A stretch of 64,000 nucleotides of DNA from Gemmatimonadales bacterium. Lineage in GTDB: Bacteria; Gemmatimonadota; Gemmatimonadetes; Gemmatimonadales; GWC2-71-9. The stretch covers positions 11,732-75,731 of the forward strand of contig DASXUE010000049.1 of assembly GCA_036505055.1 (NCBI GenBank). Reading direction: 5' to 3'. This document shows, in pieces, positions 1 to 64,000 of this stretch (the first letter of the stretch is position 1; the number at the start of each line of letters is the position of its first letter). A program made the position numbers and the translations under genes. A model generated the notes under the pieces. That model was not told the DNA's origin, did not search any database, and saw nothing but the letters and a program-made list of their open reading frames with translations.

Positions 1-1
1 G

Positions 2-256
2 CGCGCGGAGACGGGCGCTGAGTTCCCCGAAAAAGTGACGGCGTTCCGGGACGGGATGGCGGTGCACGGCCGCTACAAGCAGCCCTGCCCCGTGTGCGGC
101 TCGCCCGTACAGCGGATCCGCTACGCCGAGAACGAGGCCAATTACTGCGCGACCTGCCAGACCCGCGGGCGCGTGCTCGCCGACCGCGCCTTGTCGCGGC
201 TCCTCAAGGACGACTGGCCGCGGTCGCTTGAGGAGTGGGAAGCGAGGATGGGGTGA
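2..256 (+). CDS. Fpg/Nei-family DNA glycosylase, C-terminal fragment (5' end lies left of the window)
   Basis: The reading frame is open to the window edge. It ends with the CX2C-X16-CX2C zinc finger ([25 protein letters not shown]) typical of Fpg/Nei. Confidence 0.75.
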
Positions 257-273
257 GGAGCGCGATCCGAGTC

Positions 274-295
274 GCCGGCCCGAACGAGAGCCGGC
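274..295 (+). terminator. Weak hairpin downstream of the glycosylase gene
   Basis: GCCGGC-N10-GCCGGC followed by CCTTTA, 18 nt after the stop. The stem is short and there is no clear U-tract. Confidence 0.3.
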
Positions 296-478
296 CCTTT
301 AAGGCACGGTTCAAACGAGAAACTCCGACCAGGTTGATTTGGGTTGGTCGGGTTGGTTGATCCGTGGGCTGAAGCCCCGGCTCGGCCACGGCACGCGCCC
401 TGAAGGGCGGGTGCCAAGGGAGCCCCCAAGGAGTAAACTTCCCCGATCTGCCTCGTCACCGTTCTCAGGAGCTCTCTC

Positions 479-2110
479 GTGCACCGTAATCCCTTCGCCA
501 CCCTGCTCGCCGCCGTCACCCTGACCACGCATGCCGCTGCCCAAGGATTCGGTCAGCAGCCTTCGGGATTCATCGTCGAGAACCCCGCGCTTCGGCGCAT
601 GTGGGCCATCGGGATGGACAGCTCCCAGCTTCCGCGCCTCGCCCAGGTGCTGTTCGACTCGCTCGGGCCGCGGCTCACCGCGTCTCCCGGCATGGAGGCC
701 GCGCAGAACTGGCTCGTCGCGACGTACACGACGTGGGGCATTCCGGCGCGGAAAGAGCAGTACGGCACCTGGCGCGGCTGGCAGCGCGGCAAGACGCACC
801 TCGACTTGGTCGCGCCCCGCGTACGCTCGCTCGAGGCGACGATGCTGGCGTGGAGTCCCGGCACACCCAAGGGGCGGCCGGTACGTGCACCGGTCGTGAT
901 CCTGCCCGACATCGCCGACAGCGCCGCGCTGGTCGCCTGGTTGCCGCAAGCGAAGGGCAAGTTCGTGCTCATCTCCTTTCCCCAACCTACGTGCCGGCCC
1001 GACGATAGCTGGGAGAAGTGGGGAGTTCAGGCGAACGTCGACACGATGAAAGCCCGTCGCACCGCCGCCCAGCAGGCGTGGCAGCAACGCGTGCAGCGCA
1101 CCGGGTACGCCGGCCGCTACACGCTGCACCGCCGACTCGAGGTCGGGGGCGTCGCAGGCGTCATCGGCAGTAACTGGTCGCAGGGATGGGGCGTCGACAA
1201 GATCTTCGACGCCTACACCGATCGGGCGCCGGTGGTGGATGTGGCGTGCGAGGACTACGGCCTGCTGTTCCGCCTCGCGGAGAACAAGCAGGGACCGGTC
1301 GTGGAGCTGACCGCGGAGTCGCAGGCGCGCGGCGAGGTCCCGGTGTTCAACGTCGTCGCCGAGATCAAGGGCCGCGAGCTGCCCAACGAGTACGTGATGC
1401 TGTCGGCGCACTTCGATTCGTGGGACGGCGGCTCGGGCGCCACCGACAACGGGACGGGCACGCTCACGATGCTCGAAGCGATGCGGATCCTGAAGCTCGT
1501 CTACCCGACCCCGCGGCGGACCATTCTCGTGGGCCACTGGAGCGGCGAGGAGCAGGGCCTGAACGGCTCCGCCGGCTTCGTGGCAGACCATGCCGACGTC
1601 GTCGCCGGGCTGCAGGCGCTCTTCAACCAGGACAACGGCACCGGCCGCGTCGAGACCATGAGTGCATCGGGGTTCACCAACGCGTCGGCGAGCCTGGCGC
1701 GATACCTGTCCCGCGTCCCCGTCGATATCACACGCAACATCAAGTTCAGTTTCCCCGGCGCGCCCGGCGGCGGCGGCACCGACCACGCGTCGTTCGTCAC
1801 CTGCGGAGCGCCGGGATTCGGCCTCGGCTCGGGCGACTGGGACTACGGCCGCTACACGTGGCACACGAACCGGGACACCTACGACAAGCTCACTTTCGAC
1901 GACGTGAAGAACAACGCCACGCTCGCGGCGATGCTCGTCTATCTCGCGTCCGAGGACTCGGTGCGGACGCCGCGCGAGCGCCGCGACGTGTTCCCGGCGC
2001 GGCCCAACGGCCAGCCCGGAGCGTGGCCCGACTGCCGCCAGCCGCAGCGGTCCACGCCGCCGCCCGTCCCCCTCCCACCGGCGCCCGTCGCGGCGCCCGC
2101 ACGCCCGTGA
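479..2110 (+). CDS. Secreted M28-family metallo-aminopeptidase
   Basis: GTG start preceded by AGGAG. Signal peptide ends ...TTHAAAQ. M28 metal-ligand motifs SAHFDSWDGGSGATDNGTG and HWSGEEQGLNGS are present. Confidence 0.85.
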   Translation: MHRNPFATLLAAVTLTTHAAAQGFGQQPSGFIVENPALRRMWAIGMDSSQLPRLAQVLFDSLGPRLTASPGMEAAQNWLVATYTTWGIPARKEQYGTWRGWQRGKTHLDLVAPRVRSLEATMLAWSPGTPKGRPVRAPVVILPDIADSAALVAWLPQAKGKFVLISFPQPTCRPDDSWEKWGVQANVDTMKARRTAAQQAWQQRVQRTGYAGRYTLHRRLEVGGVAGVIGSNWSQGWGVDKIFDAYTDRAPVVDVACEDYGLLFRLAENKQGPVVELTAESQARGEVPVFNVVAEIKGRELPNEYVMLSAHFDSWDGGSGATDNGTGTLTMLEAMRILKLVYPTPRRTILVGHWSGEEQGLNGSAGFVADHADVVAGLQALFNQDNGTGRVETMSASGFTNASASLARYLSRVPVDITRNIKFSFPGAPGGGGTDHASFVTCGAPGFGLGSGDWDYGRYTWHTNRDTYDKLTFDDVKNNATLAAMLVYLASEDSVRTPRERRDVFPARPNGQPGAWPDCRQPQRSTPPPVPLPPAPVAAPARP

Positions 2111-2853
2111 GTTTCGCGGATCATTTTTCTGGTGTTTCCGCCGCGTATGCCGCGTTCCGGCCGCGTTACCCCGATGCCCTGTTCGATCTGCTCGCCGGCG
2201 TGGCCCCGGGCCGTGATGCGGCCTGGGACTGCGCCACCGGCTCGGGGCAAGCGGCGTTGGGGTTGGCCCGGCACTTTGCCCGGGTGATCGCGACGGACGC
2301 GAGCGACGCCCAGATCGCCCACGCGACCCCGCACCCCCGGGTGACCTACCGGGTGGCCCCCGCCGAGCAGAGCGGGCTGGACGACGAGTCCGTCGACCTC
2401 GTCACGGCGGCGCAGGCCGTCCATTGGTTCGACCGGCCGCGCTTCTGGGCCGAGGCGCGCCGCGTGCTGCGCCCCCGGGGCGGGGTGATCGCCGTGTGGA
2501 CGTACTGGTCGTTTTCCATCGCCCCGGAACTCGACGCCGTCGTGCGGCGGTTTTACAAGGACACCGTCGGGTCGTTCTGGCCTCCCGAGCGGAAGCTCAC
2601 GGAGGACCGCTACCGGACGCTCGACTTTCCATTCGCTGAGTTCACCGTGCCAGGCTTCATGATCGAGCAGCAGATGACGCTGGACGACGTGGCAGGATAC
2701 ATTCGGACCTGGTCGGCCACGCGGGCGTACGTCGAGCATGAGGGCCGCGATCCGGTGGACGACCTCGTTGCCGAGCTGCGGCCGGTGTGGGGTGACCCCA
2801 CCGTGGCGCGGCTCGCCCGCTGGCCGCTCGCGGTGCGTGCCGGGAGGACATGA
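2107..2853 (+). CDS. Class I SAM-dependent methyltransferase
   Basis: GTG at 2107 overlaps the upstream stop (GTGA). SAM motif I is WDCATGSGQAA and post-I is VIATDAS. Only the C-terminal 248 aa of the 1186..2853 track ORF look protein-like. Confidence 0.8.
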   Translation: MSFADHFSGVSAAYAAFRPRYPDALFDLLAGVAPGRDAAWDCATGSGQAALGLARHFARVIATDASDAQIAHATPHPRVTYRVAPAEQSGLDDESVDLVTAAQAVHWFDRPRFWAEARRVLRPRGGVIAVWTYWSFSIAPELDAVVRRFYKDTVGSFWPPERKLTEDRYRTLDFPFAEFTVPGFMIEQQMTLDDVAGYIRTWSATRAYVEHEGRDPVDDLVAELRPVWGDPTVARLARWPLAVRAGRT

Positions 2854-3338
2854 TGAGAGACTGGATCCAGACAGTGATGACTCGCGAACTAAAGGCGTTG
2901 CGCCGCGAGGTCGAGTCGTACCCCAGCGATGCCGAGCTGTGGGAAAGCGCCCCGGGCATCACGAACCCCGGCGGCAACCTGGTGCTGCACCTCGCGGGTA
3001 ACATCCAGTACTTCCTCGGCGCCGTGCTCGGCGGCACCGGGTACACGCGCTACCGCGACGCCGAGTTCGACAGCCGCGATGTCCCCCGCGCGGACCTGCT
3101 GCGGGAGATCGACGGGGCGCTCGCCGCCGTCGAAACGGGCCTCGCCCGCGTCAACGACGCCGACCTGAAGAAGCCCTTCCCCGAGGCGGTTGGCGGCGTC
3201 ACGCCCACGACCGGCGCGTTCCTCGCGCACCTCGCCGTGCACCTCGGCTATCACCTCGGCCAGGTGGACTACCACCGCCGCATCATCACCGGCGAGGGAA
3301 AGACGGTGGGCGCGTTGCCCGTCGGGGAGCTGCGGTGA
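2850..3338 (+). CDS. DinB-superfamily protein
   Basis: ATGA overlap with the upstream gene. His-containing DinB helices are present (NLVLHLAGN, HLAVHLGYHLGQVDYH). Confidence 0.7.
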   Translation: MMRDWIQTVMTRELKALRREVESYPSDAELWESAPGITNPGGNLVLHLAGNIQYFLGAVLGGTGYTRYRDAEFDSRDVPRADLLREIDGALAAVETGLARVNDADLKKPFPEAVGGVTPTTGAFLAHLAVHLGYHLGQVDYHRRIITGEGKTVGALPVGELR

Positions 3339-3859
3339 TGAACATCGGGCGTCCCCAAGCGGACGAAGTCCCCGCCCATCTCGTGGGCTACGTCGGCAAC
3401 ATCCCCGAGAGCGATCCCGTGACGGTGCTCGCCACCCAGATCGATGTCACGGCCGAGCTGCTGCGCGGGCTGTCAGAGACCGACGCCCTGAAGCGGTACG
3501 CCCCGGGGAAGTGGAGCATCAAGGAAGTCGTGGGGCATATGGCGGATACGGAGCGGATCATGGCGTACCGTGCCCTGCGGATCGCGCGCGGCGATCAAAC
3601 GCCGCTCCCCGGATTCGACGAGAACGCGTACGTTCCGCCCGCCAAGTTCGACGCCCATCCCCTCGCCGAATTGATCTCTGATCTGCGGGTCACCCGGGGC
3701 GCTACCCTGGCGCTGTTCCGCAGCTTCGACGCCGACGCCTGGACGCGTCGCGGCACGGCCAGCGGCAAGGCCGTCAGCGTACGCGCGCTCGGCTACGTGA
3801 TCCCGGGGCACGAGCGCCATCACGTGGAGATCCTGAAGACGCGGTACGGCCTTCAGTAG
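3335..3859 (+). CDS. DinB-family (DinB_2-like) metal-dependent protein
   Basis: Start overlaps the upstream stop. Motifs WSIKEVVGHMADTERIMAYRAL and GHERHHVEILKTRY are present. Confidence 0.75.
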   Translation: MMNIGRPQADEVPAHLVGYVGNIPESDPVTVLATQIDVTAELLRGLSETDALKRYAPGKWSIKEVVGHMADTERIMAYRALRIARGDQTPLPGFDENAYVPPAKFDAHPLAELISDLRVTRGATLALFRSFDADAWTRRGTASGKAVSVRALGYVIPGHERHHVEILKTRYGLQ

Positions 3860-3895
3860 GGTATATTCCCCGGACCACGGGGAGGGACTTCGCAT

Positions 3896-4489
3896 ATGCG
3901 ATCGTTGTATTTCGCCGCCGGGCTCGCCGCCACCGTCGTTGCAACGGCAGCCGCCCAGCAACCGGCTACTCCACCTGCGCCCGCCGGCCCGCCGCCTCTC
4001 GAAGTCGGCACGGTCGCGCCGGACTTCACCCTCCCGGGCGCGACGCGATTCGGCGCGCTGCGCGCACCCATCCGGCTGAGCGACTTCAAGGGGAAGACGG
4101 TGGTACTCGCCTTCTTCTTCAAGGCGCGAACGCGTGGCTGAACGATCCAAATGAACGCGTACCGTGATCAGTACGCGCAGCTGTTCAAGGATGGCCGCAA
4201 CGTGGTGTTGATTGGCATCAGCGCCGACGCCGACACCGCGCAGGCCTCGTGGGCGCGGGACTCCGAATTCCCGTTCCTGTTCGCGAGTGATTCAGGGTCC
4301 GTCGTCGGCAAGATGTACGGCGCCTTCAGCGTCCGCGGAAACCTCGACAACCGCAATCTGTTTGTGGTGGGACCCGACGGGAAAATCGCGTACCGCGCAA
4401 CCCCGTTCCGGGAGATCGATCCGACCGCCTACACGGAGTTGGGGGCGGCGATCGCGAAACTGGTTCCTGCAGACTCGACGGTGAAGTGA
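3896..4489 (+). CDS. Secreted AhpC/TSA (Bcp-type) peroxiredoxin with in-frame UGA at the peroxidatic-Cys position. It is a candidate selenoprotein, or alternatively a TGC->TGA pseudogene.
   Basis: Track ORFs 3896..4141 and 4151..4489 are in the same frame and separated only by TGA (4139-4141) plus 3 sense codons. The joined sequence VVLAFFFKARTRG[TGA]TIQMNAYRD lines up with E. coli Bcp [23 protein letters not shown]. A signal peptide is present (MRSLYFAAGLAATVVATAAAQQ). There is no SD before the 4151 ATG. A hairpin lies 15 nt downstream of the TGA. Confidence 0.6.
4145..4192 (+). promoter_or_regulatory. Candidate bacterial SECIS-like stem-loop
   Basis: Perfect 7-bp stem CGCGUAC (4156-4162) / GUACGCG (4171-4177) with 8-nt loop CGUGAUCA, which contains GU. 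A possible lower stem is UGAA (4152-4155)/UUCA (4184-4187) plus AUCC (4145-4148)/GGAU (4189-4192). The structure starts 4-15 nt after the UGA. Confidence 0.45.
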
Positions 4490-4494
4490 GAGAA

Positions 4495-4583
4495 GGACGG
4501 TCTAAGACGGCCTAAGACGGTCCAGGGCGGTCAAGGACGATCGTTGACCGTCTTGGACCGTCCTGGACCGCCTTGGACCGCCC
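4495..4583. terminator. Long imperfect palindrome built from ~10-nt tandem units; likely a bidirectional terminator between convergent genes
   Basis: Left arm is GACGGTCTAA GACGGCCTAA GACGGTCCAG GGCGGTCAAG. Centre is GACGATCG. Right arm is TTGACCGTC TTGGACCGTC CTGGACCGCC TTGGACCGCC. About 31 of 39 arm positions are complementary. The right arm also encodes the last ~17 aa of the minus-strand TlpA-like gene. Confidence 0.5.
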
Positions 4584-5064
4584 TCGCAAGAGCCGCTTCG
4601 ATATCCTGGTCCGCCCCGACACCCGTATAGACCACCTTTCCTCGGGCGTCGAGCACCGCCACATCCGATGTCGTGGGCGCCTGGAAGGCGCGGGTGGCGC
4701 TGCCGTTCGCGTCCCACAGGAAGGTGAACGGCATCGGATGCCGCGCGAGGTGCCGGCGCACGGTGTTGGGGCTCTGATTCACGGCGACGGCGACGACGAG
4801 GAATTCCGCGCGGTCCCCGTACTTCTTCCGCGCCGCCTCCATCCGCGGCAGCAGCTCGGCGCAGATGGGGCACCACGTCGCCCAGAACTCAACGATCACC
4901 GGCTTCTTCCCCACCCAGCGCGCCAGCTCGACTGCGTTGCCGTCGAGGTCCTGGACCGTGACCGCGGGTGGCGTCTGGCCGACGGGAATGCCGACGACGT
5001 CGTCCTGCGCGGCGGCGAGGCTCGGCACGAGGAGTGCAACGAGGAGCGCCAGCCGCCTCACCAT
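4531..5064 (-). CDS. TlpA-like periplasmic thiol:disulfide oxidoreductase (thioredoxin fold)
   Basis: The internal ATG at 5064 gives signal peptide MVRRLALLVALLVPSLAAAQ. CxxC motif is WATWCPIC. The start overlaps the ccdA stop (ATGGTGA). The upstream 108 aa of the track ORF are Arg/Gly-rich and overlap ccdA. Confidence 0.85.
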   Translation of the reverse strand: MVRRLALLVALLVPSLAAAQDDVVGIPVGQTPPAVTVQDLDGNAVELARWVGKKPVIVEFWATWCPICAELLPRMEAARKKYGDRAEFLVVAVAVNQSPNTVRRHLARHPMPFTFLWDANGSATRAFQAPTTSDVAVLDARGKVVYTGVGADQDIEAALARAVQGGPGRSKTVNDRP

Positions 5065-5777
5065 ACCTGCCCCGCTTTGATGAAGTAGTATTGAGCCATC
5101 AGCAGTAGAACCACGCCCGCCGTCCTTTTGATCCATACCATCCAGGCGCCCGCACGCGGCAGCGCCGTCAGCGTTCCGGAGAACAGCCCGACCACGACCA
5201 GCAACGCGGTCATACCGAGCGAAAATGCGAACAGATAGACGAATCCGAGCACGGCGCTTTGGGTGCTCGCCACCCACGTCAGCACGGCGGCGAACGCCGG
5301 CGCGCCGCAGGGAGCCGCGACGATGCCCGAGGTCGCGCCGAGCAGAAAGACGGCTGGATAGGATCCCCCGCCCAGTCCCCCCGCCCACGCGGCGAGCCGG
5401 GCGGGCACGCGGATCGGGATCACATCGAGCATCGCGAGGGCGAACACGAGGAGCAGGTTACCGATCGCGAGGCGCGCCCACGGACTCGAGCCGATGGTGC
5501 CGAACAGCGAGCCCGTGAGCCCGGCGACGAGGCCCAGTATCGCGTAGAACAGCGCGAGGCCGGTCGCGTAGGTGAGTGTGAGCCCGACGGTGCGGCGCCG
5601 CGAGCGCCCGTCGGCGTCCACGCCGGCCAGCGCGCCCGCCGTGATGGGAATCATCGGATAGATGCAGGGGTTCAGGCTCGTCACGAGCCCGGCCGCGAAC
5701 AAGAGCGGCACCGCCACGAGGGGGCGGTGCTGCAGGGCATCGGAGATGCCGGAGAGGACGACGGCCAACGTGGCCAC
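5058..5777 (-). CDS. ccdA: CcdA/DsbD-family transmembrane thiol-disulfide electron transporter
   Basis: Polytopic membrane protein with the conserved LNPC and PCG motifs (SLNPCIYPMIP, AAPCGAPAF). GTG start. Confidence 0.85.
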   Translation of the reverse strand: MATLAVVLSGISDALQHRPLVAVPLLFAAGLVTSLNPCIYPMIPITAGALAGVDADGRSRRRTVGLTLTYATGLALFYAILGLVAGLTGSLFGTIGSSPWARLAIGNLLLVFALAMLDVIPIRVPARLAAWAGGLGGGSYPAVFLLGATSGIVAAPCGAPAFAAVLTWVASTQSAVLGFVYLFAFSLGMTALLVVVGLFSGTLTALPRAGAWMVWIKRTAGVVLLLMAQYYFIKAGQVW

Positions 5778-5804
5778 GGACGGGATAATAACGAATTATC
5801 TTTC

Positions 5805-5865
5805 CCGCAGGCGATGGAGTTCGCCTTCAACCGCCCATCCCAAGGGCTGATGACTCCTACCCGCA
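5805..5865 (+). promoter_or_regulatory. Fluoride riboswitch (crcB RNA motif)
   Basis: GGCGAUGGAGUUCGCC-UUC-AACCGCCC-AUCCCAA-GGGCUGAUGACUCCUAC closely matches the crcB motif (compare T. petrophila GGCGAUGAGGCCCGCCCAAACUGCCCUGAAAAGGGCUGAUGGCCUCUAC). It lies directly upstream of crcB, and an AT-rich putative promoter lies just 5' of it. Confidence 0.9.
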
Positions 5866-5889
5866 CCGACCGACGGGAGGAGTTTCTTC

Positions 5890-6246
5890 TTGAGAATCCT
5901 GTACATCGCACTCGCCGGCGTCGCCGGAACGCTCGCCCGCTATGGACTCGACGGCTGGGTCCAGGGGCGCGGCGGCACGCTCACGGTGAATCTGACCGGC
6001 TCCCTGGCCCTCGGTTTCATCATTCGCTACGCCACAGGCTCGATCGTCGTCTCGCCCGACGTGCGCGCCGCTCTCACGATAGGCTTCTGCGGCGCCTACA
6101 CGACGATGAGCACGTTCAGCTACGAAACCATGGCGCTGCTCTGGGATGGCGAGTATTGGCGGGCGGGACTCTACATGGGGGTCACCATTGCCGGATGCCT
6201 GATGGCGGTCGCGTTGGGAGCGGCGCTGGCCAACAAACTACTGTGA
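5890..6246 (+). CDS. crcB: Fluoride ion channel CrcB/FluC
   Basis: TTG start 9 nt after GGGAGG. Four TM helices. Signature GFCGAYTTMSTFSYE. Confidence 0.9.
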   Translation: MRILYIALAGVAGTLARYGLDGWVQGRGGTLTVNLTGSLALGFIIRYATGSIVVSPDVRAALTIGFCGAYTTMSTFSYETMALLWDGEYWRAGLYMGVTIAGCLMAVALGAALANKLL

Positions 6247-6253
6247 GCGACAT

Positions 6254-6592
6254 ATGACCGAACGATTTCGCGGTGAGCGCACGCTGATGCGCGTTTTCAT
6301 CGGCGAGAGCGACAAGTACGAAGGCAAGCCGCTGTATGAGGCCTTGCTGGAACGGTTCCGCAAGAGGGGCCTCGCCGGCGCCACCGTGCTGCGCGGCATC
6401 GCGGGGTTCGGCGCGAGCAGCAAGGTGCACACCGACAAGGTGCTACGCTTGTCACTCGACTTGCCGCTGATCATCGAGGTCGTCGAAGCCGAGGAGACGA
6501 TTCAGCAAGTTCTCCCCGATCTCGATGAGATGATCGGGGGTGGACTGATCACACTGGAGCGGGCGAATGTGATCCTGTATCGGCCCGCCTAA
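6254..6592 (+). CDS. DUF190 (PII-like) protein, commonly co-transcribed with crcB
   Basis: Sequence LMRVFIGESDKYEGKPLYEALLERFRKRGLAGATVLRGIAGFG... matches the DUF190 pattern. It lies 7 nt after crcB. Confidence 0.8.
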   Translation: MTERFRGERTLMRVFIGESDKYEGKPLYEALLERFRKRGLAGATVLRGIAGFGASSKVHTDKVLRLSLDLPLIIEVVEAEETIQQVLPDLDEMIGGGLITLERANVILYRPA

Positions 6593-6596
6593 CCGT

Positions 6597-7415
6597 CTAC
6601 CAACGCCGCACCGTCATCGGTCCGTTGGTCGTCACCACGCGCACCGGCGCGCCGCCCGAGCCGAGCGTGGTCGAGATCCGGTCCGTGATCCGGCCGCTCA
6701 GCGTGACGGTCAGCGGGAAGCCGACGTGCATCGGGCCGTTCACGGTCCCGAATTCGATCCTCGCGTTGTACCCCTCGGGGATGCGCAGGTCGGCCGGCCC
6801 GTTCATGGTCGCGGCGTCGAGCCCGGCACCGTCCCACCGCGTCCCCTCCAGGCCCACCGTCAGCGGCCCGTTCTGCGCCCGCGCATGCACGTCGCCCGCC
6901 ACACCGTTGAGCGCCAGGGGGCCGTTCAGCGTAGACAGCTCCATATGGCCGCTCACATCGCTCACCGACAGCGGTCCGTTTTCGGTCCCGATCGAGAGGT
7001 CGATCTTGTGCGGGACGGATACGATGAAGCTCACCGACCACGATTGGTGGCGCCCCAGGGGGTCGGGGCCCGTGGCGTGCACGGTCCCGCCCGCCGCCTC
7101 GATTTTGATCTCGCGCGCAATCGCCTCCGCCTCATCGTCGGTCCGCGCGCTGGTCTGAATCCGCGCGGTGACCGCGATGCTGTCGCGGTCCCACCCGATG
7201 ATCTCGACGCCGCCGTTCATCCCCGGATCGACCGTCAATACCCCCGTTGACCGCTTGAGACCCGTTTCGCGGATCTCGCAATGCTTGACGCGGCTTTCGC
7301 GCCAGGATTCGTCCTCGCAGCTGTTCAGCCAGGCCTGGTCGCTGCGCTGTGCCTGGAGTGGGGACGCGGTGAGGGCCACGGAGGTGAGAGCGAAGAAGGC
7401 GGCGGCACGCAACAT
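6597..7415 (-). CDS. Secreted DUF4097-like beta-strand-repeat protein (putative adhesin fold)
   Basis: Signal peptide ...ASPLQAQ. Repeated NGP(L/M)xV strands run through the C-terminal two thirds. Confidence 0.65.
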   Translation of the reverse strand: MLRAAAFFALTSVALTASPLQAQRSDQAWLNSCEDESWRESRVKHCEIRETGLKRSTGVLTVDPGMNGGVEIIGWDRDSIAVTARIQTSARTDDEAEAIAREIKIEAAGGTVHATGPDPLGRHQSWSVSFIVSVPHKIDLSIGTENGPLSVSDVSGHMELSTLNGPLALNGVAGDVHARAQNGPLTVGLEGTRWDGAGLDAATMNGPADLRIPEGYNARIEFGTVNGPMHVGFPLTVTLSGRITDRISTTLGSGGAPVRVVTTNGPMTVRRW

Positions 7416-7525
7416 AGGAGGCTCCGGGTTGAGAGACGGGCTTTACGGTTTGACACTCCCTACGCTGGAAGGGTTGCGGGGATTCGGAGTAGCTTACCGT
7501 CCATGCCCCTTTCCGAGGAACCCCG

Positions 7526-8827
7526 ATGCGCCTGGCCTTGCTGCTGTTTGCTGTCGCTGCGTCGCCGGTCGTCGCCCAATCCAGCCGCCTCGACGCCGAG
7601 GTCGACCGGCGGGCGGCCCTCGTAGACGGGAAGGTGGTGGCGTGGCGGCGCGACATTCACGCCCACCCGGAGCTGTCGAACCGGGAGGTGCGCACGGCTC
7701 AGGTCGTCGCCGACCATCTCCGCGCCCTGGGGCTCGAGGTACGGACGGGCGTAGCCCACACGGGCGTGGTCGGCGTGCTGCGCGGCGGGCGGCCGGCGGG
7801 AGGGGGGGGACCTGTTGTCGCGTTGCGTGCCGACATGGACGCGCTGCCCGTGACCGAGGAAGTCGACCTCCCGTTTGCCTCGAAGGTCCGCACGACGTAC
7901 AACGGCCAGGAGGTCGGCGTCATGCACGCCTGCGGGCACGACGCCCACGTGGCGATGCTCATGGGCGTGGCCGAGGTGCTGGCGGGGATGCGCCGCGACC
8001 TCCCGGGGACGGTGAAGTTCATTTTCCAGCCTGCCGAGGAGGGCGCCCCGGCCGGTGAGAGCGGCGGCGCGGAGATGATGATCGCGGAAGGCGCGCTCGA
8101 GGACCCGAAGCCGGGCGCCATCTTCGGGTTGCACGTGTTTCCCTACCCGGCCGGGCAAGTCCGCTATCGGGCGGGCGGCATCATGGCGGCCGCGGACGGC
8201 CTGCGGATCGTCGTGCACGGCCGTCAGACGCATGGCGCGCTGCCGTGGGCGGGGGTGGATCCCATCGTCGTGGCGGCGCAGATCGTCGTCGGGCTGCAGA
8301 CCATCGCGAGCCGGCAGGTGGACATCGCGGTGGCACCGGCGATCGTGACGATCGGCGCGATCCAGGGCGGCGTGCGCAACAACATCATCCCGGACAGCGT
8401 GGTGATGATCGGGACGATCCGCACGTTCGATCCCGCGGTGCAGCGCGACATTCACGATCGCGTGCGGCGGACCGCCGAATCGATCGCGCAGAGCGCGGGC
8501 GCGACCGCGCAGGTGACGATCGAGCCCGGGTACCCCGTCACGTTCAACGACCCGGCGCTCACGGAGCGGATGGTGCCGACGCTGCGACGCGTCGCCGGTG
8601 CGTCGAGCGTGTCGACAGCCGTGCCGCAGACGACTGCCGAGGATTTCTCCCGCTACGAGCAGAAGATTCCCGGGATGTTCTTCTTCCTCGGCATCACGCC
8701 ACCGGGCGCCGACCCGAAGACGGTGGCCCCGAATCACTCTCCTCGCTTTTTCGTGGATGAAGCGGCGCTCGGCGTGGGCGTCCGGGCCATGGCGCACTTG
8801 GCCGTCGACTACCTGAGCGGTCAGTGA
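7526..8827 (+). CDS. Secreted M20/M25/M40-family amidohydrolase (N-acyl-amino-acid / hippurate hydrolase type)
   Basis: Signal peptide. Motifs IHAHPELSNRE, ALRADMDALP, MHACGHDAHVAMLMG, FQPAEEG. Confidence 0.9.
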   Translation: MRLALLLFAVAASPVVAQSSRLDAEVDRRAALVDGKVVAWRRDIHAHPELSNREVRTAQVVADHLRALGLEVRTGVAHTGVVGVLRGGRPAGGGGPVVALRADMDALPVTEEVDLPFASKVRTTYNGQEVGVMHACGHDAHVAMLMGVAEVLAGMRRDLPGTVKFIFQPAEEGAPAGESGGAEMMIAEGALEDPKPGAIFGLHVFPYPAGQVRYRAGGIMAAADGLRIVVHGRQTHGALPWAGVDPIVVAAQIVVGLQTIASRQVDIAVAPAIVTIGAIQGGVRNNIIPDSVVMIGTIRTFDPAVQRDIHDRVRRTAESIAQSAGATAQVTIEPGYPVTFNDPALTERMVPTLRRVAGASSVSTAVPQTTAEDFSRYEQKIPGMFFFLGITPPGADPKTVAPNHSPRFFVDEAALGVGVRAMAHLAVDYLSGQ

Positions 8828-9201
8828 GCGCCGTTCGCCTCGACCGCTGGCTGTGGGCGGCCCGTTTTTTCAAGACGCGGGCGCTCGCGGCCGCGGCGGC
8901 CGCGGGTGGGAGAGTACAGGTGAACGGCGTGCGGGCGAAGCCCGCCAAGCCGCTGCACCTGGGTGATGCGGTGCGCGTGCGGGTCCCCCCCTACGAGTGG
9001 CTCGTCACCGTGCGTGCCGTCTCGGAGCGGCGCGGCCCGCCCAAGGTCGCGGTGACGTTGTACGAAGAAGCACCGGAAGGGCGCGCGGCCCGCGAACGAC
9101 TCGCCGAGCAGCTGAAAATGGCACCGGCCCCCGCCTACTCGGGCAGGGGCCGGCCCACCAAGAAGGAGCGCCGCGAGATCGAGCGGCTGGAGGAGTCCTA
9201 G
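8824..9201 (+). CDS. hslR: S4-domain RNA-binding heat-shock protein 15 (ribosome-associated)
   Basis: GTGA overlap with the upstream gene. S4 motif is RLDRWLWAARFFKTRALA...V.VNG. Basic C-terminal tail. Confidence 0.8.
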   Translation: MSAVRLDRWLWAARFFKTRALAAAAAAGGRVQVNGVRAKPAKPLHLGDAVRVRVPPYEWLVTVRAVSERRGPPKVAVTLYEEAPEGRAARERLAEQLKMAPAPAYSGRGRPTKKERREIERLEES

Positions 9202-10271
9202 CTCTTCACCAGGTGCACGTTCCCCGACCCCGTCTCGATCGACAGCCGCCCCCGCCCATCGCCGATCGTTCCCTCGACGTGGTCGCGCTGGATCCGCTGC
9301 ACCTGCAAGGTCAACCCGCCCAGATCGATGTCTCCGCTTCCCGTATCGAGCTCCACCTCGGCGCCGATCGTCGGCGGCACTTTGAGGGTCACATCCCCCG
9401 AGCCCGTCTCGATGGTCACGGTCCGGAACGTGGCGACGAGCGCCACGTCCACGTTGCCGCTCCCCGTCTCGAAGGAGAGGTTGTCACCTTGCGCGTCGGT
9501 GACCTCGACGTCGCCCGAGCCCGTCTGGATCGCCATCTCGGGGGCCGCGGCGCCCGTCACCGTGATGTTGCCCGATCCCGTCTCGACCTTGAGGCGCGCG
9601 CCGCGGACGTTAGCGGCGGTGATGTCGCCGGAGCCCGACTCGAGACTCACGTCGCCCGTGGCGTCACGCAGGTCGACGTTCCCCGACCCCGTCTCGATCT
9701 TCAGGACGCCCCGCGTGCGGTCGGCCGCGACGTCCGCCGACGCCACGTCGACCCAGATCTGCCCGTCGACGTTCGTCACAAATGCCTTTCCGACCCCCAA
9801 GTGCAGGGCGACCCGCTTGCCGGCGGGCACGAGGACGCGGAGGTCGGCGTAGGCTTCGAGGCCCTCGCCACGGCCGGTAATCCGTACGGTGCGTCCCCCC
9901 CCCTCGCCGCGCCACCCGCGGTGGTCGCCGCCATCGCCGAACGTGCCGTCGTCTCGCACGCGCATGGTTGTGTTCGAGCCGCGGCCCCAGGTGGGCACCG
10001 AGATCACGTCGGCGGGATAGATGACGCGCAGCGTCTCGCGGCCGCGCAGCACGCCGGTCTGGACCTCGAGCTGTTTGGCATCGGCCCCGCCAAGGCGGAG
10101 CTCGACGGCGACGTCGCCGCCCGAGCCTGCTTCGACCCGCAGCTCGCCGACCAGGTTGTAGACGGCGACGGAGTCGCCCTTCAGGACGTAGCGGGTCGCT
10201 TGTGCGGTTTGAGCGGATGCGTCGGCGGCGAGCGCAGCGCCGAGGTACAGGGGCAGCCAGCGTGTCGTCAT
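9198..10271 (-). CDS. Secreted DUF4097-family beta-helical repeat protein
   Basis: The internal ATG at 10271 gives signal peptide MTTRWLPLYLGAALAADASAQ. About 10 ETGSG(D/N)(I/V) repeats. Its stop overlaps the hslR stop in a shared CTAG. Confidence 0.7.
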   Translation of the reverse strand: MTTRWLPLYLGAALAADASAQTAQATRYVLKGDSVAVYNLVGELRVEAGSGGDVAVELRLGGADAKQLEVQTGVLRGRETLRVIYPADVISVPTWGRGSNTTMRVRDDGTFGDGGDHRGWRGEGGGRTVRITGRGEGLEAYADLRVLVPAGKRVALHLGVGKAFVTNVDGQIWVDVASADVAADRTRGVLKIETGSGNVDLRDATGDVSLESGSGDITAANVRGARLKVETGSGNITVTGAAAPEMAIQTGSGDVEVTDAQGDNLSFETGSGNVDVALVATFRTVTIETGSGDVTLKVPPTIGAEVELDTGSGDIDLGGLTLQVQRIQRDHVEGTIGDGRGRLSIETGSGNVHLVKS

Positions 10272-10353
10272 ACGAGTCTCCGAGAGGGCGTAGAGGCGAT
10301 ATGGCACCCTTGGTTGGATAGCGCAACGCGCGCCGGGGTTGCACCTTTGACCC

Positions 10354-10797
10354 ATGGAAGACTGGCTGCTCTGGTTCGTCGGCGCCGTCGTGCTGCTCGT
10401 CGCCGAGATGCTCGCCCCCGGCTTCTGGCTGGCCTGCCTGGCGGTTGGATGCGTGGCGGCCGGCCTGGTGGGCTTGCTGCCGTTCGCCGGGCTCGCGGTG
10501 CAAACCATTGCGTTCGCGGCCACCAGCCTGGGGAGCATGATCGGGCTACGGCCCCTCATGCTGCGGCACTTTCAGCTCGGCCCGGGCGGCGGCGTGCGGA
10601 CGGGGGTCGACGCACTGCTGGGGAAGCGCGGCGTGGTCCTGGAGCGGATCGACCCCGTGTCGCGGCAAGGCCGGGTCAAGGTCGAAGGGGAAGACTGGCG
10701 TGGGGCCTCGGTCGACGACTCCCCGATCGAGGTGGGCGCGCGGGTGACGGTGATTCAAGTCGACGGCACCACCCTGGTGGTCGAAAAGGAGAGTTGA
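10354..10797 (+). CDS. NfeD-family membrane protein
   Basis: Two N-terminal TM helices plus a C-terminal NfeD OB-fold (GKRGVVLERIDPVSRQGRVKVEGEDWRG...VTVIQVDGTTLVVE). It lies upstream of an SPFH gene. Confidence 0.85.
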   Translation: MEDWLLWFVGAVVLLVAEMLAPGFWLACLAVGCVAAGLVGLLPFAGLAVQTIAFAATSLGSMIGLRPLMLRHFQLGPGGGVRTGVDALLGKRGVVLERIDPVSRQGRVKVEGEDWRGASVDDSPIEVGARVTVIQVDGTTLVVEKES

Positions 10798-10800
10798 ACG

Positions 10801-11802
10801 ATGGGTCCCGGTCTCGTGTTGGTCGGAGCGATCGCGCTGCTCGTCGTGGTCACGATTGCCAAGGGCATTCGCATCGTGCAGCAAGCCCAAACGATGATCA
10901 TCGAGCGATTCGGGAGGTATCACAAAACCCTGTCGTCCGGGATCAACCTCATCATGCCGTGGATCGACCAGCCGCGCTCCATCGACTGGCACCAGACGCT
11001 CGTCACGCCGGCGGGTGACAGCTACTCGCGGCGCTTCCGAACCGAGAAGATCGACCTGCGCGAGACGGTGTACGTCTTCCCGCGCCAGAACGTGATCACG
11101 AAGGACAACGTGGTGGTCGAGATCGACGCGCTGATCTATTCCCAGATCACGGACCCGGTGCGCGCGACCTACGAGATCGCGAACCTCCCCGACGCCATCG
11201 AGAAGCTGACGCAGACGACATTGCGGAATGTGATCGGCGAGATGGAGCTCGACCACGTGCTCTCGTCGCGCGACACGATCAACGCGAAGCTGCGCGCGAT
11301 TCTGGATGAAGCCACGCACAAGTGGGGCTCCAAGGTCAGCCGCGTGGAGCTGAAGGACATCAACCCGCCGCGCGACATCCGCGACGCGATGGAAAAACAG
11401 ATGCGTGCCGAGCGGGAGCGCCGCGCGACGATCATCACCGCCGATGCCGAGCGACAGTCGCGCATTCTGGCAGCCGAGGGCATCCGGCAATCGGAGATCA
11501 ATACCGCCGAGGGCGACAAGCAGGCGAAGATCCTGCACGCGGAGGCCGAAGCCGCGGCCCGGCTCAAGGTCGCCGAGGCGGAGGCGCAGGCGATCGAGCG
11601 CATCACCGCGGCGATCAAGGGCACGGGCGGGGATCCCGCACAGTACCTGATCGCGATCCGCTACATCGAGACGCTGAAGGAGATGGTCTCGGGCCAGAAC
11701 AACAAAGTCATCTACATGCCCTACGAGGCGACCGGCGTGCTCGGGTCGCTCGGCGGCATTCGCGAGATGCTGACGCTGGGCCCGTCCGACAAGAAGGCGT
11801 GA
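10801..11802 (+). CDS. SPFH/Band 7 (stomatin-like) protein
   Basis: N-terminal TM helix, SPFH core and a long EA-rich coiled coil (AEAEAAARLKVAEAEAQAIERI). Confidence 0.9.
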   Translation: MGPGLVLVGAIALLVVVTIAKGIRIVQQAQTMIIERFGRYHKTLSSGINLIMPWIDQPRSIDWHQTLVTPAGDSYSRRFRTEKIDLRETVYVFPRQNVITKDNVVVEIDALIYSQITDPVRATYEIANLPDAIEKLTQTTLRNVIGEMELDHVLSSRDTINAKLRAILDEATHKWGSKVSRVELKDINPPRDIRDAMEKQMRAERERRATIITADAERQSRILAAEGIRQSEINTAEGDKQAKILHAEAEAAARLKVAEAEAQAIERITAAIKGTGGDPAQYLIAIRYIETLKEMVSGQNNKVIYMPYEATGVLGSLGGIREMLTLGPSDKKA

Positions 11803-12947
11803 ACCCCCTCACGCGACTCTCCGAAGAAGAGCAGATGTTTCAGGGCGCGGTCCGTGACTTCGCGGACCAGGAGGTGCGCCCCCGCGTACACGCCATGGAG
11901 CAGGCGGCACAGCTCGATCCCCAGCTGATTCCCAAGTTCTTCGAGCTCGGCCTCATGGGGATCGAGATCCCCGAGGCCTCGGGCGGCGCCGGCGGCAGCC
12001 TCTTCATGACCGTGCTCGCGGTCGAGGAGCTCTCCGCCGTCGACGCGTCCGCCGCGATCTTCGTCGACGTCCAAAACACCCTGGTCAACGCACTCATCCT
12101 CAAGTGGGCGACCGACGAGCTCAAGGGACGGTACCTGCCGCGCCTCGCCACCGACCTCGTCGGCGCGTACGCCCTGTCCGAGGCGGGCTCGGGCTCGGAC
12201 GCCTTCGGACTCGAGACCCGCGCCACGAAACACGGCGATCACTGGACGCTCGAGGGCCGCAAGTTGTGGATCACGAACGGCGCCGAGGCTCACCTCTTTC
12301 TTGTGTTTGCTAATGCAGAGCCAAGTAAGGGTTATAAAGGAATCACGGCGTTTGCCGTGGAGCGCGGCTTCAAGGGCTTCAGCGTCGGGAAGAAAGAAGA
12401 CAAGCTCGGCATCCGCGCCTCCTCGACGACCGAGCTCATTCTCGACCGTGTGGACGTGCCGGCCGCCAACGTGATTGGCGAGGTGGGCCAGGGCTATAAG
12501 GTGGCGATCGAGACGCTCAACACGGGGCGCATCGGGATCGGGGCGCAGATGATCGGCGTGGCGCGCGGGGCACTCGACGCGGCGCTCAAGTATGCCACCG
12601 AACGCCAGCAGTTCGGCAAGCCGATCGCGGATTTTCAGGCGGTACAGTTCCAGCTCGCCCAGGCCGCCACGGATCTCGAGGCGGCGCGGCTCCTGGTGTA
12701 CAACGCCGCCCGCCTCGAGGACGCCCACGAGTCGTACACGAAGGAGGCGGCGATGGCGAAGCTGTTCGCCTCCCAGGTGGCCGACCGCGTGACGTCGCTG
12801 TGCGTCGAGCTGTTCGGGGGGTACGGCTTCACGAAGGAGTATCCGGTGGAGAAGTTCTACCGCGACGCCAAGATCGGAACGATTTACGAGGGCACGAGTA
12901 ACATGCAGCTGAATACGATTGCCAAACTGCTCCTGAAACCTCGCTGA
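11799..12947 (+). CDS. Acyl-CoA dehydrogenase (short/branched-chain type)
   Basis: GTG overlaps the upstream stop. Motifs YALSEAGSGSDAFGLETRA, WITNG, KGITAF, YEGTSNMQLNTIAK. Confidence 0.9.
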   Translation: MNPLTRLSEEEQMFQGAVRDFADQEVRPRVHAMEQAAQLDPQLIPKFFELGLMGIEIPEASGGAGGSLFMTVLAVEELSAVDASAAIFVDVQNTLVNALILKWATDELKGRYLPRLATDLVGAYALSEAGSGSDAFGLETRATKHGDHWTLEGRKLWITNGAEAHLFLVFANAEPSKGYKGITAFAVERGFKGFSVGKKEDKLGIRASSTTELILDRVDVPAANVIGEVGQGYKVAIETLNTGRIGIGAQMIGVARGALDAALKYATERQQFGKPIADFQAVQFQLAQAATDLEAARLLVYNAARLEDAHESYTKEAAMAKLFASQVADRVTSLCVELFGGYGFTKEYPVEKFYRDAKIGTIYEGTSNMQLNTIAKLLLKPR

Positions 12948-12960
12948 AAGAGGAACCTAT

Positions 12961-13299
12961 ATGACACCGCGTTGGCGCTTGCTCGTCGCCGTGCTGGTGC
13001 TTGTTGTTCCGTCGCTGCTCTCCGCCCAAGGGAAGGGACCGAAGCGCGAGTTCGTCGTGGCCCCCGACCGCGCGATTACCGTCACGCGCGACGTGCTGGG
13101 CCGGCAGGGATTCGAGGTGGTGCGGATCGAGGTGGTCGGGAACGACCGCGTGATCTACTACCGCCGCGGCAACATGGGCCGGGGCAAGGGCAAGGGCCCG
13201 ATCGTCAAGATGATCGTGCGGCGTGTCGAGAACCGGATCGTGTTCCTCGATACCCCCGACGCGATCCTGGTGGATATCAACGTGCGGCTACGGTTGTAG
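12961..13299 (+). CDS. Small secreted hypothetical protein
   Basis: Signal peptide MTPRWRLLVAVLVLVVPSLLSAQ. No motif recognised. Confidence 0.5.
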   Translation: MTPRWRLLVAVLVLVVPSLLSAQGKGPKREFVVAPDRAITVTRDVLGRQGFEVVRIEVVGNDRVIYYRRGNMGRGKGKGPIVKMIVRRVENRIVFLDTPDAILVDINVRLRL

Positions 13300-13313
13300 C
13301 GCGCCACACCTGG

Positions 13314-16300
13314 CTACGGCGTGAAGTACTTCAACACCGTCAGCGCAGAGGCGTGCGGCACGTAGACCTTGCCCGTCTCCGGGTTGACGGTCGCACTCTG
13401 GGGGAAGTCGCTGAACGCGCCGACGATCACCGTCCGATAGGCGTTCGATGCCCCATCGATCTCGTGGACGATGTTGTTGCTCGCGTTCGCGACATACACC
13501 TTGTTCCGCTTCTCGTTGACGCTCATGCCCTGAGCCGAATTCGCGCCGATGAACACGTTCGTGAACACCGTATCCACGCCCGGCGTCGCATCGATCACCT
13601 TGACCTCACCACCGCTGCCCACGTACACGAGATTTGTCTGCGTGTTCACAGCGACGCCGCTCAGCGCAAACCCCACGTCGCCGAACGCGGCCTTGATCGT
13701 GAGGCCCGCGACATCGACGAACGCTAGAGTATCGGTCCGCAGCACGACGAAGGCGCGCTCCGTGAGCGGATTGAACGCCACCGCGCCCGGGGCCGATGCG
13801 CCACCACCGCTGAAGCGCACCGTATCGGTCTGCATGAGCGTGTTCGTCGCGCCGTCGATCGTCGAGAGGAACGGCAGGTCGCCCTCGGCCACGCGCAGCA
13901 GCGAGCCGACGTAGACGCGATTCCGCACGGTATCCACCGCAATCCCGCCGGTGTTCAGGCCGACCGAAATCGTCTGGACGATGCCGATCGGATCTCGCGT
14001 GCCGTCGAGCACCGTGACGGATCCGGCGGCGCTGTTGGACACGTAGATCATGCCGGTGACCGGGTTGACCGCCACGCTCGCCGGCGAAGAGCCGACGTCG
14101 ATGGTCTGGATCAGTTTGTCCGTGTCGCCGTCGAAGACCGACAGGTTATTGCTCGAGGTGTTGACGACGTACACGCGATTCCGCACGGGGTCGAGGGCCG
14201 AGCCCTGGGGGAACGCGCCGAGACCCGTCTCGTTCACGATGATCGGATTGTAGATGACGCCCGCGCCGAGTATAGTGTCGCCCTGCGCAGTCAGCGTGTA
14301 TGCCGTGATGACCGCCGCATCCCGCGGGTAGCTCGGATACGTGCTGTCGAGCCGGACCCGAATCGAGCTCGCGCTCGGATAATCGATGATCGTCAGGTAC
14401 TGACCGGCGGGCGCATCCTGACGCCAGCCGACGGCGCCGGGCATCGGCGTGCCGCCCTGATCGGTCGCGGACGCGGTGAACGTCACCGTGTCGCCGAGCC
14501 CCGCGCTCACGGTGTCCGGCGTGACGGCGATATTGGCGATCACCTGGTTCACCGTGATGGCCAGGGTGCCGCGGTCCGGCACCAACGGGGACCCGGACGT
14601 CTGCTGCGTCACGAGCGACGCCGTGCCGTTCGCATGCGCGGTCACCTCGACAAACTCACCCATCATGCCGCTTTGCGCATCGATGGTGACCGTTGTGTCC
14701 CCCGCCACCTCATTCGTCCAGTTGAAGTGATAGACGTCATTCGGGGGCAGGGGGCTCCCCGCAGAGTCGACGAGCTGCGCCTGGAACGTGCGCCGGCACA
14801 GGATGTTGTACGGCCCGACCGAGGGACAGAGCGAGCCGTACAGCGCGGTGTCCTGGGTAATGCGCACCCCCACCGGTGCGACGTTCATGTTGATCACGAT
14901 CGAGTCGACGAACGTGCCGCCCTCATACTCGGCCCGAATTTGCATGGTCGCGGGCAATGCGGCCGTCACCGTGAAGAACACCGAGTCGGCCTTCACGGAG
15001 TCGATGCTGCCGTAGAAGGGCGAGAACCAGCCCACGTTGTGGCACACGCCGCTGTTCGGCACGTCGGTGAAGCAGAAATCGGGGAAGCCGCTCGGGTGCG
15101 TCACGTTGCCGAGCGTATCACGCGCGTGCGTCACGAGCACACCGCGGCGCCCGCTGGACGTGAACGTGACCGAGTTGCTGTCCGCCGCCACCTGGCCCTG
15201 CGTTAGCGTATCCCCGAGTGGCCCTTCGAAGACGAGCTGGAAGTCGACCGCGCTCGTCGGGTCCGGTTGCAGGAACGCCGCCCACGTGACAGGCGAGCCG
15301 ATCAGGCCCGGCACCGTCGCCTGCACGAATTGCAGATTCGCCGCCGTTGACGTGAGCCACACGCCCCCAGCGCGTCCGCCGATGTCGCTGGGCACGCCGG
15401 GATCCTGGAACGCCCCGCTCGACACACCCCACTGGATCGTCGTCCCGGCCACGCCGCGTCCCTCGGCATCCAGCACGCGGACGCGAATCGAGTCGGGATC
15501 GCCCACGATGGCGTTGATCGCCGCCGTCAGGGCGGTGTCGGTCGCCGGCGTGAGCTGTGCCGCCGGGCCCACCGAGAAGTGCGGACCCGCGATCACATCG
15601 AAGCGGACCGGGCTGGCATCGAGCGCGGCACGGCCCAGGGAATCGTTGCCTTCAAACCCGGCGTACAGCGCCGCGGCGTCACCCCACCAGTTGCCGGTCG
15701 CGTCGAGCGAGTCGGACCCTCCGGTCGCGGTCTGGATGATCTGGCCGTTGTAGTGGTACAGGTCCGAGCCGTGAATCATGAGCGACAGCGGCGACGGGCT
15801 CCGGATCATCGGTGACAGCGCGTTCTGGTAGAACTGGCTGTTCTGGACCGTCAACGGGCTTCCCACCACCGAATCCACATCCAACGCCACGAGCGGCGAC
15901 GCCCGCACGGTGACGGCATCCAGGATCAAGCCGCTCGCCGACACGTTCGAGTACCGGATGGCGGCGAACAGAATCGGCAGGCAGTCGCCGCCGCAGGGGA
16001 TGGCCGATCCCGCCCGCTCGACGATGAGGTGCGAGACCCCGCCGGCCCCTGAGAGATTCGCGAACTCGAGGCCGCCCCAGAACAACCCGGTTGGCCCGGT
16101 GAACACAATGGGCGACCCGCTGGTCCCAACGGCATTCAGCGCCGAGGGGACGTCGCCGCCGATCTTGAGCCGTACGTTGAAGTCGAAGGTCACCGTGTCA
16201 CCGGGCAGCACGGACAGCACCGCGCCCGAGTCCACGGTGACGTTCTGCGTCACGCGCCACCGCGAGCCGAGCTGCGGCAGGGTATCGGAGACGGCGAGCG

Positions 16301-19300
16301 TCCCGCCGTGCAGCAGGAGCGTGTCCTTGTTGTTCCCCGTCAGGCTGTTCGTCAACAACCCGGGCAGCACGTCGGCCGGGATGTCGAGCGCGTACAGGTT
16401 CCCCGTGAGCGTGTTGCCGCTGATCTGGTCGGCCGGGTTGAAGCGGCGCACGCGTGCCACCAGGCCGACGCCGGCCGACTGGCGAATGAGGTTGTCCCGC
16501 ACCTGGAAGCCGAGCGGAGGCCCGCGCTTCACGACGATGCCGTGGAAGGCGCTCGAATCGCTCACGACCGAGTCGATCGCGAACGGCGCGGAGCCGATCG
16601 GCGCGTCGACCCACAGGTTCGCGTTCAGCGGCTCGAAGAACCCGATGACGATGACTTCCCGCCCCCCGCCGAACGAGGCCTGGTAGCCGCCGTGTACCAG
16701 CCGCAGGTGTCGCACGACGGGCGTGCCGCTCTGCGCGCCGAGGTAGAGGCCGCCCCAGCCGGGCCGACCCAGCCGGTTCCGCAGCACCACCGGGCTGGCG
16801 GCGGTGCCGAGCGATACGAGGTTCGCGCTCACGCCGCTCGAGTTCCCGGCCGAGTCCGCGAAGTCGCCGAGGCTCATGGAGGCGGCCGTATCGAAGGCCA
16901 TGACGACGCCGCTATCGAGCGTGAGGTTCACGCCCGTCGGTGACCAGACGTTCAGGTTCCCCGTGAAGAGGTACGGCGCGGCTTGGCGGAAGATCGTGAA
17001 GTTCGGCACGCCGAATCCCACGGTGCCCGAATCGACGACGATCGTGTCACCGAAGCCGCCCGCGCCGAATCCATTGCCCGCGATGGAGTCCTGGAGCCCG
17101 AATCCAGAGAGCTGACTGCCGAAGATGTGGACCCCGGCGACCGCGTTCCCGACGAAGCGGTTCCCCGTGGCGCCGACCAGATTCACGAAGCCGTTGCCGA
17201 TGAACAGGCCTTCCTGTCCGGAGCCGCGGATCGTCGTCGAGTCGAGGCGCAGGACGGGCGCGCCGGTCACGTACTCGGCGTGGATCCCCGAACCCGTGAC
17301 CGAGTCGATCTGGCTGCGGTGCATGTGCAGGCTGCCGGCGAAGTGATGCACGCCGGCGTGCACGCACTGCCGAATGTGCACGCTGTCGAGATCGACCCCC
17401 CCCGCCGGATCGACGAGCAGGATGCATGCTTCGTTGAACGGATTCGCGCGCGCGCCACCCGCGTACTCGATGTCGACGTTGCGCCAGATCTGCGGGCCGA
17501 TCGCCTTCTGCACTTCGAGCCCCTGCCAGAAGCCGGGGCCCGGAGTGGGGCTGTTCGCGGTGAGGTGAATGCTTCCCGGCGTGCCCAGCATCACGAGATC
17601 GCCGGCTTGGCCGAGCGTCGAGTCGCCCACCTGAAGGCCGGCGGCGGAGTCGAACTTGACCGTGGCGCCATCCGCGATCGTCAGGGTCGCCCCATTGAGG
17701 ATCCGGACGTAGGACGAGACGACGTGCGTCCCGGCGGCCGACCACGTTTCGTCGGCGGTGATGTCCGCGGCGTGGACCAAGAGGGGCGCAACCACGACGA
17801 GCTGCAGGCCGTTGGCCGTGACGACGGTGTCGAGCGCCAGCCCGCCGCCGACGAGCGGCAGGTTGAGAGCACCGAAGCCGCCGCTCCGCGACGCGAACGT
17901 CATCACTGTGAACGTGTCGCCCAGGGCCGGCGTGAAGCCGTTGATCAGCGAGACCTGCAGGGCTCCGCCCAGCGCGGCGCTGCCGCTGACGGCCAGCCGG
18001 TCGTACTGCGCACCCGGAGTCGTGCCGCCCAGCTCGATGTGGAGCGACTCGGTCGGGGACGCCGGATAGTTCCCGGTGATGCTCAGGATGCCGGGCCCGC
18101 CCAGGCCCGGACGCACGCTGCCGAAGTTGCTGAAGGCGACGGCATTGACGTTGAAGATGCCCAGGCCTTCGATCGTGCCGGTCGTGTCGTTCGCGAAGCT
18201 CGAACTGCCACCCGCGACGGTGAGGGTGCCGCTCGCCAGCGTGAGCGTGCCCGCGTTGCGGTGCGACGCCGACGTCTTGCTGAGCGTCAGGGCCTGTGCC
18301 GGCGCGACGGCCACGACCAGCGCGCCCCCCGCCTGGTTGTCGATCATCGCGTCGAGCTGTCGGCCGCCCGCGAAGCCCGTGTCGGCGAGGATCGTGGCAC
18401 CCGCCGCGTTCACCAAGACGCCCGTGGTGACGTCGAGGCCGGCGCCGTAGGCGGCGGTCGTGTCGGTCAGCACGATCGTACCGTTGTTCGTGAAGCCCGA
18501 GGCGGCGGTGAGGCGCGAGAAGCCCGTGATGCCGTTGCCGCGGACCCGAATGAGCGACGCCGGGAGCGTGGTGAACGATCCGCCCACGGCCGACGACCCT
18601 TCGACGAACAGGCTGCCGCCGTTCGTGAACGGCGCGTTGATCGTGGACGCCCGCATGAGGAGCGAGCTGCCGGTGTCGTTCGTCACGGCGCCCGGCCCGT
18701 TCACGGTCGCGTTGATCAGCGTCAGGCCGAGGGTGTCGTTCGTGAAGCTCGGCGTGAACGTGGCCACCACGCTGCTCTGCAGCGCCAGGTTGCCGCGCCC
18801 ACCGATCGTGCCGCTCGCGTAGTTGAACGTGCCGCCGCTCAACGCCAGCGTCTGGCCGGCGGCGATTGAGATCGTGCCCGTGGTGCTGAACGCGCCACCC
18901 GCCTGCGACAGCGTGAACCCGCCGCCCGACAGCGTCAGCGTGCCGGTGTGCACGAGGCTCGACACGCCCGACTGGTTGATGTTGAGCGCGCCGCTCGCCA
19001 CGACGATCGTCCCGGTGTTCGAGTCGGCGGCGGCGGCGTGCGCCACGGTCAGCGACTGTCCCGGAGCCACGTCGACCGTGATGGTGCCGCGGTTGTAGAA
19101 CTGCGCGTTGAGCTGGCGCGGCCCCGCGGCACCCTGCGACGCGTCGATCCCGGCACCCACGGCGTTGATGAGGACGCCGCTCGTCACGTCGAGCCCCGCG
19201 CCGTAGGCGGCGGTCGAGTCGGTCAGCTGGATCTGGCCGTTGTTCGTGAATCCGTTCGCGACGGTCAGCCGCGAGAGGCCGGTCGTGCCGTTCCCCTGAA

Positions 19301-22300
19301 TCCGGATCGACGACGTGGTGGCCGTCGTGAAGCTGCCGCCCAGCGCGCTGTTCCCATCCACCTGGAGGGTGCCGTTGTTCACGAACGGCGCGTTGATCGT
19401 GCTCGCGCGCATCGCCAGCGTGTGCCCGACGAGGTTCGTGATCGTCCCGGGGCCGTTGACGGTCGCATTGACGAGCACGAGCGAGGTCACGCTGTCCGCG
19501 AACGACGGGGTGAAGTTCGCCGTTACGCCGCCGATCAGGGCGAGCGCCCCGGCGCCACCGATCGTCGCCCCGGCGTTGTAGTTGAATGTCCCGCTCGACA
19601 CCTTGAACGTGTCCGCCGCGCCGACGGTGACGCCGCCGGTGAGCGTGAACGTGCCGGTGCCGCCCTGATTCAGCGTGAAATTCCCGCCCGAGAAGTCGAG
19701 GGTGCCGCTCGACACGAGGCTCGGGTTGACCCCCGACTGGGTGATCGTGAGGTCGCCACTCGCGACGGTGATCGTACCGGTATTCGAGTCCACCGCGCTC
19801 GCGTGGGCCATCGTGAGGCCCTGGTTCGCCGCGGTGGCGACCGTTAGCGACCCCTGGTTCGAGAACTGGGCGTTGAGCTGCCGGGGACCGGCCGAGCCGG
19901 TCGGGGCGATGATGCTGGCGCCTGCCGCGTTGACGAGCGTTCCGGTCGTGACGTCGAGCCCGGCGCCGTAGGCCGCCGTCGAGTCCGTCAGCACGATTTG
20001 GCCGTTGTTCGTGAACCCGGAGGCCACCGTGAGCTGGGAGAAGCCGGTGGTACCATTCCCCTGGATCCGGATCGACGAGGTACCGCCCGTCGTCACGGCG
20101 CCGCCCAGGACGCTGCTCCCATCGACGAACAGCGAACCGTTGTTGACGAACGGCGCGTTGATCGTGCTCGCGCGCATCGACAATGACCGGCCGGCAGCGT
20201 TCGTGATTGTGCCGGGCCCGTTGAGCGTCGCGCTCTGCAGCACCAGACCCATCGAGTCGGTGGCGAAGCTCGGCGTGAAGTTCGCGGTCACGCCGCCCTT
20301 CAAGTGGATCGTTCCCAGGCCGCCGATCTGCGCGCCGGAGTTGTAATTGAACGTGCCGGCGTTGACCGCGAACGAGTCGGTCGCGCCGACAGTGAGCGAT
20401 CCGGTGAGTGTCACGGTGCCAGCGGCGGGCTGGCTGATGGACATCTTCCCGCCGCTCGCGCTGATCGATCCGCTGCTCGTGAAGACGAAGCTCGGCCCCG
20501 CCTGCGTGATGTTGAGCGCACCGCTCGAGATGACGATCGCGCCGGTGTTCGCGTGCCCCGCATCGCCGACCGGCGCCGCCAACGTGACCGCCTGTCCCGC
20601 CGCCGGCGCGACCGTGAACGTCCCCTGGTTGTCCAGCGAGGCGTTGATCTGCCGCGGTCCACCGGAGCCCTGGTTCGCGACGAGCAGCGCGCCCGCCGCG
20701 TTCACCAACGGGCCGCCCGCGACGTTGAGCCCCGCTCCATAGGCAGAGGTCGAGTCGGTCAGCGTGATCGTGCCGTTGTTCGTGAAGCCCGATCCGACGC
20801 TGAGCTGCGAGAAGCCCGTTGTGCCGTTGCCCTGCACCCGAATGAGCGAGGTGGCGGTCGTCGTGAGCCCGCTGCTCAGCGTGGTGCCGCCTTCGACGTA
20901 GAGCGTGCCGGCGTTCGCAAACGGCTTGGCGACGATGGTGCCGCGCAACTTGACAGTCCCAGCGTTCGTCAGCGTCCCGAGGCCGCTCAGCTGGCCCGGA
21001 TTGCGGACATCGAGCACGCCTCCGGCATTCACGTCTAGCGCACCACCGACGCCGAGTGCCTGGCTGCCGACGAGCAGCGTCTGCGTTCCGGAGGCACCAC
21101 CGATCTTCAGGCCGCCGATCGTATCGGCCACGTCGAAGGTGACGGTGTACGTCCCGGAGAGGTTGATGACCGCCGTGTCGCCCAGCGCGGGCACCGCACC
21201 GCCACTCCAGTTGGCCGGATTGCTCCAGTTACCGCCCGAGGCGTTGGCCCAGAACACGACGCTGGCCGGCGGGGCGACGTCGAACGCGGCACTCGTGTCC
21301 GGCGCGAGCCCGGTCCCCGTCGCCATCAGCGTGTAACCGGTCCCTGGCTGGTCGATGCGCAGGTCCGCGAACGAGGCGACGCCCGCGCTCGCTCCAACCG
21401 TGAGCGTGCCCGACAGCACGCCGCTCGACGGGTTGGTGCCGAGCGCCACGGTGATGCTGTCGCTGGCTGCGGACACGATGTTGCCGGCCGCGTCCGTGAC
21501 CGCGACCTGCACCGCCGGCGCGATCGCCGTCCCCGCGGCGGCTGCGCTCGGCTGCACCGTGAACGCGAGCGCGACCGGCGCACCCGGCGTGATCGCGAAA
21601 GCGACGCTGGTGTCGGGCACGAGGCCCGCCGACGTCGCGATCAGCCGGTAGCCGCTCGCCGCCTTGCCGAGCGAGAGCCCCGAGAAGGTGGCGACGCCGT
21701 TCACGGCGCTGACCGTCTTCGTGCCGGACAGCGTATCGCCGCCCGGATTCACGCCGAGGCTCAGCGTGATGCTGTTCGTCGCCGTCGGGAGCGGGTTGCC
21801 GCTTCCGTCGAGAACGGTGACCTGGATCGCCGGCGTGATCGCGCTGCCGGACGTGGCGCTCGAGGGCTCGACGGTGAACGCGATCCGCGCGGGCGCCGGT
21901 GCGATCGCCGTCGCCACGAACGTCGCGGTCGCGGTCGTGCCCACCAGCGTGGCGCGCACGGTATCGATCCCGGGCACCGCGCCGAGCTGGTAGGTGACCG
22001 ACGTCTGGCCGTTGGCGAGCGTCGTGGTCGTGTCGGCGCTGGGCGTGCCGTTGCCGAGGACGACGCTCCAGGCGACGCGCGCTCCGCTTACGACGTTGTT
22101 GAACGTGTCGCGCACCACGACGACGAAGGGCGCCGCCAGCACCTTGCCGATCGTGTCGGTCTGGCCGCTGCCCGACACGAGGGCGATGGTCTTGGCCGTC
22201 GCCGCCGTCGCGGTCGCGCCGAAGGTGACGGCGGGAATGGCGGGGAACGCCGGCACCGTCACCTGGAAGCTCTGGGCGCCGATCGCCGATCCCAGCGTGC

Positions 22301-23201
22301 CCGTCACCTGGGCCCGGCCGGCGCCATTGCTCGTGACGGTAGTGTCCGCCGGCGCGCCGCCTGCGGCGAGCGCGCGGAACCGCACACCCACGCCGCCCAC
22401 CGGGAGGTTGTCGCCCGCGCGGACTTCAACCTGGAGCGGCACTGAGAGCGCCCCACCGGCGGCGCCACTCTGCCCGTCGCCCGCGACCTTCACGACCTGC
22501 GTCGGCAGCGGCACGAACGTGGCGATGACGGAGTCGCTCGCGCCGCTGGGTGTGCGGGCGCGCACCGCGACCGAGGTGCGCGACGCCGGCGCGCGCAGCA
22601 CCCCGAAGCCGTTCACCCTGGCGATGGAGGAATCGCTCGTGCTCCAGGCGACGTAGAACTGCGTCACGGGAGCCCCGCCGCTGTCGAACGCCTGCACCTG
22701 GAAGCGGAGCGAATCGCTCCAATAGATGAAAGGCGCGGCCGGCACGATGTCGATGCTGTCCACTCCCGCCCCCGGACCGACATAGGTGTCGATGGGGATT
22801 TCCGTGGGAGTCGGGGTGTCGCCGCCGGTCGTGACCTCGATGAGGTCCGTGCCCTGGAAGAGCGGCTGTGTGCCGGAGAGCGCGATGACGGAGACGCTGA
22901 GCGTCTCTGGAGAGGAAAGGAGGGCGACGTGAATGTCGAGGTCCAAGGCCTCGGAATCGGGCGGCAGGGCGAGCGTCGTGTCGGCCAGGGTGTCAGGCGG
23001 TGGCCCCGGACGGACCACGACGATGCGGACCTGATCGATGGCCAGGCCGAAGCTCGCGAGCGCCGCCTCGGACGGCAGGACGGGCGCGAACACGACGCGT
23101 CCCTGCCCGGCGCCGGTGCCATGGGGCCCGAGCGCATCGCGGCAGGTCGCGACAGCGAGCCCGAGCCCTAGGGCGGCGAGCGCGCGAATGCGAGGCGACA
23201 C
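13314..23201 (-). CDS. Giant (3295 aa) lipoprotein-like surface protein. Order of domains: Ig-like domains, then 4 tandem ~255-aa beta-strand repeats, then parallel beta-helix region, then further Ig-like region, then C-terminal YVTN-type beta-propeller.
   Basis: GTG start. N-terminus MSPRIRALAALGLGLAVATC is lipobox-like. Big_2-like and Ig-like segments span aa ~145-645 (nt ~21267-22769). A PATR-like WANASGGNWSNPANW follows. Repeats span aa ~746-1700. Beta-helix-like segments span aa ~1810-2500 (nt ~15702-17774). YVTN repeats (RVYVVNTSSNNLSVFD, MIYVSNSAAGSVTVLD, KVYVANASNNIVHEID) span aa ~2990-3295 (nt 13317-14234). Confidence 0.85.
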   Translation of the reverse strand: MSPRIRALAALGLGLAVATCRDALGPHGTGAGQGRVVFAPVLPSEAALASFGLAIDQVRIVVVRPGPPPDTLADTTLALPPDSEALDLDIHVALLSSPETLSVSVIALSGTQPLFQGTDLIEVTTGGDTPTPTEIPIDTYVGPGAGVDSIDIVPAAPFIYWSDSLRFQVQAFDSGGAPVTQFYVAWSTSDSSIARVNGFGVLRAPASRTSVAVRARTPSGASDSVIATFVPLPTQVVKVAGDGQSGAAGGALSVPLQVEVRAGDNLPVGGVGVRFRALAAGGAPADTTVTSNGAGRAQVTGTLGSAIGAQSFQVTVPAFPAIPAVTFGATATAATAKTIALVSGSGQTDTIGKVLAAPFVVVVRDTFNNVVSGARVAWSVVLGNGTPSADTTTTLANGQTSVTYQLGAVPGIDTVRATLVGTTATATFVATAIAPAPARIAFTVEPSSATSGSAITPAIQVTVLDGSGNPLPTATNSITLSLGVNPGGDTLSGTKTVSAVNGVATFSGLSLGKAASGYRLIATSAGLVPDTSVAFAITPGAPVALAFTVQPSAAAAGTAIAPAVQVAVTDAAGNIVSAASDSITVALGTNPSSGVLSGTLTVGASAGVASFADLRIDQPGTGYTLMATGTGLAPDTSAAFDVAPPASVVFWANASGGNWSNPANWSGGAVPALGDTAVINLSGTYTVTFDVADTIGGLKIGGASGTQTLLVGSQALGVGGALDVNAGGVLDVRNPGQLSGLGTLTNAGTVKLRGTIVAKPFANAGTLYVEGGTTLSSGLTTTATSLIRVQGNGTTGFSQLSVGSGFTNNGTITLTDSTSAYGAGLNVAGGPLVNAAGALLVANQGSGGPRQINASLDNQGTFTVAPAAGQAVTLAAPVGDAGHANTGAIVISSGALNITQAGPSFVFTSSGSISASGGKMSISQPAAGTVTLTGSLTVGATDSFAVNAGTFNYNSGAQIGGLGTIHLKGGVTANFTPSFATDSMGLVLQSATLNGPGTITNAAGRSLSMRASTINAPFVNNGSLFVDGSSVLGGAVTTGGTSSIRIQGNGTTGFSQLTVASGFTNNGQIVLTDSTAAYGAGLDVTTGTLVNAAGASIIAPTGSAGPRQLNAQFSNQGSLTVATAANQGLTMAHASAVDSNTGTITVASGDLTITQSGVNPSLVSSGTLDFSGGNFTLNQGGTGTFTLTGGVTVGAADTFKVSSGTFNYNAGATIGGAGALALIGGVTANFTPSFADSVTSLVLVNATVNGPGTITNLVGHTLAMRASTINAPFVNNGTLQVDGNSALGGSFTTATTSSIRIQGNGTTGLSRLTVANGFTNNGQIQLTDSTAAYGAGLDVTSGVLINAVGAGIDASQGAAGPRQLNAQFYNRGTITVDVAPGQSLTVAHAAAADSNTGTIVVASGALNINQSGVSSLVHTGTLTLSGGGFTLSQAGGAFSTTGTISIAAGQTLALSGGTFNYASGTIGGRGNLALQSSVVATFTPSFTNDTLGLTLINATVNGPGAVTNDTGSSLLMRASTINAPFTNGGSLFVEGSSAVGGSFTTLPASLIRVRGNGITGFSRLTAASGFTNNGTIVLTDTTAAYGAGLDVTTGVLVNAAGATILADTGFAGGRQLDAMIDNQAGGALVVAVAPAQALTLSKTSASHRNAGTLTLASGTLTVAGGSSSFANDTTGTIEGLGIFNVNAVAFSNFGSVRPGLGGPGILSITGNYPASPTESLHIELGGTTPGAQYDRLAVSGSAALGGALQVSLINGFTPALGDTFTVMTFASRSGGFGALNLPLVGGGLALDTVVTANGLQLVVVAPLLVHAADITADETWSAAGTHVVSSYVRILNGATLTIADGATVKFDSAAGLQVGDSTLGQAGDLVMLGTPGSIHLTANSPTPGPGFWQGLEVQKAIGPQIWRNVDIEYAGGARANPFNEACILLVDPAGGVDLDSVHIRQCVHAGVHHFAGSLHMHRSQIDSVTGSGIHAEYVTGAPVLRLDSTTIRGSGQEGLFIGNGFVNLVGATGNRFVGNAVAGVHIFGSQLSGFGLQDSIAGNGFGAGGFGDTIVVDSGTVGFGVPNFTIFRQAAPYLFTGNLNVWSPTGVNLTLDSGVVMAFDTAASMSLGDFADSAGNSSGVSANLVSLGTAASPVVLRNRLGRPGWGGLYLGAQSGTPVVRHLRLVHGGYQASFGGGREVIVIGFFEPLNANLWVDAPIGSAPFAIDSVVSDSSAFHGIVVKRGPPLGFQVRDNLIRQSAGVGLVARVRRFNPADQISGNTLTGNLYALDIPADVLPGLLTNSLTGNNKDTLLLHGGTLAVSDTLPQLGSRWRVTQNVTVDSGAVLSVLPGDTVTFDFNVRLKIGGDVPSALNAVGTSGSPIVFTGPTGLFWGGLEFANLSGAGGVSHLIVERAGSAIPCGGDCLPILFAAIRYSNVSASGLILDAVTVRASPLVALDVDSVVGSPLTVQNSQFYQNALSPMIRSPSPLSLMIHGSDLYHYNGQIIQTATGGSDSLDATGNWWGDAAALYAGFEGNDSLGRAALDASPVRFDVIAGPHFSVGPAAQLTPATDTALTAAINAIVGDPDSIRVRVLDAEGRGVAGTTIQWGVSSGAFQDPGVPSDIGGRAGGVWLTSTAANLQFVQATVPGLIGSPVTWAAFLQPDPTSAVDFQLVFEGPLGDTLTQGQVAADSNSVTFTSSGRRGVLVTHARDTLGNVTHPSGFPDFCFTDVPNSGVCHNVGWFSPFYGSIDSVKADSVFFTVTAALPATMQIRAEYEGGTFVDSIVINMNVAPVGVRITQDTALYGSLCPSVGPYNILCRRTFQAQLVDSAGSPLPPNDVYHFNWTNEVAGDTTVTIDAQSGMMGEFVEVTAHANGTASLVTQQTSGSPLVPDRGTLAITVNQVIANIAVTPDTVSAGLGDTVTFTASATDQGGTPMPGAVGWRQDAPAGQYLTIIDYPSASSIRVRLDSTYPSYPRDAAVITAYTLTAQGDTILGAGVIYNPIIVNETGLGAFPQGSALDPVRNRVYVVNTSSNNLSVFDGDTDKLIQTIDVGSSPASVAVNPVTGMIYVSNSAAGSVTVLDGTRDPIGIVQTISVGLNTGGIAVDTVRNRVYVGSLLRVAEGDLPFLSTIDGATNTLMQTDTVRFSGGGASAPGAVAFNPLTERAFVVLRTDTLAFVDVAGLTIKAAFGDVGFALSGVAVNTQTNLVYVGSGGEVKVIDATPGVDTVFTNVFIGANSAQGMSVNEKRNKVYVANASNNIVHEIDGASNAYRTVIVGAFSDFPQSATVNPETGKVYVPHASALTVLKYFTP
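18102..20966 (-). repeat. Four tandem ~756-771-nt coding repeats inside the giant gene
   Basis: The landmark I(R)(V/I)(Q/R)GNG(T/I)TG(F/L)S(Q/R)L recurs at aa 787, 1044, 1299 and 1551 (nt ~20843, 20072, 19307, 18551). Copies 2 and 3 appear to be around 80% identical at protein level by eye over the stretches compared. Confidence 0.85.
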
Positions 23202-23274
23202 CTAGGGTTGGCTCACGGCGAAATCACGTTCCAGGGCGCAAGGGGCCAGCGAATTTACGCTATCTTTATCCGGC

Positions 23275-24426
23275 ATGCGTACTGCCCGCCGCACGCACGG
23301 CTTCACGGAATCGGTGATCCGGGGGATGACGCGCCTGGCGAACGAGCACGGCGCCATCAACCTGGCCCAGGGGTTCCCGAACTTCCCCGCCCCCGACGTC
23401 CTAAAGGAGGCGGCGGCCCGCGCCATCCGGGATGACGTCAACCAGTACGCCATCACCTGGGGCGCGAACCGCCTAAGGAACGCCCTCGCTGCGAAGTACC
23501 AAGATTGGTACCGCCTGGCCATCGATCCAATGACGCAGGTCACAGTCACTTGCGGGGCGACGGAAGCGATGGCCTCAGCGCTACTTGCCGTCGTCAACCC
23601 CGGTGACGAAGTCATCGTTTTTGAGCCTTTCTACGAGAACTACGGGCCCGACGCCATCCTGTGCGACGCCCGCCCCGTGTTCGTGCCGATGACCCCCGGG
23701 CAGCCGCTCGACCTGGACCGGCTGGCGGCGGCGTTCGGGCCCCGCACGCGGGCCATCATCGTCTGCACGCCCAATAACCCCACCGGGCGCGTGCTCAGCC
23801 GGGCGGAGCTCGAGAGCATCGCCGAGCTGTGCCGGCGCCACGACGCCTACGCCGTCACCGACGAGATCTACGAGCACATCTACTACGAGGGGGAGCACAT
23901 CCCCCTGGCCACGCTCCCCGAGATGGCCGAGCGGACGATCACGATCAGCGGTGCGTCGAAGACGTTCAGCGTGACGGGGTGGCGTATCGGCACGATCGTG
24001 GCGCCGCCCGACGTGACGGACGCGATCCGCAAGGTCCACGACTTTCTCACGGTGGGCGCGCCGGCGCCGCTGCAGGAAGGCGTGGCGGTCGCGCTCGAGA
24101 CGCTGGGCCGGGACTACTACGACGGGCTGGCGCGCGACTACCGAAGACGACGAGATATCCTTTGCGATGGGCTCGCGAGGACAGGTTTTAGGTGTCAGGC
24201 GCCGGAGGGAGCGTACTACGTGATCGCCGACTTCTCGGACCTTTCCGACCTGCCCGACGACAAGTTCGCCGAGTGGCTGACGGTGGAGCACGGCGTCGCG
24301 ACGGTGCCGGGAGGGAGCTTCTGCTCGCGTCCCGAGCTGGGCCGCACGTGGATTCGCTTCGCGTTCTGCAAAACCGACGCGATGCTGAAGGACGCCGTCG
24401 AGCGGCTCGGCCGCGTGAGGGACTAG
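23275..24426 (+). CDS. Class I/II PLP-dependent aminotransferase (YbdL / kynurenine-methionine aminotransferase-like)
   Basis: Motifs INLAQGFPNF, NQY, TPNNPTG and the Lys motif SGASKTFSVTGWRIG. Confidence 0.9.
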   Translation: MRTARRTHGFTESVIRGMTRLANEHGAINLAQGFPNFPAPDVLKEAAARAIRDDVNQYAITWGANRLRNALAAKYQDWYRLAIDPMTQVTVTCGATEAMASALLAVVNPGDEVIVFEPFYENYGPDAILCDARPVFVPMTPGQPLDLDRLAAAFGPRTRAIIVCTPNNPTGRVLSRAELESIAELCRRHDAYAVTDEIYEHIYYEGEHIPLATLPEMAERTITISGASKTFSVTGWRIGTIVAPPDVTDAIRKVHDFLTVGAPAPLQEGVAVALETLGRDYYDGLARDYRRRRDILCDGLARTGFRCQAPEGAYYVIADFSDLSDLPDDKFAEWLTVEHGVATVPGGSFCSRPELGRTWIRFAFCKTDAMLKDAVERLGRVRD

Positions 24427-26228
24427 GTCAGCGCGTCGTCCGCCTCACGCCGCCCCTCGAGTAACGCATCCACCTGAACGCCGATCTCGCGCGCGGCGCT
24501 CAAGTCGGCCGTCAGTCCGTCCACGCTTCCCACACCGCTGCGCAGCCGCAGCAGATCGAACCGGATCGTTTCGAGCGCACCGAGCGCCTCTCCCAGTCGT
24601 CCCTCCTGACCGTTGCCGCGGAGGCGTCGCACCCGCTCCTCGAGGTCGCGCACGACGGCGGGCAGGTCGCCCAAGCGGCTGCGGACGTCCTTAGGAAGTG
24701 CCTCGAACAGGTCGATCGCGGCGATCCCGAGGGCGACTTCGGTCGGACGGTCGGCAGCGGGGAGCGCCCCGGGGGTTCGCCTCAGACCGATACCCGCCAG
24801 TTTGAAGAGCCAACGTCCGATACGCCCGTTCCAGAACTTGAGCCGACGCTCGTCAGGATCCGCCAGTCGGCCGCGGCTGGCGGCGAGTGCCGCGATCCCA
24901 GTGGCGACCGCCGTCGCGCTCGAGAGTCCAAACAAGGCGAACACCGCGAGCACGGCGGGATAAGGCACCACAAAGGCGGCGGCGCCCGTAAGCGCCACGA
25001 GGCCGAGGGAGGCGTACATCTTGGAGCGCATGAGGCGCTCCATGCGGTTCGGACCCTCGCCGCTCGCGAACGCCTGCTCCTCGCGCCGTCGCGCGACCTC
25101 GAGCCCGAGGCCACGCACGAGATCATCGTGGCGGTACCCGGCCTGGAGCAGCCGGCGCAGGCTGCGCAGACCGAGCACGGCTGGTGAGGCCAGGGCCGCG
25201 GCGAACAGGACACCCCCGATGGCGATGACGCCCGCGCGGAATACCGCGGGAGGAGTCCCAGTGAACACCGCGGCGAGGAGCCGCTGCAACATGATGGGCA
25301 CGAGGAGCGCGGCGCCGATGAACGGCGCCACATACTGCGATCGGGACTGCAGGCGGCCCTCCGTGAGAAAGGCCCGGATCGGCACCGGCAGGTCGCGCCG
25401 CGCCTCGAGCGGCGCTCCGAGCGCCGCGGCCAGCTCCTCGCCGCTTTGGAAGCGTTGCGCCGGGTCTTTCTCGAGGCAGCGCTCGAGCGCGGCGAGGAGG
25501 GAGCCGGGCGCCCCCGGGACGACGAGCGGCGGCGGCTCCTTCCCGACCTGCTGGGCGAGCAGCCCCGCGACCGTCGGACTCGTGAACGGCAGACGCCCCG
25601 ACACCACGTAGTACCCGACCACGCCGAGCGAGTAGATATCGCTGCGCCCGTCCGTGGCTTCCCCCGTCGCTTGCTCGGGACTCATGTACTCGGGGGTGCC
25701 GACGAGCTCGTGCTCGCCCGACAGAGACGGCGTCTCGACCGACCGGGCGATGCCGAAATCGGCGACGAGGGCGCGGCCGGCTTCTCGCTCCAGCAGGATG
25801 TTGTCGGGCTTCACGTCGCGGTGCACCACGCCCTGCCCGTGGGCGTAGGCGAGGGCCCAGGCCACCTCGCGGAGGATGCGCGCCGCGTCGTGCGGCTTGA
25901 GGGCGCCCTCTCGCCTGACGCGCGCGCCCAGCGTTTCGCCCTCCACAAACGACATCACGAAGAACACGAAGGCGCCGATTTCCTCAACCGCGTGGATCGG
26001 CACGATGTTCGGGTGGGAGAGGCGGGCCGCCGTGCGCGCCTCCCGCTGGAAGCGCTCGCGCAACGCCGCCAGGTCGCGGTCAGGGGGCAGGAGCTTGATC
26101 GCGACGACGCGCTCGAGTCGCAGGTCGCGCGCCAGGTACACGATCCCCATGCCCCCGTGTCCCAGCTCGCGCTCGAGCGAGTAGCGGCCCGCGACGGCCG
26201 CCTGAAACTCGAGATCGACCGGCGTCAC
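24423..26228 (-). CDS. Membrane Ser/Thr protein kinase, paralog 1 (kinase + 4 TM + helical C-terminal domain)
   Basis: GTG at 26228 overlaps the stop of paralog 2 (GTGA). Kinase motifs GHGGMGIVY, VAIK, HRDVKPDNILL, ADFGIA, TPEYMSPE. The upstream part of the track ORF is Arg-rich and overlaps paralog 2. Confidence 0.85.
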   Translation of the reverse strand: MTPVDLEFQAAVAGRYSLERELGHGGMGIVYLARDLRLERVVAIKLLPPDRDLAALRERFQREARTAARLSHPNIVPIHAVEEIGAFVFFVMSFVEGETLGARVRREGALKPHDAARILREVAWALAYAHGQGVVHRDVKPDNILLEREAGRALVADFGIARSVETPSLSGEHELVGTPEYMSPEQATGEATDGRSDIYSLGVVGYYVVSGRLPFTSPTVAGLLAQQVGKEPPPLVVPGAPGSLLAALERCLEKDPAQRFQSGEELAAALGAPLEARRDLPVPIRAFLTEGRLQSRSQYVAPFIGAALLVPIMLQRLLAAVFTGTPPAVFRAGVIAIGGVLFAAALASPAVLGLRSLRRLLQAGYRHDDLVRGLGLEVARRREEQAFASGEGPNRMERLMRSKMYASLGLVALTGAAAFVVPYPAVLAVFALFGLSSATAVATGIAALAASRGRLADPDERRLKFWNGRIGRWLFKLAGIGLRRTPGALPAADRPTEVALGIAAIDLFEALPKDVRSRLGDLPAVVRDLEERVRRLRGNGQEGRLGEALGALETIRFDLLRLRSGVGSVDGLTADLSAAREIGVQVDALLEGRREADDALT

Positions 26229-28096
26229 GACCGGAGCTCCCGCTCCACTTCGAGTTGCCCCTCGAGCAACAGGTCGATGCCCTTGGCGACCTCGCGCGCC
26301 AGCCCTAGGTCCGTCGTCAGGCTGTGCACGCTGCCCGTGCCGGCATGCAGCCGCAGCAGATTCATGCGGATCGTTTCGAGCGCGGCGACGGCGTCGGCGA
26401 GCCGCTGCTGCACCAGCTCGCGCTCGGCGGTCAGCTCGGCGAGGATGCGGTCGTGGCGGGCGCTGATGGTCGGATCGGTACTGCTGGCTTTGGCGCCGCC
26501 CAGTACGTCTTGCAGCTCCTCGAGCCGGCGGCGCGTGCGTTGCGCGTCGTCCTCGAGCCGGTGCACGACGTCGGGAAGGTCGCGCAGCTGTCGCCGTGTC
26601 TCTTTGGGCAGTCCCTCGTACAGCTGCTCCGCCGCCATGCCGATCGACAGCTCGGTCGGCCGGTGGGTGAGGGGCGCGGGAATCGCCTTCGACCCCGCGA
26701 AGGCCCGCGCGATGCCGAAGAGCCAACGACCCAGGCGACCAGTCCACAGCCTGCCCCAGAACTCGGAGTCGACGTCGCGCCGCCGCTGCAGCATGACGAG
26801 CATCCCGAATCCCGAAGCGACGGCGATGGTGCCGAGGACGGCGGCAGGCAACGGGCTGCCCACGACCACCGCGCTCACGAACAGCCCGCCGAACGATGCG
26901 ACCGAGCTCCACTTGAGAATCCGCTCGAACAGCGACGGCCCATGGCCGACGCCGAACGCACGCTCCTCACGGCCGCGCTCGATCTCGGCCTTGAAAGCGA
27001 CGCTCAAGTCGCTGTGGCCGAAGCCGGACGTGAGGAGGCGCCGCGCCCGGTTCACGAGGACGGCGAGGGGGACCACGGTGTAGCCGCCGATGAGCGCGGC
27101 GAACCCGACCCCGACGGAGCCCGTCCACAAGCCCACGAGGGGCGCGACGAAGAGCATGGCGAACGGGTAGAGCAGCACGCCGCTGCCGTCGAGCCGGGCG
27201 TCGTGTTTGACGAACGCGCGCAGCGCCACCGGGAGCTCCCGGCGCTGTTCGAGGGCGTGGCTCAGCAGCTCGGCAAACGCCTCGGTCCCTGCCGGGCGCT
27301 CGGCGGGATCCTTGGCGAGACAGCGGTCGATCGCCTGCGCGAGGCGGCGCGGCACACCGGGACTCACGGCCGCGAGGGGCGGCGCGGGCTCGGTCACCTG
27401 CTTCGCCAGGACTTCGGTCGCCTTCGCCGCGTCGAACGGCAGGGTCGCCGAGAACGCGAAGTAGCCCACCACGCCGAGGGAGTAGAGGTCGCTGCGGGCA
27501 TCGACGGCCTCGCCCAGCGCCTGCTCCGGGCTCATGAATTCGGGCGTGCCGACGACCTCGCCGGCGACGAGGCCGCCGGCCCCTGCGACCACGCTGGCGA
27601 TCCCGAAGTCGGCGACCAGCACGCGTCCCGTCGCCTGCTCGAGCAGGATGTTGTCGGGCTTCACGTCGCGGTGGATCACGCCCTGCCCGTGCGCGTACGC
27701 GAGCGCCCAGGCGACGTCGCGCAACACGCGGGCGGCGTCGGACGGGGCCATCGGGCCGCGACGCCGCACGCGCTCGGTGAGCGTCTCTCCGTCCACGTAC
27801 GCCATGGCGAAAAACACGAATTCCCCGATCTCTTCGACCGCGTGGATGGGGATGATGTTGGGGTGGGAAAGCTTCGCGGCGGTGCGCGCCTCCCGCAGGA
27901 ACCGCTCGCGCAGCTTGGGGTCGGCGGTCTTGGAGGGAGGGAGGAGCTTGATCGCCACCGGGCGGTCGAGCCGCACCTCGCGAGCCAGGTAGACCACCCC
28001 CATCCCCCCGCGCCCCAGCTCGCGCTCCAGGGAATAGCGGCCGGCGAGGGCTGCCTGGAAATCAAGGAAGAGGGAATCGGGGCCAGGGTGCGCCAT
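26225..28096 (-). CDS. Membrane Ser/Thr protein kinase, paralog 2 (kinase + 4 TM + helical C-terminal domain)
   Basis: ATG at 28096 lies 5 nt after the paralog 3 stop. Kinase motifs GRGGMGVVY, VAIK, HRDVKPDNILL, ADFGIA, TPEFMSPE. Confidence 0.85.
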   Translation of the reverse strand: MAHPGPDSLFLDFQAALAGRYSLERELGRGGMGVVYLAREVRLDRPVAIKLLPPSKTADPKLRERFLREARTAAKLSHPNIIPIHAVEEIGEFVFFAMAYVDGETLTERVRRRGPMAPSDAARVLRDVAWALAYAHGQGVIHRDVKPDNILLEQATGRVLVADFGIASVVAGAGGLVAGEVVGTPEFMSPEQALGEAVDARSDLYSLGVVGYFAFSATLPFDAAKATEVLAKQVTEPAPPLAAVSPGVPRRLAQAIDRCLAKDPAERPAGTEAFAELLSHALEQRRELPVALRAFVKHDARLDGSGVLLYPFAMLFVAPLVGLWTGSVGVGFAALIGGYTVVPLAVLVNRARRLLTSGFGHSDLSVAFKAEIERGREERAFGVGHGPSLFERILKWSSVASFGGLFVSAVVVGSPLPAAVLGTIAVASGFGMLVMLQRRRDVDSEFWGRLWTGRLGRWLFGIARAFAGSKAIPAPLTHRPTELSIGMAAEQLYEGLPKETRRQLRDLPDVVHRLEDDAQRTRRRLEELQDVLGGAKASSTDPTISARHDRILAELTAERELVQQRLADAVAALETIRMNLLRLHAGTGSVHSLTTDLGLAREVAKGIDLLLEGQLEVERELRS

Positions 28097-28101
28097 GCCC
28101 C

Positions 28102-29577
28102 TTATTCTAACGCTCGATGAGCCCCCGCAAGGCGGAACAGCCAGCGTCCCGCCGCGCCGCGCCAGAAACGCAGCCGCCGCGCGCCGCGCGGATCGGTGCG
28201 CTGCTCCGTGCGGGCACGGGCCGCGGCCGCCGTCAGGAGGGCAAACGCCGCGGCGGCCGCCGCCGTTTGCCATTGGAGAGGAATGCGGCCTTCGGGCGAG
28301 AGCACCGCAACGGCCGCGGTGGCCAGGGCCAATCGCGACAGCCACGCCAGCACGCGCTCGAACGCCGGCGGGACGGCTCCGTAGACGAACGCGAGCTCTT
28401 CGAGCCGCCGCGCCCGCGCAGCATCGAGGGCCGATACCAGCTCCTCGCGCCGGTGACCGGCGTCGAGCAGCCACCGCACGCGGCGCACCGCGAACCAGCA
28501 CGGCAGCAGCGCCGCCAGCACGAGCGCCCCCCCCCCCAGGGCGCCCACCCGCCACGGGATGTCGGCGGCGTACAGCCAGGCGTAGAGCACCGCGGGCACG
28601 AGCCCCACGCCCACGAGCGTGACGTACCAGAAGGCGAGTGGGGCGAGGTGCTTGCCCCGCATCAGAAACGCCCGCACCGCGAGCGGGGGCGGAGGCGGCT
28701 CGACGGCATCGATGACGGCGCGCACCAGCGCGGCCGCGTCCGCGAACCGCGCCCACGGGTCTTTGGCGAGACAGCGATCGACGACTCGCGCGAGACGCGT
28801 GGGCACGCTCGGGGCCAGGCTAAGGAGCGGCGGCGCCGGGTCCGCGATGTGGAGCGCGAGCAGCGCCGCGTCGCTCGGCGCCTCGAACGGTAGCCGTCCC
28901 GCCAGCGCGTAGTACGCGACCACGCCCAGCGAATAGATGTCGCTCCGCTGATCCACCGGATCCCCGCGGGCCTGCTCCGGGCTCATGAACGCAGCGGTGC
29001 CGATCACGGCCGACCTGCCGGCGCGGGCGCCCCCCGTCCCGCCCCTCCCCCCCCGCCCCACCTGGGCAATGCCGAAGTCCGAAAGGAGGGTACGTCCGGT
29101 GGCGGCGTCGATGAGGATGTTGTCCGGCTTCACGTCTCGATGCACCACGCCGCGGCCATGCGCGTAGGCCAGCGCCTCGCCGATCTCCCGCAGAAGGCGC
29201 CCCGCGTCCCGCGGCGGGAGCGGACCCAGCCGCGCCACGCGCGCGGCCAGCGTCTCGCCGGCGACGTGGGCCATGGCGAAGATGACGAACTCCCCGCCCC
29301 CGGGCTCGTCCACTGCGAAGACGGGCACGATGTGGGGATGGCTGAGCCCCGCGGCCGTGCGCGCCTCGTGCAGGAAGCGTTGGCGGCACGCGGCGTCCAC
29401 GCTCAGGTCCGGGGTCAGCACCTTGATGGCGACGGCGCGGTCGAGCGCCCGCTCGCGCGCCAGGTAGACGACGCCCATCCCGCCGCGGCCGATCGGCTGT
29501 TGCAGATCGTAGCGGTCGGCGAGGGCTCGGCGCAGCGCGGGGAAGGCGGGGTCGGTGGAGTGGCGCGCGAACGTCAT
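28102..29577 (-). CDS. Membrane Ser/Thr protein kinase, paralog 3 (kinase + 4 TM, lacks the C-terminal helical domain)
   Basis: ATG at 29577 (MTFARHSTDP...). Kinase motifs GRGGMGVVY, VAIK, HRDVKPDNILI, SDFGIA, TAAFMSPE. A Gly/Arg-rich insert sits in the activation segment. The protein ends right after the conserved FWRGAAGRWLFRLAG motif. Confidence 0.8.
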   Translation of the reverse strand: MTFARHSTDPAFPALRRALADRYDLQQPIGRGGMGVVYLARERALDRAVAIKVLTPDLSVDAACRQRFLHEARTAAGLSHPHIVPVFAVDEPGGGEFVIFAMAHVAGETLAARVARLGPLPPRDAGRLLREIGEALAYAHGRGVVHRDVKPDNILIDAATGRTLLSDFGIAQVGRGGRGGTGGARAGRSAVIGTAAFMSPEQARGDPVDQRSDIYSLGVVAYYALAGRLPFEAPSDAALLALHIADPAPPLLSLAPSVPTRLARVVDRCLAKDPWARFADAAALVRAVIDAVEPPPPPLAVRAFLMRGKHLAPLAFWYVTLVGVGLVPAVLYAWLYAADIPWRVGALGGGALVLAALLPCWFAVRRVRWLLDAGHRREELVSALDAARARRLEELAFVYGAVPPAFERVLAWLSRLALATAAVAVLSPEGRIPLQWQTAAAAAAFALLTAAAARARTEQRTDPRGARRLRFWRGAAGRWLFRLAGAHRALE

Positions 29578-29659
29578 CGGCGCACGTGCATACCCCGCGC
29601 CTGATGCGCAAGTTCGCGGCGCGACTGGACAGGGTCCCGAGTCGAGTCCAAGATAGCGC

Positions 29660-31837
29660 ATGACCGACCATCAGCCGTACGTACCCGCGTCGCAATCGCC
29701 TGCCGAACTCACGCCTCGCGCGCTGATGCTCGGCGTCGCTCTCGGGCTGATCTTCGGGGCCTCCAACGTCTACCTCGCGCTGAAAATCGGCCTCACGGTG
29801 AGCGCGTCGATTCCGATCGCGGTGTTGTCGATCACGATCTTCCGCGCCCTCGGCCGCGCCACGATCCTGGAGAACAACATCGTCCAGACCACGGGGTCGG
29901 CGGCCGATTCGGTGTCGGCCGGCGTCGTGTTCACGATCCCCGCGATTCTCCTGATGGGCTACGACCTGGACATCTCCCGGGTCGCGATCCTGGCCGTGGC
30001 CGGCGGGTTGATGGGCGTGTTGATGATGATCCCGCTGCGCCGCGCGCTGATCGTGAAGGAGCACGGGAACCTCCCCTACCCCGAGGGCACGGCCTGCGCC
30101 GAGGTGCTGATCGCGGGAGAGCGCGGCGGCGTGCACGCCAGGACGGTGTTCCAGGCGTTCGGGATCGCGTTTCTCTACAAGTTCCTGATGACGGCGCTGA
30201 AGCTGTGGCAGGAGTACCCGGGCCGCGTGCTCCGTTCGTACCAGAGCGCCGAAGTGCGCGTGGAAGCGAGCCCCGAGCTGCTGGGCGTCGGGTACATCAT
30301 CGGGCCGCGCATCGCGGGCTACCTGTTCGCCGGCGGGTGCCTCGCGTACGTCGTGTTGATGCCGGCGATCAAGTTGTTCGGCAGCGCGATGACGGAGCCG
30401 ATGTTCGGCACCACCAAGCTGATTCGCGACATGAACGCCGGCGAGATCCGGGCCGCCTTCGTCTTCTACATCGGCGCGGGCGCGGTGGCGACCGCGGGGA
30501 TCATCGCGCTGGCACGTTCTCTCCCGACGATCGTCTCGGCCTTCCGCGCCGGCTTCGCCGATATGAAGGCGAGCCCCGTGGGCCAGGCATTGGCGGCGCG
30601 CCTCCGCACCGACGACGACCTGCCGGTCGGCATCACCGTGTTCGGCTCGGTCGGGCTCGCGATCGTGCTCGCGTTCCTGCCCCAGATCGGCGTGAACCTG
30701 CTCGGCGCCGTGCTCATCATCATCTTCGGGTTCTTTTTCACGACCGTTTCGTCGCGGATCTGCGGGCAGGTCGGCAGCTCGGCCAACCCCATCTCCGGCA
30801 TGACGATCGCCGCCCTGATCGCGATCTCCTTTATCTTCTTGCTGCTCGGCTGGACGCAGATCGACGACCGCGTGCGGGCGATCTCGGTCGCCTGCGTGAT
30901 CGCGGTCGCGGTCGCGAACGGCGGCAACACGTCGCAAGACCTGAAGACCGGATTCCTCGTAGGGGCGACGCCGCGACGCCAGCAAATCGCGATTCTCGTC
31001 GGGGCGATCGGATCGGCGCTGGCGGTCGGCTGGACGCTGACCTTCCTGAACAACGCGTATCGATATCAGGTCCCCGAGACCCGGCCGGGATTCGTGGCCC
31101 CGGCGAGCGGCAGCACCCCGGACGGCAACGTCGTCGTGCTCGACGAAACGATGTCGCACTTCGGCGTCGGCGGCACAGACTCGATCGATACGAACACCTA
31201 CCAGGTCGTGCGCGTGTACCTGCCGACGCAGGGCGTACCTCCCGGGAAATACCTCGTCGATCCGGCCTCGCACGAGATCCGCTACGTCGTGGATCCGGGC
31301 ATCGGCGGACGGTTCCGCGAGTACGCCGGGCACGAGCTCAAGCGGCTCGACTCCCCCAAGGCGACCCTGATGGCGCTGATCACGGATGGGATCCTCACGC
31401 ATCGCCTGCCGTGGGCGCTGGTGCTGATCGGCGTGTTCCTCACCATCGCGATCGAGCTGATGGGGGTGTCCTCCCTCCCGGTAGCCGTGGGCGTGTATCT
31501 GCCGCTCACGACGTCCGCGGGCATGTTCGCTGGCGGCATCGTGCGGTGGCTGGTCGAGCGGCGGGTCCAGTCCGACAATCGCTCGATGGCCGAGGTCGAG
31601 TCGGGGCCCGGCGTGCTGTTCGCGAGCGGCCTGATCGCCGGCGGGGCGATCTGCGGGATCGCCGTCGCGGCGATCGCCGGCTGGGGCAGCGCGCACGGCA
31701 AGGCGGCCGACTGGCTGGCCGAAGCGGCAGGCCTGTACCATGCGCTGGGCGCCGTCGCGACGTCGAGTCTCGTCGGCCTCGCGCTGTTCGCCGTCCTGGG
31801 CGTCCTGCTCTACCGGACCGGCCTGCGGAAAACCTGA
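29660..31837 (+). CDS. OPT-family oligopeptide transporter
   Basis: 725-aa polytopic protein. N-terminal ELTPRALMLGVALGLIFGASNVYLALKIGLTVSASIP is typical of the OPT superfamily. Confidence 0.85.
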   Translation: MTDHQPYVPASQSPAELTPRALMLGVALGLIFGASNVYLALKIGLTVSASIPIAVLSITIFRALGRATILENNIVQTTGSAADSVSAGVVFTIPAILLMGYDLDISRVAILAVAGGLMGVLMMIPLRRALIVKEHGNLPYPEGTACAEVLIAGERGGVHARTVFQAFGIAFLYKFLMTALKLWQEYPGRVLRSYQSAEVRVEASPELLGVGYIIGPRIAGYLFAGGCLAYVVLMPAIKLFGSAMTEPMFGTTKLIRDMNAGEIRAAFVFYIGAGAVATAGIIALARSLPTIVSAFRAGFADMKASPVGQALAARLRTDDDLPVGITVFGSVGLAIVLAFLPQIGVNLLGAVLIIIFGFFFTTVSSRICGQVGSSANPISGMTIAALIAISFIFLLLGWTQIDDRVRAISVACVIAVAVANGGNTSQDLKTGFLVGATPRRQQIAILVGAIGSALAVGWTLTFLNNAYRYQVPETRPGFVAPASGSTPDGNVVVLDETMSHFGVGGTDSIDTNTYQVVRVYLPTQGVPPGKYLVDPASHEIRYVVDPGIGGRFREYAGHELKRLDSPKATLMALITDGILTHRLPWALVLIGVFLTIAIELMGVSSLPVAVGVYLPLTTSAGMFAGGIVRWLVERRVQSDNRSMAEVESGPGVLFASGLIAGGAICGIAVAAIAGWGSAHGKAADWLAEAAGLYHALGAVATSSLVGLALFAVLGVLLYRTGLRKT

Positions 31838-31843
31838 TTCCCG

Positions 31844-32701
31844 ATGCGCGTCGTCTCGCTCCTCCCCGCTGCGACCGAGATCGTGGCGGCGATCGGAGCG
31901 GCGGATCGGCTGGTCGGCGTGTCGCACGAGTGCGACTGGCCCGAGGGCGCCGTGCGCGATCGCCCGCGGGTCACGCGGACGTGGATCGATACGAGCCTCC
32001 CCTCGCGCGCCATCGACCGGCAGGTGTCGCAGGCGGGCGGCAGTCGCCCACCGATCGAGCTGGACCTGGAGGCGCTGCGCCGGGCGAGGCCGGATATTCT
32101 GATCGGCCAGGCGGTGTGCGAGGTGTGCGCCGTGGGCGCAGGGGAAATGGCTCGAGCCCTGGGCGCGCTGGAGGCCGCGCCGCGCGTCGTCACGCTGCAC
32201 GCCCACGACCTGGCCGGCGTCTGGAACGACATCGGGCGCGTGGGCGAAGCGCTGGACCTGTCGGGGGAAGCGGAGGAGCTGGTGGCCGGGTTGCGCTACA
32301 GGCTGCGGCGCCTGCACCACCACATCCCGCATCCCGCATCACGTATCCCGCGGGTCCTGGTGGTGGAATGGCTCGAGCCGCCCTACGTCGCCGGCCACTG
32401 GGTCCCGGAACTGGTGACGGCCGCCGGCGGCGTTGACGTGGCTGCTCGGCACGGTGACCGCTCGTTGATGCGGCCGTGGGCGGAACTCCGCGACCTGTCC
32501 CCGGAGATCGTGGTGATCGCGCTGTGCGGGTTTGACGTCCCCCGCGCGCGCCGCGAGCTGGCGGCGACCACTGACCCCGACGCCCAGGCGCTGTTCGCCT
32601 CGGCCCGGGTCGTGTTTCTCGACGGGAACGCCTACACGTCGCGCCCCGGACCCCGCCTCGTGGAAGGGGCGGAGATCCTTGCGGGGTTGATCCACGGTTG
32701 A
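31844..32701 (+). CDS. BtuF/FhuD-like periplasmic-binding-protein-fold protein without signal peptide
   Basis: Motifs RVVSLLPAATEIVAAIGAADRLVGVSHECDWP and RPDILIGQ. It contains an in-frame copy of the heptamer repeat (HHHIPHPASRIPRV). Confidence 0.6.
   Translation: MRVVSLLPAATEIVAAIGAADRLVGVSHECDWPEGAVRDRPRVTRTWIDTSLPSRAIDRQVSQAGGSRPPIELDLEALRRARPDILIGQAVCEVCAVGAGEMARALGALEAAPRVVTLHAHDLAGVWNDIGRVGEALDLSGEAEELVAGLRYRLRRLHHHIPHPASRIPRVLVVEWLEPPYVAGHWVPELVTAAGGVDVAARHGDRSLMRPWAELRDLSPEIVVIALCGFDVPRARRELAATTDPDAQALFASARVVFLDGNAYTSRPGPRLVEGAEILAGLIHG
32329..32353. repeat. Half-copy of the GCATCCC-heptamer repeat family, in-frame inside a CDS
   Basis: CACATCCCGCATCCCGCATCACGTATCCCGCG encodes HIPHPASRIP. 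Confidence 0.7.
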
Positions 32702-32726
32702 TACTCATGCGGAAAGTGGAGACGAC

Positions 32727-33797
32727 ATGACGAATGCGACGTTCGGATTCCTGAAGAAACTGCTCGACACCGCGGGCCCTTCCGGCTTCGAGCACGCGCC
32801 GGCGCGGGTGTGGCGCGAGGAGGTCCGTGGCTTCGCCGACGACGTCCAGGCCGACGTGCACGGCAACTCGATCGCGGCGCTGAACCCAAAAGGGAAGCCG
32901 CGCCTCATGCTCGCCGGCCACATCGACGAGATCGGCCTGCAGGTCACGCACGTCGACGACGAAGGCTTCCTGTACTTCAGCGGGATCGGCGGGTGGGATT
33001 CGCAGGTGCTGGTCGGGCAGCGGGTGTTGCTGATCGGCCGCCACGGGCCGGTGCGCGGCGTGATCGGCAAGAAGGCGATCCATCAGCTCAAGAAGGAAGA
33101 GCTGGACAAAGTGAGCAAGGTGGCCGACCTGTGGATCGACATCGGCGCGGCGAATAAGGCAGAGGCGTCGGAGCGGGTGCGCGTGGGAGACCCCGGGGTG
33201 CTCGACACGCAGGTCCAAGAGTATCCCAACGGGCGCGTCGTGTCCCGCAGCATCGACAACCGCATCGGCGCGTACGTGGTGGCGGAGGCCGTGCGCCGGC
33301 TCGCCGCTGATCGCCCCAAGCACGCGGCGGTGTTCGCCGTGGCCACGACGCGCGAGGAGATCGCCTGGTGGGGCGGCGGGGCGCGGACCAGCGCGGCGGG
33401 CCTCGATCCGCAGGTGGCGCTCGTGGTGGACGTGACGCACGCGACCGACTACCCGGGGGCGGAAAAGAAGCAGACCGGCGACCACCGCATCGGCGGTGGG
33501 GTGGTGCTGTCACGCGGCTCGTCGGTCAGCTCGGTGGTGTTCGACCTGCTGGTCGAGTGTGCCGAGCGCGAAGCGATCGCGTACACCATCCAGGCCGCGC
33601 CTCTCGACACGGGGACGGACGCCGACGCGATCTACAACGCGCTCCGCGGGATTCCCACCGGTCTCGTGAGCGTGCCCAACCGCTACATGCACAGTCCCAA
33701 CGAGATGGTGGCGCTCGCCGATCTCGATCGGGCGGCCGCCCTGCTCGCCGCGTTCGCCCGCCGGATCGAGCCCGGCACGGACTTCGTGCCGAGCTAG
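32727..33797 (+). CDS. M42-family metallo-aminopeptidase (FrvX/CelM-like)
   Basis: Motifs FLKKLLDTAGPSGFE, MLAGHIDEIGLQVTHVDDEGFL and SVPNRYMHSPNEM. Confidence 0.85.
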   Translation: MTNATFGFLKKLLDTAGPSGFEHAPARVWREEVRGFADDVQADVHGNSIAALNPKGKPRLMLAGHIDEIGLQVTHVDDEGFLYFSGIGGWDSQVLVGQRVLLIGRHGPVRGVIGKKAIHQLKKEELDKVSKVADLWIDIGAANKAEASERVRVGDPGVLDTQVQEYPNGRVVSRSIDNRIGAYVVAEAVRRLAADRPKHAAVFAVATTREEIAWWGGGARTSAAGLDPQVALVVDVTHATDYPGAEKKQTGDHRIGGGVVLSRGSSVSSVVFDLLVECAEREAIAYTIQAAPLDTGTDADAIYNALRGIPTGLVSVPNRYMHSPNEMVALADLDRAAALLAAFARRIEPGTDFVPS

Positions 33798-33802
33798 TCC
33801 CC

Positions 33803-34423
33803 TCACTCCGCTTTGCCCGATCCGCCCGACAGGAACGCCGAGAGCGCGGCGATCGCCGGCTCGGAGAGTCCCAGGTTCGGCATCTTCTGCGTCCGCATCG
33901 CCGGGTTGGCGAGGAACTGGCGCAGATAATCGGCGCCCAGGCGCTTCTCGGTGAGATCCGGTCCGGCCGCGACCATCCCCGATCCGGGCACACTCGCGTG
34001 CACGTGGCAAGCGACGCAGCCCTTGGCGGCGAACAACCGCCGGCCGCGCTCGGCGGCAGCGAGAGCGACGGGTGCGGTGCCGCCCGGCGCGATGACCGCC
34101 ATCGGCAGCAGCGTCACGCGGCTGTTCCCGAATCCCGAGTGAATCGTGATCGTCCACTCACCCGCTTGTGGCAGGTTCAACGTTGCGGTGTAGCGGCCCG
34201 CGTCGCCGCTCCGCGCTGCCGTCGCGGCGATCGTCTCCTGCCCCCGCGCCTCCGCTTCCACCCGCGGCTCGAGGCCGTTCAGGGGCGTGAAGCCGTGCTG
34301 GCGAACGACGAAGGTCAGCGTGAGCGGCTGCCGGGCCACCGCGTAGTCCGGCAGATCGTCGAGGCTGATCGATGCCCAACCGCCGAATGCGGCGAGCAGA
34401 GAAAAGAGGAACCAGGCGGGCAT
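33803..34423 (-). CDS. Membrane-anchored c-type cytochrome with an N-terminal Ig-like (FixH/YtkA-like) domain
   Basis: N-terminal TM helix. Single heme motif CVACH followed by a distal MPNLGLS. Confidence 0.7.
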   Translation of the reverse strand: MPAWFLFSLLAAFGGWASISLDDLPDYAVARQPLTLTFVVRQHGFTPLNGLEPRVEAEARGQETIAATAARSGDAGRYTATLNLPQAGEWTITIHSGFGNSRVTLLPMAVIAPGGTAPVALAAAERGRRLFAAKGCVACHVHASVPGSGMVAAGPDLTEKRLGADYLRQFLANPAMRTQKMPNLGLSEPAIAALSAFLSGGSGKAE

Positions 34424-34465
34424 AGCCGTCTCCTTGGAAGGTCGCCTGGTTAGATGCCGCGGGGC

Positions 34466-36019
34466 TTACTTCCGTTTGAGGTCCGTCAGGGCCGCCTGGG
34501 CCGCCGCACGTACTTGCTTGTCACTGTCCGCCGAAAGGCCCTCCAGGGTCCCGATGGCGGCGGGCGTGCCGGCGAGGCGCAGCGCCTCGACGGCGGTCAG
34601 GCGTAGCGCGGCGGGCTTGCGGCCAAACAGCTTGCCGCCGGGCTGGGCGAACTTGATGAGCGCTTGCACGGCGTCGGGGCTGCCGATGCGGCCCAGCGCC
34701 AGCATCAGCTCCTTCTCGACTTCCTCGTTCTCTTCTTCTCCCATCGCGACCACGAACGGCATCGCCAGCGCGCTGGCCTTCCGTCCACCGACGCCGAGGG
34801 CCGCCTGGATCCGGACCTCGGGGGAGGGGTCCTTGAGGGCGCGCCGCACCGCCTCGGCGGCGCCCTTCGTGCCGATCTTCGCCAGCGCCAGGGCGACCGC
34901 CTTCCGCACGCGCTCGTCCTCGTGACTGAGCTGGCGGCCGAGCGCCGGCACCGCCTCCTCGAGGGCCAGCTCCCCCACCAGCTCGGCGACGTTGCGCACG
35001 ACGAACCACTGGTGGTGGCCCAGCATGTGTACCAGCTGCTCGGCCCCTTCCTTCATGCCGGCGAGCGCTTCGAACACGCCCCGGCGCTCCGTGATCGTCG
35101 GCGCGGCGACGAGGAGGTCGAGCAGCACCTCGATCCCGGCGGGGCCCGCGCGTTGCAGGGCCAACAGCGCCTCCTCCCGGTGGCCGGGCGCGCCGGCGAG
35201 GTGCGCGATCCCCTCGAGCAGCGACTTCGTGTACACGCGCTTAAGCGCGATCGAGTACTGGCGCCGCTTGCTTTCGTCCGCGATTTGCTGCTCCGCCCGC
35301 ACGATTCCGGCGACGATCGTCAAGGCCTGCTCGATGCGATTCGCCTTCATCGCGCTCTCGATCTGGCGGCCCAGGATCGCGAGCGTGTCCCCAACCTGCG
35401 GGCCCGTGGGCTTCCGCTGGAGCTCGGCGAGCAAATCCGCCGGCGCCTGCGAGGCTGCCGCGGCGGGCGCGAACTCGGGCGGAGCCGCGGGAGGAGGCGC
35501 GGGGACTTCGTGGGACACGATCGGCACGTTCGCGAGGGGCGCCGACGAGACGTCCTCGAGCTCCCCGTGCAGGATGCCGTCCGTGCCCAGATCGGCCTTC
35601 GGCGCGACCGATGCCCACGGCACGACCGGCTCCGCCGTCCCGAACAACGACTGGATGGCGACGGTGATTCGCTCCGCCCCGCTGGCGCGCAGCTGCGTCG
35701 GGACGTCGTCCTGGCCCGGCTGCGCGGCGAGCGCCCGGAGCAACTCGAATACCTGGCTGGGGGGAGGGTTCGCCGGGATCGTGATTTCGCCGATCGAGTG
35801 CAGCTCGAGCCGCTGGAGCAGAGACGCGTAGGCCGGTCCCGTGATGACCGCCCCATTCACGTGCATCGAGTCGCCGTTGGTCTTCAGGGTCACCCCCTCG
35901 CCTTCGAGGAGGGCGAGCAGCGCCCGGAACTGCACCTTCTGGCCTTCCTTCGCGTCGGGATCGCGAAACAGGTCGAGGGTACGGCCGAACAGCACGGCGA
36001 ACGTTGCAGGCACGATCAT
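34466..36019 (-). CDS. HEAT-repeat protein
   Basis: The C-terminal third consists of HEAT/PBS-lyase-type repeats (VRKAVALALAKIG, PEVRIQAALGVGG, LRLTAVEALRLAG, KQVRAAAQAAL). Confidence 0.6.
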   Translation of the reverse strand: MIVPATFAVLFGRTLDLFRDPDAKEGQKVQFRALLALLEGEGVTLKTNGDSMHVNGAVITGPAYASLLQRLELHSIGEITIPANPPPSQVFELLRALAAQPGQDDVPTQLRASGAERITVAIQSLFGTAEPVVPWASVAPKADLGTDGILHGELEDVSSAPLANVPIVSHEVPAPPPAAPPEFAPAAAASQAPADLLAELQRKPTGPQVGDTLAILGRQIESAMKANRIEQALTIVAGIVRAEQQIADESKRRQYSIALKRVYTKSLLEGIAHLAGAPGHREEALLALQRAGPAGIEVLLDLLVAAPTITERRGVFEALAGMKEGAEQLVHMLGHHQWFVVRNVAELVGELALEEAVPALGRQLSHEDERVRKAVALALAKIGTKGAAEAVRRALKDPSPEVRIQAALGVGGRKASALAMPFVVAMGEEENEEVEKELMLALGRIGSPDAVQALIKFAQPGGKLFGRKPAALRLTAVEALRLAGTPAAIGTLEGLSADSDKQVRAAAQAALTDLKRK

Positions 36020-36083
36020 GAACCGGGGAATCTAACCGCGGCGGCGCTTCCGGTCACGCCGGGCGGCCGCTAGAGTTAGCGAC

Positions 36084-37331
36084 ATGGTCGCCACTCTGCT
36101 CGTGCTCGCCGTCCGTCTCGCGCTTCCCGTGACGCAGGACACACTCTCGCCGGCGGCGCACCGCGTGCTCGCCGACGTCCGCTTCCTCGCCGACGACCGG
36201 CAGGAAGGGCGCGGCGTCGGCACGGCCGGGCTGGAGCGCGCCGGCGCGTACGTGCGCGACGCGTTCGCGCGCGCCGGGCTCCGGGCGTCGTTTCAAGACT
36301 TCACGATTCCGGCCGACGCACCGGCGGTGCTGCACACGACGCTGGGCGGCACCGCGACGCGCAACGTCGTCGCCGTGCTCCCGGGCGCGTCGCCCGCACT
36401 CCGTGGAGAAGTGGTGGTGATCGGGGCGCACTACGACCACCTCGGCCTTGGGGGCTTCGGCGCGCTCGACCCCGACTCGACGGGCCGCGTGCACAACGGC
36501 GCCGACGACAACGCCTCCGGGACCGCCGCGGTACTCGAGATCGCACGGGCGCTGGCGCGCCGCCACCCGGCGCGGACCATCGTCTTCATCGCATTCAGCG
36601 GTGAGGAGCTGGGCACGCTCGGCTCGAGCTATTTCGTGCAGCACCCCATCCCCCAGCCGGTCGACTCGATCTACGCGATGCTGAACCTCGACATGGTGGG
36701 CCGCCTCAAGAACGCGCGTCTCTCGGCGCTCGGCTCCTTGACGGCCAAGGAGCTCCCCGCCCTGCTCGACTCGCTCAACACGCCGGCCCGGTTCGACTTG
36801 CGCGCCTCGGGCGACGGCTGGGGACCGAGCGACCACGCCGTCTTTTTCGCGGCGCGCCGCCCCGTGCTGCACTTCTTCACCGACCTGCACGAGGACTATC
36901 ACCGCTCCACCGACGACTGGGACAAGATCAACGCGGCCGGCCTGGCACAGGTGGCACAGTTCGTCGCCGACCTCGCGTGGACGCTCGCTAATCGTCCGGG
37001 GCCCCTGACGTTCGTGGATGCGCCGCGGCCGCAGGCGAGCGCCGGCGGGCCCGGCGCGGGATACGGCGCGTACCTGGGCACGATCCCCGACATGACGGGC
37101 TCCCCCGGCGGCGTCCGGATCACCGGCGTGCGCGCCGGCAGCCCCGCCGAGCTGGCGGGCTTGAAGGGCGGCGACATCATCACGGCGATCGGCGCCAAAA
37201 CCGTCGCGAATCTCTTCGACATGACCGAAGCGCTGCGTAGCCATCAGGCCGGCGACACCGTCGCCATCGTCGCGAAGCGCGAGGGCGCGGAACTGCACCT
37301 CACCGCGGTGCTCGGCAAGCGCGGGTCGTGA
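36084..37331 (+). CDS. M28-family peptidase with C-terminal PDZ domain
   Basis: Motifs VIGAHYDHLGLGG, NGADDNASGTAAVLEIARAL and FSGEELGTLGS. The PDZ domain is GVRITGVRAGSPAELAGLKGGDIITAIG. Confidence 0.85.
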   Translation: MVATLLVLAVRLALPVTQDTLSPAAHRVLADVRFLADDRQEGRGVGTAGLERAGAYVRDAFARAGLRASFQDFTIPADAPAVLHTTLGGTATRNVVAVLPGASPALRGEVVVIGAHYDHLGLGGFGALDPDSTGRVHNGADDNASGTAAVLEIARALARRHPARTIVFIAFSGEELGTLGSSYFVQHPIPQPVDSIYAMLNLDMVGRLKNARLSALGSLTAKELPALLDSLNTPARFDLRASGDGWGPSDHAVFFAARRPVLHFFTDLHEDYHRSTDDWDKINAAGLAQVAQFVADLAWTLANRPGPLTFVDAPRPQASAGGPGAGYGAYLGTIPDMTGSPGGVRITGVRAGSPAELAGLKGGDIITAIGAKTVANLFDMTEALRSHQAGDTVAIVAKREGAELHLTAVLGKRGS

Positions 37332-37765
37332 CGATCGTCCGCGCGCTCCGCGCCGCGCACCTGCACGACATCGGTCGCCAGGGCATCCTCCAGATGGCGT
37401 GCGACCGGTTGCGCGGCCGCGGGGCGCCCTATACCTCGGTCTACGCCTACATGCTGCACGGCGACGAGCTGGTGCTCGAAGCGCACGCGGGGCGCGACAC
37501 GGAGCACACGCGGATCCCCGTCGGCCGCGGGGTGTGCGGGACCGCGGTCGCCACCAAGCAGGACCAGAACGTCCCCGACGTGAATGCGGTGGGGAACTAC
37601 CTCGCCTGCAACGCGTTTACCAAGTCCGAGCTGGTCGTGCTCATCCGGCGCGGCGACCACATCCTCGGCCAGCTGGACATCGACTCGGACGTGCCCGCGG
37701 GATTCGGGGAGCAGGAGCAGGCCGAGGTGAAAGAAGTCGCGGACGCGCTGGCGGTGCTGCTGTAG
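37328..37765 (+). CDS. GAF-domain protein (free methionine-R-sulfoxide reductase-like)
   Basis: GTGA overlap with the upstream gene. Motifs GRGVCGTAVATKQDQNVPDVNAVGNYLACN and ELVVLI...GQLDIDS. Confidence 0.7.
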   Translation: MTIVRALRAAHLHDIGRQGILQMACDRLRGRGAPYTSVYAYMLHGDELVLEAHAGRDTEHTRIPVGRGVCGTAVATKQDQNVPDVNAVGNYLACNAFTKSELVVLIRRGDHILGQLDIDSDVPAGFGEQEQAEVKEVADALAVLL

Positions 37766-37773
37766 AATCAGCC

Positions 37774-38595
37774 ATGCTGCTCGAAGTGGACGGGGTTCGG
37801 CTGTTCACCCGTCGCGTCGGCACCGTCGGGGGGCCCCTCGCGATCGTGCTGCACGGCGGCCCCGGCGCCCACCACGACTACCTCCTTCCACAATACGATC
37901 GCCTGGCGACGGGGCGTGAGCTCTTCTACTACGACCAGCGCGGGGGGGGACAATCCCCCGTGCCGCGCGAGACGCCGGTCGGCTGGCGCGAGCACGTCGC
38001 CGACCTCGACGCGATTCGCGCGCACCTCGGTCTCGAGCGCGTGACGCTGTGCAGCTACTCCTGGGGCGGGCTGCTCGCCCTGCTCTACCTGCTCGAGCAC
38101 CCGCAGCGGGTCGAGCGTCTCGCCCTCGTGTCGCCGGCTTCCCCCACCGTGGCCTACCGGCGGCAGTTCGAGGAGGAGTTCGCGCGCCGCATGGCGGCGC
38201 CCGAGATCCAGCGCGAGCGCGAGGCGCTGCGCGCGAGCGGCGTGCACGATCAGCGCCGCGCCTTCGAGCTGGCCGTCGCCGGCTACTTCCGCGATTTCCG
38301 CGACGCGAAGCACCTGACGTCCTTCCGCGTCACCGCCCGCACCCAGCAGGCCGTCTGGGACAGTTTGGGGGAGTACGATCTCCGTCCTCGCTTGCGGGAC
38401 CTCGCATCCCGCATCTCGCTTCCCGCATCCCGCATCCTTCATGGCACGTTCGATCCCATCCCCATCGCCGGCTCTCGCGAGCTGGCGCAGCTGCTCCACG
38501 CCGATCTCATCGAGCTGCCCACCGGGCACTGCCCCCACGTCGAGGCGACGGAGGAGTTCGTAGGCGCGCTCGACGGATTTCTCCCCCGGTCGTGA
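37774..38595 (+). CDS. Alpha/beta hydrolase (S33 proline-iminopeptidase-like)
   Basis: HGGPG oxyanion motif, YDQRGGGQS and nucleophile elbow SYSWGG. It contains an in-frame heptamer-repeat copy (LASRISLPASRILHG). Confidence 0.8.
   Translation: MLLEVDGVRLFTRRVGTVGGPLAIVLHGGPGAHHDYLLPQYDRLATGRELFYYDQRGGGQSPVPRETPVGWREHVADLDAIRAHLGLERVTLCSYSWGGLLALLYLLEHPQRVERLALVSPASPTVAYRRQFEEEFARRMAAPEIQREREALRASGVHDQRRAFELAVAGYFRDFRDAKHLTSFRVTARTQQAVWDSLGEYDLRPRLRDLASRISLPASRILHGTFDPIPIAGSRELAQLLHADLIELPTGHCPHVEATEEFVGALDGFLPRS
38394..38440. repeat. Copy of the GCATCCC-heptamer repeat family, in-frame inside a CDS
   Basis: GCGGGACCTCGCATCCCGCATCTCGCTTCCCGCATCCCGCATCC. Confidence 0.7.
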
Positions 38596-39305
38596 GGCCC
38601 ACGCCGTTCGGGCTCGCTTTCGAGCACCTGGCCCGTGAGCGCTTTGCCGCAATCGCCGACGACGCGAACCGCGACCGCTTCGTGCTCCAGGAGCCGGTGG
38701 GCCGGCTGCTGCGCGAGATCGTGCCGGAGGATGCGGACGCTGACGGGCTCGAGGCTCACGTGCGGATGCTGCATCACGCCCATCGTCATTGGGCGTCGGG
38801 CGGGTGGGTGTACCGCGTCGGTGAGGCCGCGCTGCGCCGCGCGGCGGCGGGCGGGCCGATCGGCTCGCGTCTGCCCCACCCGGCGCTCTACCTCCAACTC
38901 CCCGACCTGCGAGTGTGGGGCGCGCCGACGGCCGAGGGCGGAGGTGCGCCGGAGCCGCTCGACGGCATGTTCGTCACGGAGACGAGCGAGCCCGGCGCCA
39001 TCGCGGTGCTGGGCATCTTTGGGATGCGGGAGGGCCGGCCCGGGTTCAGCGCGGTGGGCGTGGAGGGCCGCGCGGACGCAGACGATCCGTCGGCCGGTGA
39101 GTCGCTGATCGACGCGGCGCGCGACGACGGCAGCGCGCCGTTCACCCCGACGCTGGCCGGGGGCGCGGAGGCCGGGATCCACTCGCTGGCAAACGTGGGG
39201 GAGCTGCTCCTGCTCACGTGCCGGTTGTTGGCTCAGCTGCCCGCGACTCGGGATGCGGGAGGCGAGATGCGGGATGCGACGGAGCGCATGGTCGATGTCA
39301 GCTAG
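38592..39305 (+). CDS. Hypothetical protein
   Basis: GTG overlaps the upstream stop (GTGA). Amino-acid composition is coding-like and no motif is recognised. The C-terminal ~12 aa (RDAGGEMRDA...) are encoded by the left arm of a heptamer-repeat palindrome. Confidence 0.5.
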   Translation: MRPTPFGLAFEHLARERFAAIADDANRDRFVLQEPVGRLLREIVPEDADADGLEAHVRMLHHAHRHWASGGWVYRVGEAALRRAAAGGPIGSRLPHPALYLQLPDLRVWGAPTAEGGGAPEPLDGMFVTETSEPGAIAVLGIFGMREGRPGFSAVGVEGRADADDPSAGESLIDAARDDGSAPFTPTLAGGAEAGIHSLANVGELLLLTCRLLAQLPATRDAGGEMRDATERMVDVS

Positions 39306-39344
39306 GCAGGCGCGCATCCCGCTTCCCGCATCCCGCATCCCGGA
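39248..39344. repeat. Palindromic GGGATGC/GCATCCC heptamer-repeat element (REP-like hairpin)
   Basis: Left arm CGGGATGCGGGAGGCGAGATGCGGGATGCG (39249-39278) is 27/30 complementary to right arm CGCATCCCGCTTCCCGCATCCCGCATCCCG (39313-39342). The 34-nt loop contains the TAG stop of the upstream gene. Confidence 0.8.
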
Positions 39345-39360
39345 TTACGTTCGTCGTGAC

Positions 39361-40959
39361 ATGGATAAACACGCCGTTCGGTCGCTGCTCGAGCATGTCG
39401 CGGCGTTGCTCGAGCTCAGGGGCGAGGGCCCGGAGCGCGTGCGTGCCCACCAGGTCGCGGTGGAGCGCGAGCTGCTCGCGAGCGGCCGCTCCGACACGTT
39501 GGACGAGCTGCGCGAGCAGGTCCCCCCCGGCCTCGTCGAGATGCTTCGCATCCCCGGCCTCGGCGTGGCCAAGGTGCGCCAGATCCACGACCGGCTGCAC
39601 GTCGAATCACTCGCCGAGCTGGAGGATGCGGCGGGGGACGGCCGGCTCACGGGCCTGCCGCGCTTCGGACGCAGGACGGCGGAGAAGGTGCTTCGGGGCA
39701 TCGCCGCGCTGCGCCGGGACAGCACGTTTCGCCTGCTCCACCACGCCCTGGACGAAGCCCAGAGGATCGCGGCGGCGCTCGCGGCCGAGGGGGGCGTGCG
39801 CCGCGTCGAGATCGCCGGGAGTGTGCGGCGACGCCGGGAAATCATCCGCGACCTGGACTTCGTCGTGGTCGCGGGGAGCGGCAGCCGCGAAGCGCTCGTC
39901 CGGCGCCTGGGCGAGGTCCCGGGGGTCATCGAGTTCGTCGGGAAGGAAGGCGTCGTCACGCTCCGCTTCGCCTCGGGGTCGGTGGTGGACGTCTTCCTGG
40001 CGACACCGGACGACTTCGGCGTCACCTGGATTCGCGCCACGGGAGCGGCGCAGCACGTCGCCGACATCCAGGCGCGCCTCGAGGGCGGCGGCGGGCCGTG
40101 GCCCGACGAGGAGAGCGTGTACCGCGCCGCCGGGCTGCCGTGGATCGCGCCGGAGCTGCGCGAGGGCACGGGCGAAGTCGAGGCCGCTGCCGCGGGCCGG
40201 CTCCCGCGGCTCATCCAGCAGCGCGACGTGCGGGGCTTCCTCCACTGTCATACCAACTACTCCGACGGCAGCACCACGGTCGCCGAGTGGGCGACCGCGT
40301 GCCGCGACGCCGGGTACGATTGGGTCGGCATCACCGATCACAGCGAGTCGTCAACGTACGGGGGCGGCCTGCGGGCGGCGGACATCGCGCGGCAACACGC
40401 CGAGATCGACGCCGCGAACCGCCAGTTCGACGGGTTCCGAATCCTAAAGGGCGTCGAGGCGGACATTCTCGCCGACGGATCGCTCGATTACGGGCCGGCC
40501 GTGCTCGACCGGTTCGATTTCGTCATCGGCTCGATCCACACGCGCTTCGGCATGAGCGAGGGGGAGATGACCGCGCGCGTGCTCAAAGCGATGGACGACC
40601 CCCACATGACCATCCTCGGTCACCCGACGGGGCGGCTGCTGTTGTCGCGCGATCCCTATGCGATCGATCTGGAGCGCGTGTTCGAGCGCGCCGCCGACCG
40701 CGGCGTAGCCGTGGAGCTGAACGCCGACCCGCATCGCCTCGATCTCGACTGGCGCATGGTGCGCCGGGCGCGCGAGCTCGGGGTCACCATCTCGCTCGGC
40801 GCCGACGCGCACTCGATCGCCGGCATGAGTAATGTCGCCGTGGGCCTGGGCATCGCGCGCAAGGGCTGGCTCGAGGCGAGCGACGTGCTCAACAGCCGCG
40901 ACGCCGACGGATTCCTCGCGCACGCGCGCGGACGGGGGGGGCGGGCCGCCTACGCATGA
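39361..40959 (+). CDS. polX: Family X DNA polymerase with C-terminal PHP domain (PolX)
   Basis: Start at the internal ATG (MDKHAV...). HhH motif IPGLGVAKV, nucleotidyltransferase motif GSVRRRREIIRDLDFVV, and PHP motifs HCHTNYSDG, ITDHS and GADAH. Confidence 0.85.
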   Translation: MDKHAVRSLLEHVAALLELRGEGPERVRAHQVAVERELLASGRSDTLDELREQVPPGLVEMLRIPGLGVAKVRQIHDRLHVESLAELEDAAGDGRLTGLPRFGRRTAEKVLRGIAALRRDSTFRLLHHALDEAQRIAAALAAEGGVRRVEIAGSVRRRREIIRDLDFVVVAGSGSREALVRRLGEVPGVIEFVGKEGVVTLRFASGSVVDVFLATPDDFGVTWIRATGAAQHVADIQARLEGGGGPWPDEESVYRAAGLPWIAPELREGTGEVEAAAAGRLPRLIQQRDVRGFLHCHTNYSDGSTTVAEWATACRDAGYDWVGITDHSESSTYGGGLRAADIARQHAEIDAANRQFDGFRILKGVEADILADGSLDYGPAVLDRFDFVIGSIHTRFGMSEGEMTARVLKAMDDPHMTILGHPTGRLLLSRDPYAIDLERVFERAADRGVAVELNADPHRLDLDWRMVRRARELGVTISLGADAHSIAGMSNVAVGLGIARKGWLEASDVLNSRDADGFLAHARGRGGRAAYA

Positions 40960-41600
40960 CGGTGAAGACGAAGTCTCGCCCCGACGTAAAGAAGATCATC
41001 GCGCGCTTCGAGCGCGCCTACCCCGACGCCACCTGCGCCCTACACCACACGAGTGCGCTGGAACTCGTCGTCGCCACGATCCTGTCGGCACAGTGCACCG
41101 ACGCGCGCGTGAACATGGTCACGCCCGTGCTGTTCGCGAAATACCGGACGGCCGCGGACTACGCCGCCGCGGACCCCCGCGTACTCGAGCGTGAGATCCA
41201 GTCGACGGGGTTCTTCCGCAACAAGACCAAGTCGATCATCGGGATGGCGCAGGCGCTCGTGGAGCGCCACGGGGGCGAGGTCCCCGACACGATGGACGCG
41301 CTGACCGCCCTCCCCGGCGTCGGCCGCAAGACGGCCAACGTGATCCTCGGCACGTGGTTCAAGAAGAATGAAGGGGTCGTAGTGGACACCCACGTGCACC
41401 GCCTCACACGGCTCATGAAGCTCACCAAGCAGGACGATCCCGTGAAGATCGAGCGGGATCTCATGGCGCTGCTGCCGCGCGACAAGTGGACCTGGTGGTC
41501 GCATACGCTCATCCAGCACGGCCGTCAGGTGTGCATCGCGCGGCGGCCGAAATGCGAGGAGTGTGTGGTGAATCGGCTCTGCCCGAGTTCGCGGGTGTGA
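40956..41600 (+). CDS. nth: Endonuclease III
   Basis: ATGA overlap with polX. HhH-GPD motif LPGVGRKTANVILG. Fe-S loop is C-X6-C-X2-C-X5-C (CIARRPKCEECVVNRLC). Confidence 0.95.
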   Translation: MTVKTKSRPDVKKIIARFERAYPDATCALHHTSALELVVATILSAQCTDARVNMVTPVLFAKYRTAADYAAADPRVLEREIQSTGFFRNKTKSIIGMAQALVERHGGEVPDTMDALTALPGVGRKTANVILGTWFKKNEGVVVDTHVHRLTRLMKLTKQDDPVKIERDLMALLPRDKWTWWSHTLIQHGRQVCIARRPKCEECVVNRLCPSSRV

Positions 41601-41621
41601 AGCGTTTTACGACGCTACGTC

Positions 41622-41678
41622 GCTACGTTGTACGTCGTGTCTTCCGCGGTTCGTACAACGTACCGTCGTACAACGTAC
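41622..41678 (+). promoter_or_regulatory. Three copies of an 11-nt motif (one inverted, two direct) in the AT-richer leader of the downstream operon
   Basis: TACGTTGTACG is at 41624-41634. Its reverse complement CGTACAACGTA is at 41652-41662 and 41667-41677. The last copy ends 5 nt before the ATG. Confidence 0.4.
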
Positions 41679-41682
41679 AACT

Positions 41683-42840
41683 ATGACCGCCACTCTCCCG
41701 CCAATCGACCGTCCGTCGCTCATCGCCACCCGCCGCGACCTGCACCAGCATCCCGAGCTGGGGTTCGAGGAAACGCGTACCGCCACGCTCGCGGCCGAGC
41801 GGCTGCGCGCCCTCGGCTACGACGTACGGACGGGGGTGGGAAAAACGGGCGTCGTGGCCCTCAAGGCGGGCGACAACGGTCGCTGCGTCTTGCTGCGCGC
41901 GGATATGGACGCCCTCCCCATCGACGAAGCGAACGACGTCCCGTACCGGTCGAAGCATCCAGGCAAGATGCACGCCTGCGGCCACGACGGGCACGTGGCG
42001 ATCGGTCTCGAGGTGGCGCGCCGCCTGGCGGCGGCGCCGCTCCCGGGCAGCGTGAAGTTCGCGTTCCAGCCCGCCGAGGAAGTGTCGAATGGGGCGCGGG
42101 CGATGATCGACGCCGGCGTGCTGCGCGCCCCCGACGTCCATGCGGCGTTCGGCATCCACCTCTGGAACGATCTGCCGGTGGGCACCGTGGGGATCATGCC
42201 GGGACCGATGATGGCGTCGGTCGACGAGTTCGAGATCACGATCCTCGGCCGCGGTGGCCACGCGGCCGCGCCGCACCAGACGGCGGACCCGGTGCTCGTG
42301 GCGGCGCACGTCGTCACCGGACTGCAGAGCCTCGTCTCCCGCCGCCGCAATCCGCTGGAAGAGGGCGTCGTCTCGGTCACCCAGATGCAGGCGGGTCACG
42401 CGTTCAACGTGATCCCGGGACGCGCCGACCTGCGGGGCACCGTGCGCACCTTCGGCGGAAAATTTTGGGAGCAGGCGCCGGCGCTGATCGACGAGACGGC
42501 GCAGGGCATCGCGAGCGCCTTCGGGGCTCGGGCTGAAGTGCGCTACCGGCGCCTCAGCGGACCGACGGTGAACGATCCCGCGATGGCGGCGCTGATGGCG
42601 GACGTCGCCGTCGAAACGGTGGGCCGGGACAACGTGAAGGGCGGCGTGCGCACCATGGGCGGTGAGGACATGTCGTACTTCCTGCAGCAGGTCCCGGGGT
42701 GCTTCGCCTTCGTCGGCTCGGCACCCAAGGGCGCGAAGGGGGCCCCGCACCATAGTGCGACTTTCGACATCGACGAAGAGTCGCTGGTGATCGGTTCGGA
42801 GCTCCTGGCGCGAGTGGCGGTGCGGTACCTCGGCGGGTAG
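41683..42840 (+). CDS. M20-family amidohydrolase (cytoplasmic paralog)
   Basis: Motifs LHQHPELGFEE, LLRADMDALP, MHACGHDGHVAIGL and FQPAEE. Confidence 0.9.
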   Translation: MTATLPPIDRPSLIATRRDLHQHPELGFEETRTATLAAERLRALGYDVRTGVGKTGVVALKAGDNGRCVLLRADMDALPIDEANDVPYRSKHPGKMHACGHDGHVAIGLEVARRLAAAPLPGSVKFAFQPAEEVSNGARAMIDAGVLRAPDVHAAFGIHLWNDLPVGTVGIMPGPMMASVDEFEITILGRGGHAAAPHQTADPVLVAAHVVTGLQSLVSRRRNPLEEGVVSVTQMQAGHAFNVIPGRADLRGTVRTFGGKFWEQAPALIDETAQGIASAFGARAEVRYRRLSGPTVNDPAMAALMADVAVETVGRDNVKGGVRTMGGEDMSYFLQQVPGCFAFVGSAPKGAKGAPHHSATFDIDEESLVIGSELLARVAVRYLGG

Positions 42841-42849
42841 CTTCGCCCG

Positions 42850-43554
42850 ATGCCGCCTAGTGCGACGCACGATGGGTTCGTGCTGCTCGGCACGCTCGCC
42901 GGGTTGGCCGTGTGGCTGTACGAATCCCGGCGCCGCCAGGTGCTGGACGAGCGGCTCGTGTGGATCCTCGTCGGAGCCCTGGTGTGCGGCGCGATCGGCG
43001 CGCGGCTCAGCACCGTGTGGCGCTACGTCGCCCTCGAGCCCGCACCCAGCGTGGGTGGTTTCCTCCTCACGAGCGGCCGCAGCATCCTCGGCGGGCTGGC
43101 GGGCGCTTACGCCGGCGTGCTCCTCACCAAACGGCTGGTGGGCTATCGCGAGCCCACAGGGGATGTCTTCGCGCCCGCCGTCGCCCTGGGAATGGCTATC
43201 GGGCGCTGGGGCTGCTTCTTCACGGAGCTTCCAGGCACGCCGACCCAGCTCCCCTGGGCTGTCTCCTTTTATGACGGCGTGCCGAGGCACCCCTCCTTCA
43301 TTTATGAGATCCTGTTCCAGGCCGGGGCCTTCGCGCTGCTGTGGTGGGCGCGGCCGCGGATCCCGCGGCGGGGCGATCTCTTCAAGATCTATCTCCTTCT
43401 GTATGCGGTGTTCCGTTTCGGCGTCGAGTTCGTGCGGGGCAACGACATGGTCTGGAAGGGCCTGACCCGCGCTCAGCTTTTTCTCATTCCGGCGACGCTC
43501 ACGCTCGGCGCGTACTTCGTGAGCCGGCGAGCGCTCGCGACGCAGGAGGTGTGA
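42850..43554 (+). CDS. lgt: Short Lgt-family (prolipoprotein diacylglyceryl transferase-like) membrane protein
   Basis: Lgt-like blocks: GRSILGGLAG, DVFAPAVALGMAIGRWGCFF, RHPSFIYE (E. coli has RHPSQLYE) and FRFGVEFVRG. At 234 aa it is shorter than E. coli Lgt. Confidence 0.65.
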   Translation: MPPSATHDGFVLLGTLAGLAVWLYESRRRQVLDERLVWILVGALVCGAIGARLSTVWRYVALEPAPSVGGFLLTSGRSILGGLAGAYAGVLLTKRLVGYREPTGDVFAPAVALGMAIGRWGCFFTELPGTPTQLPWAVSFYDGVPRHPSFIYEILFQAGAFALLWWARPRIPRRGDLFKIYLLLYAVFRFGVEFVRGNDMVWKGLTRAQLFLIPATLTLGAYFVSRRALATQEV

Positions 43555-43946
43555 ACGTGGATCCCCACCCGCCACCGCCACCAGACCGGTCCTTCGCGAA
43601 GAAATCCTGGGGGATCGTCGCCGGGCTCGCCGTGTTCATGCCGATCAACATGGTGGTGCTGTCCGTGTTCACCGGACGCCGCTCGCTCGCTGCCGGACTC
43701 GTGTTTGCCGCGGCGACCGTGGGGGTGACCGCCCTGCTCTATCGCCTGCGCTGGCGCTGGCCTGCCATCGGCATCTCGGTCGGGTTCGCGGTCATGACGA
43801 TCGTGACGGGCGGAGTGTGCACGCTGTTCCGGTACAAGGAGTACGGGGAGTTTGCAGGGCTCTTTTACCTGCTGATCGTCGTGCTCGCGGTCGCCGCCGC
43901 CGGCGTCGCGAGCGCCGTCGAGGCGGGCAGGAGCGGAAGGGCCTAG
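43551..43946 (+). CDS. Small hypothetical membrane protein (4 predicted TM helices)
   Basis: GTG overlaps the lgt-like stop. Hydrophobic segments alternate with short loops. Confidence 0.5.
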   Translation: MNVDPHPPPPPDRSFAKKSWGIVAGLAVFMPINMVVLSVFTGRRSLAAGLVFAAATVGVTALLYRLRWRWPAIGISVGFAVMTIVTGGVCTLFRYKEYGEFAGLFYLLIVVLAVAAAGVASAVEAGRSGRA

Positions 43947-43952
43947 CGAGCG

Positions 43953-45527
43953 ATGCCCGGCGCACCGCTCCGCGGCGACCGCATTCTCCGGTACGTGAGC
44001 GCGTTTTGCCCCGCGTGCCACGCCGAGCGGCCCGACCGCCCGCTCGCCGAGGTGGAGCGGCTGAGCGGGTACCTCGCCGAGGAAGCCGGGCATGTGTGGT
44101 TGGTCCGTGGCTGCCCGCGCCACGGCAGGATCGCGACGCTCTACGACGAGTCGCCCGAGATCCTGCGCTACCTCGAGGAGTGGACCGCGCCGACCAAGCA
44201 GCACACGCCGGACACGCCCGGAAACTACGCCGGCGTGCCGGCCGCCTACCTCGCCGGATTGGGCGAGATGCAGACGCAGCACACCTGCATCCTGCTGGAA
44301 GACATCACCGAACAGTGCAACCTGCGCTGCCCCACCTGCTTCGCGGACTCGTCCCCGTCGCACACCGGGGTCGTCGCGGTCGACGATGTGCTGGCCAACA
44401 TCGACCAGCGGTTGGCGCGCGAGCACGGGCGGATCGACGTGCTGATGCTCTCGGGGGGCGAGCCGACGGTGCACCCGCACCTCGTCGAGATCCTCACGGC
44501 GGTCATGGAGCGCAATATCGTCCGCATCCTGATCAACACGAACGGGATCCAGATCGCCAAGAGCGACATGCTGCTCGACTTCCTGGCGCGCCACAACTCG
44601 CGGATCGAGGTCTACCTCCAGTTCGACGGCTTCAGGCTCGAGACGCACCGCCACCATCGCAACGCGGACCTGCGCCGTCTCAAGCAGGCCGCGGTGGAGC
44701 GGCTCAGCGGCGCGGGCGTATTCACGACGCTCACGATGACGGCGGCGCTGGGCGTGAACGACGACGAGATCGGCGCCGTCGTCCGCCACGGTCTCGGGAC
44801 GCCGTTCGTCGGCGGGATTTCGATCCAGCCGCAGTTCGGCTCGGGGCGCTCGGCGCCGATCGATGCGCGCCGCCGCCTCACCCACACCGGCGTGCTGGCG
44901 CGGCTCGGACCGCAGACCGGCGGGCTCGTCACCTGGCGCGACCTCACCGCGCTCCCCTGCTCGCACCCGCACTGCTGCAGTGTGGGCTACCTCCTCAAGA
45001 CCGATCGCGGCGAGTGGCGTTCGCTGGTCGGCATCGTGGGGCACGACCGGTTGAAGCAGCATCTCGATCTGGTCGCGAACCGCATCGCCGACCGCGAGAT
45101 CCCGGCCGAGCTGCGGGCGCTCGTCAAGGAATCGTTTCTCGGCCTGCTGTCCGAGCAGAGCTCGCTCACGCATCCGACGATCGCGGAGCTGTTCCGCAAC
45201 ATCTGTGAGAACTGCGACCTTGGCCTGTCGACGCTGCTGCGCCTGGCCAAGGACGCGCTGCTCGGCGAGCGCGACAAGATGCGCCGCTTCTTTGCCGAGC
45301 GGATCAAGCGAATCACCGTGAAGCCGTTCATGGACGTCCACACGATGCTCGAGGAGCGCTTGCTGCAGTGCTGCGTCCACGTCGGCACCGCGAGCGACGC
45401 GCAGCACCAGTGCGCGCCGTTCTGCGCAGTGCAGGCGTGGCCCGCGCTCGCCCGCATGAAGCTCGCGGCGCGCGCCGCGCCCGCGGCAGCCGCGGCCCCC
45501 CTCGCCCTCGCCGTGCCGCCGGCTTAG
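43953..45527 (+). CDS. Radical SAM enzyme with an N-terminal rubredoxin-like Cys/His knuckle pair and a Cys-rich C-terminal domain (possible Tes/GDGT-MAS-like lipid C-C bond-forming family)
   Basis: Radical-SAM motif is CX3CX2C (EQCNLRCPTCFA). N-terminal knuckles are FCPAC...X34...CPRHG. GGEPT-type motif LSGGEPTVHP. C-terminal cysteines: PCSHPHCC, CENC, CCVH, CAPFC. Confidence 0.8.
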   Translation: MPGAPLRGDRILRYVSAFCPACHAERPDRPLAEVERLSGYLAEEAGHVWLVRGCPRHGRIATLYDESPEILRYLEEWTAPTKQHTPDTPGNYAGVPAAYLAGLGEMQTQHTCILLEDITEQCNLRCPTCFADSSPSHTGVVAVDDVLANIDQRLAREHGRIDVLMLSGGEPTVHPHLVEILTAVMERNIVRILINTNGIQIAKSDMLLDFLARHNSRIEVYLQFDGFRLETHRHHRNADLRRLKQAAVERLSGAGVFTTLTMTAALGVNDDEIGAVVRHGLGTPFVGGISIQPQFGSGRSAPIDARRRLTHTGVLARLGPQTGGLVTWRDLTALPCSHPHCCSVGYLLKTDRGEWRSLVGIVGHDRLKQHLDLVANRIADREIPAELRALVKESFLGLLSEQSSLTHPTIAELFRNICENCDLGLSTLLRLAKDALLGERDKMRRFFAERIKRITVKPFMDVHTMLEERLLQCCVHVGTASDAQHQCAPFCAVQAWPALARMKLAARAAPAAAAAPLALAVPPA

Positions 45528-45537
45528 GAGGACCCGT

Positions 45538-45798
45538 ATGGAACCGGTCCGCGCCACCGCGTACGACCCCGTGCGCTTCTGCATCTTCACCACCATCGGC
45601 CTGCTCGCGTGGGTGCTGGGCCCGCCGGTGGTCGTCGCCGCCCTGTCCGGCGTGGGGCTCTGGGCGTACGCGCGCGCGCGCCGCCAGGGCCTCGCGCGCA
45701 GCCGCTGCGTCTTGGGCGATACGCGGATCGTCATGGCCTACCTCGCCGCCGCGTGCCTCTTGGGAATCGTGGTGACCATCCGGGGGCTGATGGGATAA
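45538..45798 (+). CDS. Small hypothetical membrane protein (2-3 TM helices)
   Basis: 86 aa, hydrophobic, 10 nt downstream of the radical SAM gene. Confidence 0.5.
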   Translation: MEPVRATAYDPVRFCIFTTIGLLAWVLGPPVVVAALSGVGLWAYARARRQGLARSRCVLGDTRIVMAYLAAACLLGIVVTIRGLMG

Positions 45799-45835
45799 GC
45801 CGGGCCTTTAGCCCACGGATACATTTCCCCTAGCC

Positions 45836-47803
45836 ATGTCGAACCAGCTTGCCGCCGAATCGTCGGCCTACCTCAAGTCCGCCGCCCATCAGCCCGTGCA
45901 CTGGCTCCCCTGGGGAGAGGCGGCGTTCGCCCGGGCGCGGGCCGAGGACAAGCCGATCCTCCTCGACATCGGCGCGGTCTGGTGCCACTGGTGCCACGTG
46001 ATGGACGGCGAATCGTACGAGGACGCCGCCGTCGCGGAGGTCCTGAACCGCGAGTTCGTGTGCATCAAGGTCGATCGCGACGAGCGGCCCGATGTGGATA
46101 CGCGCTACCAGCGAGCCGTGCAGGCGCTCTCCGGCCAGGGTGGTTGGCCGCTCACCGCGTTTCTCACACCCGAGGGCGAGGTGTTCTTCGGCGGTACGTA
46201 CTTCCCACCCGAAGGGAATCACTACGGCCGCCCCGGATTCGGGAGTGTGTTGCGCGAGATCGCGCGCGCCTACCGCGAGGAGCGGGAGAAGGTCGCGGGC
46301 AACGCGCGCGCCATCCGGCAGCACGTGACGGAGTCTCTGAACGAAGCGAAAGCCGGCGAGGTGAGCGCCGCGATCGTCGCCCACGCCGCCAACCAGATGG
46401 CGCGGCTGTTCGACATCCGGTACGGCGGGTTCGGCGCCGCGCCCAAGTTCCCGCACCCCGCGGCGTGCGAGTTCCTGCTGGCGCGCTGGCACGACACCAA
46501 GCTCGACTGGCAGCGCGACGTGGTCGAGCGGACGCTCACGGCGATGGCGAAAGGCGGCATCCGCGACCACCTGGGGGGCGGCTTCCACCGCTACGCCGTG
46601 GACGAGCGCTGGATCGTGCCGCATTTCGAGAAGATGTCGTACGACAACTCCGAGCTGCTCAAGGCGTACCTCTCCGCCTACGCCGCCCTCGGCACGCCGC
46701 TGTTCCGTGAGGTGGCGAGCGGCATCGTCGACTGGGTGCTCGAGGTGCTGTCGGACGGAGCCGCATTCTCCACGTCCCAGGACGCGGACGTCGCCTTCGG
46801 CGACGACGGCGACTACTGGACGTGGACGCTGGAGGAAGCAAAGGCGGAACTAACGGCGCGAGAAGGCGCGGTGGTTGCGCGTGTCTTTGACATCGCGGAA
46901 ACCGGGGAGATGCATCACAACCCCAAGAAGAATGTGCTCTGGTGGAAGCACGACCCCTCGGGCGACGACGAATGGCCGATCCTGCGCGCGGCCGTCGCCA
47001 AGCTCAAGGCCGCGCGCGACCGCCGCACCGCGCCGTACGTCGACCGCGCGGCCTACGTGAATTGGAACGCAATGATGGCCGCGGCGTTCCTGCAGGCGGG
47101 CGCGGTGCTGGACCGGCCGGAGTGCAATGCGCTCGCGCTCAAGGTCCTGGAGCGGCTCTGGGGGACGTGGGACGGGGGACGAGGGATGGGGCACGTCATT
47201 GGCCGCGAGGAGCCCTGGGGTCTCCTCGATGACAACGTGCAGGCGGCCGCTGCTTTCCTCGACGCCTACGAAGCAACCGGCAATGCGGTATGGCTCGAGC
47301 GCGCCGAGACGGTGATGTCCTTGTGCGATCGCCTCCACTGGGACGAGGCCGGTGGGGGGTATTTCGATGTGGCTCGCGGCGACCTCGCCTACCTCGGCAC
47401 GAAGGGCAAGCCTGTCCAGGACGCCCCCACGCCGTCGCCCAACGGCGTCGCCGCGCTCGTGCTCGCACGGCTCGCCGCGCTGACCGACAAGCCGGAGTGG
47501 CGCACCCGGCTGGACCGGCAGCTCGCGGCCTTCGCGGGAGGGGCACAGGAACTGGCGCTGTACGGTGCCACGCTGCTCCGCGCCGTCGACTGGGCGGTGC
47601 ACCCCGTGACGCGAATCGAGGTCGCCGGGCCCTCGGGCGACGGTCCGGCGTGCGCGATGCACCTGCTGGCGCTGCAGACCTACCGACCGCGCAGAGCGGT
47701 CGTGCGCACCGTGGCCGAGCGGCCCCGCGCGACGGTCTGCGTGGGGACGTCGTGCTCCCTCCCGGTCGAGGCGCCCGGCGCGCTGGCGGAGCTCCTCGGG
47801 TGA
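45836..47803 (+). CDS. Thioredoxin-domain / DUF255 protein (YyaL/SSP411-like)
   Basis: N-terminal motif KPILLDIGAVWCHWCHVMDGESY. The long C-terminal (alpha/alpha)6-type region is typical of the family. Confidence 0.85.
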   Translation: MSNQLAAESSAYLKSAAHQPVHWLPWGEAAFARARAEDKPILLDIGAVWCHWCHVMDGESYEDAAVAEVLNREFVCIKVDRDERPDVDTRYQRAVQALSGQGGWPLTAFLTPEGEVFFGGTYFPPEGNHYGRPGFGSVLREIARAYREEREKVAGNARAIRQHVTESLNEAKAGEVSAAIVAHAANQMARLFDIRYGGFGAAPKFPHPAACEFLLARWHDTKLDWQRDVVERTLTAMAKGGIRDHLGGGFHRYAVDERWIVPHFEKMSYDNSELLKAYLSAYAALGTPLFREVASGIVDWVLEVLSDGAAFSTSQDADVAFGDDGDYWTWTLEEAKAELTAREGAVVARVFDIAETGEMHHNPKKNVLWWKHDPSGDDEWPILRAAVAKLKAARDRRTAPYVDRAAYVNWNAMMAAAFLQAGAVLDRPECNALALKVLERLWGTWDGGRGMGHVIGREEPWGLLDDNVQAAAAFLDAYEATGNAVWLERAETVMSLCDRLHWDEAGGGYFDVARGDLAYLGTKGKPVQDAPTPSPNGVAALVLARLAALTDKPEWRTRLDRQLAAFAGGAQELALYGATLLRAVDWAVHPVTRIEVAGPSGDGPACAMHLLALQTYRPRRAVVRTVAERPRATVCVGTSCSLPVEAPGALAELLG

Positions 47804-48771
47804 ACCGCCGCATCCTCGGCCGCACCGGCTTGCCGGTGAGCGAGATCGGGTTCGGGGGCTGGGCGATCGGCGGGAACGCGTACGGCAACTCGTACGGTCC
47901 CACGGACGACGCCGAGGCGAAGCGCGCCGTCCGGCGCGCCTACGAGCTGGGGTGCAACTTCTTCGACACCGCCGATGTGTATGGACACGGCCATTCCGAG
48001 ACGCTGATCGGGGAGGCGCTGTCCGACGTGCGCGACCAGGTGATCATCGCGACGAAGGTGGGGGGAAACTTCTACAACCGGGACGTCCATCCGCTATTCC
48101 GCGAGCGCGTGTCGCAGGCCGTGGGCCGCCCGCTCGACGAGATCGAGGCGGACGCGATCCTGCCGGTGACGCACGACGCCAACTTCACGCCGGCCTACCT
48201 GCGGTTCGCCGTGGAGCGTTCCCTCGACCGTCTGGGCACCGACTACGTGGACCTGCTGCAGCTGCATAATCCGTCCCTGACCGTGATCGCGACCATGGAG
48301 ACGTACGAGGTGTTAGAGGAGCTGAAGCGGGACGGGCGGATCCGGTTCTACGGCGTGTCCGTGCATCCGCCGGAGGAGGGCATCGCGGCGATCAATGCGA
48401 CGATGCCCGACACCGTGCAGATCGTGTATAACCTGGCCCGGCGCGAGGCGGAGGACGCGTTTTTCCCGGCGGCCCGCGCAGCCAGCGTCGGCGTGATCGC
48501 CCGAGAGCCGCTCGCCAACGGCTTCCTGGCGGGCAGGTACGCGCCCGACAGCAGCTGGGAGCGCGGGGACATCCGGGGCCGGATGCCCCGCCCCTACATC
48601 GCCCAGATCACCGCGTTGGGCCAGCGGGTCAAGGAGCTGGCCGACAAGTCGGGGCTGACGGCGGCGCAATTGGCGCTCAAGTTCGTGTTGGACCAGAGCG
48701 ACGTCGCCGTCGTGATCGTGGGCATGAAAACGGTCCAGCAGGTCGACGAGAACCTCAACACGGGGATGTAG
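47800..48771 (+). CDS. Aldo/keto reductase
   Basis: GTGA overlap with the upstream gene. Motifs LGRTGLPVSEIGFGGW, NFFDTADVYGHGHSE and YVDLLQLHNP. Confidence 0.9.
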   Translation: MNRRILGRTGLPVSEIGFGGWAIGGNAYGNSYGPTDDAEAKRAVRRAYELGCNFFDTADVYGHGHSETLIGEALSDVRDQVIIATKVGGNFYNRDVHPLFRERVSQAVGRPLDEIEADAILPVTHDANFTPAYLRFAVERSLDRLGTDYVDLLQLHNPSLTVIATMETYEVLEELKRDGRIRFYGVSVHPPEEGIAAINATMPDTVQIVYNLARREAEDAFFPAARAASVGVIAREPLANGFLAGRYAPDSSWERGDIRGRMPRPYIAQITALGQRVKELADKSGLTAAQLALKFVLDQSDVAVVIVGMKTVQQVDENLNTGM

Positions 48772-49221
48772 ATGCCCAACAAGAAAGCCGTGATCGATAC
48801 GGTGAAGGGCGCGATCGAGCTGGAGCTGTTCGCCGACGAAGCCCCGAACACCGTCGCCAACTTCGAGAAGCTCGCCAACTCCGGCTTCTACGACGGAACG
48901 AAGTTCCACCGCGTGATTCCGAACTTCATGATCCAGGGCGGCGACCCTTACTCGAAGACGGGCAAGGGCCGGGTGGGGACGGGGGGTCCGGGATATACGA
49001 TCAAGTGCGAGACGCAACGCAACACGTACAAGCACGTCGCCGGCACCCTGTCGATGGCGCACGCCGGCAAGGACACCGGCGGCAGCCAGTTCTTCATTTG
49101 CCACTCGGCCCAACCGCACTTGGACGGCGTTCACACCGTCTTCGGACAGGTCGCCAAGGGCCAGGATGTGGTGAACAAGATTGCCGCGAACGACGAAGTC
49201 ACGTCGATTAGAGTCAGCTAA
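48772..49221 (+). CDS. Cyclophilin-type peptidyl-prolyl cis-trans isomerase
   Basis: Motifs [34 protein letters not shown] and VFGQV. Confidence 0.95.
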
Positions 49222-49240
49222 CCTCCTGCGGAGTGTTGCC

Positions 49241-50389
49241 ATGCGTTCCATTGTTTCGTCTCTTGCATTTGTGCTTCTCGCCTCGCCGCTCGCCGCCCAG
49301 GAGAGCGGAGCGTTCGTCGTCCGGCTCGGCGCCGACACCCTGTCGCTCGAGCAGTACACGCGCACCGCGACGCAGCTGCGCGGCGAGTACGTGATCCGCG
49401 CCCCCCGCAGTGTGCATCGCATCTACACGGCGGACCTGAACCCTGACGGGTCGATTCGCCGCTACGAGCTCATCACGCACAACATCGGCGGCGGTCCCGG
49501 TCCGGCGGAGACGAAGGTGACGGCGGATTTCATCGGTGATACCGTGGTGCTGGTCTCGCCCCGCGGCGACAGCACGGTCACCCAAAAGGTCGCGGTCCCA
49601 CGCGGGACGTACCCGTTCACGCTGCACGTGTACGGCTTGTTCGAGCAGATCGCGCGCCAGGCGCGCGCAGCCGGAAAAGACAGCGTAGCCTTCACCGCCC
49701 TCGCGTCTTCGGATCGCACGAGCGGTGGCGTCGTGCGCAGGCGCGGCGCAGACACCCTCACGCTGATGTTCAATCAAGGGCAGCTCAACGGCCTCGGGCC
49801 GTTCACCTTCCGCCTCGATCCGCAGAGCCGGCTCGTCTGGCTCACGGGCAGGGGCAGCACGGTGCAGGTGGACGTCGAGCGCGTCGCGTCCGTGCCGATG
49901 GCGCAGGCCGGTCCGATGTTCGCGAACCGCCCGCTCGGCCAGCTGTCCCCGCGCGACACCGCCCGGGCCACGATCGGCGGCGCGAGCGTGTGGATCGACT
50001 ATAGTCGCCCATCCCGCCGGGGACGCGAGATCTTCGGCGCCCTCGAGCCGTCGAACAAGGTGTGGCGCACGGGTGCCAATGCCGCCACGCAGCTCAGCAC
50101 GCCCATCGACCTCGTGATCGGCGGCGCAACCGTCCCGGCAGGCAAGTACACGCTCTGGACGCTTCCCGCACCGGGCGGCTGGAAGGTCATCATCAATAAG
50201 CAATCGGGTCAATGGGGAACCGAGTATCAGCAGGAGCAGGATCTCGTGCGGGTGGACGCAAAGGTCGAGACCCTTGGGACACCGGTCGAGCAGTTCGTGA
50301 TCGCCTTCGAGCCGGTAGGGACAACGCCCGCGGTCATCACGTTCACGTGGGACAAGACTCGGTACACGGTCCCGGTCTCGAAGAAATAG
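49241..50389 (+). CDS. Secreted protein with a C-terminal DUF2911-like domain
   Basis: The internal ATG gives signal peptide MRSIVSSLAFVLLASPLAAQ. C-terminal sequence is WRTGANAATQLSTPIDLVIGGATVPAGKYTLW. Confidence 0.6.
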   Translation: MRSIVSSLAFVLLASPLAAQESGAFVVRLGADTLSLEQYTRTATQLRGEYVIRAPRSVHRIYTADLNPDGSIRRYELITHNIGGGPGPAETKVTADFIGDTVVLVSPRGDSTVTQKVAVPRGTYPFTLHVYGLFEQIARQARAAGKDSVAFTALASSDRTSGGVVRRRGADTLTLMFNQGQLNGLGPFTFRLDPQSRLVWLTGRGSTVQVDVERVASVPMAQAGPMFANRPLGQLSPRDTARATIGGASVWIDYSRPSRRGREIFGALEPSNKVWRTGANAATQLSTPIDLVIGGATVPAGKYTLWTLPAPGGWKVIINKQSGQWGTEYQQEQDLVRVDAKVETLGTPVEQFVIAFEPVGTTPAVITFTWDKTRYTVPVSKK

Positions 50390-50793
50390 TGCACCTCGAC
50401 TTCGCCGTCGTCGCCGATTATGCGCTGGTCGATCAATCGGGGAAGATGTCGGTCCTCGGCATCTTCCAGCACATCTGGGTGCAGCAGTTTCCTGCGATGC
50501 ACCCGCGGCTGCACCTGGTGCTCCGGCTCAAGGGCAAGCGCACCGAGATCGGTGAGCACGGCGTGCAGATCAAGTTGATGGACGACGGAGATGTGGAGCT
50601 CCTGGGCGGCTCGGGGACCGTGAACTTCGCCGAGCCGCCCGCAGGCGTCACGGAGATCGAGGCGGCGGCGGTGCTCGTGTTTGACGTGCCGTTCCCGCAC
50701 GCCGGGCAGTACCGCTTCGAAATCACGGTCGACGGCGAAGGTAAGGCGACCGTGCCGATCACGGTGACGCAGCTGCCGCCCCAGCCCGCTTAA
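50389..50793 (+). CDS. Hypothetical protein
   Basis: GTG overlaps the upstream TAG. 134 aa with beta-rich composition. No motif recognised. Confidence 0.45.
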   Translation: MHLDFAVVADYALVDQSGKMSVLGIFQHIWVQQFPAMHPRLHLVLRLKGKRTEIGEHGVQIKLMDDGDVELLGGSGTVNFAEPPAGVTEIEAAAVLVFDVPFPHAGQYRFEITVDGEGKATVPITVTQLPPQPA

Positions 50794-50794
50794 C

Positions 50795-52435
50795 GTGCCC
50801 CGGCTGTGGCTTCTGGTCCTGGCGGCCGTAGTGGCGCTCGGGTTCGCCTTAGGCCGCCCGCGCCTCCTCGATCCCGACGAAGGCCGCAACGCCGAGGTGG
50901 CGCGGGAGATGGCCGAGTCGAACGACTACCTCCTCCCCCACCTGGATGGCCTTCCTTATCTCGACAAGCCGGTCGTGTACTTCGCCGCTGCCGCGGCCGC
51001 GATGGAGATCCTCGGCCCCACCGAGACGGCCGCCCGGCTGCCGGCGTACCTGTTCACCCTGGCCACGATCGCCCTGGTGACCCTGCACGCCCGCCGGCGC
51101 TGGGGGCCGGAATCGGGATGGCTCGCGGGCCTCGCCCTCGCGACGATGCCGATGGTAATGGCCTACGCGCGGGCCACGATTTTCGACAGCGCGTTGGCGT
51201 GCTGCACGACCGCCGCCATTCTCGCGTTCTGGGACGAGCGGCCGGTGCTCGCGTGGGCGGCGATGGGACTCGGCGCGCTGACCAAGGGACCCGTCGCGAT
51301 CCTCATCCCTCTCGCCACGCTCGTCCCCTACGCCCTGTGCACCGGCCGGTCCCTGCGGGGCCTTTTTCCCTGGCGCGGGCTCGCGGCATTCGGGCTCGTC
51401 GCCCTCCCTTGGTTCATCGCCGTCTCGGTCCGCGTGCCGGAATTCCCGCACTACGTCTTCGTCCGCGAGACGCTCGAGCGCGTCACGACGGCGAAGTTCC
51501 ACCGCACGGCCCCGATCTGGTACTATCTGCCTATCGTCCCCGTCGCGGCGTTTCCCTGGATCGTGCCGGCGCTGGCCCGCGCCGCGCGCTGGCGCTGGGC
51601 GTGGCTGGCGCGGCGCGTCAACGCACACGCGCAGGAGGCGATCCTGTTCACCTGCTGGGTGCTCGGACCCCTGGCGTTCTTCACACTGAACCAGTCGAAA
51701 CTGCCGCAATACGTGCTGCCCCTGATGCCCGCTTTCGCGCTCGCGGCTGCGCGCCTGCTCGCGGGTGAGGGCATGAGAACGGGCTGGAAGGCCTATGCGG
51801 CCATCGCCGCCGCGCTCGGCCTCGGCCTCGTCTCGCTCACGCTGTGGCTCCCGGCGCCCATCGACCTCACGCCGGCCGAGCGAGCCGCGATTCCGGCGAC
51901 CGCGCTCGCGATCGGCCTCGCCCTGCTCGCCTCCGCCGTCCTGGTGAGCGTCGCCGCGCGCGTCAACCGCCCCTCCCTCGGCGCGACCGGGTACGCCCTC
52001 GTCGTCCTGGTGATCCCGATCGTTTCGGGAAGGCTGCTCGACGCCGTGGGTGAGGATCGCTCGTCGGCGACACTCGCCGGCGTGATTCAGAATACCGTCG
52101 GGGGGGGCGCCGCCGTCCTCGGCGTCGCCGCCTATCCGCCGTCCCTGCCCTTCTATCTCCGTCACCCCGTCCCGGTCGCCACCAAGACCGGGCGCGAGCT
52201 CACGAGCAACTTCATCGCCGACTACGCGGAACAGCTCCGCGCGGTCCCAGGCTCGCCCCTCAAGCCCGACGGCTACTGGCGCGAAGTGCTGGCGCGCTGT
52301 CCGCAGCCCACCGTGTTCATCGTGCGCACCGGCGACCGCGCGACGCGTGCAGCGCTGGACGGCGTCGTGCCGCTGCTCGCGGTGCAGGGTCGCTACGCCG
52401 CCTACGGCCCATGTGCGGCATCTTCGGCGCCGTAG
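50795..52435 (+). CDS. GT39/ArnT-like (PMT_2) membrane glycosyltransferase
   Basis: N-terminal loop DPDEGRNAEVAREMAESNDYLLPHLDGLPYLDKPVVYF matches the ArnT/PMT DE-motif region. About 11 TM helices. Confidence 0.8.
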   Translation: MPRLWLLVLAAVVALGFALGRPRLLDPDEGRNAEVAREMAESNDYLLPHLDGLPYLDKPVVYFAAAAAAMEILGPTETAARLPAYLFTLATIALVTLHARRRWGPESGWLAGLALATMPMVMAYARATIFDSALACCTTAAILAFWDERPVLAWAAMGLGALTKGPVAILIPLATLVPYALCTGRSLRGLFPWRGLAAFGLVALPWFIAVSVRVPEFPHYVFVRETLERVTTAKFHRTAPIWYYLPIVPVAAFPWIVPALARAARWRWAWLARRVNAHAQEAILFTCWVLGPLAFFTLNQSKLPQYVLPLMPAFALAAARLLAGEGMRTGWKAYAAIAAALGLGLVSLTLWLPAPIDLTPAERAAIPATALAIGLALLASAVLVSVAARVNRPSLGATGYALVVLVIPIVSGRLLDAVGEDRSSATLAGVIQNTVGGGAAVLGVAAYPPSLPFYLRHPVPVATKTGRELTSNFIADYAEQLRAVPGSPLKPDGYWREVLARCPQPTVFIVRTGDRATRAALDGVVPLLAVQGRYAAYGPCAASSAP

Positions 52436-54213
52436 TCATCGGCGGCGGAGCCCCGCTCCGTCACCCCGATGCCTTGGCGCGCATGGCGGACAGCCTGCGC
52501 CACCGGGGCCCCGACGGTGAACGCGTTGTCGGCGACAGCAACGCGCGAATCGGGGCGCGCCGGCTGGCCATCATGGACCTCACCACCGGCGACCAGCCGT
52601 TCCAGAGTCCCGACGAGGCGGTCTGGATGGTCTGCAACGGCGAGATCTACAACGCCCCCGACCTGCGCCGCCAAGCCACGGCGTGGGGCTACCCGTTCCG
52701 CTCCCGTGGCGACATCGAAACGATCGTGCCCTTTTACGAGCGGTTCGGCACCGACGCCATCGCCCGACTCGACGGGATGTTCGGCCTCGCGGTCTGGGAC
52801 GCGCGCCGGCGCCGCCTGCTCCTCGCACGCGATCGCGCTGGGGAAAAGCCGCTCTTCTGGACGCGCGTGGACGGCGAGCTGCGATTTGCTTCCGAGATCC
52901 AGGCGCTGCTCGTCTATCCCGATCAGCCCCGCCGCCTGAACCGGACCGCCTTGCGCCTGTATCGGGCACTCGGCTACGTGCCCACGCCGCACACGATGTT
53001 CGAGGACATTCACAAGCTGCCGCCGGGGCACCTCCTGATCGCTGAGACCGCCCAGGTGGATGTACGCGCCTACTGGAGTCCCGCCGCCGTGGCCGCCGGG
53101 CCCTCGCGCCTCGAATCGGCCGGCGAGCTGCGCGCGACGCTGCTGCGCGCCGTCGAGCGCGAGCTGATGTCGGACGTGCCGCTCGGCGTGTTCACGAGCG
53201 GGGGGCTCGATTCGTCGCTGCTCGTCGCCGCCGCGGCGCGGGTGCTGCCCGGCGAGCGGCTCCACACCTACGCGGCGCGATTCGTCGAGCCGGGATACGA
53301 CGAGAGCGGCTTCGCCGAGGCGGTGACGCACGATATCCGCACCGTGCACCACGTCGTGACCGCGGACACCGAATCCCTGACCCACGCGCTCGAGGTCGTC
53401 ACGCGCTCGCTGGCGGAGCCGTTGGGCGACCCGGCCGTCCTTCCTACCTACCTTCTGGCCGAAGCGGCCCGCGCGGACGTGAAGGTCATTCTGTCGGGCG
53501 AGGGAGCGGACGAGCTGTTTGGAGGCTACCCGACCTACCTGGGTCACCGCGCCGCAGCGGCGTGGCAGCGGCTCCCGGGCCCCGTGCGCGGGGCGCTGCG
53601 CTGGAGCGTCGAGCGCTGGCCCAGCTCGACGGGGAAAGTGACGCTCGAATTCCTCGCCAAGCAGTTCGTGGCCGCCGCCGACCGGCCGTGGCTCGAGCGC
53701 CACCTCGCCTGGTTCGGGGCGCTCGGGCCCGATGAGCACGTCGTTCCGGAGCTCGGCTGCAAGCTGCACGGGTTTCCCCACGACGATCCCCTGAACCGGA
53801 TCCTGTGGCTCGACTTCGTCACCTACTTGCCGGACGACCTCTTGGTCAAGGTCGACCGCGCGACGATGCTGGCCTCGGTCGAGGCGCGGGCGCCGTTCCT
53901 CGACCGGGAGCTGATGGAGCTGGTGCTCCCCGCCCCGTCGCGGCTCAAGGTGCGGGGCTTCACGAGCAAGGCGATATTAAAGGAAGCGGCCCGCGGGCTG
54001 GTGCCCGACAGCGTGATCGGCCGCCGGAAGCGGGGTCTGTCGGTGCCCGTGGCGCGGTGGCTCAACACGGGACTCGCGCCGCTGGCCGACCGTCTGCTCG
54101 ATACCCCGCTCCTGGCCGAGCACCGGTCGGGCAAAGCGAATCACGCGCGCAAGCTGTGGCCGCTGTTGATGCTGGCGTTGTGGGCAGAAAACTGGCATGT
54201 CGACATCCAATGA
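52411..54213 (+). CDS. asnB: Asparagine synthase (glutamine-hydrolysing) family amidotransferase
   Basis: N-terminal nucleophile MCGI. Motifs CNGEIYN and SGGLDSS (PP-loop). It overlaps the upstream gene by 25 nt. Confidence 0.9.
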   Translation: MCGIFGAVVIGGGAPLRHPDALARMADSLRHRGPDGERVVGDSNARIGARRLAIMDLTTGDQPFQSPDEAVWMVCNGEIYNAPDLRRQATAWGYPFRSRGDIETIVPFYERFGTDAIARLDGMFGLAVWDARRRRLLLARDRAGEKPLFWTRVDGELRFASEIQALLVYPDQPRRLNRTALRLYRALGYVPTPHTMFEDIHKLPPGHLLIAETAQVDVRAYWSPAAVAAGPSRLESAGELRATLLRAVERELMSDVPLGVFTSGGLDSSLLVAAAARVLPGERLHTYAARFVEPGYDESGFAEAVTHDIRTVHHVVTADTESLTHALEVVTRSLAEPLGDPAVLPTYLLAEAARADVKVILSGEGADELFGGYPTYLGHRAAAAWQRLPGPVRGALRWSVERWPSSTGKVTLEFLAKQFVAAADRPWLERHLAWFGALGPDEHVVPELGCKLHGFPHDDPLNRILWLDFVTYLPDDLLVKVDRATMLASVEARAPFLDRELMELVLPAPSRLKVRGFTSKAILKEAARGLVPDSVIGRRKRGLSVPVARWLNTGLAPLADRLLDTPLLAEHRSGKANHARKLWPLLMLALWAENWHVDIQ

Positions 54214-54794
54214 CTCGAGACGAAGCCTTGGCCCTGATGCAGGAGCATACCCAGTCCGCCTCGTTGCGCCAGCACATGCTGGCCGTCGAGGCGGCGATGC
54301 GAGCCTACGCCGCGAAGTCGGGCGAGGACGTCGAGGCCTGGGGTCTCGCGGGGCTGCTGCACGACTACGACTACGAGCGCTACCCCAACCCCGAGCACTC
54401 TCCCACCGAGGGGCACCCGGCGTGGGGGGTGCGGCAGCTGCGCGAGAAGGGGGTGGCGGAGCCGGTGTGCCGCGCGATTCTCGGGCATGGCAACTACACC
54501 GGCGTACCGCGCGACACGCTGATGGCGAGGACGCTCTTCGCCGTGGATGAGCTGTGCGGGTTCCTCGTGGCGTGCGCGCTGGTTCGGCCCTCGAAGAGCT
54601 TCGCCGATCTCGAGGTGTCGTCGGTCAAGAAGAAGCTCAAGGACAAGGCGTTCGCGCGCGGCGTGAACCGGGACGAGGTGCGGCAGGGCGCCGAGGAGCT
54701 GGGCGTGCCGCTCGACGACCACATCGCCTTCTGCGTGCAGGCGCTGCGCCCCGTGGAGGCCACGCTGGGCCTCGGTCTTGGGTTGGGGGGGTGA
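54210..54794 (+). CDS. HD-domain metal-dependent phosphohydrolase
   Basis: ATGA overlap with the upstream gene. Motifs HMLAVEAAM and AGLLHDYDYE. Confidence 0.75.
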   Translation: MTRDEALALMQEHTQSASLRQHMLAVEAAMRAYAAKSGEDVEAWGLAGLLHDYDYERYPNPEHSPTEGHPAWGVRQLREKGVAEPVCRAILGHGNYTGVPRDTLMARTLFAVDELCGFLVACALVRPSKSFADLEVSSVKKKLKDKAFARGVNRDEVRQGAEELGVPLDDHIAFCVQALRPVEATLGLGLGLGG

Positions 54795-56173
54795 CCGACC
54801 GACTCGCGCGCGCGCTCGACCGCGCGGGCGCCGCGCGTCTGATCCCCGGCAACGCCGTGCGGCACCTTCCCGACAGCGCGGCCGCGCTCGACGCCATGCT
54901 CGAGCTGATCGCAGGCGCGCGCCGCACCGTCCATTTCGAGAACTACATCATTCGCAGCGACCGCACCGGACGCCGCTTTGCCGCCGCTCTGTCGGAGAAA
55001 GCCCGTGCCGGCGTGCGCGTGCGGGTGCTGTACGACGCCCTGGGCAGCGTCGCGACGCGCTGGCGGTTTTGGCGCGACCTGCGGCGCGCCGGGGCCGACG
55101 TCCGCGCGTTCCGCCCGCTGCTCACGAGCGGACCCTTCGAGGTGCTGAGCCGCGACCACCGCAAGCTCATCGTCGTCGACGGGCGTGAGGCGATGCTCGG
55201 CGGACTGTGCATCGGCGACGAGTGGGCGGGCGATCCGGACCGCGCCCGCCAGCCGTGGCGCGATACGATGGTGGCGGTGTGTGGGCCCGCGGTCGCCGCG
55301 CTCGAGGGGTCGTTCGCGCGCGTGTGGGCGCGCGCCGGCCCGCCCCTTCCTCCTGATGCGCTCGCCCCCCCCCCCACCGCGGAGTCCTGCGGCTCCTCGG
55401 CGCTCCGGGTGATCGACGGCGTGCCCGGGCAGTCGCGCGCCTATCGCGCCGTGCAGCTCCTCGCCGCGGCCGCCGAGGAGCGCCTCTGGATCACCGATGC
55501 CTACATGGTGGCCCCCCCGCCGCTCTACGCGAGTCTCGTGGACGCGGCGAAGAGCGGCGTGGACGTCCGCCTCCTCCTTCCCGGCACGAGCGACATCCCA
55601 GTCGTCCGCACGTTCAGTCGGATCGGCTACCGCGACCTGCTGCGCGCCGGCGCGCGTATCTTCGAGTACGGCGGGCCGATGCTCCACGCCAAGACGCTGC
55701 TCGTCGACCGCGAGTGGGCCCGCGTGGGCTCGACCAACCTCAACGTCTCGAGTCTGATGGGCAACTACGAGCTCGACATCGTTGCGGAGTGCGACTCGCT
55801 CACTGAAGCGCTCGCGGCCCAATTCCGGCACGACGCGGCGTACAGCCGGGAGATCGTGTTGCTCGAACGGCGCCGGCTCCCCGCGCGGCTGGTGCGCGGC
55901 CCGAGTCCGCCGGCCCTGACGGGGCCGCATCGGCGGACACGGCGTGAACTCCAGGCGGCCGCGGCCATCGCGCTCGTGCAGGTGGCGGGCGGCGCTCGTC
56001 GAATGGTGGCGGGCGCCTTGGCGGTGACACTCGCCCTGTTGGGCGCCCTCCTCATCGTGTTCCCCACGGCCTCGAGCGTGGTGCTCGCTACGGGAGCGCT
56101 CGCCGCGGCGCTGGGACTCGCGTTCTACGCACTCGTCCGGCGCCGCCACCGCCGGCAGGCCGATGCCGCCTGA
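54791..56173 (+). CDS. Phospholipase D / cardiolipin synthase-family protein with C-terminal TM helices
   Basis: GTGA overlap with the upstream gene. Two HKD motifs: HRKLIVVDGREAMLGG and HAKTLLVDREWARVGSTN. Confidence 0.85.
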   Translation: MTDRLARALDRAGAARLIPGNAVRHLPDSAAALDAMLELIAGARRTVHFENYIIRSDRTGRRFAAALSEKARAGVRVRVLYDALGSVATRWRFWRDLRRAGADVRAFRPLLTSGPFEVLSRDHRKLIVVDGREAMLGGLCIGDEWAGDPDRARQPWRDTMVAVCGPAVAALEGSFARVWARAGPPLPPDALAPPPTAESCGSSALRVIDGVPGQSRAYRAVQLLAAAAEERLWITDAYMVAPPPLYASLVDAAKSGVDVRLLLPGTSDIPVVRTFSRIGYRDLLRAGARIFEYGGPMLHAKTLLVDREWARVGSTNLNVSSLMGNYELDIVAECDSLTEALAAQFRHDAAYSREIVLLERRRLPARLVRGPSPPALTGPHRRTRRELQAAAAIALVQVAGGARRMVAGALAVTLALLGALLIVFPTASSVVLATGALAAALGLAFYALVRRRHRRQADAA

Positions 56174-56249
56174 TCGTCCCTCGTCCCGCCCGCCCCCCCG
56201 GTCGACCGCGTCCCCTGCGGGCGACCAACCTCCACCGGGGGTCGCGCGT

Positions 56250-56795
56250 ATGGGAAGCGAGACGGAGGGGGAGCTCGTCGCGCGGACACGCGCGGGCGAC
56301 AAGGCGGCGTTTGGCGCCCTGGTGGACCGATACGCGGGGCAGGCGCGGCGCGTCGCCCGCGCGGTGCTGGACGACCCCGACGAAGCGGACGACGCCGCCC
56401 AGGACGGCTTCCTCTCGGCGCTGGTGAAGTTGGACCGCTACGATGCGCGGCGCCCGTTCGGTCCGTGGCTGATGCGCATCGTGGCCAACGCGGCAACCGA
56501 TCGCCGGCGCCGCCGCCGCGTCCGACGCGCCGAGCCGCTCGATCCCGGCCTCGTCGGCGGGGGACCGCGGCCCGACACGGAAGCGGTACGCAGCGAGCTG
56601 GGGGACCGGTTGCGGGCGGCGTTGGCGGAGCTGTCGCCGCGGCGTCGCACGGCGGTGGTGCTGTTCGACGTCGAAGGGTACTCGCACGCGGAGATCGCCG
56701 AGATCCTCGGCATTCCGGAAGGCACGGTGCGATCGGAAGTGTTCCACGCGCGCCGCCGGCTGCGGACGCTGCTGGCGGACTGGAAGGGAGCGTAA
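56250..56795 (+). CDS. ECF-type RNA polymerase sigma-70 factor
   Basis: Region 2 is FGALVDRYAGQARRVARAVLDDPDEADDAAQDGFLSA. Region 4 is VVLFDVEGYSHAEIAEILGIPEGTVRSEVFHARRRL. Start chosen at the internal ATG (MGSETEGELV...). Confidence 0.85.
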   Translation: MGSETEGELVARTRAGDKAAFGALVDRYAGQARRVARAVLDDPDEADDAAQDGFLSALVKLDRYDARRPFGPWLMRIVANAATDRRRRRRVRRAEPLDPGLVGGGPRPDTEAVRSELGDRLRAALAELSPRRRTAVVLFDVEGYSHAEIAEILGIPEGTVRSEVFHARRRLRTLLADWKGA

Positions 56796-56798
56796 CAG

Positions 56799-57176
56799 AT
56801 GACTGACGAGCGGATGTTCGATCACCGGCCCGACCCCGAGTTGGGCGCCGCCCTCCGGCAGGCGCTCGAGCCGCGGGACGGAACGCAGGCGGCCTTCGTC
56901 GACCGTGTGCTGGTGCGCTACGACGCCGCGCAGGCGGCCGCCGGCGTGCCCACCTGGGACGTGCTCGCCGCCTGGGCGCGCCCCCGGGTCGCCGCGGCCG
57001 TCGCGGTCGCCGCCCTGTGCGGCTTCCTCGTGGGCCGCGCCCTCCAGGCGCCGGACGACGCGAGCTTCGATACCGCGTTCGAGCCGACCAGCGGCCCGGG
57101 GCTCGCGGCGCTGGTGACCGCTTCCGCCCCCCCCGACGCCAGCGTCGTGTTCGCGTCGTTGGTCGAGCCACGCTGA
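56799..57176 (+). CDS. Candidate single-pass anti-sigma factor
   Basis: The call rests on its position immediately after the ECF sigma gene and one TM helix (VAAAVAVAALCGFLVG). No conserved motif recognised. Confidence 0.35.
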   Translation: MTDERMFDHRPDPELGAALRQALEPRDGTQAAFVDRVLVRYDAAQAAAGVPTWDVLAAWARPRVAAAVAVAALCGFLVGRALQAPDDASFDTAFEPTSGPGLAALVTASAPPDASVVFASLVEPR

Positions 57177-57202
57177 ACTACAGCCTGAGGAAAGAGACGA
57201 CC

Positions 57203-57601
57203 ATGTTGAACAGATCCAAGATCGCCGCGCTGGCCCTGCTCGGACTCGTGTTCGTCGCCGGTGGAGCCGCCGGCTGGGGCGTCCGCGAGGGCGCGCGCTG
57301 CGAGACCAAGAGCCGCCGCGGGCCCGACGCGATGGTGGACCGTCTGACGCGCGAGCTGACGCTGGCGCCCGCCCAGCGGGACTCCGTGCGCGCCATCTTC
57401 GAGCGCCATCATGCGGAGTTCGAGGCGCTCTGGGCGGCCGTCCGCCCGCGCTTCGACTCCCTCAAGACGATCGTTCGGGCGGAAGTCGCCGCCCAGCTTT
57501 CCCCCGATCAGCGGGCGCGCTACCAGCGACTCTTGGAGGACGCCGAGCATCGTCGTAGAGGGGATTCGACCAAGGCCAAGGCTGACGGAGGGCGGGACTG
57601 A
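57203..57601 (+). CDS. Periplasmic Spy/CpxP-like (LTXXQ-motif) protein
   Basis: Signal anchor MLNRSKIAALALLGLVFVAGG. An LTLAPAQ motif is followed by helical repeats. Confidence 0.5.
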   Translation: MLNRSKIAALALLGLVFVAGGAAGWGVREGARCETKSRRGPDAMVDRLTRELTLAPAQRDSVRAIFERHHAEFEALWAAVRPRFDSLKTIVRAEVAAQLSPDQRARYQRLLEDAEHRRRGDSTKAKADGGRD

Positions 57602-58899
57602 TGCGGTGGGTGACGGGGGTTCTGGCATTGAGCCTCGCGGTTCCGGCTGCGGCGCAGCAGGCGCCGGCGCCGCAACACCTCGAGGTCACGTTGACCGAGG
57701 CGATCCAGCGCGCGCTACTGGTGCAGCCGCTGATGGTGAGCGCGCGCGGGGAGCAGCGTAACCAAGGGGCCGCGCTGCGCTCGGCGCGCGGCGCGTTCCT
57801 GCCGACCATAACGACCAGCGCGGGGGCGTCGCGCGGCAGCAAGCCGCGTCCCGACCCCAACGTCGCCAACGCGACCCTGCCGCCGATCTACTCGTACTCC
57901 GGCTCACTGAACGCCCGTCTCGACCTCTTCGCCGGGTTTCGTCGTGTCGCCAATCTCAGGGCTGCCTCGGCGACCCTCGACGCCGCCCAAGCGGGCGTTG
58001 TGAATCAGCGGTTCCTGACGACGGTGGGCACGAAGCAGGCGTTCTACGACGCGCTCGCGACGGAGGAGCTGGTGCGCGTCGCCGAATCGCAGGTGCGCCG
58101 CGCGCAGCAGCAATTGCAAATCTCGGTCGACAAGCTCCATGCGGGGTCTGCGACCCGCTCCGATTCCCTCCGGTCCACGGTCGACTACGGCCGGGCGCGG
58201 ATCGAGCTGCTGCAGGCACAGGCAAACCTCTCCACCGCGCAGGCGACCCTCGGCAGCCAGATCGGTGTGGACCAACCCGTGCGCGCGATACCAGACAGCG
58301 TCATTCCCGCCTTGCCCGACACAGCGGCACTCCGGGCGAGCGCGCTCGACCGCGCGCCGCGCGTGGACCAGGCGGACGCGCAGGCCCGCGCTGCACGAGC
58401 GCAAGTGTGGACCGACCGCGCCGCGTACTGGCCGTCGCTCAACGTGAGCTACTCCAACACGCGAACCGACACCCTGTTTCCCACCTTGCCGCTGTTCGAC
58501 AACCTCAAGGAGTCGTTCACGTGGTCGTTTGGGTTGTCGTGGACGCTGTTCAACGGCTTCGCCCGCGAGCAACAGCAGGTGCAGTCGAGCGTGCGTCGTG
58601 ATGTAGCCGAAGCGACCGCCGCCGACACGCGCCGCCAGGTCAACGCCGAGCTCACGCAACAACTCGCCGCGCTCGCCACGACCTACCAACAGATCGACAT
58701 CGCGCGGGCGAACGTCGCGGCGGCCACCGAGGACCTGCGCGTCCAAAACGAGCGCTACCGTGTAGGCGCAGCGACGATCCTGGACCTCCTGACGTCGCAG
58801 GCCGCCTTGACGACCGCCGAGAAGGATCTGGTCCAGGCGCGCTTCGACTACCTGATTGCGCGCGCGCAGCTCGAGGCGCTGGTGGGGCACGAGCTGTGA
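57601..58899 (+). CDS. TolC-family outer-membrane efflux protein
   Basis: Signal peptide and two OEP repeats. The C-terminus ends ...[21 protein letters not shown], which is typical of the family. Confidence 0.85.
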
Positions 58900-59633
58900 C
58901 CGCCGCCCAGGCGATGGCGTTCCGGACCGGCGACACGCCGCTCCCCGATATCGTCATCCTGACGCACCACCTGACCCGCGACTACGACATGGGCGGCGAA
59001 GTCGTGCGTGCTCTCCGTGGGGTGGACGTCCAGATCCGCAAGAACGAGTACGTCGCCGTCATGGGCCCGTCGGGGTCGGGCAAGTCGACGCTCATGAACC
59101 TGGTCGGCTGTCTCGACACCCCCACCGCCGGCGAATACTGGCTCAACGGCCAGAAGGTGAGCGATCTGTCGGACGACCAGCTCGCCCGCATCCGCAACAA
59201 GGAGATCGGGTTCGTCTTCCAGACGTTCAACCTGCTCCCCCGCGCCGATGCGCTGCACAACGTGGAGCTGCCGCTCATCTACGCCGGCCTCCCGGCGAGG
59301 GAGCGGCGTGAGCGGGCGGCGGGAGCGTTACAAAAGGTCGGGCTGGGGGACCGGATGGACCACCGGCCCAACGAGCTGTCAGGTGGGCAGCGGCAGCGTG
59401 TGGCGATCGCGCGCGCGCTGGTGAACGACCCGAGCATCCTGCTGGCCGACGAGCCGACGGGGAACCTCGACTCGGCGACGGGGACCGAAATCATGGCGCT
59501 CTTCCAGCAGCTCCACGACTCGGGCCAAACGATCGTGCTGGTCACCCACGAACACGACATCGCGGTGCACGCGCGCCGCCAGATTCATTTGCTCGACGGC
59601 AAGGTCGAGCGCGACGAGAGGACGGAACGGTAG
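58896..59633 (+). CDS. MacB/LolD-type ABC transporter ATP-binding protein
   Basis: Walker [10 protein letters not shown], signature LSGGQRQR and Walker B ILLADEPT. Confidence 0.9.
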
Positions 59634-59635
59634 CT

Positions 59636-61189
59636 GTGAACACGTACACACGAGCGGCCGCCCTGCTGGCGCTGGGCGTGGCCGCGTGCGGCAAAGCAGA
59701 CCCCGCGCCGATGTACGAAGCAGTCCCCGTGGAACGCCGGACCGTGGTGGTCTCGGCGGTGGCGTCCGGCGCCATCGAGCCGGTGCTGACCGTCGACGTC
59801 AAGTCCAAGGCCTCGGGCGAGATCATCGAGATGAACGTCCAGACGGGCGACGACGTGAAGAGCGGCCAGCTGCTCGCCGCGATCGACCCGCGGATTCCAC
59901 GCAACAATCTGGCGCAGGCGGAAGCCAACCTCGCCGTGGCCCAGGCGCAGCTCGGCAACGCGAAGGCGCAGCTGGCGCGCTCCGACACCCTCTACAAGGC
60001 GCAGGCCATCACGGAAACGGAATACGAGAGCGCCAGTCTGGCGTACGCGAATGCCAACGCCGATGTGATCCGCGCCAAGACGGACCTCGAGAACGCCCGC
60101 GACCGCATGACCGACACGAGGCTCCGCGCCCCGCTCGCCGGCACGATCATCGCGAAGAACGTCGAGTTGGGCACCGTCATCTCGTCGCCCAGCACGGACG
60201 TGGGCGGCGGCACCGTGCTGTTCAGAATGGCGAACCTCGACACAGTGCAGGTCCGGACGCAGGTGGACGAAACCGACATCGGGAAGGTCCAACCCGGACT
60301 GCCGGCTACGATCACCGTGGACGCGTATCCCAACCGGCCGTTCGAGGGCAGCGTGCTGAAGATCGAGCCGCAGGCCACGGTGCAGCAGAACGTGACCATG
60401 TTTCCGGTGCTGGTGCGCATCGCGAATCCCAGCCACCTCCTGAAACCGGGGATGAACACCGAGGTCGAGATCCACGTCGGGCGGCGCGACAACGTGCTCG
60501 CGGTGCCCAACGCCGCGCTGCGGACGCAGCGCGACGTCGCCTCCGCGGCACAGGTGCTGGGCCTCGACCCGCAGCAGGTGCAGGAGCAGCTGGCGGCGGC
60601 CGCGCAGCCGCCGCGCGATTCCGGTGGCGCCGCGAGCGCATCGCTGGGCGGCCAGACGCGGCGCGACTCGGGGGCGGCTCCCGCAACGGGCGCCCCCGTG
60701 ATGATCACGCTGCCCAATGGAAGCACGATGCCGGCGCCTCCGGGCATCACGGCCGCGCAAGTCAAGCTGGCGCAGAGCAGCATGCAAAAGCGCATGCGCG
60801 GCGAAACGCCCACCGCCGAAGAGCAGGCGGCGGGGCGTGCGGTGTTCCAGGCGATTCGGGCGGCGGGCGGCGGCATGGGAGGCCCAAGCGGGCCGGGCGC
60901 CTTCCGCCGGGCCACTGGAGACGTGTCGAGCTACATCGTCTTCGTGCTCCGGAAGGGGAAGCCGATGGCGGTCAACGTGCGCACGGGACTCACCGACCTC
61001 GATTTCATCGAGGTCGTGAGCGGCCTCACCGAGCAGGACACCGTGCTCGTGCTGCCGAGTGCGTCGTTGCTCAATTCGCAGCGCGACATGCGAGACCGGA
61101 TGCGCACCATGACCGGCGGCGGCCTGCCCGGCCTACAGCAGCAGACGCCGACCACCACGCAGCGTCCGCAGGTGCAGACGAGGCCCTGA
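59636..61189 (+). CDS. Efflux periplasmic adaptor (HlyD/MacA family) lipoprotein
   Basis: Lipobox LGVAAC. Alpha-hairpin (LAQAEANLAVAQAQLGNAKAQL) and barrel-sandwich motifs. Confidence 0.85.
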   Translation: MNTYTRAAALLALGVAACGKADPAPMYEAVPVERRTVVVSAVASGAIEPVLTVDVKSKASGEIIEMNVQTGDDVKSGQLLAAIDPRIPRNNLAQAEANLAVAQAQLGNAKAQLARSDTLYKAQAITETEYESASLAYANANADVIRAKTDLENARDRMTDTRLRAPLAGTIIAKNVELGTVISSPSTDVGGGTVLFRMANLDTVQVRTQVDETDIGKVQPGLPATITVDAYPNRPFEGSVLKIEPQATVQQNVTMFPVLVRIANPSHLLKPGMNTEVEIHVGRRDNVLAVPNAALRTQRDVASAAQVLGLDPQQVQEQLAAAAQPPRDSGGAASASLGGQTRRDSGAAPATGAPVMITLPNGSTMPAPPGITAAQVKLAQSSMQKRMRGETPTAEEQAAGRAVFQAIRAAGGGMGGPSGPGAFRRATGDVSSYIVFVLRKGKPMAVNVRTGLTDLDFIEVVSGLTEQDTVLVLPSASLLNSQRDMRDRMRTMTGGGLPGLQQQTPTTTQRPQVQTRP

Positions 61190-61192
61190 CCC

Positions 61193-62407
61193 ATGCTGAT
61201 CGCTGAGATCATTCAGGTCGCGCTGCAGGCGATCCGAGCCAACAAGCTCAGGTCGTTCTTGACGATGCTGGGCATCATCATCGGCGTGGGCGCCGTGATC
61301 ACGATGGTGGCGCTCGGCAGCGGCGCCCAGAAATCGGTGCAGGCGCGCATCCAGGCCCTTGGGCCGACGCTGCTCTCGCTCTACCCCGGACAGGCGTTCC
61401 GCGGCGGCATCGCGTTCGACCAGCGCGTCAGCCTCATGGTCGATGACTATAAGGCGCTGGCGACCGATGCGCGCTACGTGAAGGCGGTGGTGCCGGAGCT
61501 GACCCGCAATCTCCAGATCAAGCGCGCCGGCCAGAACATCAATGTGAGCGTCGTCGGGACGACGCCGAACTACGTGCAGGTCAAGAACTACACGATCACG
61601 GCGGGCCGGATGTTCACAGCCGGGGAGGACGAGGCGCGCCGCGGATACGCGGTCCTCGGCTCGGCGATCCCGGAGATGTTCAACGCCAATCCCGTCGCCA
61701 TGATCGGCCAGCAAATCCAGATCCGGGGCATTCCTTTCGAGATCATCGGCGTGCTCTCGATGAAGGGATCCGGCGGCGGGTTCGGCAACCCCGACGAGCA
61801 AATCCTCATTCCCCTGCAGACGGCGCGGTACCGCATCATGGGTACCGACCGGCTGCGGTCGATCACCGTCGACGCCGCCGACCTGCAGCACATGACGCTC
61901 GCCATGATCGAGATCGAGCGGGTGCTGCGGCGCGAACATAAGATCCGGCCCGGCGCCGACAACGACTTCCAGATCCGCAACCAGGCGGACGTGCTCGCGA
62001 CCTTCCAGGAAACGACCGAGACGTTCACTTGGCTCCTGGCCGGGATCGCGGCCGTCAGCCTCCTCGTTGGCGGCATCGGGATCATGAACATCATGCTGGT
62101 GTCGGTCACCGAGCGCACCCGGGAGATCGGCGTGCGCAAGGCGCTCGGTGCCACCAAGTTCAACATCATGTTCCAGTTCCTGGTGGAAGCGCTCGTGCTG
62201 TGTCTGGTGGGCGGTCTCATCGGGATCCTGCTGGGCTCGCTGGGCGCGGTGGCGCTCTCGAAGCTCGCGCACTGGAACACGTCCATCAGCATCTTCGCCG
62301 TGCTCCTCGCCTTCGTGTTCAGCGCCGTCGTGGGGCTGTTCTTCGGCATCTGGCCGGCGCGAAGGGCCGCGTCGCTGGACCCTATAGTCGCGCTGCGCTA
62401 CGAATAG
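61193..62407 (+). CDS. MacB-type ABC transporter permease (MacB_PCD + FtsX domains)
   Basis: Motifs NKLRSFLTMLGIIIGVGAVI and GGIGIMNIMLVSVTERTREIGVRKALGA. Confidence 0.9.
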   Translation: MLIAEIIQVALQAIRANKLRSFLTMLGIIIGVGAVITMVALGSGAQKSVQARIQALGPTLLSLYPGQAFRGGIAFDQRVSLMVDDYKALATDARYVKAVVPELTRNLQIKRAGQNINVSVVGTTPNYVQVKNYTITAGRMFTAGEDEARRGYAVLGSAIPEMFNANPVAMIGQQIQIRGIPFEIIGVLSMKGSGGGFGNPDEQILIPLQTARYRIMGTDRLRSITVDAADLQHMTLAMIEIERVLRREHKIRPGADNDFQIRNQADVLATFQETTETFTWLLAGIAAVSLLVGGIGIMNIMLVSVTERTREIGVRKALGATKFNIMFQFLVEALVLCLVGGLIGILLGSLGAVALSKLAHWNTSISIFAVLLAFVFSAVVGLFFGIWPARRAASLDPIVALRYE

Positions 62408-62412
62408 AGGGT

Positions 62413-62433
62413 GCGCCGACGAAGCGTCGGCGC
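62413..62433 (+). terminator. GC-rich hairpin immediately after the efflux operon
   Basis: GCGCCGAC-GAAGC-GTCGGCGC (8-9 bp perfect stem) begins 6 nt after the stop. No U-tract. Confidence 0.5.
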
Positions 62434-62442
62434 CTGCGAGGT

Positions 62443-62514
62443 ACGGGATGCGGGATGCGAGATACGTGGCGACGAATCGCCAGCGCATCCCGCATCCCGC
62501 TTCTCGCATCCCGG
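62443..62514. repeat. Palindromic GGGATGC/GCATCCC heptamer-repeat element (second intergenic copy)
   Basis: Left arm ACGGGATGCGGGATGCGAGATACG and right arm GCGCATCCCGCATCCCGCTTCTCGCATCCCGG are separated by ~17 nt. Confidence 0.75.
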
Positions 62515-62529
62515 CCTTAGATTCCGGCC

Positions 62530-64000
62530 ATGCGAGCTGCGCTCCTCCTGATCCTGCAGACGGCGAGCGAGGCGGGTCCGGTTTACGACGGCCGTCTGAA
62601 GCAGCTCGACGTCCGCATCCCCCGGATCGAGGCCTCGATCACCGTGGACGGCGCGCTCGACGAGCCCGTGTGGCGCCAGGCCGCCCGGCTGACGGGGTTC
62701 TCGCAGTACCGGCCGGTGGACAGCCGGCCCGCCGAAGATTCGACCGAAGTGCTCGTGTGGTACGCCCCCGACGCGATGTACTTCGGGATCCGCGCCTACG
62801 AGGCGCACGGCAACGTCGTGCGGGCGACGCTCGCCGACCGCGACAACATCGGCGCCGACGACAACGTCCAGATCCTGCTCGACACCTTCAACGACCGCCG
62901 CCGCGCCCTGCTCTTCTCGGTCAACCCGTACGGCGTGCAGGAGGACGGGGTGCGCAGCGAGGGGCTCGCCGGTGCCGCCGGCGGCCAGAACGCGGGTTTT
63001 CGGTTCGACGGGGTGATCGACCTGAACCCCGATTACGTCTATCAGTCGCGGGGCCACCTGACGCCGTGGGGCTACGAGATCGAGGTGCGCATCCCGTTCA
63101 AGAGCCTCCGGTATCAGAGCGGCGCCACACAGGACTGGGGACTCCAGTTCGTCCGCACCACGCAGCACTCGGGCTATGAGGACACCTGGACGCCGGTCGT
63201 TCGCGCCAGCGCGAGCTTCTTGATTCAGTCGGGAAGCCTGAAGGAGTTGACCGGCCTGCGCCGCGGGCTCGTGATGGACCTGAGTCCGGAGTTCACCTCG
63301 CGGGTGAGCGGCTCCCCCGGGGCGACCGAGTACGGCTACGGCCACGTGGATCCCGAGATCGGGGCGAACCTGCGCTGGGGAGTCACGCAGAACCTGAGCC
63401 TCACCGGAACGGCCAACCCCGACTTCTCCCAGGTCGAGGCCGACGTCGGGCAGGTGACCGTGAACCAGCGGTTCGCGCTGTTCTTCCCCGAGAAGCGGCC
63501 ATTCTTTCTCGAGGGGCTCGAGCAATTCGACACGCCCAACGCGCTGATCTACACGCGCCGCATCAGCGCGCCCGTCGCGGGAGCGAAGCTGACCGGGAAG
63601 GTCGGTGGAACGGCCGTGGCCTACATCGGGGCCGTGGACGACGACGCCCTGTCGGCAACGGCTGACCACCCGATCGTGAATCTGCTACGGTTGCGGCGCG
63701 ACCTGGGCCGGAGCTCGACCCTCGGTCTCGCCTACACCGATCGTGTCGAAGGAGATGCCTACAACAGGGTCCTCGGTCTCGACGCTCGCGTGGTCTGGAA
63801 GAAAATCTGGTTCTCCGATGCGCAGATCGCGGGGTCGTGGACGCAGGATGCCGGCGGCGTCCAGGCGGGGAAGCTGTGGGATGTCACTCTCTACGACCTC
63901 ACCGGCCGCTCCTATGGGAACCACGCTGAGATCGTCGGGATCAGCCCCGACTTCCGGGCGTCGAGCGGGTTCGTGAATCGCGTGAACATCGTGCAGGCCC
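62530..64000 (+). CDS. DUF5916 / CBM9-like domain protein, N-terminal part (3' end lies right of the window)
   Basis: The frame is open from ATG 62530 to the window edge. It is not in the ORF track because no stop is reached. Motifs ITVDGALDEPVW, DDNVQILLDTFNDRRRA and NPDFSQVEADVGQVTVNQRFALFFPEKRPFFLEG. Confidence 0.75.
   Translation, partial: MRAALLLILQTASEAGPVYDGRLKQLDVRIPRIEASITVDGALDEPVWRQAARLTGFSQYRPVDSRPAEDSTEVLVWYAPDAMYFGIRAYEAHGNVVRATLADRDNIGADDNVQILLDTFNDRRRALLFSVNPYGVQEDGVRSEGLAGAAGGQNAGFRFDGVIDLNPDYVYQSRGHLTPWGYEIEVRIPFKSLRYQSGATQDWGLQFVRTTQHSGYEDTWTPVVRASASFLIQSGSLKELTGLRRGLVMDLSPEFTSRVSGSPGATEYGYGHVDPEIGANLRWGVTQNLSLTGTANPDFSQVEADVGQVTVNQRFALFFPEKRPFFLEGLEQFDTPNALIYTRRISAPVAGAKLTGKVGGTAVAYIGAVDDDALSATADHPIVNLLRLRRDLGRSSTLGLAYTDRVEGDAYNRVLGLDARVVWKKIWFSDAQIAGSWTQDAGGVQAGKLWDVTLYDLTGRSYGNHAEIVGISPDFRASSGFVNRVNIVQA

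What the first reader, a model, noticed from the sequence alone, without database searches (positions are those of the whole stretch)
3896..4489. Peroxiredoxin interrupted by an in-frame TGA exactly at the catalytic Cys codon: candidate selenocysteine peroxiredoxin
The two track ORFs (3896..4141 and 4151..4489) share one reading frame. They are separated only by TGA (4139-4141) plus the codons ACG ATC CAA. Joined, they give a complete secreted Bcp-type peroxiredoxin. The TGA falls on the peroxidatic cysteine: FFFKARTRG-TGA-TIQMNAYRD here versus [19 protein letters not shown] in E. coli Bcp. The conserved Thr at -3 and the downstream Arg (DNRNLFVV) are retained. The second ORF has no Shine-Dalgarno sequence. 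A perfect 7-bp hairpin, CGCGUAC-CGUGAUCA-GUACGCG (4156-4177), has GU in its loop and starts 15 nt after the UGA. It can be extended by a lower stem to 4145-4192. This is the geometry expected of a bacterial SECIS element. Sec-containing peroxiredoxins are known (PrxU of Eubacterium acidaminophilum), but automated annotation would split or drop this gene.
Basis: partly seen in the sequence, partly recalled or inferred. Interest (0 to 1): 0.85.

Follow-up and report, generated by a model that had tools for sequence, protein, structure and literature searches.

The report
Secreted selenocysteine peroxiredoxin of Gemmatimonadales
A gene that databases split in two is almost certainly one exported peroxide-detoxifying enzyme whose catalytic residue is selenocysteine, read from a conserved UGA "stop" with the help of a conserved RNA hairpin; this kind of enzyme is known, but this lineage is new and unrecognised in a common soil bacterial order.

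Summary
Positions 3896-4489 (+) are one reading frame with a single in-frame TGA (4139-4141) at the peroxidatic-Cys column of an AhpC/TSA peroxiredoxin. The window alone is weak evidence, because the hairpin partly follows from palindromic coding of A-Y-R-D-Q-Y-A. Comparative data decide the question. All 80 species-level Gemmatimonadales relatives also carry TGA there, while the gene's real stop varies (TAA 33, TAG 27, TGA 21). The 7-bp hairpin 4156-4177 pairs in 81/81 sequences. Its closing pair covaries through all four Watson-Crick types at two synonymous sites. Synonymous sites inside the element are frozen in TGA forms but free in TGC/TGT forms. A second, more distant TGA clade carries the same hairpin, with further compensatory changes. 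The hairpin meets all four published bacterial SECIS criteria. The protein has a signal peptide, no other cysteine, and Phe/Tyr in place of the canonical active-site Pro. In 55/67 species it sits next to a TlpA-like thioredoxin and CcdA, which suggests a periplasmic reduction relay. Sec machinery could not be checked. GenBank splits the gene into two ORFs. Verdict: a new member of a known kind (Sec-peroxiredoxins).

The parts
3896..4489 (+). Complete recoded gene: precursor of a 197-residue 1-Sec peroxiredoxin (AhpC/TSA fold). Residue 82 is encoded by UGA. The gene's own terminator is TGA at 4487-4489.
   Evidence: Single frame. Pfam AhpC-TSA spans the stop. 81/81 orthologues have the same architecture. 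Amino-acid conservation with free synonymous change on both sides of the TGA. AF2 model of a 78%-identical proxy has pLDDT 88.8 and a Prx fold.
3881..3885 (+). Shine-Dalgarno GGAGG, 10 nt upstream of ATG 3896
   Evidence: Read from the sequence. No comparable motif lies upstream of ATG 4151.
3896..3955 (+). Predicted Sec-type signal peptide (MRSLYFAAGLAATVVATAAA|QQ). It has a single Arg, so it is not Tat-type.
   Evidence: Heuristic only (K/R near the N-terminus plus a hydrophobic run of 9 or more residues). A hydrophobic run of that length precedes the mature domain in 75 of 79 UA, 36 of 37 UP and 26 of 27 Cys sequences that have a start codon 60-110 codons upstream. The cleavage site is inferred by eye; no SignalP was run.
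4118..4120 (+). Phe codon at the position of the canonical active-site Pro of the Prx motif PxxxTxxC
   Evidence: Of the 81 sequences of this TGA clade (the window plus 80 species relatives), 80 have F or Y here and one has S. All Cys forms and the second TGA clade have P.
4130..4132 (+). Conserved active-site Thr (-3 from Sec)
   Evidence: 81/81. Thr or Ser in the Cys forms.
4139..4141 (+). In-frame UGA at the peroxidatic-Cys column; proposed Sec82 codon
   Evidence: TGA in 81/81 and in 37 further distinct metagenome sequences. Aligned homologues have TGC (34) or TGT (2). The terminal stop of the same gene varies: TAA 33, TAG 27, TGA 21.
4148..4150 (+). CAA (Gln) codon, a synonymous choice tied to the TGA forms; probably part of the recoding signal (spacer)
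   Evidence: CAA in 116/118 TGA forms against 1/28 Cys forms, which use CAG.
4156..4177 (+). bSECIS-like apical hairpin: 7-bp stem 4156-4162/4171-4177 and 8-nt loop 4163-4170 (CGUGAUCA), with G at loop position 2 followed by U. There are 21 nt between UGA and the loop.
   Evidence: RNAalifold predicts exactly this stem. It is 100% paired in 81 sequences. The closing pair is CG 42, UA 37, AU 1, GC 1, with none broken. The second clade has G:C, plus one inner C:G>A:U double change. Energy is -10.5 kcal/mol. Normalised synonymous entropy is 0.23 inside against 0.51 outside (P 0.0015), 0.06 against 0.64 in the second clade, and 0.61 against 0.56 in Cys forms. All four bSECIS criteria of PMC13188914 are met.
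4352..4354 (+). Conserved active-site Arg (R153, in LDNRNLF)
   Evidence: 81/81. Invariant in alignments A2 and A4.
4531..5064 (-). TlpA/ResA-like exported thioredoxin-fold protein (177 aa, signal peptide, WCPIC motif), convergent with the Prx gene; proposed direct reductant
   Evidence: Pfam Redoxin 1.2e-22 and Thioredoxin 1.6e-9. NCBIfam ResA/TlpA are the best hits but below cutoff. Present on the minus strand just downstream in 55/67 species with enough DNA.
5058..5777 (-). CcdA/DsbD-type membrane electron transporter (two conserved Cys, DsbD_TM), upstream of and overlapping the tlpA-like gene
   Evidence: Pfam DsbD_TM 7.3e-44. Co-located in 55/67 species. The same pair lies near a Cys-form gene in L083.

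Best explanation
Positions 3896-4489 encode one exported peroxiredoxin in which the peroxidatic residue is selenocysteine. During translation the UGA at 4139-4141 is not read as stop. The hairpin 4156-4177, with its apical loop 21 nt downstream, acts as a bacterial SECIS. It recruits SelB-GTP-Sec-tRNA(Sec) to the ribosome, and Sec is inserted as residue 82.

The precursor is exported by the Sec translocon. Inferred mechanism: the mature enzyme has no cysteine at all, so the selenolate attacks the peroxide to give a selenenic acid. An external thiol protein must then reduce it through a selenenyl-sulfide intermediate.

The conserved neighbours suggest the route: cytoplasmic thioredoxin, then CcdA (5058-5777) across the membrane, then the TlpA-like periplasmic thioredoxin (4531-5064), then the Sec-Prx.

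Shown here: conserved UGA, conserved and covarying hairpin, the Sec/Cys homologue pair, purifying selection on both halves, Prx fold and active-site Thr/Arg, and synteny. Inferred: SelB dependence, actual selenium incorporation, export, and the identity of the reductant.
For: (1) TGA at the catalytic column in 81/81 Gemmatimonadales species and in 37 further distinct sequences of a second clade. Homologues carry TGC/TGT.
(2) The gene's true terminator varies among TAA, TAG and TGA, while the internal codon never does.
(3) Both halves keep amino-acid conservation with free synonymous change.
(4) The hairpin pairs in 81/81. The closing pair shows CG, UA, AU and GC with none broken, at two third-codon positions. 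The second clade adds G:C and a C:G>A:U double change made through two amino-acid replacements.
(5) Synonymous entropy collapses inside codons +1 to +12 only in TGA forms. Atypical codons are fixed in a 69% GC genome: CGT 81/81, GAT 78/81, CAA 79/81.
(6) Association: 7/7 stem in 117/118 TGA forms against 3/28 Cys forms; loop CGUGAUCA in 115/118 against 1/28.
(7) All four bSECIS model criteria are met.
(8) TGA is also an ordinary stop in this genome (33 of 89 GC3-selected ORFs in the window, some of which are antisense shadows; the gene's own terminator; 21/81 orthologue terminators), so the code is not reassigned.
(9) The Prx fold is confident and the recoded residue lies in the first turn of helix 76-87.
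(10) Sec-Prx with a T/SxxU site is an established family that has arisen repeatedly from Cys forms (PMC1794560, PMC5029168, PMC13188914).
(11) Synteny with tlpA-like plus ccdA in 55/67 species. This is analogous to the Caulobacter ScsB-TlpA-PprX pathway (PMC3322552).
Against: No selA, selB, selD or tRNA-Sec was found in the window, in about 6 kb beyond its right edge, or in 1.47 Mb of related loci. That is uninformative rather than negative, but the key requirement remains untested. I found no literature documenting Sec use in Gemmatimonadota.

No Rfam family matches the hairpin. Six of the seven stem pairs never vary, so covariation rests mainly on one pair in the first clade, plus the changes seen in the second clade. 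Part of the hairpin follows from the peptide sequence, since 3/28 Cys forms have it.

The canonical active-site Pro is missing in this clade. Published opinion holds that aerobes rarely keep selenoproteins (PMC13188914). The relay is inferred from gene order only, and the second TGA clade lacks those neighbours (0/14).
Confidence: 0.88

Rival explanations
1. UGA is recoded, but not to selenocysteine by the canonical pathway. For example, hairpin-stimulated read-through by a near-cognate tRNA (Trp or Cys), or Cys insertion by a tRNA(Sec)-like tRNA delivered by a SelB-like factor.
For: The Sec machinery was not found or testable. No literature on Sec use in this phylum. Everything shown about the conserved UGA and hairpin is equally compatible with any hairpin-dependent recoding.
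Against: The UGA sits exactly on the redox-active Cys column of homologues, the signature of Sec/Cys pairs. The hairpin fits the SelB-type bSECIS geometry, including the loop G-U. Trp or Gly at the peroxidatic position would be inactive, yet the whole protein is under purifying selection. If Cys were the product, a TGC codon would do the job without any RNA element.
Confidence: 0.06
2. Genuine stop: two separate products. An 81-aa secreted N-terminal fragment and a 112-aa C-terminal fragment started at ATG 4151 would assemble as a split peroxiredoxin-like protein or act independently, as current annotation implies.
For: Gene callers and GenBank annotate two ORFs. An ATG lies 9 nt after the stop.
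Against: There is no SD before ATG 4151. That Met is the conserved Met of T[IV]QM in the uninterrupted Cys forms, not a start. The internal stop is always TGA while true terminators vary. The C-terminal half would lack a signal peptide and the catalytic residue. A frozen hairpin with covariation is unexplained by simple termination and reinitiation.
Confidence: 0.03
3. Nonsense pseudogene: a TGC>TGA mutation killed a Cys-peroxiredoxin, and the hairpin is a by-product of the peptide sequence.
For: On the single window sequence the hairpin is not statistically unusual. Some Cys forms form the same hairpin. TGC>TGA is one step.
Against: The same TGA occurs in 118 distinct sequences from at least 80 species at 69-90% aa identity, with no other disruption and clear purifying selection on both sides. 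Synonymous sites are frozen only in TGA forms.
Confidence: 0.01
4. Sequencing or assembly artefact at the TGA.
For: Rare variant calls do exist at this codon: TTA on a 1.6x-coverage contig (L085), and a 'W' produced by a code-4 gene call (P0003).
Against: Independent assemblies from many studies and platforms all give TGA. An independently assembled JGI contig of the same organism (L081) encodes the identical 112-aa C-terminal product and is likewise called as an 81-aa plus a 112-aa ORF.
Confidence: 0

Closest known systems
Sec-containing peroxiredoxins (selenoprotein family 'Prx', PF00578, T/SxxU active site; prototype PrxU of Eubacterium acidaminophilum, Sohling et al. 2001, as cited in PMC13188914)
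   Same: AhpC/TSA fold. UGA at the peroxidatic-Cys column with Thr at -3. A coding-region hairpin immediately downstream that fits the bSECIS model. Cys-containing homologues exist. The family is known to have arisen several times by Cys>Sec conversion (PMC1794560).
   Different: Not an orthologue of PrxU (NF040737 scores 59 bits against a cutoff of 270). Carries a signal peptide. Has no other Cys. The motif is [F/Y]xxxTxxU rather than the 'highly conserved PxxxTxxU' (PMC13188914). Found in Gemmatimonadales, which I believe to be largely aerobic soil bacteria (from general knowledge, not tested here), whereas known Sec-Prx are mostly from anaerobic Deltaproteobacteria and Clostridia (PMC1794560).
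Caulobacter crescentus ScsB - TlpA - PprX periplasmic peroxide-reduction pathway (PMC3322552)
   Same: An exported peroxiredoxin genetically associated with a TlpA-like periplasmic thioredoxin and a DsbD-family membrane electron transporter. The proposed electron flow is cytoplasm > membrane transporter > TlpA > Prx.
   Different: There the Prx uses Cys and the transporter is ScsB (with an extra N-terminal domain). Here the catalytic residue is Sec and the transporter is the minimal CcdA type. The link here is gene order only (55/67 species) and has not been tested biochemically.
1-Cys peroxiredoxin AhpE (M. tuberculosis, PDB 1xxu/1xvw) and archaeal Bcp/PrxQ (PDB 3hjp, 2ywn, 2cx3)
   Same: Closest solved relatives by sequence (E 4e-14 to 2e-10) and by structure (TM 0.87 and 0.83). 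Like AhpE, this family has a single redox residue and needs an external resolving thiol.
   Different: Only 27-29% identity. Those proteins are cytoplasmic, Cys-based and keep the active-site Pro. E. coli-type Bcp has a resolving Cys at +5, which is Asn here.
E. coli fdhF/fdnG SECIS and the bSECISearch consensus model
   Same: A stem-loop inside the coding region just 3' of UGA, with a small apical loop, G followed by U near its 5' side, and spacing within 16-37 nt.
   Different: No sequence similarity and no bulged U. The lower stem is not conserved. SelB binding is untested.

Membership tests
Peroxiredoxin superfamily (Pfam AhpC-TSA PF00578) | Profile match above the gathering threshold | tested here: met
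   E 5.6e-26, 91.4 bits against a cutoff of 26; the match spans residues 37-166 across the TGA.
Peroxiredoxin superfamily (Pfam AhpC-TSA PF00578) | Thioredoxin-type Prx fold, with the peroxidatic residue in the first turn of helix alpha2 | tested here: met
   AF2 model of the 78%-identical proxy P0001 has pLDDT 88.8, and residue 78 lies at the start of helix 76-87. All top Foldseek PDB hits are peroxiredoxins, with TM up to 0.87.
Peroxiredoxin superfamily (Pfam AhpC-TSA PF00578) | Universal active-site residues Pro, Thr, Cys(P) of PxxxTxxC, plus the distal Arg | tested here: not met
   Thr and Arg are invariant. Cys(P) is replaced by UGA. Pro is replaced by Phe here, and by Phe, Tyr or Ser across the 81 sequences of this clade. 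The second TGA clade and all Cys forms keep Pro. The motif is therefore only partly met.
Sec-containing Prx selenoprotein family (T/SxxU) | In-frame UGA aligned with the catalytic Cys of Cys-containing homologues (Sec/Cys pair) | tested here: met
   TGA in 118 distinct sequences; TGC/TGT in 28 distinct homologues at the same column.
Sec-containing Prx selenoprotein family (T/SxxU) | UGA conserved in orthologues, with coding conservation on both sides | tested here: met
   81/81 species. Per-codon profile. The terminal stop varies, the internal one does not.
Sec-containing Prx selenoprotein family (T/SxxU) | Sec-decoding machinery (selA, selB, selC, selD) in the same genome | not testable with these tools
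   Absent from the window and from 1.47 Mb of flanks.
Sec-containing Prx selenoprotein family (T/SxxU) | Selenium actually incorporated (75Se labelling or MS) | not testable with these tools
   Needs an experiment.
Bacterial SECIS (bSECISearch consensus, as given in PMC13188914 Fig. 2 legend) | Apical loop of 3-9 nt and upper stem of 4-16 bp | tested here: met
   8-nt loop and 7-bp stem.
Bacterial SECIS (bSECISearch consensus, as given in PMC13188914 Fig. 2 legend) | G in one of the first two loop positions, usually followed by G or U | tested here: met
   The loop is C-G-U-G-A-U-C-A. The G-U is invariant in all 118 TGA forms. Most Cys forms have CGC or CGG, so the U is missing.
Bacterial SECIS (bSECISearch consensus, as given in PMC13188914 Fig. 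2 legend) | 16-37 nt between the UGA and the apical loop | tested here: met
   4142-4162 is 21 nt.
Bacterial SECIS (bSECISearch consensus, as given in PMC13188914 Fig. 2 legend) | MFE of -7.5 kcal/mol or lower | tested here: met
   -10.5 kcal/mol.
Bacterial SECIS (bSECISearch consensus, as given in PMC13188914 Fig. 2 legend) | Binding by SelB; function in UGA recoding | not testable with these tools
   Needs an experiment. Evolutionary support comes only from covariation and frozen synonymous sites.
PrxU equivalog (NCBIfam NF040737) | Score at or above the curated cutoff | tested here: not met
   59.1 bits against 270.
Bcp / PrxQ (NCBIfam NF006960; E. coli-type atypical 2-Cys) | Score at or above the curated cutoff; resolving Cys five residues after Cys(P) | tested here: not met
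   55.9 bits against 140. Position +5 is Asn, and there is no other Cys in the mature domain in 146/146 sequences.
DsbD-family > TlpA > periplasmic Prx relay (ScsB-TlpA-PprX type, PMC3322552) | Exported Prx, with a TlpA-like exported thioredoxin and a DsbD-family transporter genetically associated | tested here: met
   Signal-peptide heuristic. Pfam Redoxin/Thioredoxin and DsbD_TM. Adjacent in 55/67 species. The transporter is CcdA-type, not ScsB.
DsbD-family > TlpA > periplasmic Prx relay (ScsB-TlpA-PprX type, PMC3322552) | Demonstrated electron transfer and peroxidase activity | not testable with these tools
   Needs biochemistry.

The most novel reading that the evidence does not exclude
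The conserved UGA plus hairpin is decoded without the canonical SelA/SelB/SelD pathway. One possibility is a tRNA(Sec)-like tRNA that delivers Cys or another residue. Another is a lineage-specific recoding factor that recognises the invariant CGUGAUCA loop. This would be in a phylum for which no Sec machinery has been documented. The evidence here shows hairpin-dependent recoding of UGA, but it cannot show which residue is inserted or by what factor.
Probability: 0.05. Interest if true: 0.8.

Novelty: new member of a known kind. Interest (0 to 1): 0.45.

Why it matters
**Annotation.** In this GenBank record the gene is annotated as two fragments (a hypothetical protein and a redoxin-domain protein). 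Many relatives in public collections are likewise called only as 112-113-aa C-terminal fragments. No NCBIfam model captures the family. A family-specific model with the Sec position flagged would fix many records.

**Biology.**
- It would document Sec decoding in Gemmatimonadota. This is a widespread soil phylum that the Sec-trait surveys and reviews I could search do not mention.
- The selenoenzyme would work in the oxidising cell envelope, against the common view that aerobes rarely retain selenoproteins (PMC13188914).
- It offers a natural experiment in Prx chemistry. There is one redox residue only (Sec) and no resolving Cys. In one clade the 'universal' active-site Pro is swapped for Phe/Tyr exactly where Cys became Sec, while a sister TGA clade keeps Pro.
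- It shows how a SECIS can arise. The peptide A-Y-R-D-Q-Y-A already encodes most of the hairpin in Cys forms, so only a few synonymous changes (CGC>CGU, CAG>CAA) plus TGC>TGA are needed.

Tried and rejected
- Rfam at gathering threshold and at E up to 10 on 3800-4600: no SECIS or other RNA family at the hairpin. The only low-score hits are miRNA models on the unrelated downstream palindrome.
- ARAGORN on the window and on all loci: no tRNA-Sec.
- tblastn with E. coli SelA/SelB/SelD written from memory against 1.47 Mb. The only hit was a GTPase in L011, which turned out to be a 726-aa EF-G-like protein.
- Scan for other TGA-interrupted coding regions in the window and loci: only adjacent same-frame genes, no second selenoprotein candidate.
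- Look-ups beyond the window edges: about 6 kb gained on the right, nothing relevant; the left query was not on record.
- Literature and supplementary-table searches for Gemmatimonadota Sec use: nothing found.
- Lower-stem extensions of the hairpin: rejected as conserved features.
- NJ tree of Sec and Cys forms: the forms are interleaved, but rooting and support are poor, so I draw no conclusion on the number of Cys/Sec switches.
I used the closest full-length database call, P0001, instead.
- The 'L' and 'W' residues at the Sec column in the top database hits are not natural Cys-less variants of interest. P0003's W is a code-4 gene call whose C-terminus also reads through its stop. P0002's L is TTA on a 1.6x-coverage contig with the hairpin intact. 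Such errors float to the top of the hit list because only they give full-length ORFs.
Full report
**1. Observation**

Window 3896-4489 (+) translates as one frame of 197 codons with a single internal stop, TGA at 4139-4141, followed by ACG ATC CAA ATG. With Cys put in for the stop, Pfam AhpC-TSA matches residues 37-166 across the stop (E 5.6e-26, 91 bits against a gathering score of 26). A GGAGG lies 10 nt before ATG 3896, and nothing comparable precedes ATG 4151. The 7-bp hairpin 4156-4162/4171-4177 with loop CGUGAUCA is exact (-10.5 kcal/mol, z -2.58). So the description is accurate.

On this sequence alone, however, the RNA evidence is weak. The 65-nt region folds no better than shuffles (z -1.06), and no Rfam family matches.

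**2. The TGA is conserved, not a lesion**

A protein search returned many 112-113-aa 'C-terminal half' gene calls at 88-96% identity, which shows that the split recurs.

A scan of one genome per GTDB species found 248 relatives. The best 80, all Gemmatimonadales or Gemmatimonadota MAGs at 69-90% identity, were fetched. Every one has TGA at the catalytic column in an otherwise open frame, with the motif AFF[F/Y][K/R]ART[R/S/K]G-TGA-T[I/V]QMNAYRD (81/81 including the window).

The same gene's real terminator varies freely (TAA 33, TAG 27, TGA 21), so an ordinary stop at the internal site would be expected to vary too. Both halves show strong amino-acid conservation with abundant synonymous change. 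TGA also serves as an ordinary stop in this genome (33 of 89 GC3-selected ORFs in the window, some of them antisense shadows, and this gene's own terminator), so the genetic code is not reassigned. Pseudogene and artefact explanations are therefore excluded.

**3. The hairpin is a selected RNA element**

- **Frozen codons.** Across the 81 genes, four-fold sites typically carry 1-1.7 bits of codon entropy. Codons 4157-4174 (A-Y-R-D-Q-Y) carry 0-0.23 bits. They use codons that are atypical for a 69% GC genome: CGT 81/81, GAT 78/81, and CAA 79/81 at 4148.
- **Predicted structure.** RNAalifold predicts exactly the 7-bp stem. It is paired in 81/81 sequences. Its closing pair 4156:4177, two third-codon positions, occurs as C:G 42, U:A 37, A:U 1 and G:C 1, with none broken.
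- **Lower stems.** The middle 4 bp pair in 97% of cells but never covary, and the outer 4 bp pair in only 67%.

**4. Control with Cys forms, and a second Sec clade**

Homologues at 72% identity or less carry Cys in the canonical FFP[R/K]xR[T/S]xGCT motif. I fetched their DNA.

Among 65 distinct metagenome and contig sequences, 28 have TGC or TGT. The other 37 form a second TGA clade (FFPKARTKG-TGA-T[I/V]QMEAYRDQYAT) that keeps the Pro and has the same hairpin and loop. In that clade the closing pair is G:C (36/37). One sequence (L132) has converted an inner pair from C:G to A:U through two amino-acid replacements, Ala>Glu and Ala>Ser.

| Feature | TGA forms (118) | Cys forms (28) |
|---|---|---|
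| 7/7 stem | 117 | 3 |
| Loop CGUGAUCA | 115 | 1 |
| CAA at +3 | 116 | 1 |

Normalised synonymous entropy in codons +1 to +12 against the rest of the gene:

| Group | Inside +1..+12 | Rest of gene | P |
|---|---|---|---|
| TGA clade A | 0.23 | 0.51 | 0.0015 |
| TGA clade P | 0.06 | 0.64 | <1e-4 |
| Cys forms | 0.61 | 0.56 | 0.75 |

Caveat: these sequences are related, so the counts are not independent events.

A few Cys forms (L083, L099, L127) already form the hairpin, because A-Y...Q-Y-A written as GCG TAC ... CAG TAC GCN is palindromic. This both weakens single-sequence inference and suggests how the SECIS arose.

**5. Fit to the known SECIS model**

The published bacterial model is quoted in PMC13188914. 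It requires a 3-9 nt apical loop, a 4-16 bp upper stem, a G in the first two loop positions (usually followed by G or U), 16-37 nt between UGA and the loop, and an MFE of -7.5 kcal/mol or lower. Here the values are 8 nt, 7 bp, C-G-U..., 21 nt and -10.5 kcal/mol. All criteria are met. The loop U (CGU) is the feature that most clearly separates TGA forms from Cys forms.

**6. The protein**

- **Family.** It reaches no curated NCBIfam equivalog. PrxU scores 59 against a cutoff of 270, and Bcp scores 56 against 140. The closest solved sequences are archaeal Bcp/PrxQ and M. tuberculosis AhpE.
- **Structure.** An AF2 model of the closest full-length database call (P0001, 78% identical, same motif) is confident (pLDDT 88.8). 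It places the recoded residue in the first turn of helix 76-87. Foldseek finds only peroxiredoxins; the best superpositions are AhpE (TM 0.87, rmsd 2.4 Å) and Bcp4 (TM 0.83).
- **Active site and export.** Thr(-3) and the distal Arg are invariant. No other Cys exists in the mature domain of any of 146 sequences. Nearly all of them have an N-terminal signal-peptide-like segment.
- **Pro replacement.** In the Gemmatimonadales clade the canonical Pro of PxxxTxxC is Phe or Tyr (Ser once). The second TGA clade and all Cys forms keep Pro.

**7. Context and proposed mechanism**

Convergent with the Prx gene lie a TlpA/ResA-like exported thioredoxin (4531-5064, WCPIC) and a CcdA/DsbD_TM transporter (5058-5777). 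This pair follows the Prx gene in 55 of 67 species with enough downstream DNA. It also lies near one Cys-form gene (L083), but not in the second TGA clade (0/14).

The arrangement parallels the experimentally defined ScsB>TlpA>PprX periplasmic peroxide pathway of Caulobacter (PMC3322552).

I therefore propose the following. SelB-dependent Sec insertion at UGA82 is followed by Sec-translocon export. The selenolate reduces the peroxide and becomes a selenenic acid. Recycling then goes through a selenenyl-sulfide with the TlpA-like protein, which is kept reduced by CcdA. The recoding is strongly supported by comparative evidence. Export, the reductant and the chemistry are inferred.

**8. What could not be tested**

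No selA, selB, selD or tRNA-Sec lies in the window, in about 6 kb beyond its right edge, or in 1.47 Mb of related loci. These genes need not be linked to selenoprotein genes, so this result is uninformative. I could not search whole assemblies. I found no paper or supplementary table that documents Sec use in Gemmatimonadota. This leaves a small probability for non-canonical recoding of the UGA.

**9. Comparison with what is known, and novelty**

Sec-containing peroxiredoxins with a T/SxxU site are an established bacterial selenoprotein family. They were found in 78 organisms in PMC5029168. PMC1794560 inferred five independent Cys>Sec conversions. [quoted passage not shown] By that operational definition this gene is a member, so the kind is known.

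What is new:
- the lineage (at least 80 Gemmatimonadales species plus a second clade);
- the probable periplasmic location and the conserved TlpA/CcdA partnership;
- the 1-Sec design with no Cys;
- the Pro>Phe/Tyr change;
- the fact that no curated model or annotation recognises it.

GenBank records this very gene as HEY3280270.1 'hypothetical protein VGJ83_07135' plus HEY3280271.1 'redoxin domain-containing protein'.

**10. Verdict**

Interest is moderate at 0.45. A specialist would not be surprised that another Sec-Prx exists. They would still find several things useful: the phylum, the envelope location in a mostly aerobic soil group, the altered active-site motif, and the clear view of how the SECIS originated.

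Noticed in passing
window 4494-4584: Inverted repeat with 44-nt arms built from 10-nt tandem units (GACGGYCYWR). As RNA it folds at -70.6 kcal/mol (z -7.7). It lies between the convergent Prx and tlpA-like genes and overlaps the last ~18 codons of the called tlpA-like ORF. It is the source of the spurious low-score miRNA hits in Rfam. It occurs only in this organism (the window and its JGI contig L081) and in none of 164 other loci. It may be a bidirectional terminator or a strain-specific inserted palindromic element.
   Followed up: partly
L102, L107-L109, L111, L113, L115, L117, L119-L120, L122, L126, L130-L133 and others (metagenome contigs): A second TGA-containing peroxiredoxin clade (FFPKARTKG-TGA-T[I/V]QMEAYRDQYAT). 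It keeps the active-site Pro, has the identical CGUGAUCA hairpin, and lacks the tlpA/ccdA neighbours (0/14). Its taxon was not determined; its sequence resembles Gemmatimonadaceae Cys forms.
   Followed up: partly
L099 (Cys codon at 4001+), L127, L083:6001-6606: Cys-type (TGC) relatives that nevertheless carry a full 7/7 SECIS-like hairpin; L099 even has the identical loop. These are either pre-adapted ancestors of the Sec forms or recent Sec>Cys revertants.
   Followed up: partly
L085:101-664 (P0002), and P0001: Leu at the Sec column. In L085 it is TTA, one G>T step from TGA, on a 1.6x-coverage contig with the hairpin intact. It is probably a sequencing error or a rare null allele. P0003's 'W' is a code-4 gene call. 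Such calls head the homologue list only because they yield full-length ORFs.
   Followed up: yes
window 4127-4129: The Arg codon four positions before the UGA is CGA in 70/81 sequences of the Gemmatimonadales clade, a rare codon in a high-GC genome. This does not hold in the second TGA clade or in the Cys forms. Unexplained; possibly a context effect on Sec insertion.
   Followed up: partly
window 5801-5866, 5890-6246, 6254-6592: A fluoride riboswitch (Rfam RF01734, 63 bits against a gathering score of 34), followed by crcB (Pfam CRCB 6.9e-26) and a DUF190 gene. This is an ordinary fluoride-resistance unit just beyond ccdA.
   Followed up: yes
window 2850-3338 and 3335-3859: Two tandem DinB_2-superfamily genes; the second also matches mycothiol-S-transferase/MDMPI_N. 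They lie immediately upstream of the Prx gene, with a 4-nt overlap between them. They are co-located with the Prx in about half of the species (33-34 of 66). This may be a thiol-dependent detoxification neighbourhood.
   Followed up: partly
window 13314-23201 (-): A single ORF of 3295 aa with a coding-like GC3 signature (0.91). Not examined.
   Followed up: no
window 5058-5064: The tlpA-like start overlaps the ccdA stop by 7 nt, which suggests translational coupling of the two proposed relay components.
   Followed up: no

What the first reader, a model, noticed from the sequence alone, without database searches (positions are those of the whole stretch)
24423..29577. Operon of three tandem paralogous membrane Ser/Thr kinases sharing an unnamed 4-TM + helical output/sensor module
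Three consecutive minus-strand genes are separated by a GTGA overlap and a 5-nt gap. Each encodes an N-terminal Hanks-type kinase with intact VAIK/HRD/DFG motifs, then a conserved linker (R(A/I)FL) and four TM helices. Between TM2 and TM3 sits a conserved cytoplasmic helix (LLxxG(Y/F/H)xxxDL...ERxL), and a conserved FWxGRxGRWLFxxAG motif follows. In paralogs 1 and 2 there is also a ~150-aa helical tail ending ...ALETIR(F/M)xLLRLxxGxGSVxxLTxDLxxAREI. With an even TM count and tiny outer loops, both ends are cytoplasmic. That argues for intramembrane sensing or a partner protein rather than a periplasmic ligand domain. I cannot assign the C-terminal module to any named domain. A triplicated, translationally coupled kinase array is uncommon.
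Basis: partly seen in the sequence, partly recalled or inferred. Interest (0 to 1): 0.6.

Follow-up and report, generated by a model that had tools for sequence, protein, structure and literature searches.

The report
Three tandem four-pass membrane Ser/Thr kinases
Three neighbouring genes of a soil Gemmatimonadales bacterium encode intact Ser/Thr protein kinases that share an unnamed four-pass membrane and helical-tail module specific to this lineage; the genes are real and conserved, but what they sense or control is unknown.

Summary
Three minus-strand genes are packed as described: K1 (28102-29577, 491 aa), K2 (26225-28096, 623 aa) and K3 (24423-26228, 601 aa), with a 5-nt gap and a GTGA overlap. 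Each has a complete Hanks kinase domain followed by a 4-TM module. K2 and K3 also carry a ~120-155 aa helical tail.

The C-terminal module matches nothing in Pfam, NCBIfam, PDB sequences or PDB folds, although the AlphaFold model is confident (pLDDT 90).

This is not a recent triplication. The modules are only 30-38% identical, and each paralog has its own orthologs under purifying selection with every catalytic residue kept. The module was found only fused to a kinase, and every named source is Gemmatimonadota.

The array sits in a conserved slot between a divergent OPT peptide transporter gene and a convergent aminotransferase gene. It varies from one to three copies among species, and K2 is present in every locus recovered.

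The membrane helices and outer loops are the least conserved parts, and the cytoplasmic faces the most. That argues against periplasmic or intramembrane ligand sensing. It favours a membrane-tethered cytoplasmic scaffold for dimerisation or partner binding.

Verdict: a new, lineage-specific variant of a bacterial membrane Ser/Thr kinase, of moderate interest, with function unknown.

The parts
28102..29577 (-). K1: first gene of the array, 491 aa. Hanks kinase plus 4-TM module, with no helical tail.
   Evidence: ORF and junctions. Pfam Pkinase 144.8 bits. The same 491-aa call appears in NCBI as HEY3280288.1. K1-clade orthologs are uniformly tail-less.
28741..29511 (-). K1 kinase domain (residues 23-279).
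   Evidence: Pfam PF00069 E=4.3e-42. Catalytic residues are intact.
28105..28686 (-). K1 membrane module (residues 298-491): juxtamembrane helix, TM1-2, cytoplasmic helical insert, TM3-4 and the FWRGAAGRWLF helix.
   Evidence: Alignments A1 and A2, hydropathy and 33 homologs found with the K1 module.
26225..28096 (-). K2: second gene, 623 aa. Kinase, 4-TM module and ~155-aa helical tail. It is the core member, present in every related locus recovered.
   Evidence: It has 286+ homologs, and all 120 listed are K2 orthologs. Locus survey. NCBI HEY3280287.1.
27275..28036 (-). K2 kinase domain (residues 21-274).
   Evidence: Pfam PF00069 E=3.4e-47. The AlphaFold full-length model shows a kinase fold with pLDDT ~90.
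26693..27235 (-). K2 membrane module (residues 288-468): LPVALRAF helix, TM1, TM2, RRLL...REERAF cytoplasmic helices, TM3, TM4 and LWTGRLGRWLF amphipathic helices.
   Evidence: AlphaFold model, pLDDT 90.3. Hydropathy, charge and hydrophobic moment. Conservation profile.
26228..26692 (-). K2 cytoplasmic tail (residues 469-623): a flexible linker, the HRPTE helix, then three long helices ending in ALETIRMNLLRLHAGTGSV...
   Evidence: AlphaFold helices 192-207, 220-247, 255-298 and 303-335 of the module model. The linker at residues 473-480 of the full-length model has low pLDDT. This is the most conserved non-kinase segment, 0.74-0.85.
24423..26228 (-). K3: third gene, 601 aa, with a GTG start overlapping the K2 stop. 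Kinase, 4-TM module and ~118-aa tail.
   Evidence: The search returned 37 hits, 34 of them at 61-82% identity. K3 forms a clade in the tree.
25446..26183 (-). K3 kinase domain (residues 16-261).
   Evidence: Pfam PF00069 E=1.4e-46.
24780..25391 (-). K3 membrane module (residues 280-483).
   Evidence: Alignment A2, hydropathy and tblastn cross-matches.
24426..24779 (-). K3 cytoplasmic tail (residues 484-601).
   Evidence: 38% identical to the K2 tail. Alignment.
29660..31837 (+). Divergently transcribed OPT-family oligopeptide transporter gene, the conserved upstream neighbour of the array.
   Evidence: Pfam OPT E=1.7e-83. It flanks the array in most related loci.
23275..24426 (+). Convergent class I/II aminotransferase gene, the conserved downstream neighbour. 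Its stop abuts the K3 stop.
   Evidence: Pfam Aminotran_1_2 E=1.9e-64. Synteny.
29625..29662 (+). Conserved promoter-like element in the 82-bp divergent intergenic region (CTGGACAG-N17-AAGATA-GCGC-ATG). It probably drives the OPT gene.
   Evidence: Anchored comparison of 56 loci; about 35 carry CTGGACA-N17/18-CAGATT-like-N4-9-ATG. The position in the window is unique.

Best explanation
K1, K2 and K3 are three old paralogs of one family of polytopic membrane Hanks-type Ser/Thr kinases, seen here only in Gemmatimonadota.

**Architecture (shown).** Each protein has a catalytically complete kinase domain in the cytoplasm. A conserved amphipathic juxtamembrane helix (LPVxLRxF) tethers it to a bundle of two TM hairpins. 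The outer loops are 2-12 residues long, so the N and C termini and all conserved surfaces lie in the cytoplasm. Those surfaces are:
- the helical insert between TM2 and TM3 (RRLLxxG(Y/F/H)...ERRREE..F);
- the strongly amphipathic helix after TM4 (FWxGRxGRWLF);
- in K2 and K3, a flexibly linked bundle of three long helices.

**Mechanism (inferred).** The 4-TM module and tail act as a membrane-anchored oligomerisation and docking scaffold, not as a ligand-binding sensor. They would bring kinase domains together for trans-autophosphorylation. They would couple activity to a cue read on the cytoplasmic side of the membrane, such as a partner protein or the state of the inner leaflet. K2 would be the core subunit. 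The tail-less K1 and the tailed K3 would be accessory paralogs that pair with K2 through the shared module. This would diversify input or substrate range in the species that carry them.

**Expression and context (inferred).** The three genes are co-transcribed, and K2 and K3 are translationally coupled. The conserved position beside an OPT peptide transporter gene and an aminotransferase gene hints at a link with peptide and amino-acid nutrition. That link is unproven.
For: **Shown.**
- Gene structure and packing.
- Kinase domains above Pfam threshold. All catalytic residues are invariant in 126 genes of the three clades.
- Four TM helices with N-in/C-in topology, from hydropathy, AlphaFold helices and charge bias.
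- Confident all-helical model of the module (pLDDT 90.3). The full-length model has three rigid bodies joined by low-confidence linkers (pTM 0.59).
- No match to any Pfam or NCBIfam family, any PDB sequence or any PDB or BFVD fold.
- The module is rare. It hits 299 clusters among 1.84 billion representatives. It is always behind a kinase, because the short hits are fragments that start inside the kinase C-lobe.
- The best 80 of 306 genome loci are Gemmatimonadales or Gemmatimonadota MAGs, apart from five contigs binned or labelled otherwise. Named distant members are also Gemmatimonadota.
- Three old clades in the tree. dN/dS is 0.08-0.27 for the kinase domains and 0.17-0.42 for the modules.
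- Every K1-type and K3-type gene seen lies within a few kb of a K2-type gene, nearly always directly beside it, including loci retrieved through K1 or K3 themselves. The one exception is L004, whose contig begins inside K3.

**Supporting the scaffold reading.**
- Conservation is lowest in TM helices (0.39-0.49) and outer loops (0.30-0.34). It is highest in the cytoplasmic segments (0.60-0.85; tail helix B 0.85; kinase 0.77).
- The post-TM4 helix RLGRWLFGIARAFA has a hydrophobic moment of 0.70.

**From established knowledge.** Hanks kinases such as PknB are activated by dimerisation-driven trans-autophosphorylation.
Against: - No experiment or multimer prediction supports homo- or hetero-oligomerisation. 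Only monomer models could be made, and their coordinates and PAE were not available.
- The constant adjacency of K1 and K3 to K2 may only reflect their origin by tandem duplication. The locus sample was also drawn mostly with a K2 query.
- Low conservation of TM helices does not exclude sensing of a bulk membrane property.
- No cognate phosphatase (PP2C) or FHA-domain gene lies in the window, so no substrate or pathway can be named.
- OPT and aminotransferase synteny is lost in the most divergent loci, for example L046, L049, L068 and L076. It may therefore be inherited gene order only.
- dS is near saturation (0.6-1.4), so the dN/dS values are rough.
Confidence: 0.45

Rival explanations
1. 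Intramembrane or periplasmic signal sensing. The four TM helices and short outer loops would themselves bind a lipid, lipid-linked intermediate or small molecule. They would transmit this through the juxtamembrane helices to the kinase.
For: - The 4-TM bundle is modelled with high confidence.
- One residue inside the membrane, Pro343 in TM2, is nearly invariant.
- The conserved amphipathic helices at the membrane surface could report on bilayer state.
Against: - TM helices and outer loops are the least conserved parts of the protein (0.30-0.49), against 0.60-0.85 for the cytoplasmic segments.
- The outer loops are only 2-12 residues long and vary in length.
- No polar or charged intramembrane residue is conserved.
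Confidence: 0.2
2. Passive anchor. The module only holds constitutively active kinases at the membrane and the tail is a generic coiled coil. Regulation would be entirely at the level of expression or of substrates.
For: - Only coiled-coil noise is found for the tail in PDB and Pfam.
- TM sequences are weakly constrained.
Against: - A simple anchor does not need about 200-330 residues.
- Specific cytoplasmic motifs are kept invariant or nearly so across clades that are only ~30% identical. These are R293, F295, G358, E377-E378, W451, G456, ALExIR and LLRL.
- The modules are under purifying selection (dN/dS 0.17-0.42).
Confidence: 0.15
3. Transporter-coupled sensing. The kinases would dock on the neighbouring OPT peptide transporter and report its transport activity. 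This would work like the intramembrane-sensing histidine kinases that read an ABC transporter, and would tune peptide and amino-acid catabolism.
For: - The OPT gene is the divergent neighbour in 50 of the 57 loci that extend far enough upstream. The intergenic region is short (82 bp in the window) and carries a conserved promoter-like element.
- The window is rich in peptidases (M28 twice, M20 twice, M42), and an aminotransferase gene flanks the array.
- The kinases lack any extracytoplasmic domain of their own.
Against: - The evidence is synteny within one order only, which may be inherited gene order.
- The most divergent family members lack the OPT neighbour.
- No interaction evidence of any kind exists.
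Confidence: 0.12
4. Anti-phage defence kinases of the PD-T4-6, MADS6 or PglW kind.
For: PADLOC models of PD-T4-6 (up to 290 bits), mad6 and PglW, and NCBIfam MADS6 and PglW, all match the three proteins.
Against: - Every such match covers only the generic kinase domain (residues ~10-295).
- The NCBIfam scores are far below the curated cut-offs (148-170 against 460; 88-99 against 990).
- The genes sit in a chromosomal slot conserved across an order, between housekeeping genes, with no other defence or mobile-element genes found.
- Base composition is uniform.
Confidence: 0.03
5. Recent strain-specific tandem duplication with decaying copies.
For: - K1 lacks the tail.
- In this genome K1 has lost the last ~14 residues that K1 orthologs share, apparently through a small out-of-frame deletion.
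- A few related assemblies carry frameshifted copies: L003 K3, L043 and L047 K2.
Against: - The paralog modules are only 30-38% identical and the kinase domains 57-65%.
- Each paralog has its own orthologs in many species.
- The K1-K2-K3 order recurs in L006, L012, L030, L061, L003 and L085.
- All catalytic residues are kept, and dN/dS is well below 1.
- Tail-lessness is a conserved trait of the whole K1 clade.
Confidence: 0.02

Closest known systems
Single-pass receptor-like Hanks kinases of Actinobacteria and Firmicutes (PknB/PrkC/Stk1, and the pknA-pknB tandem of Mycobacterium tuberculosis)
   Same: - An N-terminal cytoplasmic Hanks kinase domain. The best NCBIfam match is PknB_PASTA_kin over the kinase part (276-288 bits), and the best PDB sequence matches are PknA and PknB.
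- A juxtamembrane linker followed by a membrane anchor.
- Adjacent paralogous kinase genes in one operon.
- Presumed activation by dimerisation and trans-autophosphorylation (established for PknB).
   Different: - Four TM helices instead of one.
- No extracytoplasmic PASTA or other sensor domain.
- The C terminus returns to the cytoplasm and carries a long helical bundle.
- The score is below the family cut-off of 450.
- No PP2C phosphatase, FHA or cell-division genes alongside.
Intramembrane-sensing histidine kinases (BceS and LiaS type)
   Same: - Membrane kinases whose extracytoplasmic loops are too short to bind ligands.
- All conserved surfaces are cytoplasmic or at the membrane interface.
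- Signal input is thought to come from a partner membrane protein.

This is a resemblance in logic only.
   Different: - A different catalytic superfamily. Pfam finds no HisKA or HATPase_c domain, only Pkinase.
- Two TM hairpins rather than one.
- No partner has been shown.
PD-T4-6 single-gene defence Ser/Thr kinases (PADLOC)
   Same: The kinase domain matches these HMMs strongly.
   Different: - The match is confined to the kinase domain.
- The C-terminal architecture is different.
- The genes sit in a conserved housekeeping context rather than a defence island.

Membership tests
Hanks-type (eukaryotic-like) Ser/Thr protein kinases, Pfam PF00069 | Protein kinase domain scoring above the Pfam gathering threshold. 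| tested here: met
   144.8, 161.5 and 159.4 bits against a cut-off of 31.7.
Hanks-type (eukaryotic-like) Ser/Thr protein kinases, Pfam PF00069 | Complete catalytic motifs: glycine loop, VAIK Lys, alpha-C Glu, HRDxKxxN, DFG and (A/S)PE. | tested here: met
   All are present in K1-K3. The catalytic Lys, Glu, HRD, Asn and DFG are invariant in 126 family genes.
Hanks-type (eukaryotic-like) Ser/Thr protein kinases, Pfam PF00069 | Phosphotransfer to Ser/Thr of protein substrates. | not testable with these tools
   This needs an in vitro kinase assay or phosphoproteomics.
PknB/Stk1 PASTA kinases (NCBIfam NF033483) | Whole-protein score above the curated cut-off. | tested here: not met
   275.7, 287.8 and 279.3 bits against a cut-off of 450. 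The match covers the kinase domain only.
PknB/Stk1 PASTA kinases (NCBIfam NF033483) | A single TM helix followed by extracellular PASTA repeats. | tested here: not met
   No PASTA hit in Pfam. There are four TM helices with outer loops of 2-12 residues.
Defence kinases (PADLOC PD-T4-6; NCBIfam MADS6 NF047741; BREX PglW NF033442) | Full-length match or a score above the curated cut-off. | tested here: not met
   MADS6 scores 148-170 against 460, and PglW 88-99 against 990. PADLOC matches cover residues ~10-295 only.
Defence kinases (PADLOC PD-T4-6; NCBIfam MADS6 NF047741; BREX PglW NF033442) | Location with other system components, or in a variable defence island. | tested here: not met
   The slot between the OPT and aminotransferase genes is conserved across Gemmatimonadales. 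Of the 44 loci with both flanks, 33 have the aminotransferase gene directly after the array and 11 have an insertion of 0.3-4.6 kb. The neighbours in the window are peptidases, transporters and biosynthetic genes.
Intramembrane-sensing histidine kinases (BceS/LiaS type) | HisKA and HATPase_c catalytic core. | tested here: not met
   No such Pfam hit at E<=1. This is an analogy of logic only.
The family defined here: Gemmatimonadota 4-TM Hanks kinases (unnamed) | The module lies directly behind a Hanks kinase. It carries LPVxLRxF, two TM hairpins, an RRLLxxG...REE..F insert and a (F/L)WxGxxGxW-type helix. | tested here: met
   All three window proteins have it. A profile of the module retrieves 299 clusters, all kinase-fused where the N terminus is present.
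The family defined here: Gemmatimonadota 4-TM Hanks kinases (unnamed) | Helical tail with RPTE...LP...ALExIR..LLRL..G.G....T.DL..AR. | tested here: met
   Met by K2 and K3. It is absent from K1 and from the whole K1 clade.

The most novel reading that the evidence does not exclude
K2, together with K1 and K3 where present, forms a hetero-oligomeric membrane kinase complex with no ligand-binding domain of its own. It would read the activity of a partner membrane protein, most plausibly the OPT peptide transporter encoded divergently next door. This would be a Ser/Thr-kinase counterpart of transporter-coupled 'flux sensing' by intramembrane histidine kinases, built on a fold with no solved relative. 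Its output would control peptide and amino-acid use in Gemmatimonadales.
Probability: 0.1. Interest if true: 0.7.

Novelty: new variant of a known kind. Interest (0 to 1): 0.4.

Why it matters
Gemmatimonadota are abundant in soils but are almost unstudied at the level of signalling. This locus defines a coherent, lineage-specific family of Hanks kinases. Its whole regulatory part is a four-pass membrane bundle plus a cytoplasmic helical bundle, with no Pfam model and no solved structural relative. It offers three things:
- a candidate new domain family for curation;
- a natural series of one-, two- and three-kinase arrays in the same chromosomal slot, useful for studying how paralogous kinases specialise or pair;
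- a possible example of a bacterial Ser/Thr kinase that senses from the cytoplasmic side of the membrane or through a partner.

None of this touches a long-standing open question directly, and many bacterial kinases carry uncharacterised C-terminal regions. The interest is therefore moderate.

Tried and rejected
**Searches that found nothing or were swamped**
- Pfam, NCBIfam and PADLOC scans of the full proteins found only the kinase domain.
- A Pfam scan of 25 diverse C-terminal modules gave scattered coiled-coil noise, with no family hit by more than 2 members.
- The first PDB sequence profile (A3) was swamped by the kinase C-lobe. After trimming (A4), only keratin or designed coiled-coil noise remained at E>=0.02.
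- Foldseek of the module model against PDB gave a best E of 0.55 and TM<=0.21. Against BFVD the best E was 0.58.
- Three literature searches returned results but nothing on this family or on Gemmatimonadota kinases. Two more failed on query syntax.

- DNA for the nearest K1 ortholog P0305 could not be fetched.

**Hypotheses checked and dropped**
- Stand-alone modules without a kinase: the short hits all begin inside the kinase C-lobe and are contig-edge fragments.
- Pseudokinase paralogs: rejected.
- Recent duplication or decay: rejected.
- The invariant Thr of HRPTE as an FHA-docking phosphosite: the +3 position is Ala or Ser and the motif sits at a helix N-cap. This rests on recalled FHA preferences and the idea was left as untested.

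**Uninformative scan**
- The sigma-70 promoter and terminator consensus scan of 24000-30000 gave 0 promoter hits and terminator hits at background level.


Full report
**1. What is in the sequence**

The window is 67-73% G+C throughout. Exact look-up places it on a 134-kb contig of a Gemmatimonadales MAG. There the genes are annotated only as 'serine/threonine-protein kinase' (HEY3280287 and HEY3280288). They are flanked by an OPT transporter gene (HEY3280289) and an aminotransferase gene (HEY3280285).

Three minus-strand ORFs fill 24423-29577:
- K1: 28102-29577, ATG start, 491 aa.
- K2: 26225-28096, ATG start, 623 aa. It starts 5 nt (GGGGC) after the K1 TAA stop.
- K3: 24423-26228, 601 aa. 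Its GTG start overlaps the K2 TGA stop (GTGA).

Upstream, 82 bp away, the OPT gene (29660-31837) runs in the opposite direction. Downstream, the aminotransferase gene (23275-24426) converges on K3, and the two stop codons abut. The three kinase genes are therefore a self-contained unit. No sigma-70-type promoter and no above-background terminator signal lies inside it.

**2. The proteins**

- **Kinase domain.** Each protein has a Pfam Pkinase domain far above threshold (145-162 bits against 31.7) at residues ~16-280, and nothing else from Pfam or NCBIfam. All catalytic motifs are intact.
- **Four TM helices.** After the kinase come a short conserved helix (LPV(A/P)(L/I)RAF) and four hydrophobic helices arranged as two hairpins.
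- **Topology.** The outer loops are 2-12 residues long and carry 0-1 Lys/Arg. The three inner segments carry 4, 7-11 and 8.
- **Tail.** K2 and K3 continue with a 155- or 118-residue tail. K1 stops about 25 residues after TM4.

**3. Structure prediction**

With a 77-sequence alignment, AlphaFold2 models the K2 module (residues 288-623) at mean pLDDT 90.3 as entirely helical:
- a juxtamembrane helix;
- TM1;
- TM2, extended into the cytoplasm;
- a 23-residue cytoplasmic helix;
- TM3 and TM4;
- two amphipathic helices carrying LWTGRLGRWLF;
- a low-confidence linker;
- the RPTE helix;
- three long helices of 28, 44 and 33 residues.

The full-length model has pLDDT 84.5 and pTM 0.59. It shows a kinase, a membrane module and a tail as separately confident bodies. 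These are joined by low-confidence stretches, and the activation loop is disordered. The helix RLGRWLFGIARAFA has a hydrophobic moment of 0.70, typical of a helix lying in the membrane interface.

**4. Is the module a known domain?**

No match was found by any route that could be run:
- Pfam and NCBIfam on the three proteins.
- Pfam on 25 divergent family members, where no family was hit by more than two.
- A trimmed family profile against all PDB sequences, which gave only coiled-coil noise at E>=0.02.
- Foldseek of the model against PDB (best E 0.55, TM-score <=0.21) and against BFVD.

**5. How widespread is it?**

- A profile of the shared 4-TM part, searched exhaustively against 1.84 billion cluster representatives, found 299 proteins at E<=1e-3.
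- Wherever the N terminus is present, the module sits at about residues 285-490 behind a Hanks kinase.
- The shorter hits all start inside the kinase C-lobe (MSPEQA...) and are contig-edge fragments. No kinase-free version was seen.
- A scan of one genome per species (185,579 species) found 306 loci. The best 80 are Gemmatimonadales or Gemmatimonadota MAGs.
- Five exceptions are binned or labelled elsewhere. Three short contigs binned to other phyla keep the OPT or aminotransferase neighbour, and two are labelled only 'bacterium'.
- Named distant members are also Gemmatimonadota.

**6. Age and state of the three copies**

- **Divergence.** The C-terminal modules are only 30-38% identical to each other, and the kinase domains 57-65%.
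- **Orthologs.** Each paralog has its own orthologs. K2 has more than 286 hits, and all 120 listed are closer to K2 than to K1 or K3. The K3 search returned 37 hits, 34 of them at 61-82% identity. The K1 search returned 33 hits at 41-100% identity, mostly 41-57%.
- **Tree.** A neighbour-joining tree of 126 complete genes from 84 related loci plus the window resolves three clades.
- **K1 clade.** Every member is tail-less and ends 10-30 residues after the FWxGxxGR motif, so the missing tail is a conserved trait and not decay.
- **Catalytic residues.** The catalytic Lys, Glu, HRD, Asn, DFG and SPE Glu are invariant in all 126 genes. The few substitutions seen lie in glycine-loop and other positions of K1-clade members.
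- **Selection.** Against four other species with the same three-gene order, dN/dS is as tabulated below. dS is near saturation, so these values are rough.
- **Intactness.** Of 132 genes examined, only a handful of assemblies show frameshifts.

| Paralog | dN/dS, kinase domain | dN/dS, module |
|---|---|---|
| K1 | 0.19-0.27 | 0.35-0.42 |
| K2 | 0.08-0.15 | 0.25-0.33 |
| K3 | 0.17-0.20 | 0.17-0.21 |

**7. The array is variable within a conserved slot**

In most of the loci the array lies between the divergent OPT gene and the convergent aminotransferase gene. Among the 44 loci where both flanks are present, counting the window, the arrays are as follows:

| Array | Loci |
|---|---|
| K1-K2 | 16 |
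| K2 alone | 11 |
| K2-K1 | 7 |
| K2-K3 | 4 |
| K1-K2-K3 (window, L012, L030, L061) | 4 |
| K2-K2 | 1 |
| K1-K3-K2 | 1 |

- L006, L003 and L085 add three more K1-K2-K3 cases, and L038 has a different three-copy array.
- K2 is the constant member, although the sample was drawn mainly with K2 as query.
- In the loci retrieved through K1 or K3 themselves (L003, L085, L086), the accessory gene again sits next to a K2-type gene. In L004 the contig begins inside K3, so nothing can be said.
- The most divergent relatives (L046, L049, L068, L069, L076, L084) lack the OPT neighbour, and all of these lack the aminotransferase neighbour too.

**8. Where the constraint lies**

Column conservation across the 126 genes gives these values:

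| Segment | Conservation |
|---|---|
| Kinase domain | 0.77 |
| Juxtamembrane helix | 0.72 |
| TM2-TM3 insert | 0.63 |
| Post-TM4 helices | 0.60 |
| Tail helices | 0.74-0.85 |
| Four TM helices | 0.39-0.49 |
| Outer loops | 0.30-0.34 |

- The invariant or nearly invariant non-kinase residues are P289, R293, F295, G358, E377, E378, W451, G456, the RP of HRPTE, and ALExIR/LLRL. All of these are cytoplasmic or interfacial.
- The one exception within the membrane is P343 in TM2.
- This pattern argues against a ligand site within the membrane or in the periplasm. It points to conserved protein-protein or protein-membrane-surface contacts on the cytoplasmic side.

**9. Most likely mechanism**

- **Shown.** Three co-oriented, tightly packed genes encode catalytically complete, polytopic N-in/C-in membrane Hanks kinases of one lineage-specific family.
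- **Inferred.** The module and tail act as a membrane-tethered oligomerisation and docking scaffold. The scaffold controls trans-autophosphorylation, the established activation route of Hanks kinases such as PknB. It would respond to a cytoplasm-side cue or a partner protein.
- **Inferred.** K2 is the core, and K1 and K3 are accessory partners.
- **Weak lead.** The link to peptide nutrition rests on the OPT neighbour, the aminotransferase gene, and five peptidase genes in the window.
- **Missing pieces.** No PP2C phosphatase or FHA gene is nearby, so neither substrate nor pathway can be named.

I put about 0.45 on the scaffold or partner reading. The sensing, anchor-only and transporter-coupled readings are live rivals. 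Defence function and recent duplication are effectively excluded.

**10. Comparison with known systems and verdict**

- The kinase domains are ordinary members of the Hanks superfamily, nearest to PknA and PknB.
- The proteins fail the membership tests for PASTA kinases. Their scores are below the cut-off, they have no PASTA repeats, and they have four TM helices rather than one.
- They also fail the tests for defence kinases. Only the kinase domain matches, the scores are below the cut-offs, and the genomic context is conserved housekeeping.
- In logic they resemble intramembrane-sensing histidine kinases, but they share no domain with them.
- This is a new, lineage-specific variant of a known kind of protein. 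It carries a candidate new domain family and an unusual variable tandem array. Interest is moderate (0.4): real, clean and undescribed, but without a function and not bearing on a major open question.

Noticed in passing
window 29625-29662 (+), and the equivalent position in about 35 of 56 related loci: A conserved promoter-like element lies directly upstream of the OPT transporter start codon: CTGGACA(C/G)-N17/18-(C/A)A(G/A)AT(T/A)-N4-9-ATG. The -10-like hexamer is only 4-10 nt from the ATG, so the OPT mRNA would be leaderless or nearly so. The consensus sigma-70 scan did not flag it.
   Followed up: partly
window 28102-28140 (-), 3' end of K1: K1 in this genome lacks the C-terminal motif shared by K1-clade orthologs (...P-x-[IV]-V-x-[IL]-L-x-x-L-E-T-P-A). 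The +1 frame at the gene's end reads ...LRGLIER*, like the nearest ortholog's ...VKLIER. This suggests a small out-of-frame deletion that replaced the last ~14 residues. A fragment with the identical end exists in an independent JGI record, P0158.
   Followed up: partly
window 437-2110, 7493-8827, 32727-33797, 36036-37331, 41572-42840: The 64-kb window is unusually dense in metallopeptidase genes: M28, M20, M42, M28 with PDZ, and M20. These lie around the OPT peptide transporter and aminotransferase genes, giving the region the look of a peptide-utilisation neighbourhood.
   Followed up: no
window 13314-23201 (-): A single 3295-aa ORF lies two genes downstream of the array. By eye, its translation has Ig-like repeats at the N terminus, three long near-identical internal repeats, and a C-terminal region that looks like beta-propeller repeats. 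Related loci carry a large Big_1 or PKD-repeat protein at the same position. No domain search was run on the window copy.
   Followed up: no
window 54494-56437 (-) and 54551-56173 (+): Two long overlapping ORFs on opposite strands both have gene-like codon-position G+C. The minus-strand one (647 aa) has no Pfam hit. Which strand is coding was not resolved.
   Followed up: no
loci L017, L034, L048 (genome contigs): Short contigs (2.5-5.5 kb) carry this kinase locus with the Gemmatimonadales-type OPT or aminotransferase neighbour. They are binned in public MAGs labelled Rokuibacteriota, Chloroflexi and Eisenbacteria, and are probably mis-binned. In one search, L034 gives the same tblastn match pattern as the Gemmatimonadetes contig L033.
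   Followed up: no
locus L038 1439-7029; L073 1829-7050; L028 5188-8888: Other three- or two-copy arrays have different make-up. L038 has two divergent tailed copies upstream of K2. L073 has the order K1-K3-K2. L028 has two K2-clade copies. Together they show repeated gain, loss and reordering within the slot.
   Followed up: partly

Follow-up and report, generated by a model that had tools for sequence, protein, structure and literature searches.

Convergent GGGATGC heptamer arrays with a possible stem-loop role at gene boundaries of Gemmatimonadales

Results

The 64-kb stretch of DNA from a Gemmatimonadales MAG that we analyzed (here called the window) holds a hypothetical gene of 237 amino acids (38592 to 39305) followed by a PolX gene, and a long hairpin built from tandem heptamers lies across the junction between them. 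The two arms (left, CGGGATGCGGGAGGCGAGATGCGGGATGCG; right, CGCATCCCGCTTCCCGCATCCCGCATCCCG) are 30 nt each and complementary at 27 of 30 positions (90%) around a 34-nt loop that contains the TAG stop codon of the upstream gene (39303 to 39305), as the earlier note had described. The left arm is coding because the gene ends in ...LPATRDAGGEMRDATERMVDVS*, and it encodes RDAGGEMRDA at the 3' end of the gene, the same residues that had been read from it before. Folded as RNA, positions 39240 to 39350 gave −65 kcal/mol (z, −4.7). The junction comprises the following features.

39249 to 39278, + strand: G-rich left arm, four heptamer units (CGGGATG CGGGAGG CGAGATG CGGGATG CG)
39279 to 39312, + strand: 34-nt loop with the last codons and TAG stop of the upstream gene
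39313 to 39342, + strand: C-rich right arm, four units (CGCATCC CGCTTCC CGCATCC CGCATCC CG), intergenic
39346 to 39351, + strand: TACGTT box, 3 nt behind the right arm and 9 nt upstream of the PolX ATG (39361)

Further copies of the heptamer had been claimed in the window as an intergenic palindrome at 62443 to 62514, as single arms within two genes, and as a short trace. We recovered the palindrome, with slightly different arm boundaries, between an ABC permease gene and a DUF5916 gene, and the single arms within an alpha/beta-hydrolase gene and a periplasmic-binding-protein gene.

62413 to 62433, + strand: separate perfect hairpin GCGCCGACG-AAG-CGTCGGCGC, directly behind the permease stop
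62437 to 62466, + strand: G-rich left arm (…ACGGGATGCGGGATGCGAGATACG) of the second palindrome, intergenic, 30 nt after the TAG (62405 to 62407) of the ABC permease gene (61193 to 62407)
62468 to 62481, + strand: small inner hairpin GGCGA-CGAA-TCGCC, within the loop of the second palindrome
62484 to 62513, + strand: C-rich right arm (CGCATCC CGCATCC CGCTTCT CGCATCC CG)
38403 to 38437, + strand: single array of five units, in frame (CGCATCC CGCATCT CGCTTCC CGCATCC CGCATCC), in the alpha/beta-hydrolase gene (37774 to 38595)
32323 to 32351, + strand: single array of about four units inside the periplasmic-binding-protein gene (31844 to 32701), encoding HIPHPASRIP
39021 to 39037, + strand: the presumed trace (GGGATGCGGGAGGGCCG), in coding sequence

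The second palindrome, folded as RNA over positions 62408 to 62530, gave −78.7 kcal/mol (z, −7.0). Its right arm ends 4 nt before a TAGATT box (62518 to 62523) and 16 nt before the ATG of the DUF5916 gene (62530), and its inner hairpin corresponds to a TGACGNTTCG-like core common to related loci. The hairpin at 62413 to 62433 was found in two related loci (L204 and L208) too. The presumed trace did not hold up as a member of the family: it consists of one exact heptamer and a neighbor matching at 6 of 7 positions, is inseparable from chance, and is probably a chance occurrence because single heptamers sit at chance level in the window (22 GGGATGC versus 15.5 expected, with at least 22 in 5 of 100 shuffles, which is not a significant enrichment).

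Tandem arrays of the heptamer exceeded expectation. A three-unit pattern allowing up to 3 mismatches had 14 matches in six arrays in the 64-kb window, where 0.01 was expected, and tandem-repeat detection (TRF) assigned the window arrays a period of 7 with 4.1 to 5.0 copies. Period 7 also dominated in 636 kb of related DNA, with 75 arrays of at least three copies versus 6.2 in codon-shuffled controls; periods 5, 6, 8, and 9 yielded 15, 25, 8, and 9 arrays, respectively. Copies beyond the window, which had been proposed as a check, were found: a degenerate three-unit pattern matched GTDB species genomes in at least 119 stretches, and among the matches listed, 36 came from Gemmatimonadaceae, Gemmatimonadales, or Gemmatimonadetes MAGs, many with palindromic pairs. 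The earlier proposal of a dispersed family based on five loci is thus upheld for dispersal, lineage-wide occurrence, and copies outside the window, but not for its REP/MITE-like mobile nature.

Traits of the arrays were counted from these 36 Gemmatimonad loci together with the window. Four units were the clear mode (39 of 56 arrays), with 10 arrays of three units, 2 of five, 3 of six, and 1 each of seven and nine; a second count from the set used for the unit logo gave 37 of 55. The logo frequencies were G.98, G.86, G.97, A.95, T.72, G.95, and C.95. All 14 inverted pairs detected had the G-rich arm first, then the loop and the C-rich arm, with none in reverse order, and the second pair in the window is likewise G-arm 5' and C-arm 3'. 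Based on crude GC3-based gene calls, most arrays lay 1 to 50 nt from a gene end, and no pair lay between divergent genes. Across 21 hairpins, the arms were 86% Watson-Crick complementary along the diagonal.

In the comparison of related strains proposed earlier, arrays were present or absent among orthologs, and the sole near-identical contig (L001, 99.98%) had no array differences. Rfam at the gathering score assigned no family to any hairpin in the whole window. The only Rfam match in the window was a fluoride riboswitch at 5801 to 5866.

At the ABC-permease/DUF5916 junction, seven of eight orthologs have a hairpin with three- to four-unit heptamer arms at the matching place (ΔG, −44 to −66 kcal/mol), and the arm units differ in nearly every lineage, including GTGCGTA (common to L201 and L202), GTGGGGA, GCGGATT, GGGAGAA, GGGAAAC, and others. 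We considered and rejected the idea that these arms are replaced faster than neutral, because silent-site identity in the flanking gene is just 0.61 to 0.81, which makes the unit drift compatible with roughly neutral change plus homogenization.

Two more hairpins in the window share the architecture of the GGGATGC palindromes and differ in their units.

41608 to 41681, + strand: hairpin with arms of TACGTCG type and CGTACAA (×4), between the nth stop (41598 to 41600) and the M20 peptidase ATG (41683)
4494 to 4584, + strand: hairpin with a unit of 10 nt (arms resembling GACGGTCTAA, the G-rich one 5'), between convergent genes, 5 nt after the stop at 4487 to 4489 (ΔG, −70.6 kcal/mol)

In about 20 loci, the nth and M20 genes overlap in ATGA, which is likely the original state of that junction judging from the sequences compared. 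Other nth/M20 loci contain heptamer hairpins of three unit types and one 23-nt minimal palindrome, so that presence and absence are polymorphic, with an ATGA flanking the inserts at either end. In relatives, this junction is also invaded by a true REP/REPIN-like element (CCCCGGGC-N4-GCCCGGGG).

The replacement of units bears on the interpretation of such repeats as G-quadruplex or i-motif elements, in which the selected feature would be four G3 tracts at 4-nt spacing on one strand, with C-tracts on the other, that fold into a G4 in DNA or RNA and influence transcription, replication, or translation close to the ends of genes, as Rehm et al. proposed for GGGAATC (PMC4692102). The unit here is indeed G3N4, exactly four units (the minimum for an intramolecular quadruplex) are sharply preferred, and G1, G3, and A4 are conserved at 95 to 98%. 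On its minus strand, the right arm at 39313 to 39342 reads as a canonical G3N4G3N4G3N4G3, and CD data support G4 formation by the units of Xanthomonas and Nostoc (PMC4692102). However, only one of six window arms has four intact GGG tracts, at least four intact tracts occur in 28 of 55 arrays, and the middle G ranks second in variability among the seven positions (86%, with GAGATGC variants). Paired arms would also compete with G4 folding, and orthologous junctions keep the hairpin with the G-run-free units GTGCGTA, GCGGATT, CGTACAA, and GTTGCAC. Because several units lack G-runs, what persists at those junctions is the hairpin and not a G-quadruplex, and we consider the quadruplex reading unlikely for these arrays.

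The hypothetical-gene/PolX junction is array-free in some orthologs, which have CTTCCCG only. Others (L123 to L134, L138, and L140) have a C-array of three or four units right behind the stop, without a partner, and both arms occur in the window and in L143. In the alignment, an in-frame 33-nt block that includes the left arm is missing in most orthologs, including L128/129, to which L143 is sister (∼85 to 95% nucleotide identity in most 60-nt windows). L126 and L193 have a different G-arm at the left-arm position, complementary to their own different C-arm. The block is nearly identical in the window and L143, although these are not sisters in neighbor-joining trees of either PolX or the hypothetical gene; the window is the outgroup to the clade containing L143. 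Because the trees separate the two, one gain, two gains, and several losses are indistinguishable, and the left-arm history appears compatible with each. The right arm and adjacent box are identical over 40 nt between genomes with 67 to 77% identical proteins, which points to constraint or drive in addition to neutral turnover.

The same 40-nt identity would fit a reading in which the C-rich arm occupies the −35/spacer region of a leaderless promoter for the downstream gene, with gain or loss of 7-bp units tuning the spacing or supplying a weak −35. In nearly all orthologs inspected, a TAnnTT box lies 6 to 10 nt upstream of the PolX and DUF5916-gene ATGs, the right arm ends 3 to 4 nt before it at both junctions, and at the PolX junction the TTCCCG of the conserved variant unit CGCTTCC is exactly 17 nt upstream of TACGTT. 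Variants of the box (TTACGTT, TTAGGTT, or GTACGTT) were seen by eye in nearly all 74 PolX upstream regions, and the TACGTT box may itself be the −10 of a near-leaderless promoter. For the arrays, however, a promoter role is quite improbable: the second palindrome has no comparable −35 at 17 nt, no promoter is expected at the palindrome between convergent genes (4494 to 4584), in-gene arrays cannot be such promoters, a sigma-70 consensus scan detected no promoter at the elements, and such a role does not account for the partner arm.

Within the hydrolase gene, the array encodes ASRISLPASRIL and occupies a hypervariable loop. In the window and most close relatives, this loop is as long as in the outgroup, and its length ranges from 14 to 19 amino acids across the clade; arrays of CGCATCC, CGTCCCC, CGCACCA, CGATACC, CACGCCC, or CTTCCCC occupy it depending on the lineage, always in frame. 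Read off the sequences, L143 and L128 differ at ∼12 of 24 loop positions versus ∼10% in the flanks, and among the array differences examined, only this change looks too fast for neutral evolution. The window array is identical at 29 of 30 positions to the reverse complement of the main left arm (39249 to 39278), including the order of the variant units. Single in-gene arrays had no strand preference (five C-rich versus three G-rich in the sense direction by crude gene calls). On comparison across relatives, the heptamers differ at orthologous junctions and in the hydrolase loop, and the hairpin architecture is conserved.

The earlier note took the arrays for a REP/MITE-like family, that is, a nonautonomous mobile element spread by a RAYT or other transposase encoded elsewhere. 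One unit does recur at several loci of one genome and across many related genomes, the hydrolase array and left arm share their variant-unit order, and the left-arm block is nearly identical in non-sister lineages. Junctions polymorphic for presence, with ATGA flanking the inserts, and the entry of a real REP/REPIN-like element into the nth/M20 junction also fit mobility. However, the two window palindromes have unrelated loops (34 versus 17 nt), unit number varies, single arms occur alone and grow from three to four units, different units appear within a constant architecture at orthologous sites, and replacement in the coding loop keeps length and frame. Inspection of the flanks by eye, which was not systematic, revealed no terminal inverted repeats, target-site duplications, or GTAG-type heads. 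In place of the fixed palindrome with a conserved head of a REP/REPIN, we found tandem arms, unrelated loops, and no shared flank; in place of the near-identical full-length copies with terminal inverted repeats and target-site duplications of a MITE, we found palindromes sharing heptamer arms alone. Empty and filled orthologous sites differ by unit-wise steps and by the in-frame 33-nt block. This growth and remodeling of arrays in place at orthologous loci argues against transposition, and we regard a mobile element as very unlikely. From the same alignments, turnover is in place: arrays appear, grow from three to four units, and acquire a partner arm.

Discussion

We favor, with a probability of roughly 0.55, a convergent heptanucleotide array pair that arises in place and has a gene-boundary stem-loop role. 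Its (GGGATGC)∼4 array on the 5' side and complementary (GCATCCC)∼4 array on the 3' side would not be inserted as a unit. Short seeds, located at gene boundaries or in protein loops that tolerate change, would give rise to the arrays, and replication slippage together with short-patch template switching, within an array and between arms, would keep them homogeneous; template switching between nearby arrays is also probable. A second arm could be written opposite an existing arm. Such slippage or template-switch microsatellite dynamics are the most likely origin, but plain slippage predicts decaying lengths instead of a sharp four-unit peak and does not alone predict the strict G-arm-5' order. 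Single-unit slippage in the coding loop would also shift the frame, yet the units there are homogenized without a change in length.

A dedicated, or at least specific, writing process in place of ordinary slippage is another reading, which we consider improbable. About four copies of a 7-nt seed would be reiterated onto G-rich 3' ends on both strands; this could occur where a fork stalls or a break forms at a small hairpin and would be followed by short-patch copying from arm to arm and array to array. Such a process would account jointly for the heptamer quantum found in many phyla, the sharp mode at four units, the strict placement of the G-arm on the 5' side for both strands, the length-preserving overwriting of the coding loop, and the near-identical arm blocks in non-sister lineages. 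If true, this process would amount to a new, templated mechanism of mutation in bacteria.

As to effect, arrays arising in place would produce a 27- to 30-bp stem in the stretch from one gene's stop codon to the start region of the following gene. REP elements act as mRNA 3' stabilizers in Escherichia coli, and by analogy with these hairpins, the stem would most likely act on the transcript as a gene-boundary stem-loop, serving 3'-end formation or protection or insulating co-directional genes. The hairpins may also be close to neutral. RNAfold structures had suggested an excess of G:U over A:C (60 versus 17) as a sign of selection on the sense RNA, which we discarded as an artifact because a structure-free diagonal count over the 21 hairpins gave equal numbers of G:T and A:C mismatches (19 versus 19); nothing in this equality favors selection on sense RNA over DNA. 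The sequence CGGGAUG resembles the CAGGAUG repeats of CsrB. A CsrA decoy was rejected, as pairing in the stem hides the GGA motifs and single in-gene arrays show no G-rich sense preference.

Three fixed sites provide a natural series of empty, one-armed, and two-armed states and of the same site with other units. This series separates the features that are kept (boundary position, 7-nt period, about four units, G-arm first, and arm complementarity) from those that are free (unit sequence and G-tracts), and argues against a G-quadruplex at those sites. Arrays written in frame into coding sequence also bring rapid change to a protein loop and a C terminus.

Comparison with known repeats

CRISPR arrays were dropped for want of spacers, and diversity-generating retroelements (DGR) because there is no template/variable-region pair and the arrays are just ∼30 nt. 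Like intrinsic terminators, the palindromes are GC-rich stem-loops shortly behind a stop codon, but their stems are 27 to 30 bp instead of 5 to 12 bp, one stem overlaps the coding sequence, and they have no U-tract, so they are not canonical intrinsic terminators; a terminator scan detected no terminator-like site at either palindrome. With REP, BIME, and REPIN sequences they share the form of short extragenic palindromes that recur at the 3' ends of genes or between cistrons, often as inverted doublets (Bertels and Rainey 2011, PMC3116915). REPs, in contrast, are imperfect palindromes of a fixed 20 to 40 nt that bear a conserved head, are copied as units, and are associated with a RAYT gene, whereas here each arm is a tandem array and not a palindrome, the loops show no relation to each other, and evolution of the sites is in place.

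Tandem heptamers are known as the STRR repeats of heterocystous cyanobacteria (Calothrix and Nostoc), as cited in PMC4692102, and as the TAACTGA direct repeats of Beggiatoaceae, Cyanobacteria, and Bacteroidetes, with one inverted set among 170 in "Maribeggiatoa" (MacGregor 2015, PMC4679880). They share a mostly intergenic location, hundreds of copies per genome, and a patchy phylogeny with the arrays described here. Those repeats are essentially direct, immediately precede start codons, and consist of a single fixed unit in each genome; in the present arrays, inverted pairs occur commonly and the unit changes from site to site.

The arrays had not been recognized as a described element, but their kind is already described, as the G-rich heptameric tandem repeats of Rehm et al. 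(2015, PLoS One, PMC4692102), with GGGAATC in Xanthomonas campestris and Xanthomonas citri and GGGGA(C/T)T in Nostoc PCC 7120. Work cited in that paper has reported heptamers as over-represented among long bacterial simple-sequence repeats since 2007. Xanthomonas genomes have 70 to 75 convergent inverted pairs each, and Nostoc only a few; arrays of this class prefer four units, lie ∼28 nt from the upstream ORF, are ∼90% intergenic and rare between divergent ORFs, have four intact G-tracts in about half of cases, and vary in length and sequence at the same genes between related species (PMC4692102). Ours likewise consist of head-to-tail 7-nt units with a G3+ tract (GGGANNN type), and the four-unit mode, dispersal, closeness to the upstream ORF end, and rarity between divergent ORFs recur, as do about half of arrays with four intact G-tracts and convergent inverted pairs able to form stem-loops, the last as in Xanthomonas. 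The differences lie in the unit (GGGATGC) and host (Gemmatimonadales, from soil MAGs), neither of which was found in the literature searched (a literal sequence search returned no relevant paper), and in four points seen by comparing many orthologs: unit replacement at fixed sites, in-frame arrays within loops of proteins, an arm that has been written into the 3' end of a coding sequence, and sister hairpins whose units are free of G-runs. These four points weaken the G4 reading given for the class. By these shared traits, the window arrays belong to the known kind of G-rich heptameric repeats, with a new unit and a new lineage, and in annotation they are best filed as heptamer repeat hairpins and not as mobile elements.

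Heptamer arrays and hairpins in the window

The window has a G+C content of ∼70%, and a JGI soil-metagenome contig carries its genes at 99.98% identity. Its ABC permease (61193-62407) shares 100% identity with an NCBI protein assigned to a "Gemmatimonadales bacterium" MAG. Its main hairpin lies at the end of a conserved 237-aa hypothetical gene (38592-39305). The 30-nt arms (39249-39278, G rich, and 39313-39342, C rich) are 27/30 complementary around a 34-nt loop that holds the TAG of this gene (39303-39305), confirming the arms, pairing, and loop described in an earlier note; the ATG of the PolX/PHP gene (39361) is 18 nt beyond the right-arm end. Single GGGATGC heptamers occur at chance level (22 versus 15.5 expected), and three-unit arrays do not (14 matches versus 0.01 expected). 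The architecture, in which opposed tandem arrays form a long stem just 3' of a stop codon, recurs in the window with units other than GGGATGC. Predicted folds are very stable for both the main hairpin (−65 kcal/mol, z = −4.7) and the second palindrome (−78.7 kcal/mol, z = −7.0). These and other features of the window are as follows.

4494-4584, 10-mer-unit hairpin between convergent genes
5801-5866 (+), fluoride riboswitch (crcB motif, RF01734; 63 bits), the sole Rfam match at gathering score in the whole window
13314-23093 (−), very large ORF of 3259 aa
32323-32351, single array, in frame, within a periplasmic-binding-protein gene
38403-38437, single array, in frame, within an alpha/beta-hydrolase gene
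41608-41681, TACGTCG/CGTACAA hairpin between nth and an M20 peptidase gene
47160-47196 (+), G-rich heptamer array (GGGGACG TGGGACG GGGGACG AGGGATG GGGCACG), in frame on the sense strand of a thioredoxin-domain gene (45836-47803)
62437-62513, second GGGATGC-unit palindrome, between an ABC permease gene (61193-62407) and a DUF5916 gene

Remodeling of arrays at orthologous sites

The comparative series across orthologous sites is informative. At the hypothetical gene/PolX junction, compared across 80 metagenome loci, relatives fall into four array states: none, three C-rich units, four C-rich units, or both arms. The gene without an array ends ...GAG ATG GAG CGC TTC GTA GAC GTC GCC TAG gctgcCTTCCCGtgTTACGATT, and C-rich arrays of 3 or 4 units start directly 3' of the stop. 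Both arms are present in the window and in locus L143, the left arm as part of an in-frame 33-nt block that changes the protein end from LLPEMEHFVDIT to QLPATRDAGGEMRDATERMVDVS. L128 and L129 are sisters of L143 (∼85 to 95% nucleotide identity in most 60-nt windows), yet lack the block, and the window is not a sister of L143; because of this distribution, the block appears to have been gained, lost, or transferred as a patch more than once. The right arm and the following GGATTACGTTCGTC form 40 nt that are identical in the window, L143, and L123, whose proteins are 67 to 77% identical. In L126 and L193, the left-arm spot holds another G-rich arm (GGGAGGAGGGAACGGAGAAGGG), complementary to their own different C-rich arm (CCCTTCC...), and the stop codon is again within the loop.

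The permease/DUF5916 junction was compared in 8 orthologs whose permeases are 88 to 98% identical in amino acids, with silent-site identity of 0.61 to 0.81. In seven, a hairpin occupies the same position, with arms of 3 to 4 heptamer units and the G-rich arm first; the eighth has a single (CGCGTTC)4 array. The unit changes in nearly every lineage (GTGGGGA, GCGGATT, GGGAGAA, GTGCGGG-like, GGGAAAC, and GTGCGTA, the last common to L201 and L202), and ortholog fold energies run from −44 to −66 kcal/mol, with z < −3.8 in most. The G-run is absent from several of these units; this junction keeps a hairpin built from tandem heptamers rather than a G-quadruplex motif. Stems of L201, L202, L205, and L206 have one mismatch per 7-nt unit (A·C in each unit of L201), and their arms have therefore been homogenized internally more than against the partner arm.

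At the nth/M20 junction, the nth stop and M20 start overlap as ATGA in ∼20 relatives; others have hairpins whose heptamer arms are of the GTTACAC, GTTCCAC, or GGGAGCG type, or a 23-nt minimal palindrome, GTTGCACGTGCAAC. At this junction in the window (41598-41685), the two genes are parted by a heptamer hairpin of 86 nt, with (G/A)TGA kept on either side (GTGA left, ATGA right), and their translational coupling has likely been lost. Many relatives instead carry a REP/REPIN-like element, CCCCGGGC-N4-GCCCGGGG(TCAG), as a 53-nt singlet or a 98- to 110-nt inverted doublet.

REP/REPIN-like elements at the nth/M20 junction, by locus
Doublets: L122, L123, L134-L136, L140, L160, L170, L176, L181, L194, L196, L199
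Singlets: L124, L127, L133, L153

This element, which has no copy in the window, shows the form that a true dispersed palindrome takes in these genomes, and the heptamer hairpins look unlike it.

The loop that holds the hydrolase array (38403-38437) is flanked by the conserved motifs W.SLG.YDLR and xxHG..DPIPI. In distant orthologs this loop is conserved and free of repeats, and in the closer clade it has arrays of CGCATCC, CGTCCCC, CGCACCA, CGATACC, CACGCCC/CAGGCCC, CGCTCCC, or CTTCCCC. The loop is 14 to 19 aa long (17 aa in most, matching the outgroup), and the reading frame is always kept. Because a 7-nt period has no protein-level meaning, these arrays reflect a DNA-level process within a tolerant loop. 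L135/L136 have CAATACC CAGTACC CAATACC versus CGATACC CGGTACC CGATACC in L137/L139, that is, three parallel CG>CA changes with the middle unit's own difference retained. The array in the window's loop matches the reverse complement of the left arm, 850 nt downstream, at 29/30 positions, and L143 has both the left arm and CGCATCC in the loop, versus CGATACC in its close sister L128; these matches hint at short-patch copying between nearby arrays.

Arrays across Gemmatimonad loci

Period 7 is the dominant tandem-repeat period in 636 kb of related Gemmatimonad DNA, with 75 arrays of ≥3 copies versus 6.2 in codon-shuffled controls, counts that are nonindependent because the loci are orthologous. 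Across the Gemmatimonad loci matched by a degenerate three-unit pattern, together with the window, unit number peaks sharply at four (39/56 arrays), and all 14 inverted pairs detected place the G-rich arm on the 5' side and the C-rich arm on the 3' side (opposite order, 0/14). The sole exception seen to this order is L122:4370-4435, in the 3' end of a hypothetical gene, where (CCCCGC)x6 directly precedes GGGGAAT GGGGACT GGGGACG and the arms are only partly complementary. By crude gene calls, most arrays are 1 to 50 nt from a gene end, and divergent genes flank none of the pairs. Units vary at position 5 (72%) and the middle G (86%), and four intact G3 tracts are kept in only 28/55 arrays; at the compared sites, the series argues against a G-quadruplex reading.

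This three-unit pattern matches at least 119 stretches in GTDB species genomes. Among the matches listed, 36 are Gemmatimonadaceae, Gemmatimonadales, or Gemmatimonadetes MAGs, and the rest include Acidobacteriota, Verrucomicrobiota, Planctomycetota, Chloroflexota, Streptomyces, Vibrio, and others; their arrays are, for the most part, longer and single, and often adjoin arrays of other heptamers.

Origin and possible role

On the best reading, the GGGATGC element consists of two heptamer microsatellite arrays in convergent orientation, formed and remodeled in place. The mechanism would combine slippage with short-patch template switching, acting inside single arrays, from arm to arm, and perhaps from array to array. 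The 7-nt quantum, the sharp mode at four units, the strict arm order, homogenization of a coding loop without frame loss, and a near-identical arm block in nonsister lineages are not predicted by ordinary slippage, which leaves room for a specific array-writing process, although we consider one unlikely.

The stems lie 3' of stop codons, between codirectional or convergent genes, and end just before a TAnnTT box, a position that fits a gene-boundary stem-loop that might act on the transcript through 3'-end formation or protection, or insulation. No U-tract or consensus signal was found at the hairpins, and arm mismatch classes (19 G:T versus 19 A:C) gave no sign of selection on sense RNA. The hairpins may also be a nearly neutral by-product. 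The box (39346-39351 and 62518-62523 in the window) is 6 to 10 nt upstream of the ATG at the PolX and DUF5916 starts, is conserved in nearly every ortholog examined by eye among loci L121-L208, and is possibly the −10 element of a leaderless promoter. The starts inspected showed no evident Shine-Dalgarno sequence, which together with the boxes suggests that promoters in these Gemmatimonadales are leaderless or nearly so.

Relation to known heptamer repeats

Heptamer direct repeats include STRR in Calothrix (PMC4692102) and TAACTGA in Beggiatoaceae (PMC4679880). G-rich heptameric repeats were described in Xanthomonas (GGGAATC) and Nostoc (GGGGA(C/T)T): arrays of unknown function that favor four units, are ∼90% intergenic, lie on average 28 nt from the upstream ORF, seldom occur between divergent ORFs, and form 70 to 75 "convergent" inverted pairs per Xanthomonas genome (Rehm et al. 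2015, PMC4692102). The literature searched held no paper reporting a GGGATGC array or describing such repeats in Gemmatimonadota. The earlier note had proposed an undescribed REP/MITE-like family, a reading that holds only in part. The traits of the Gemmatimonad arrays match those of the G-rich heptameric repeats of Xanthomonas and Nostoc; the kind of repeat is therefore already described, though mechanistically unexplained, and the GGGATGC unit and the Gemmatimonadales host are new.
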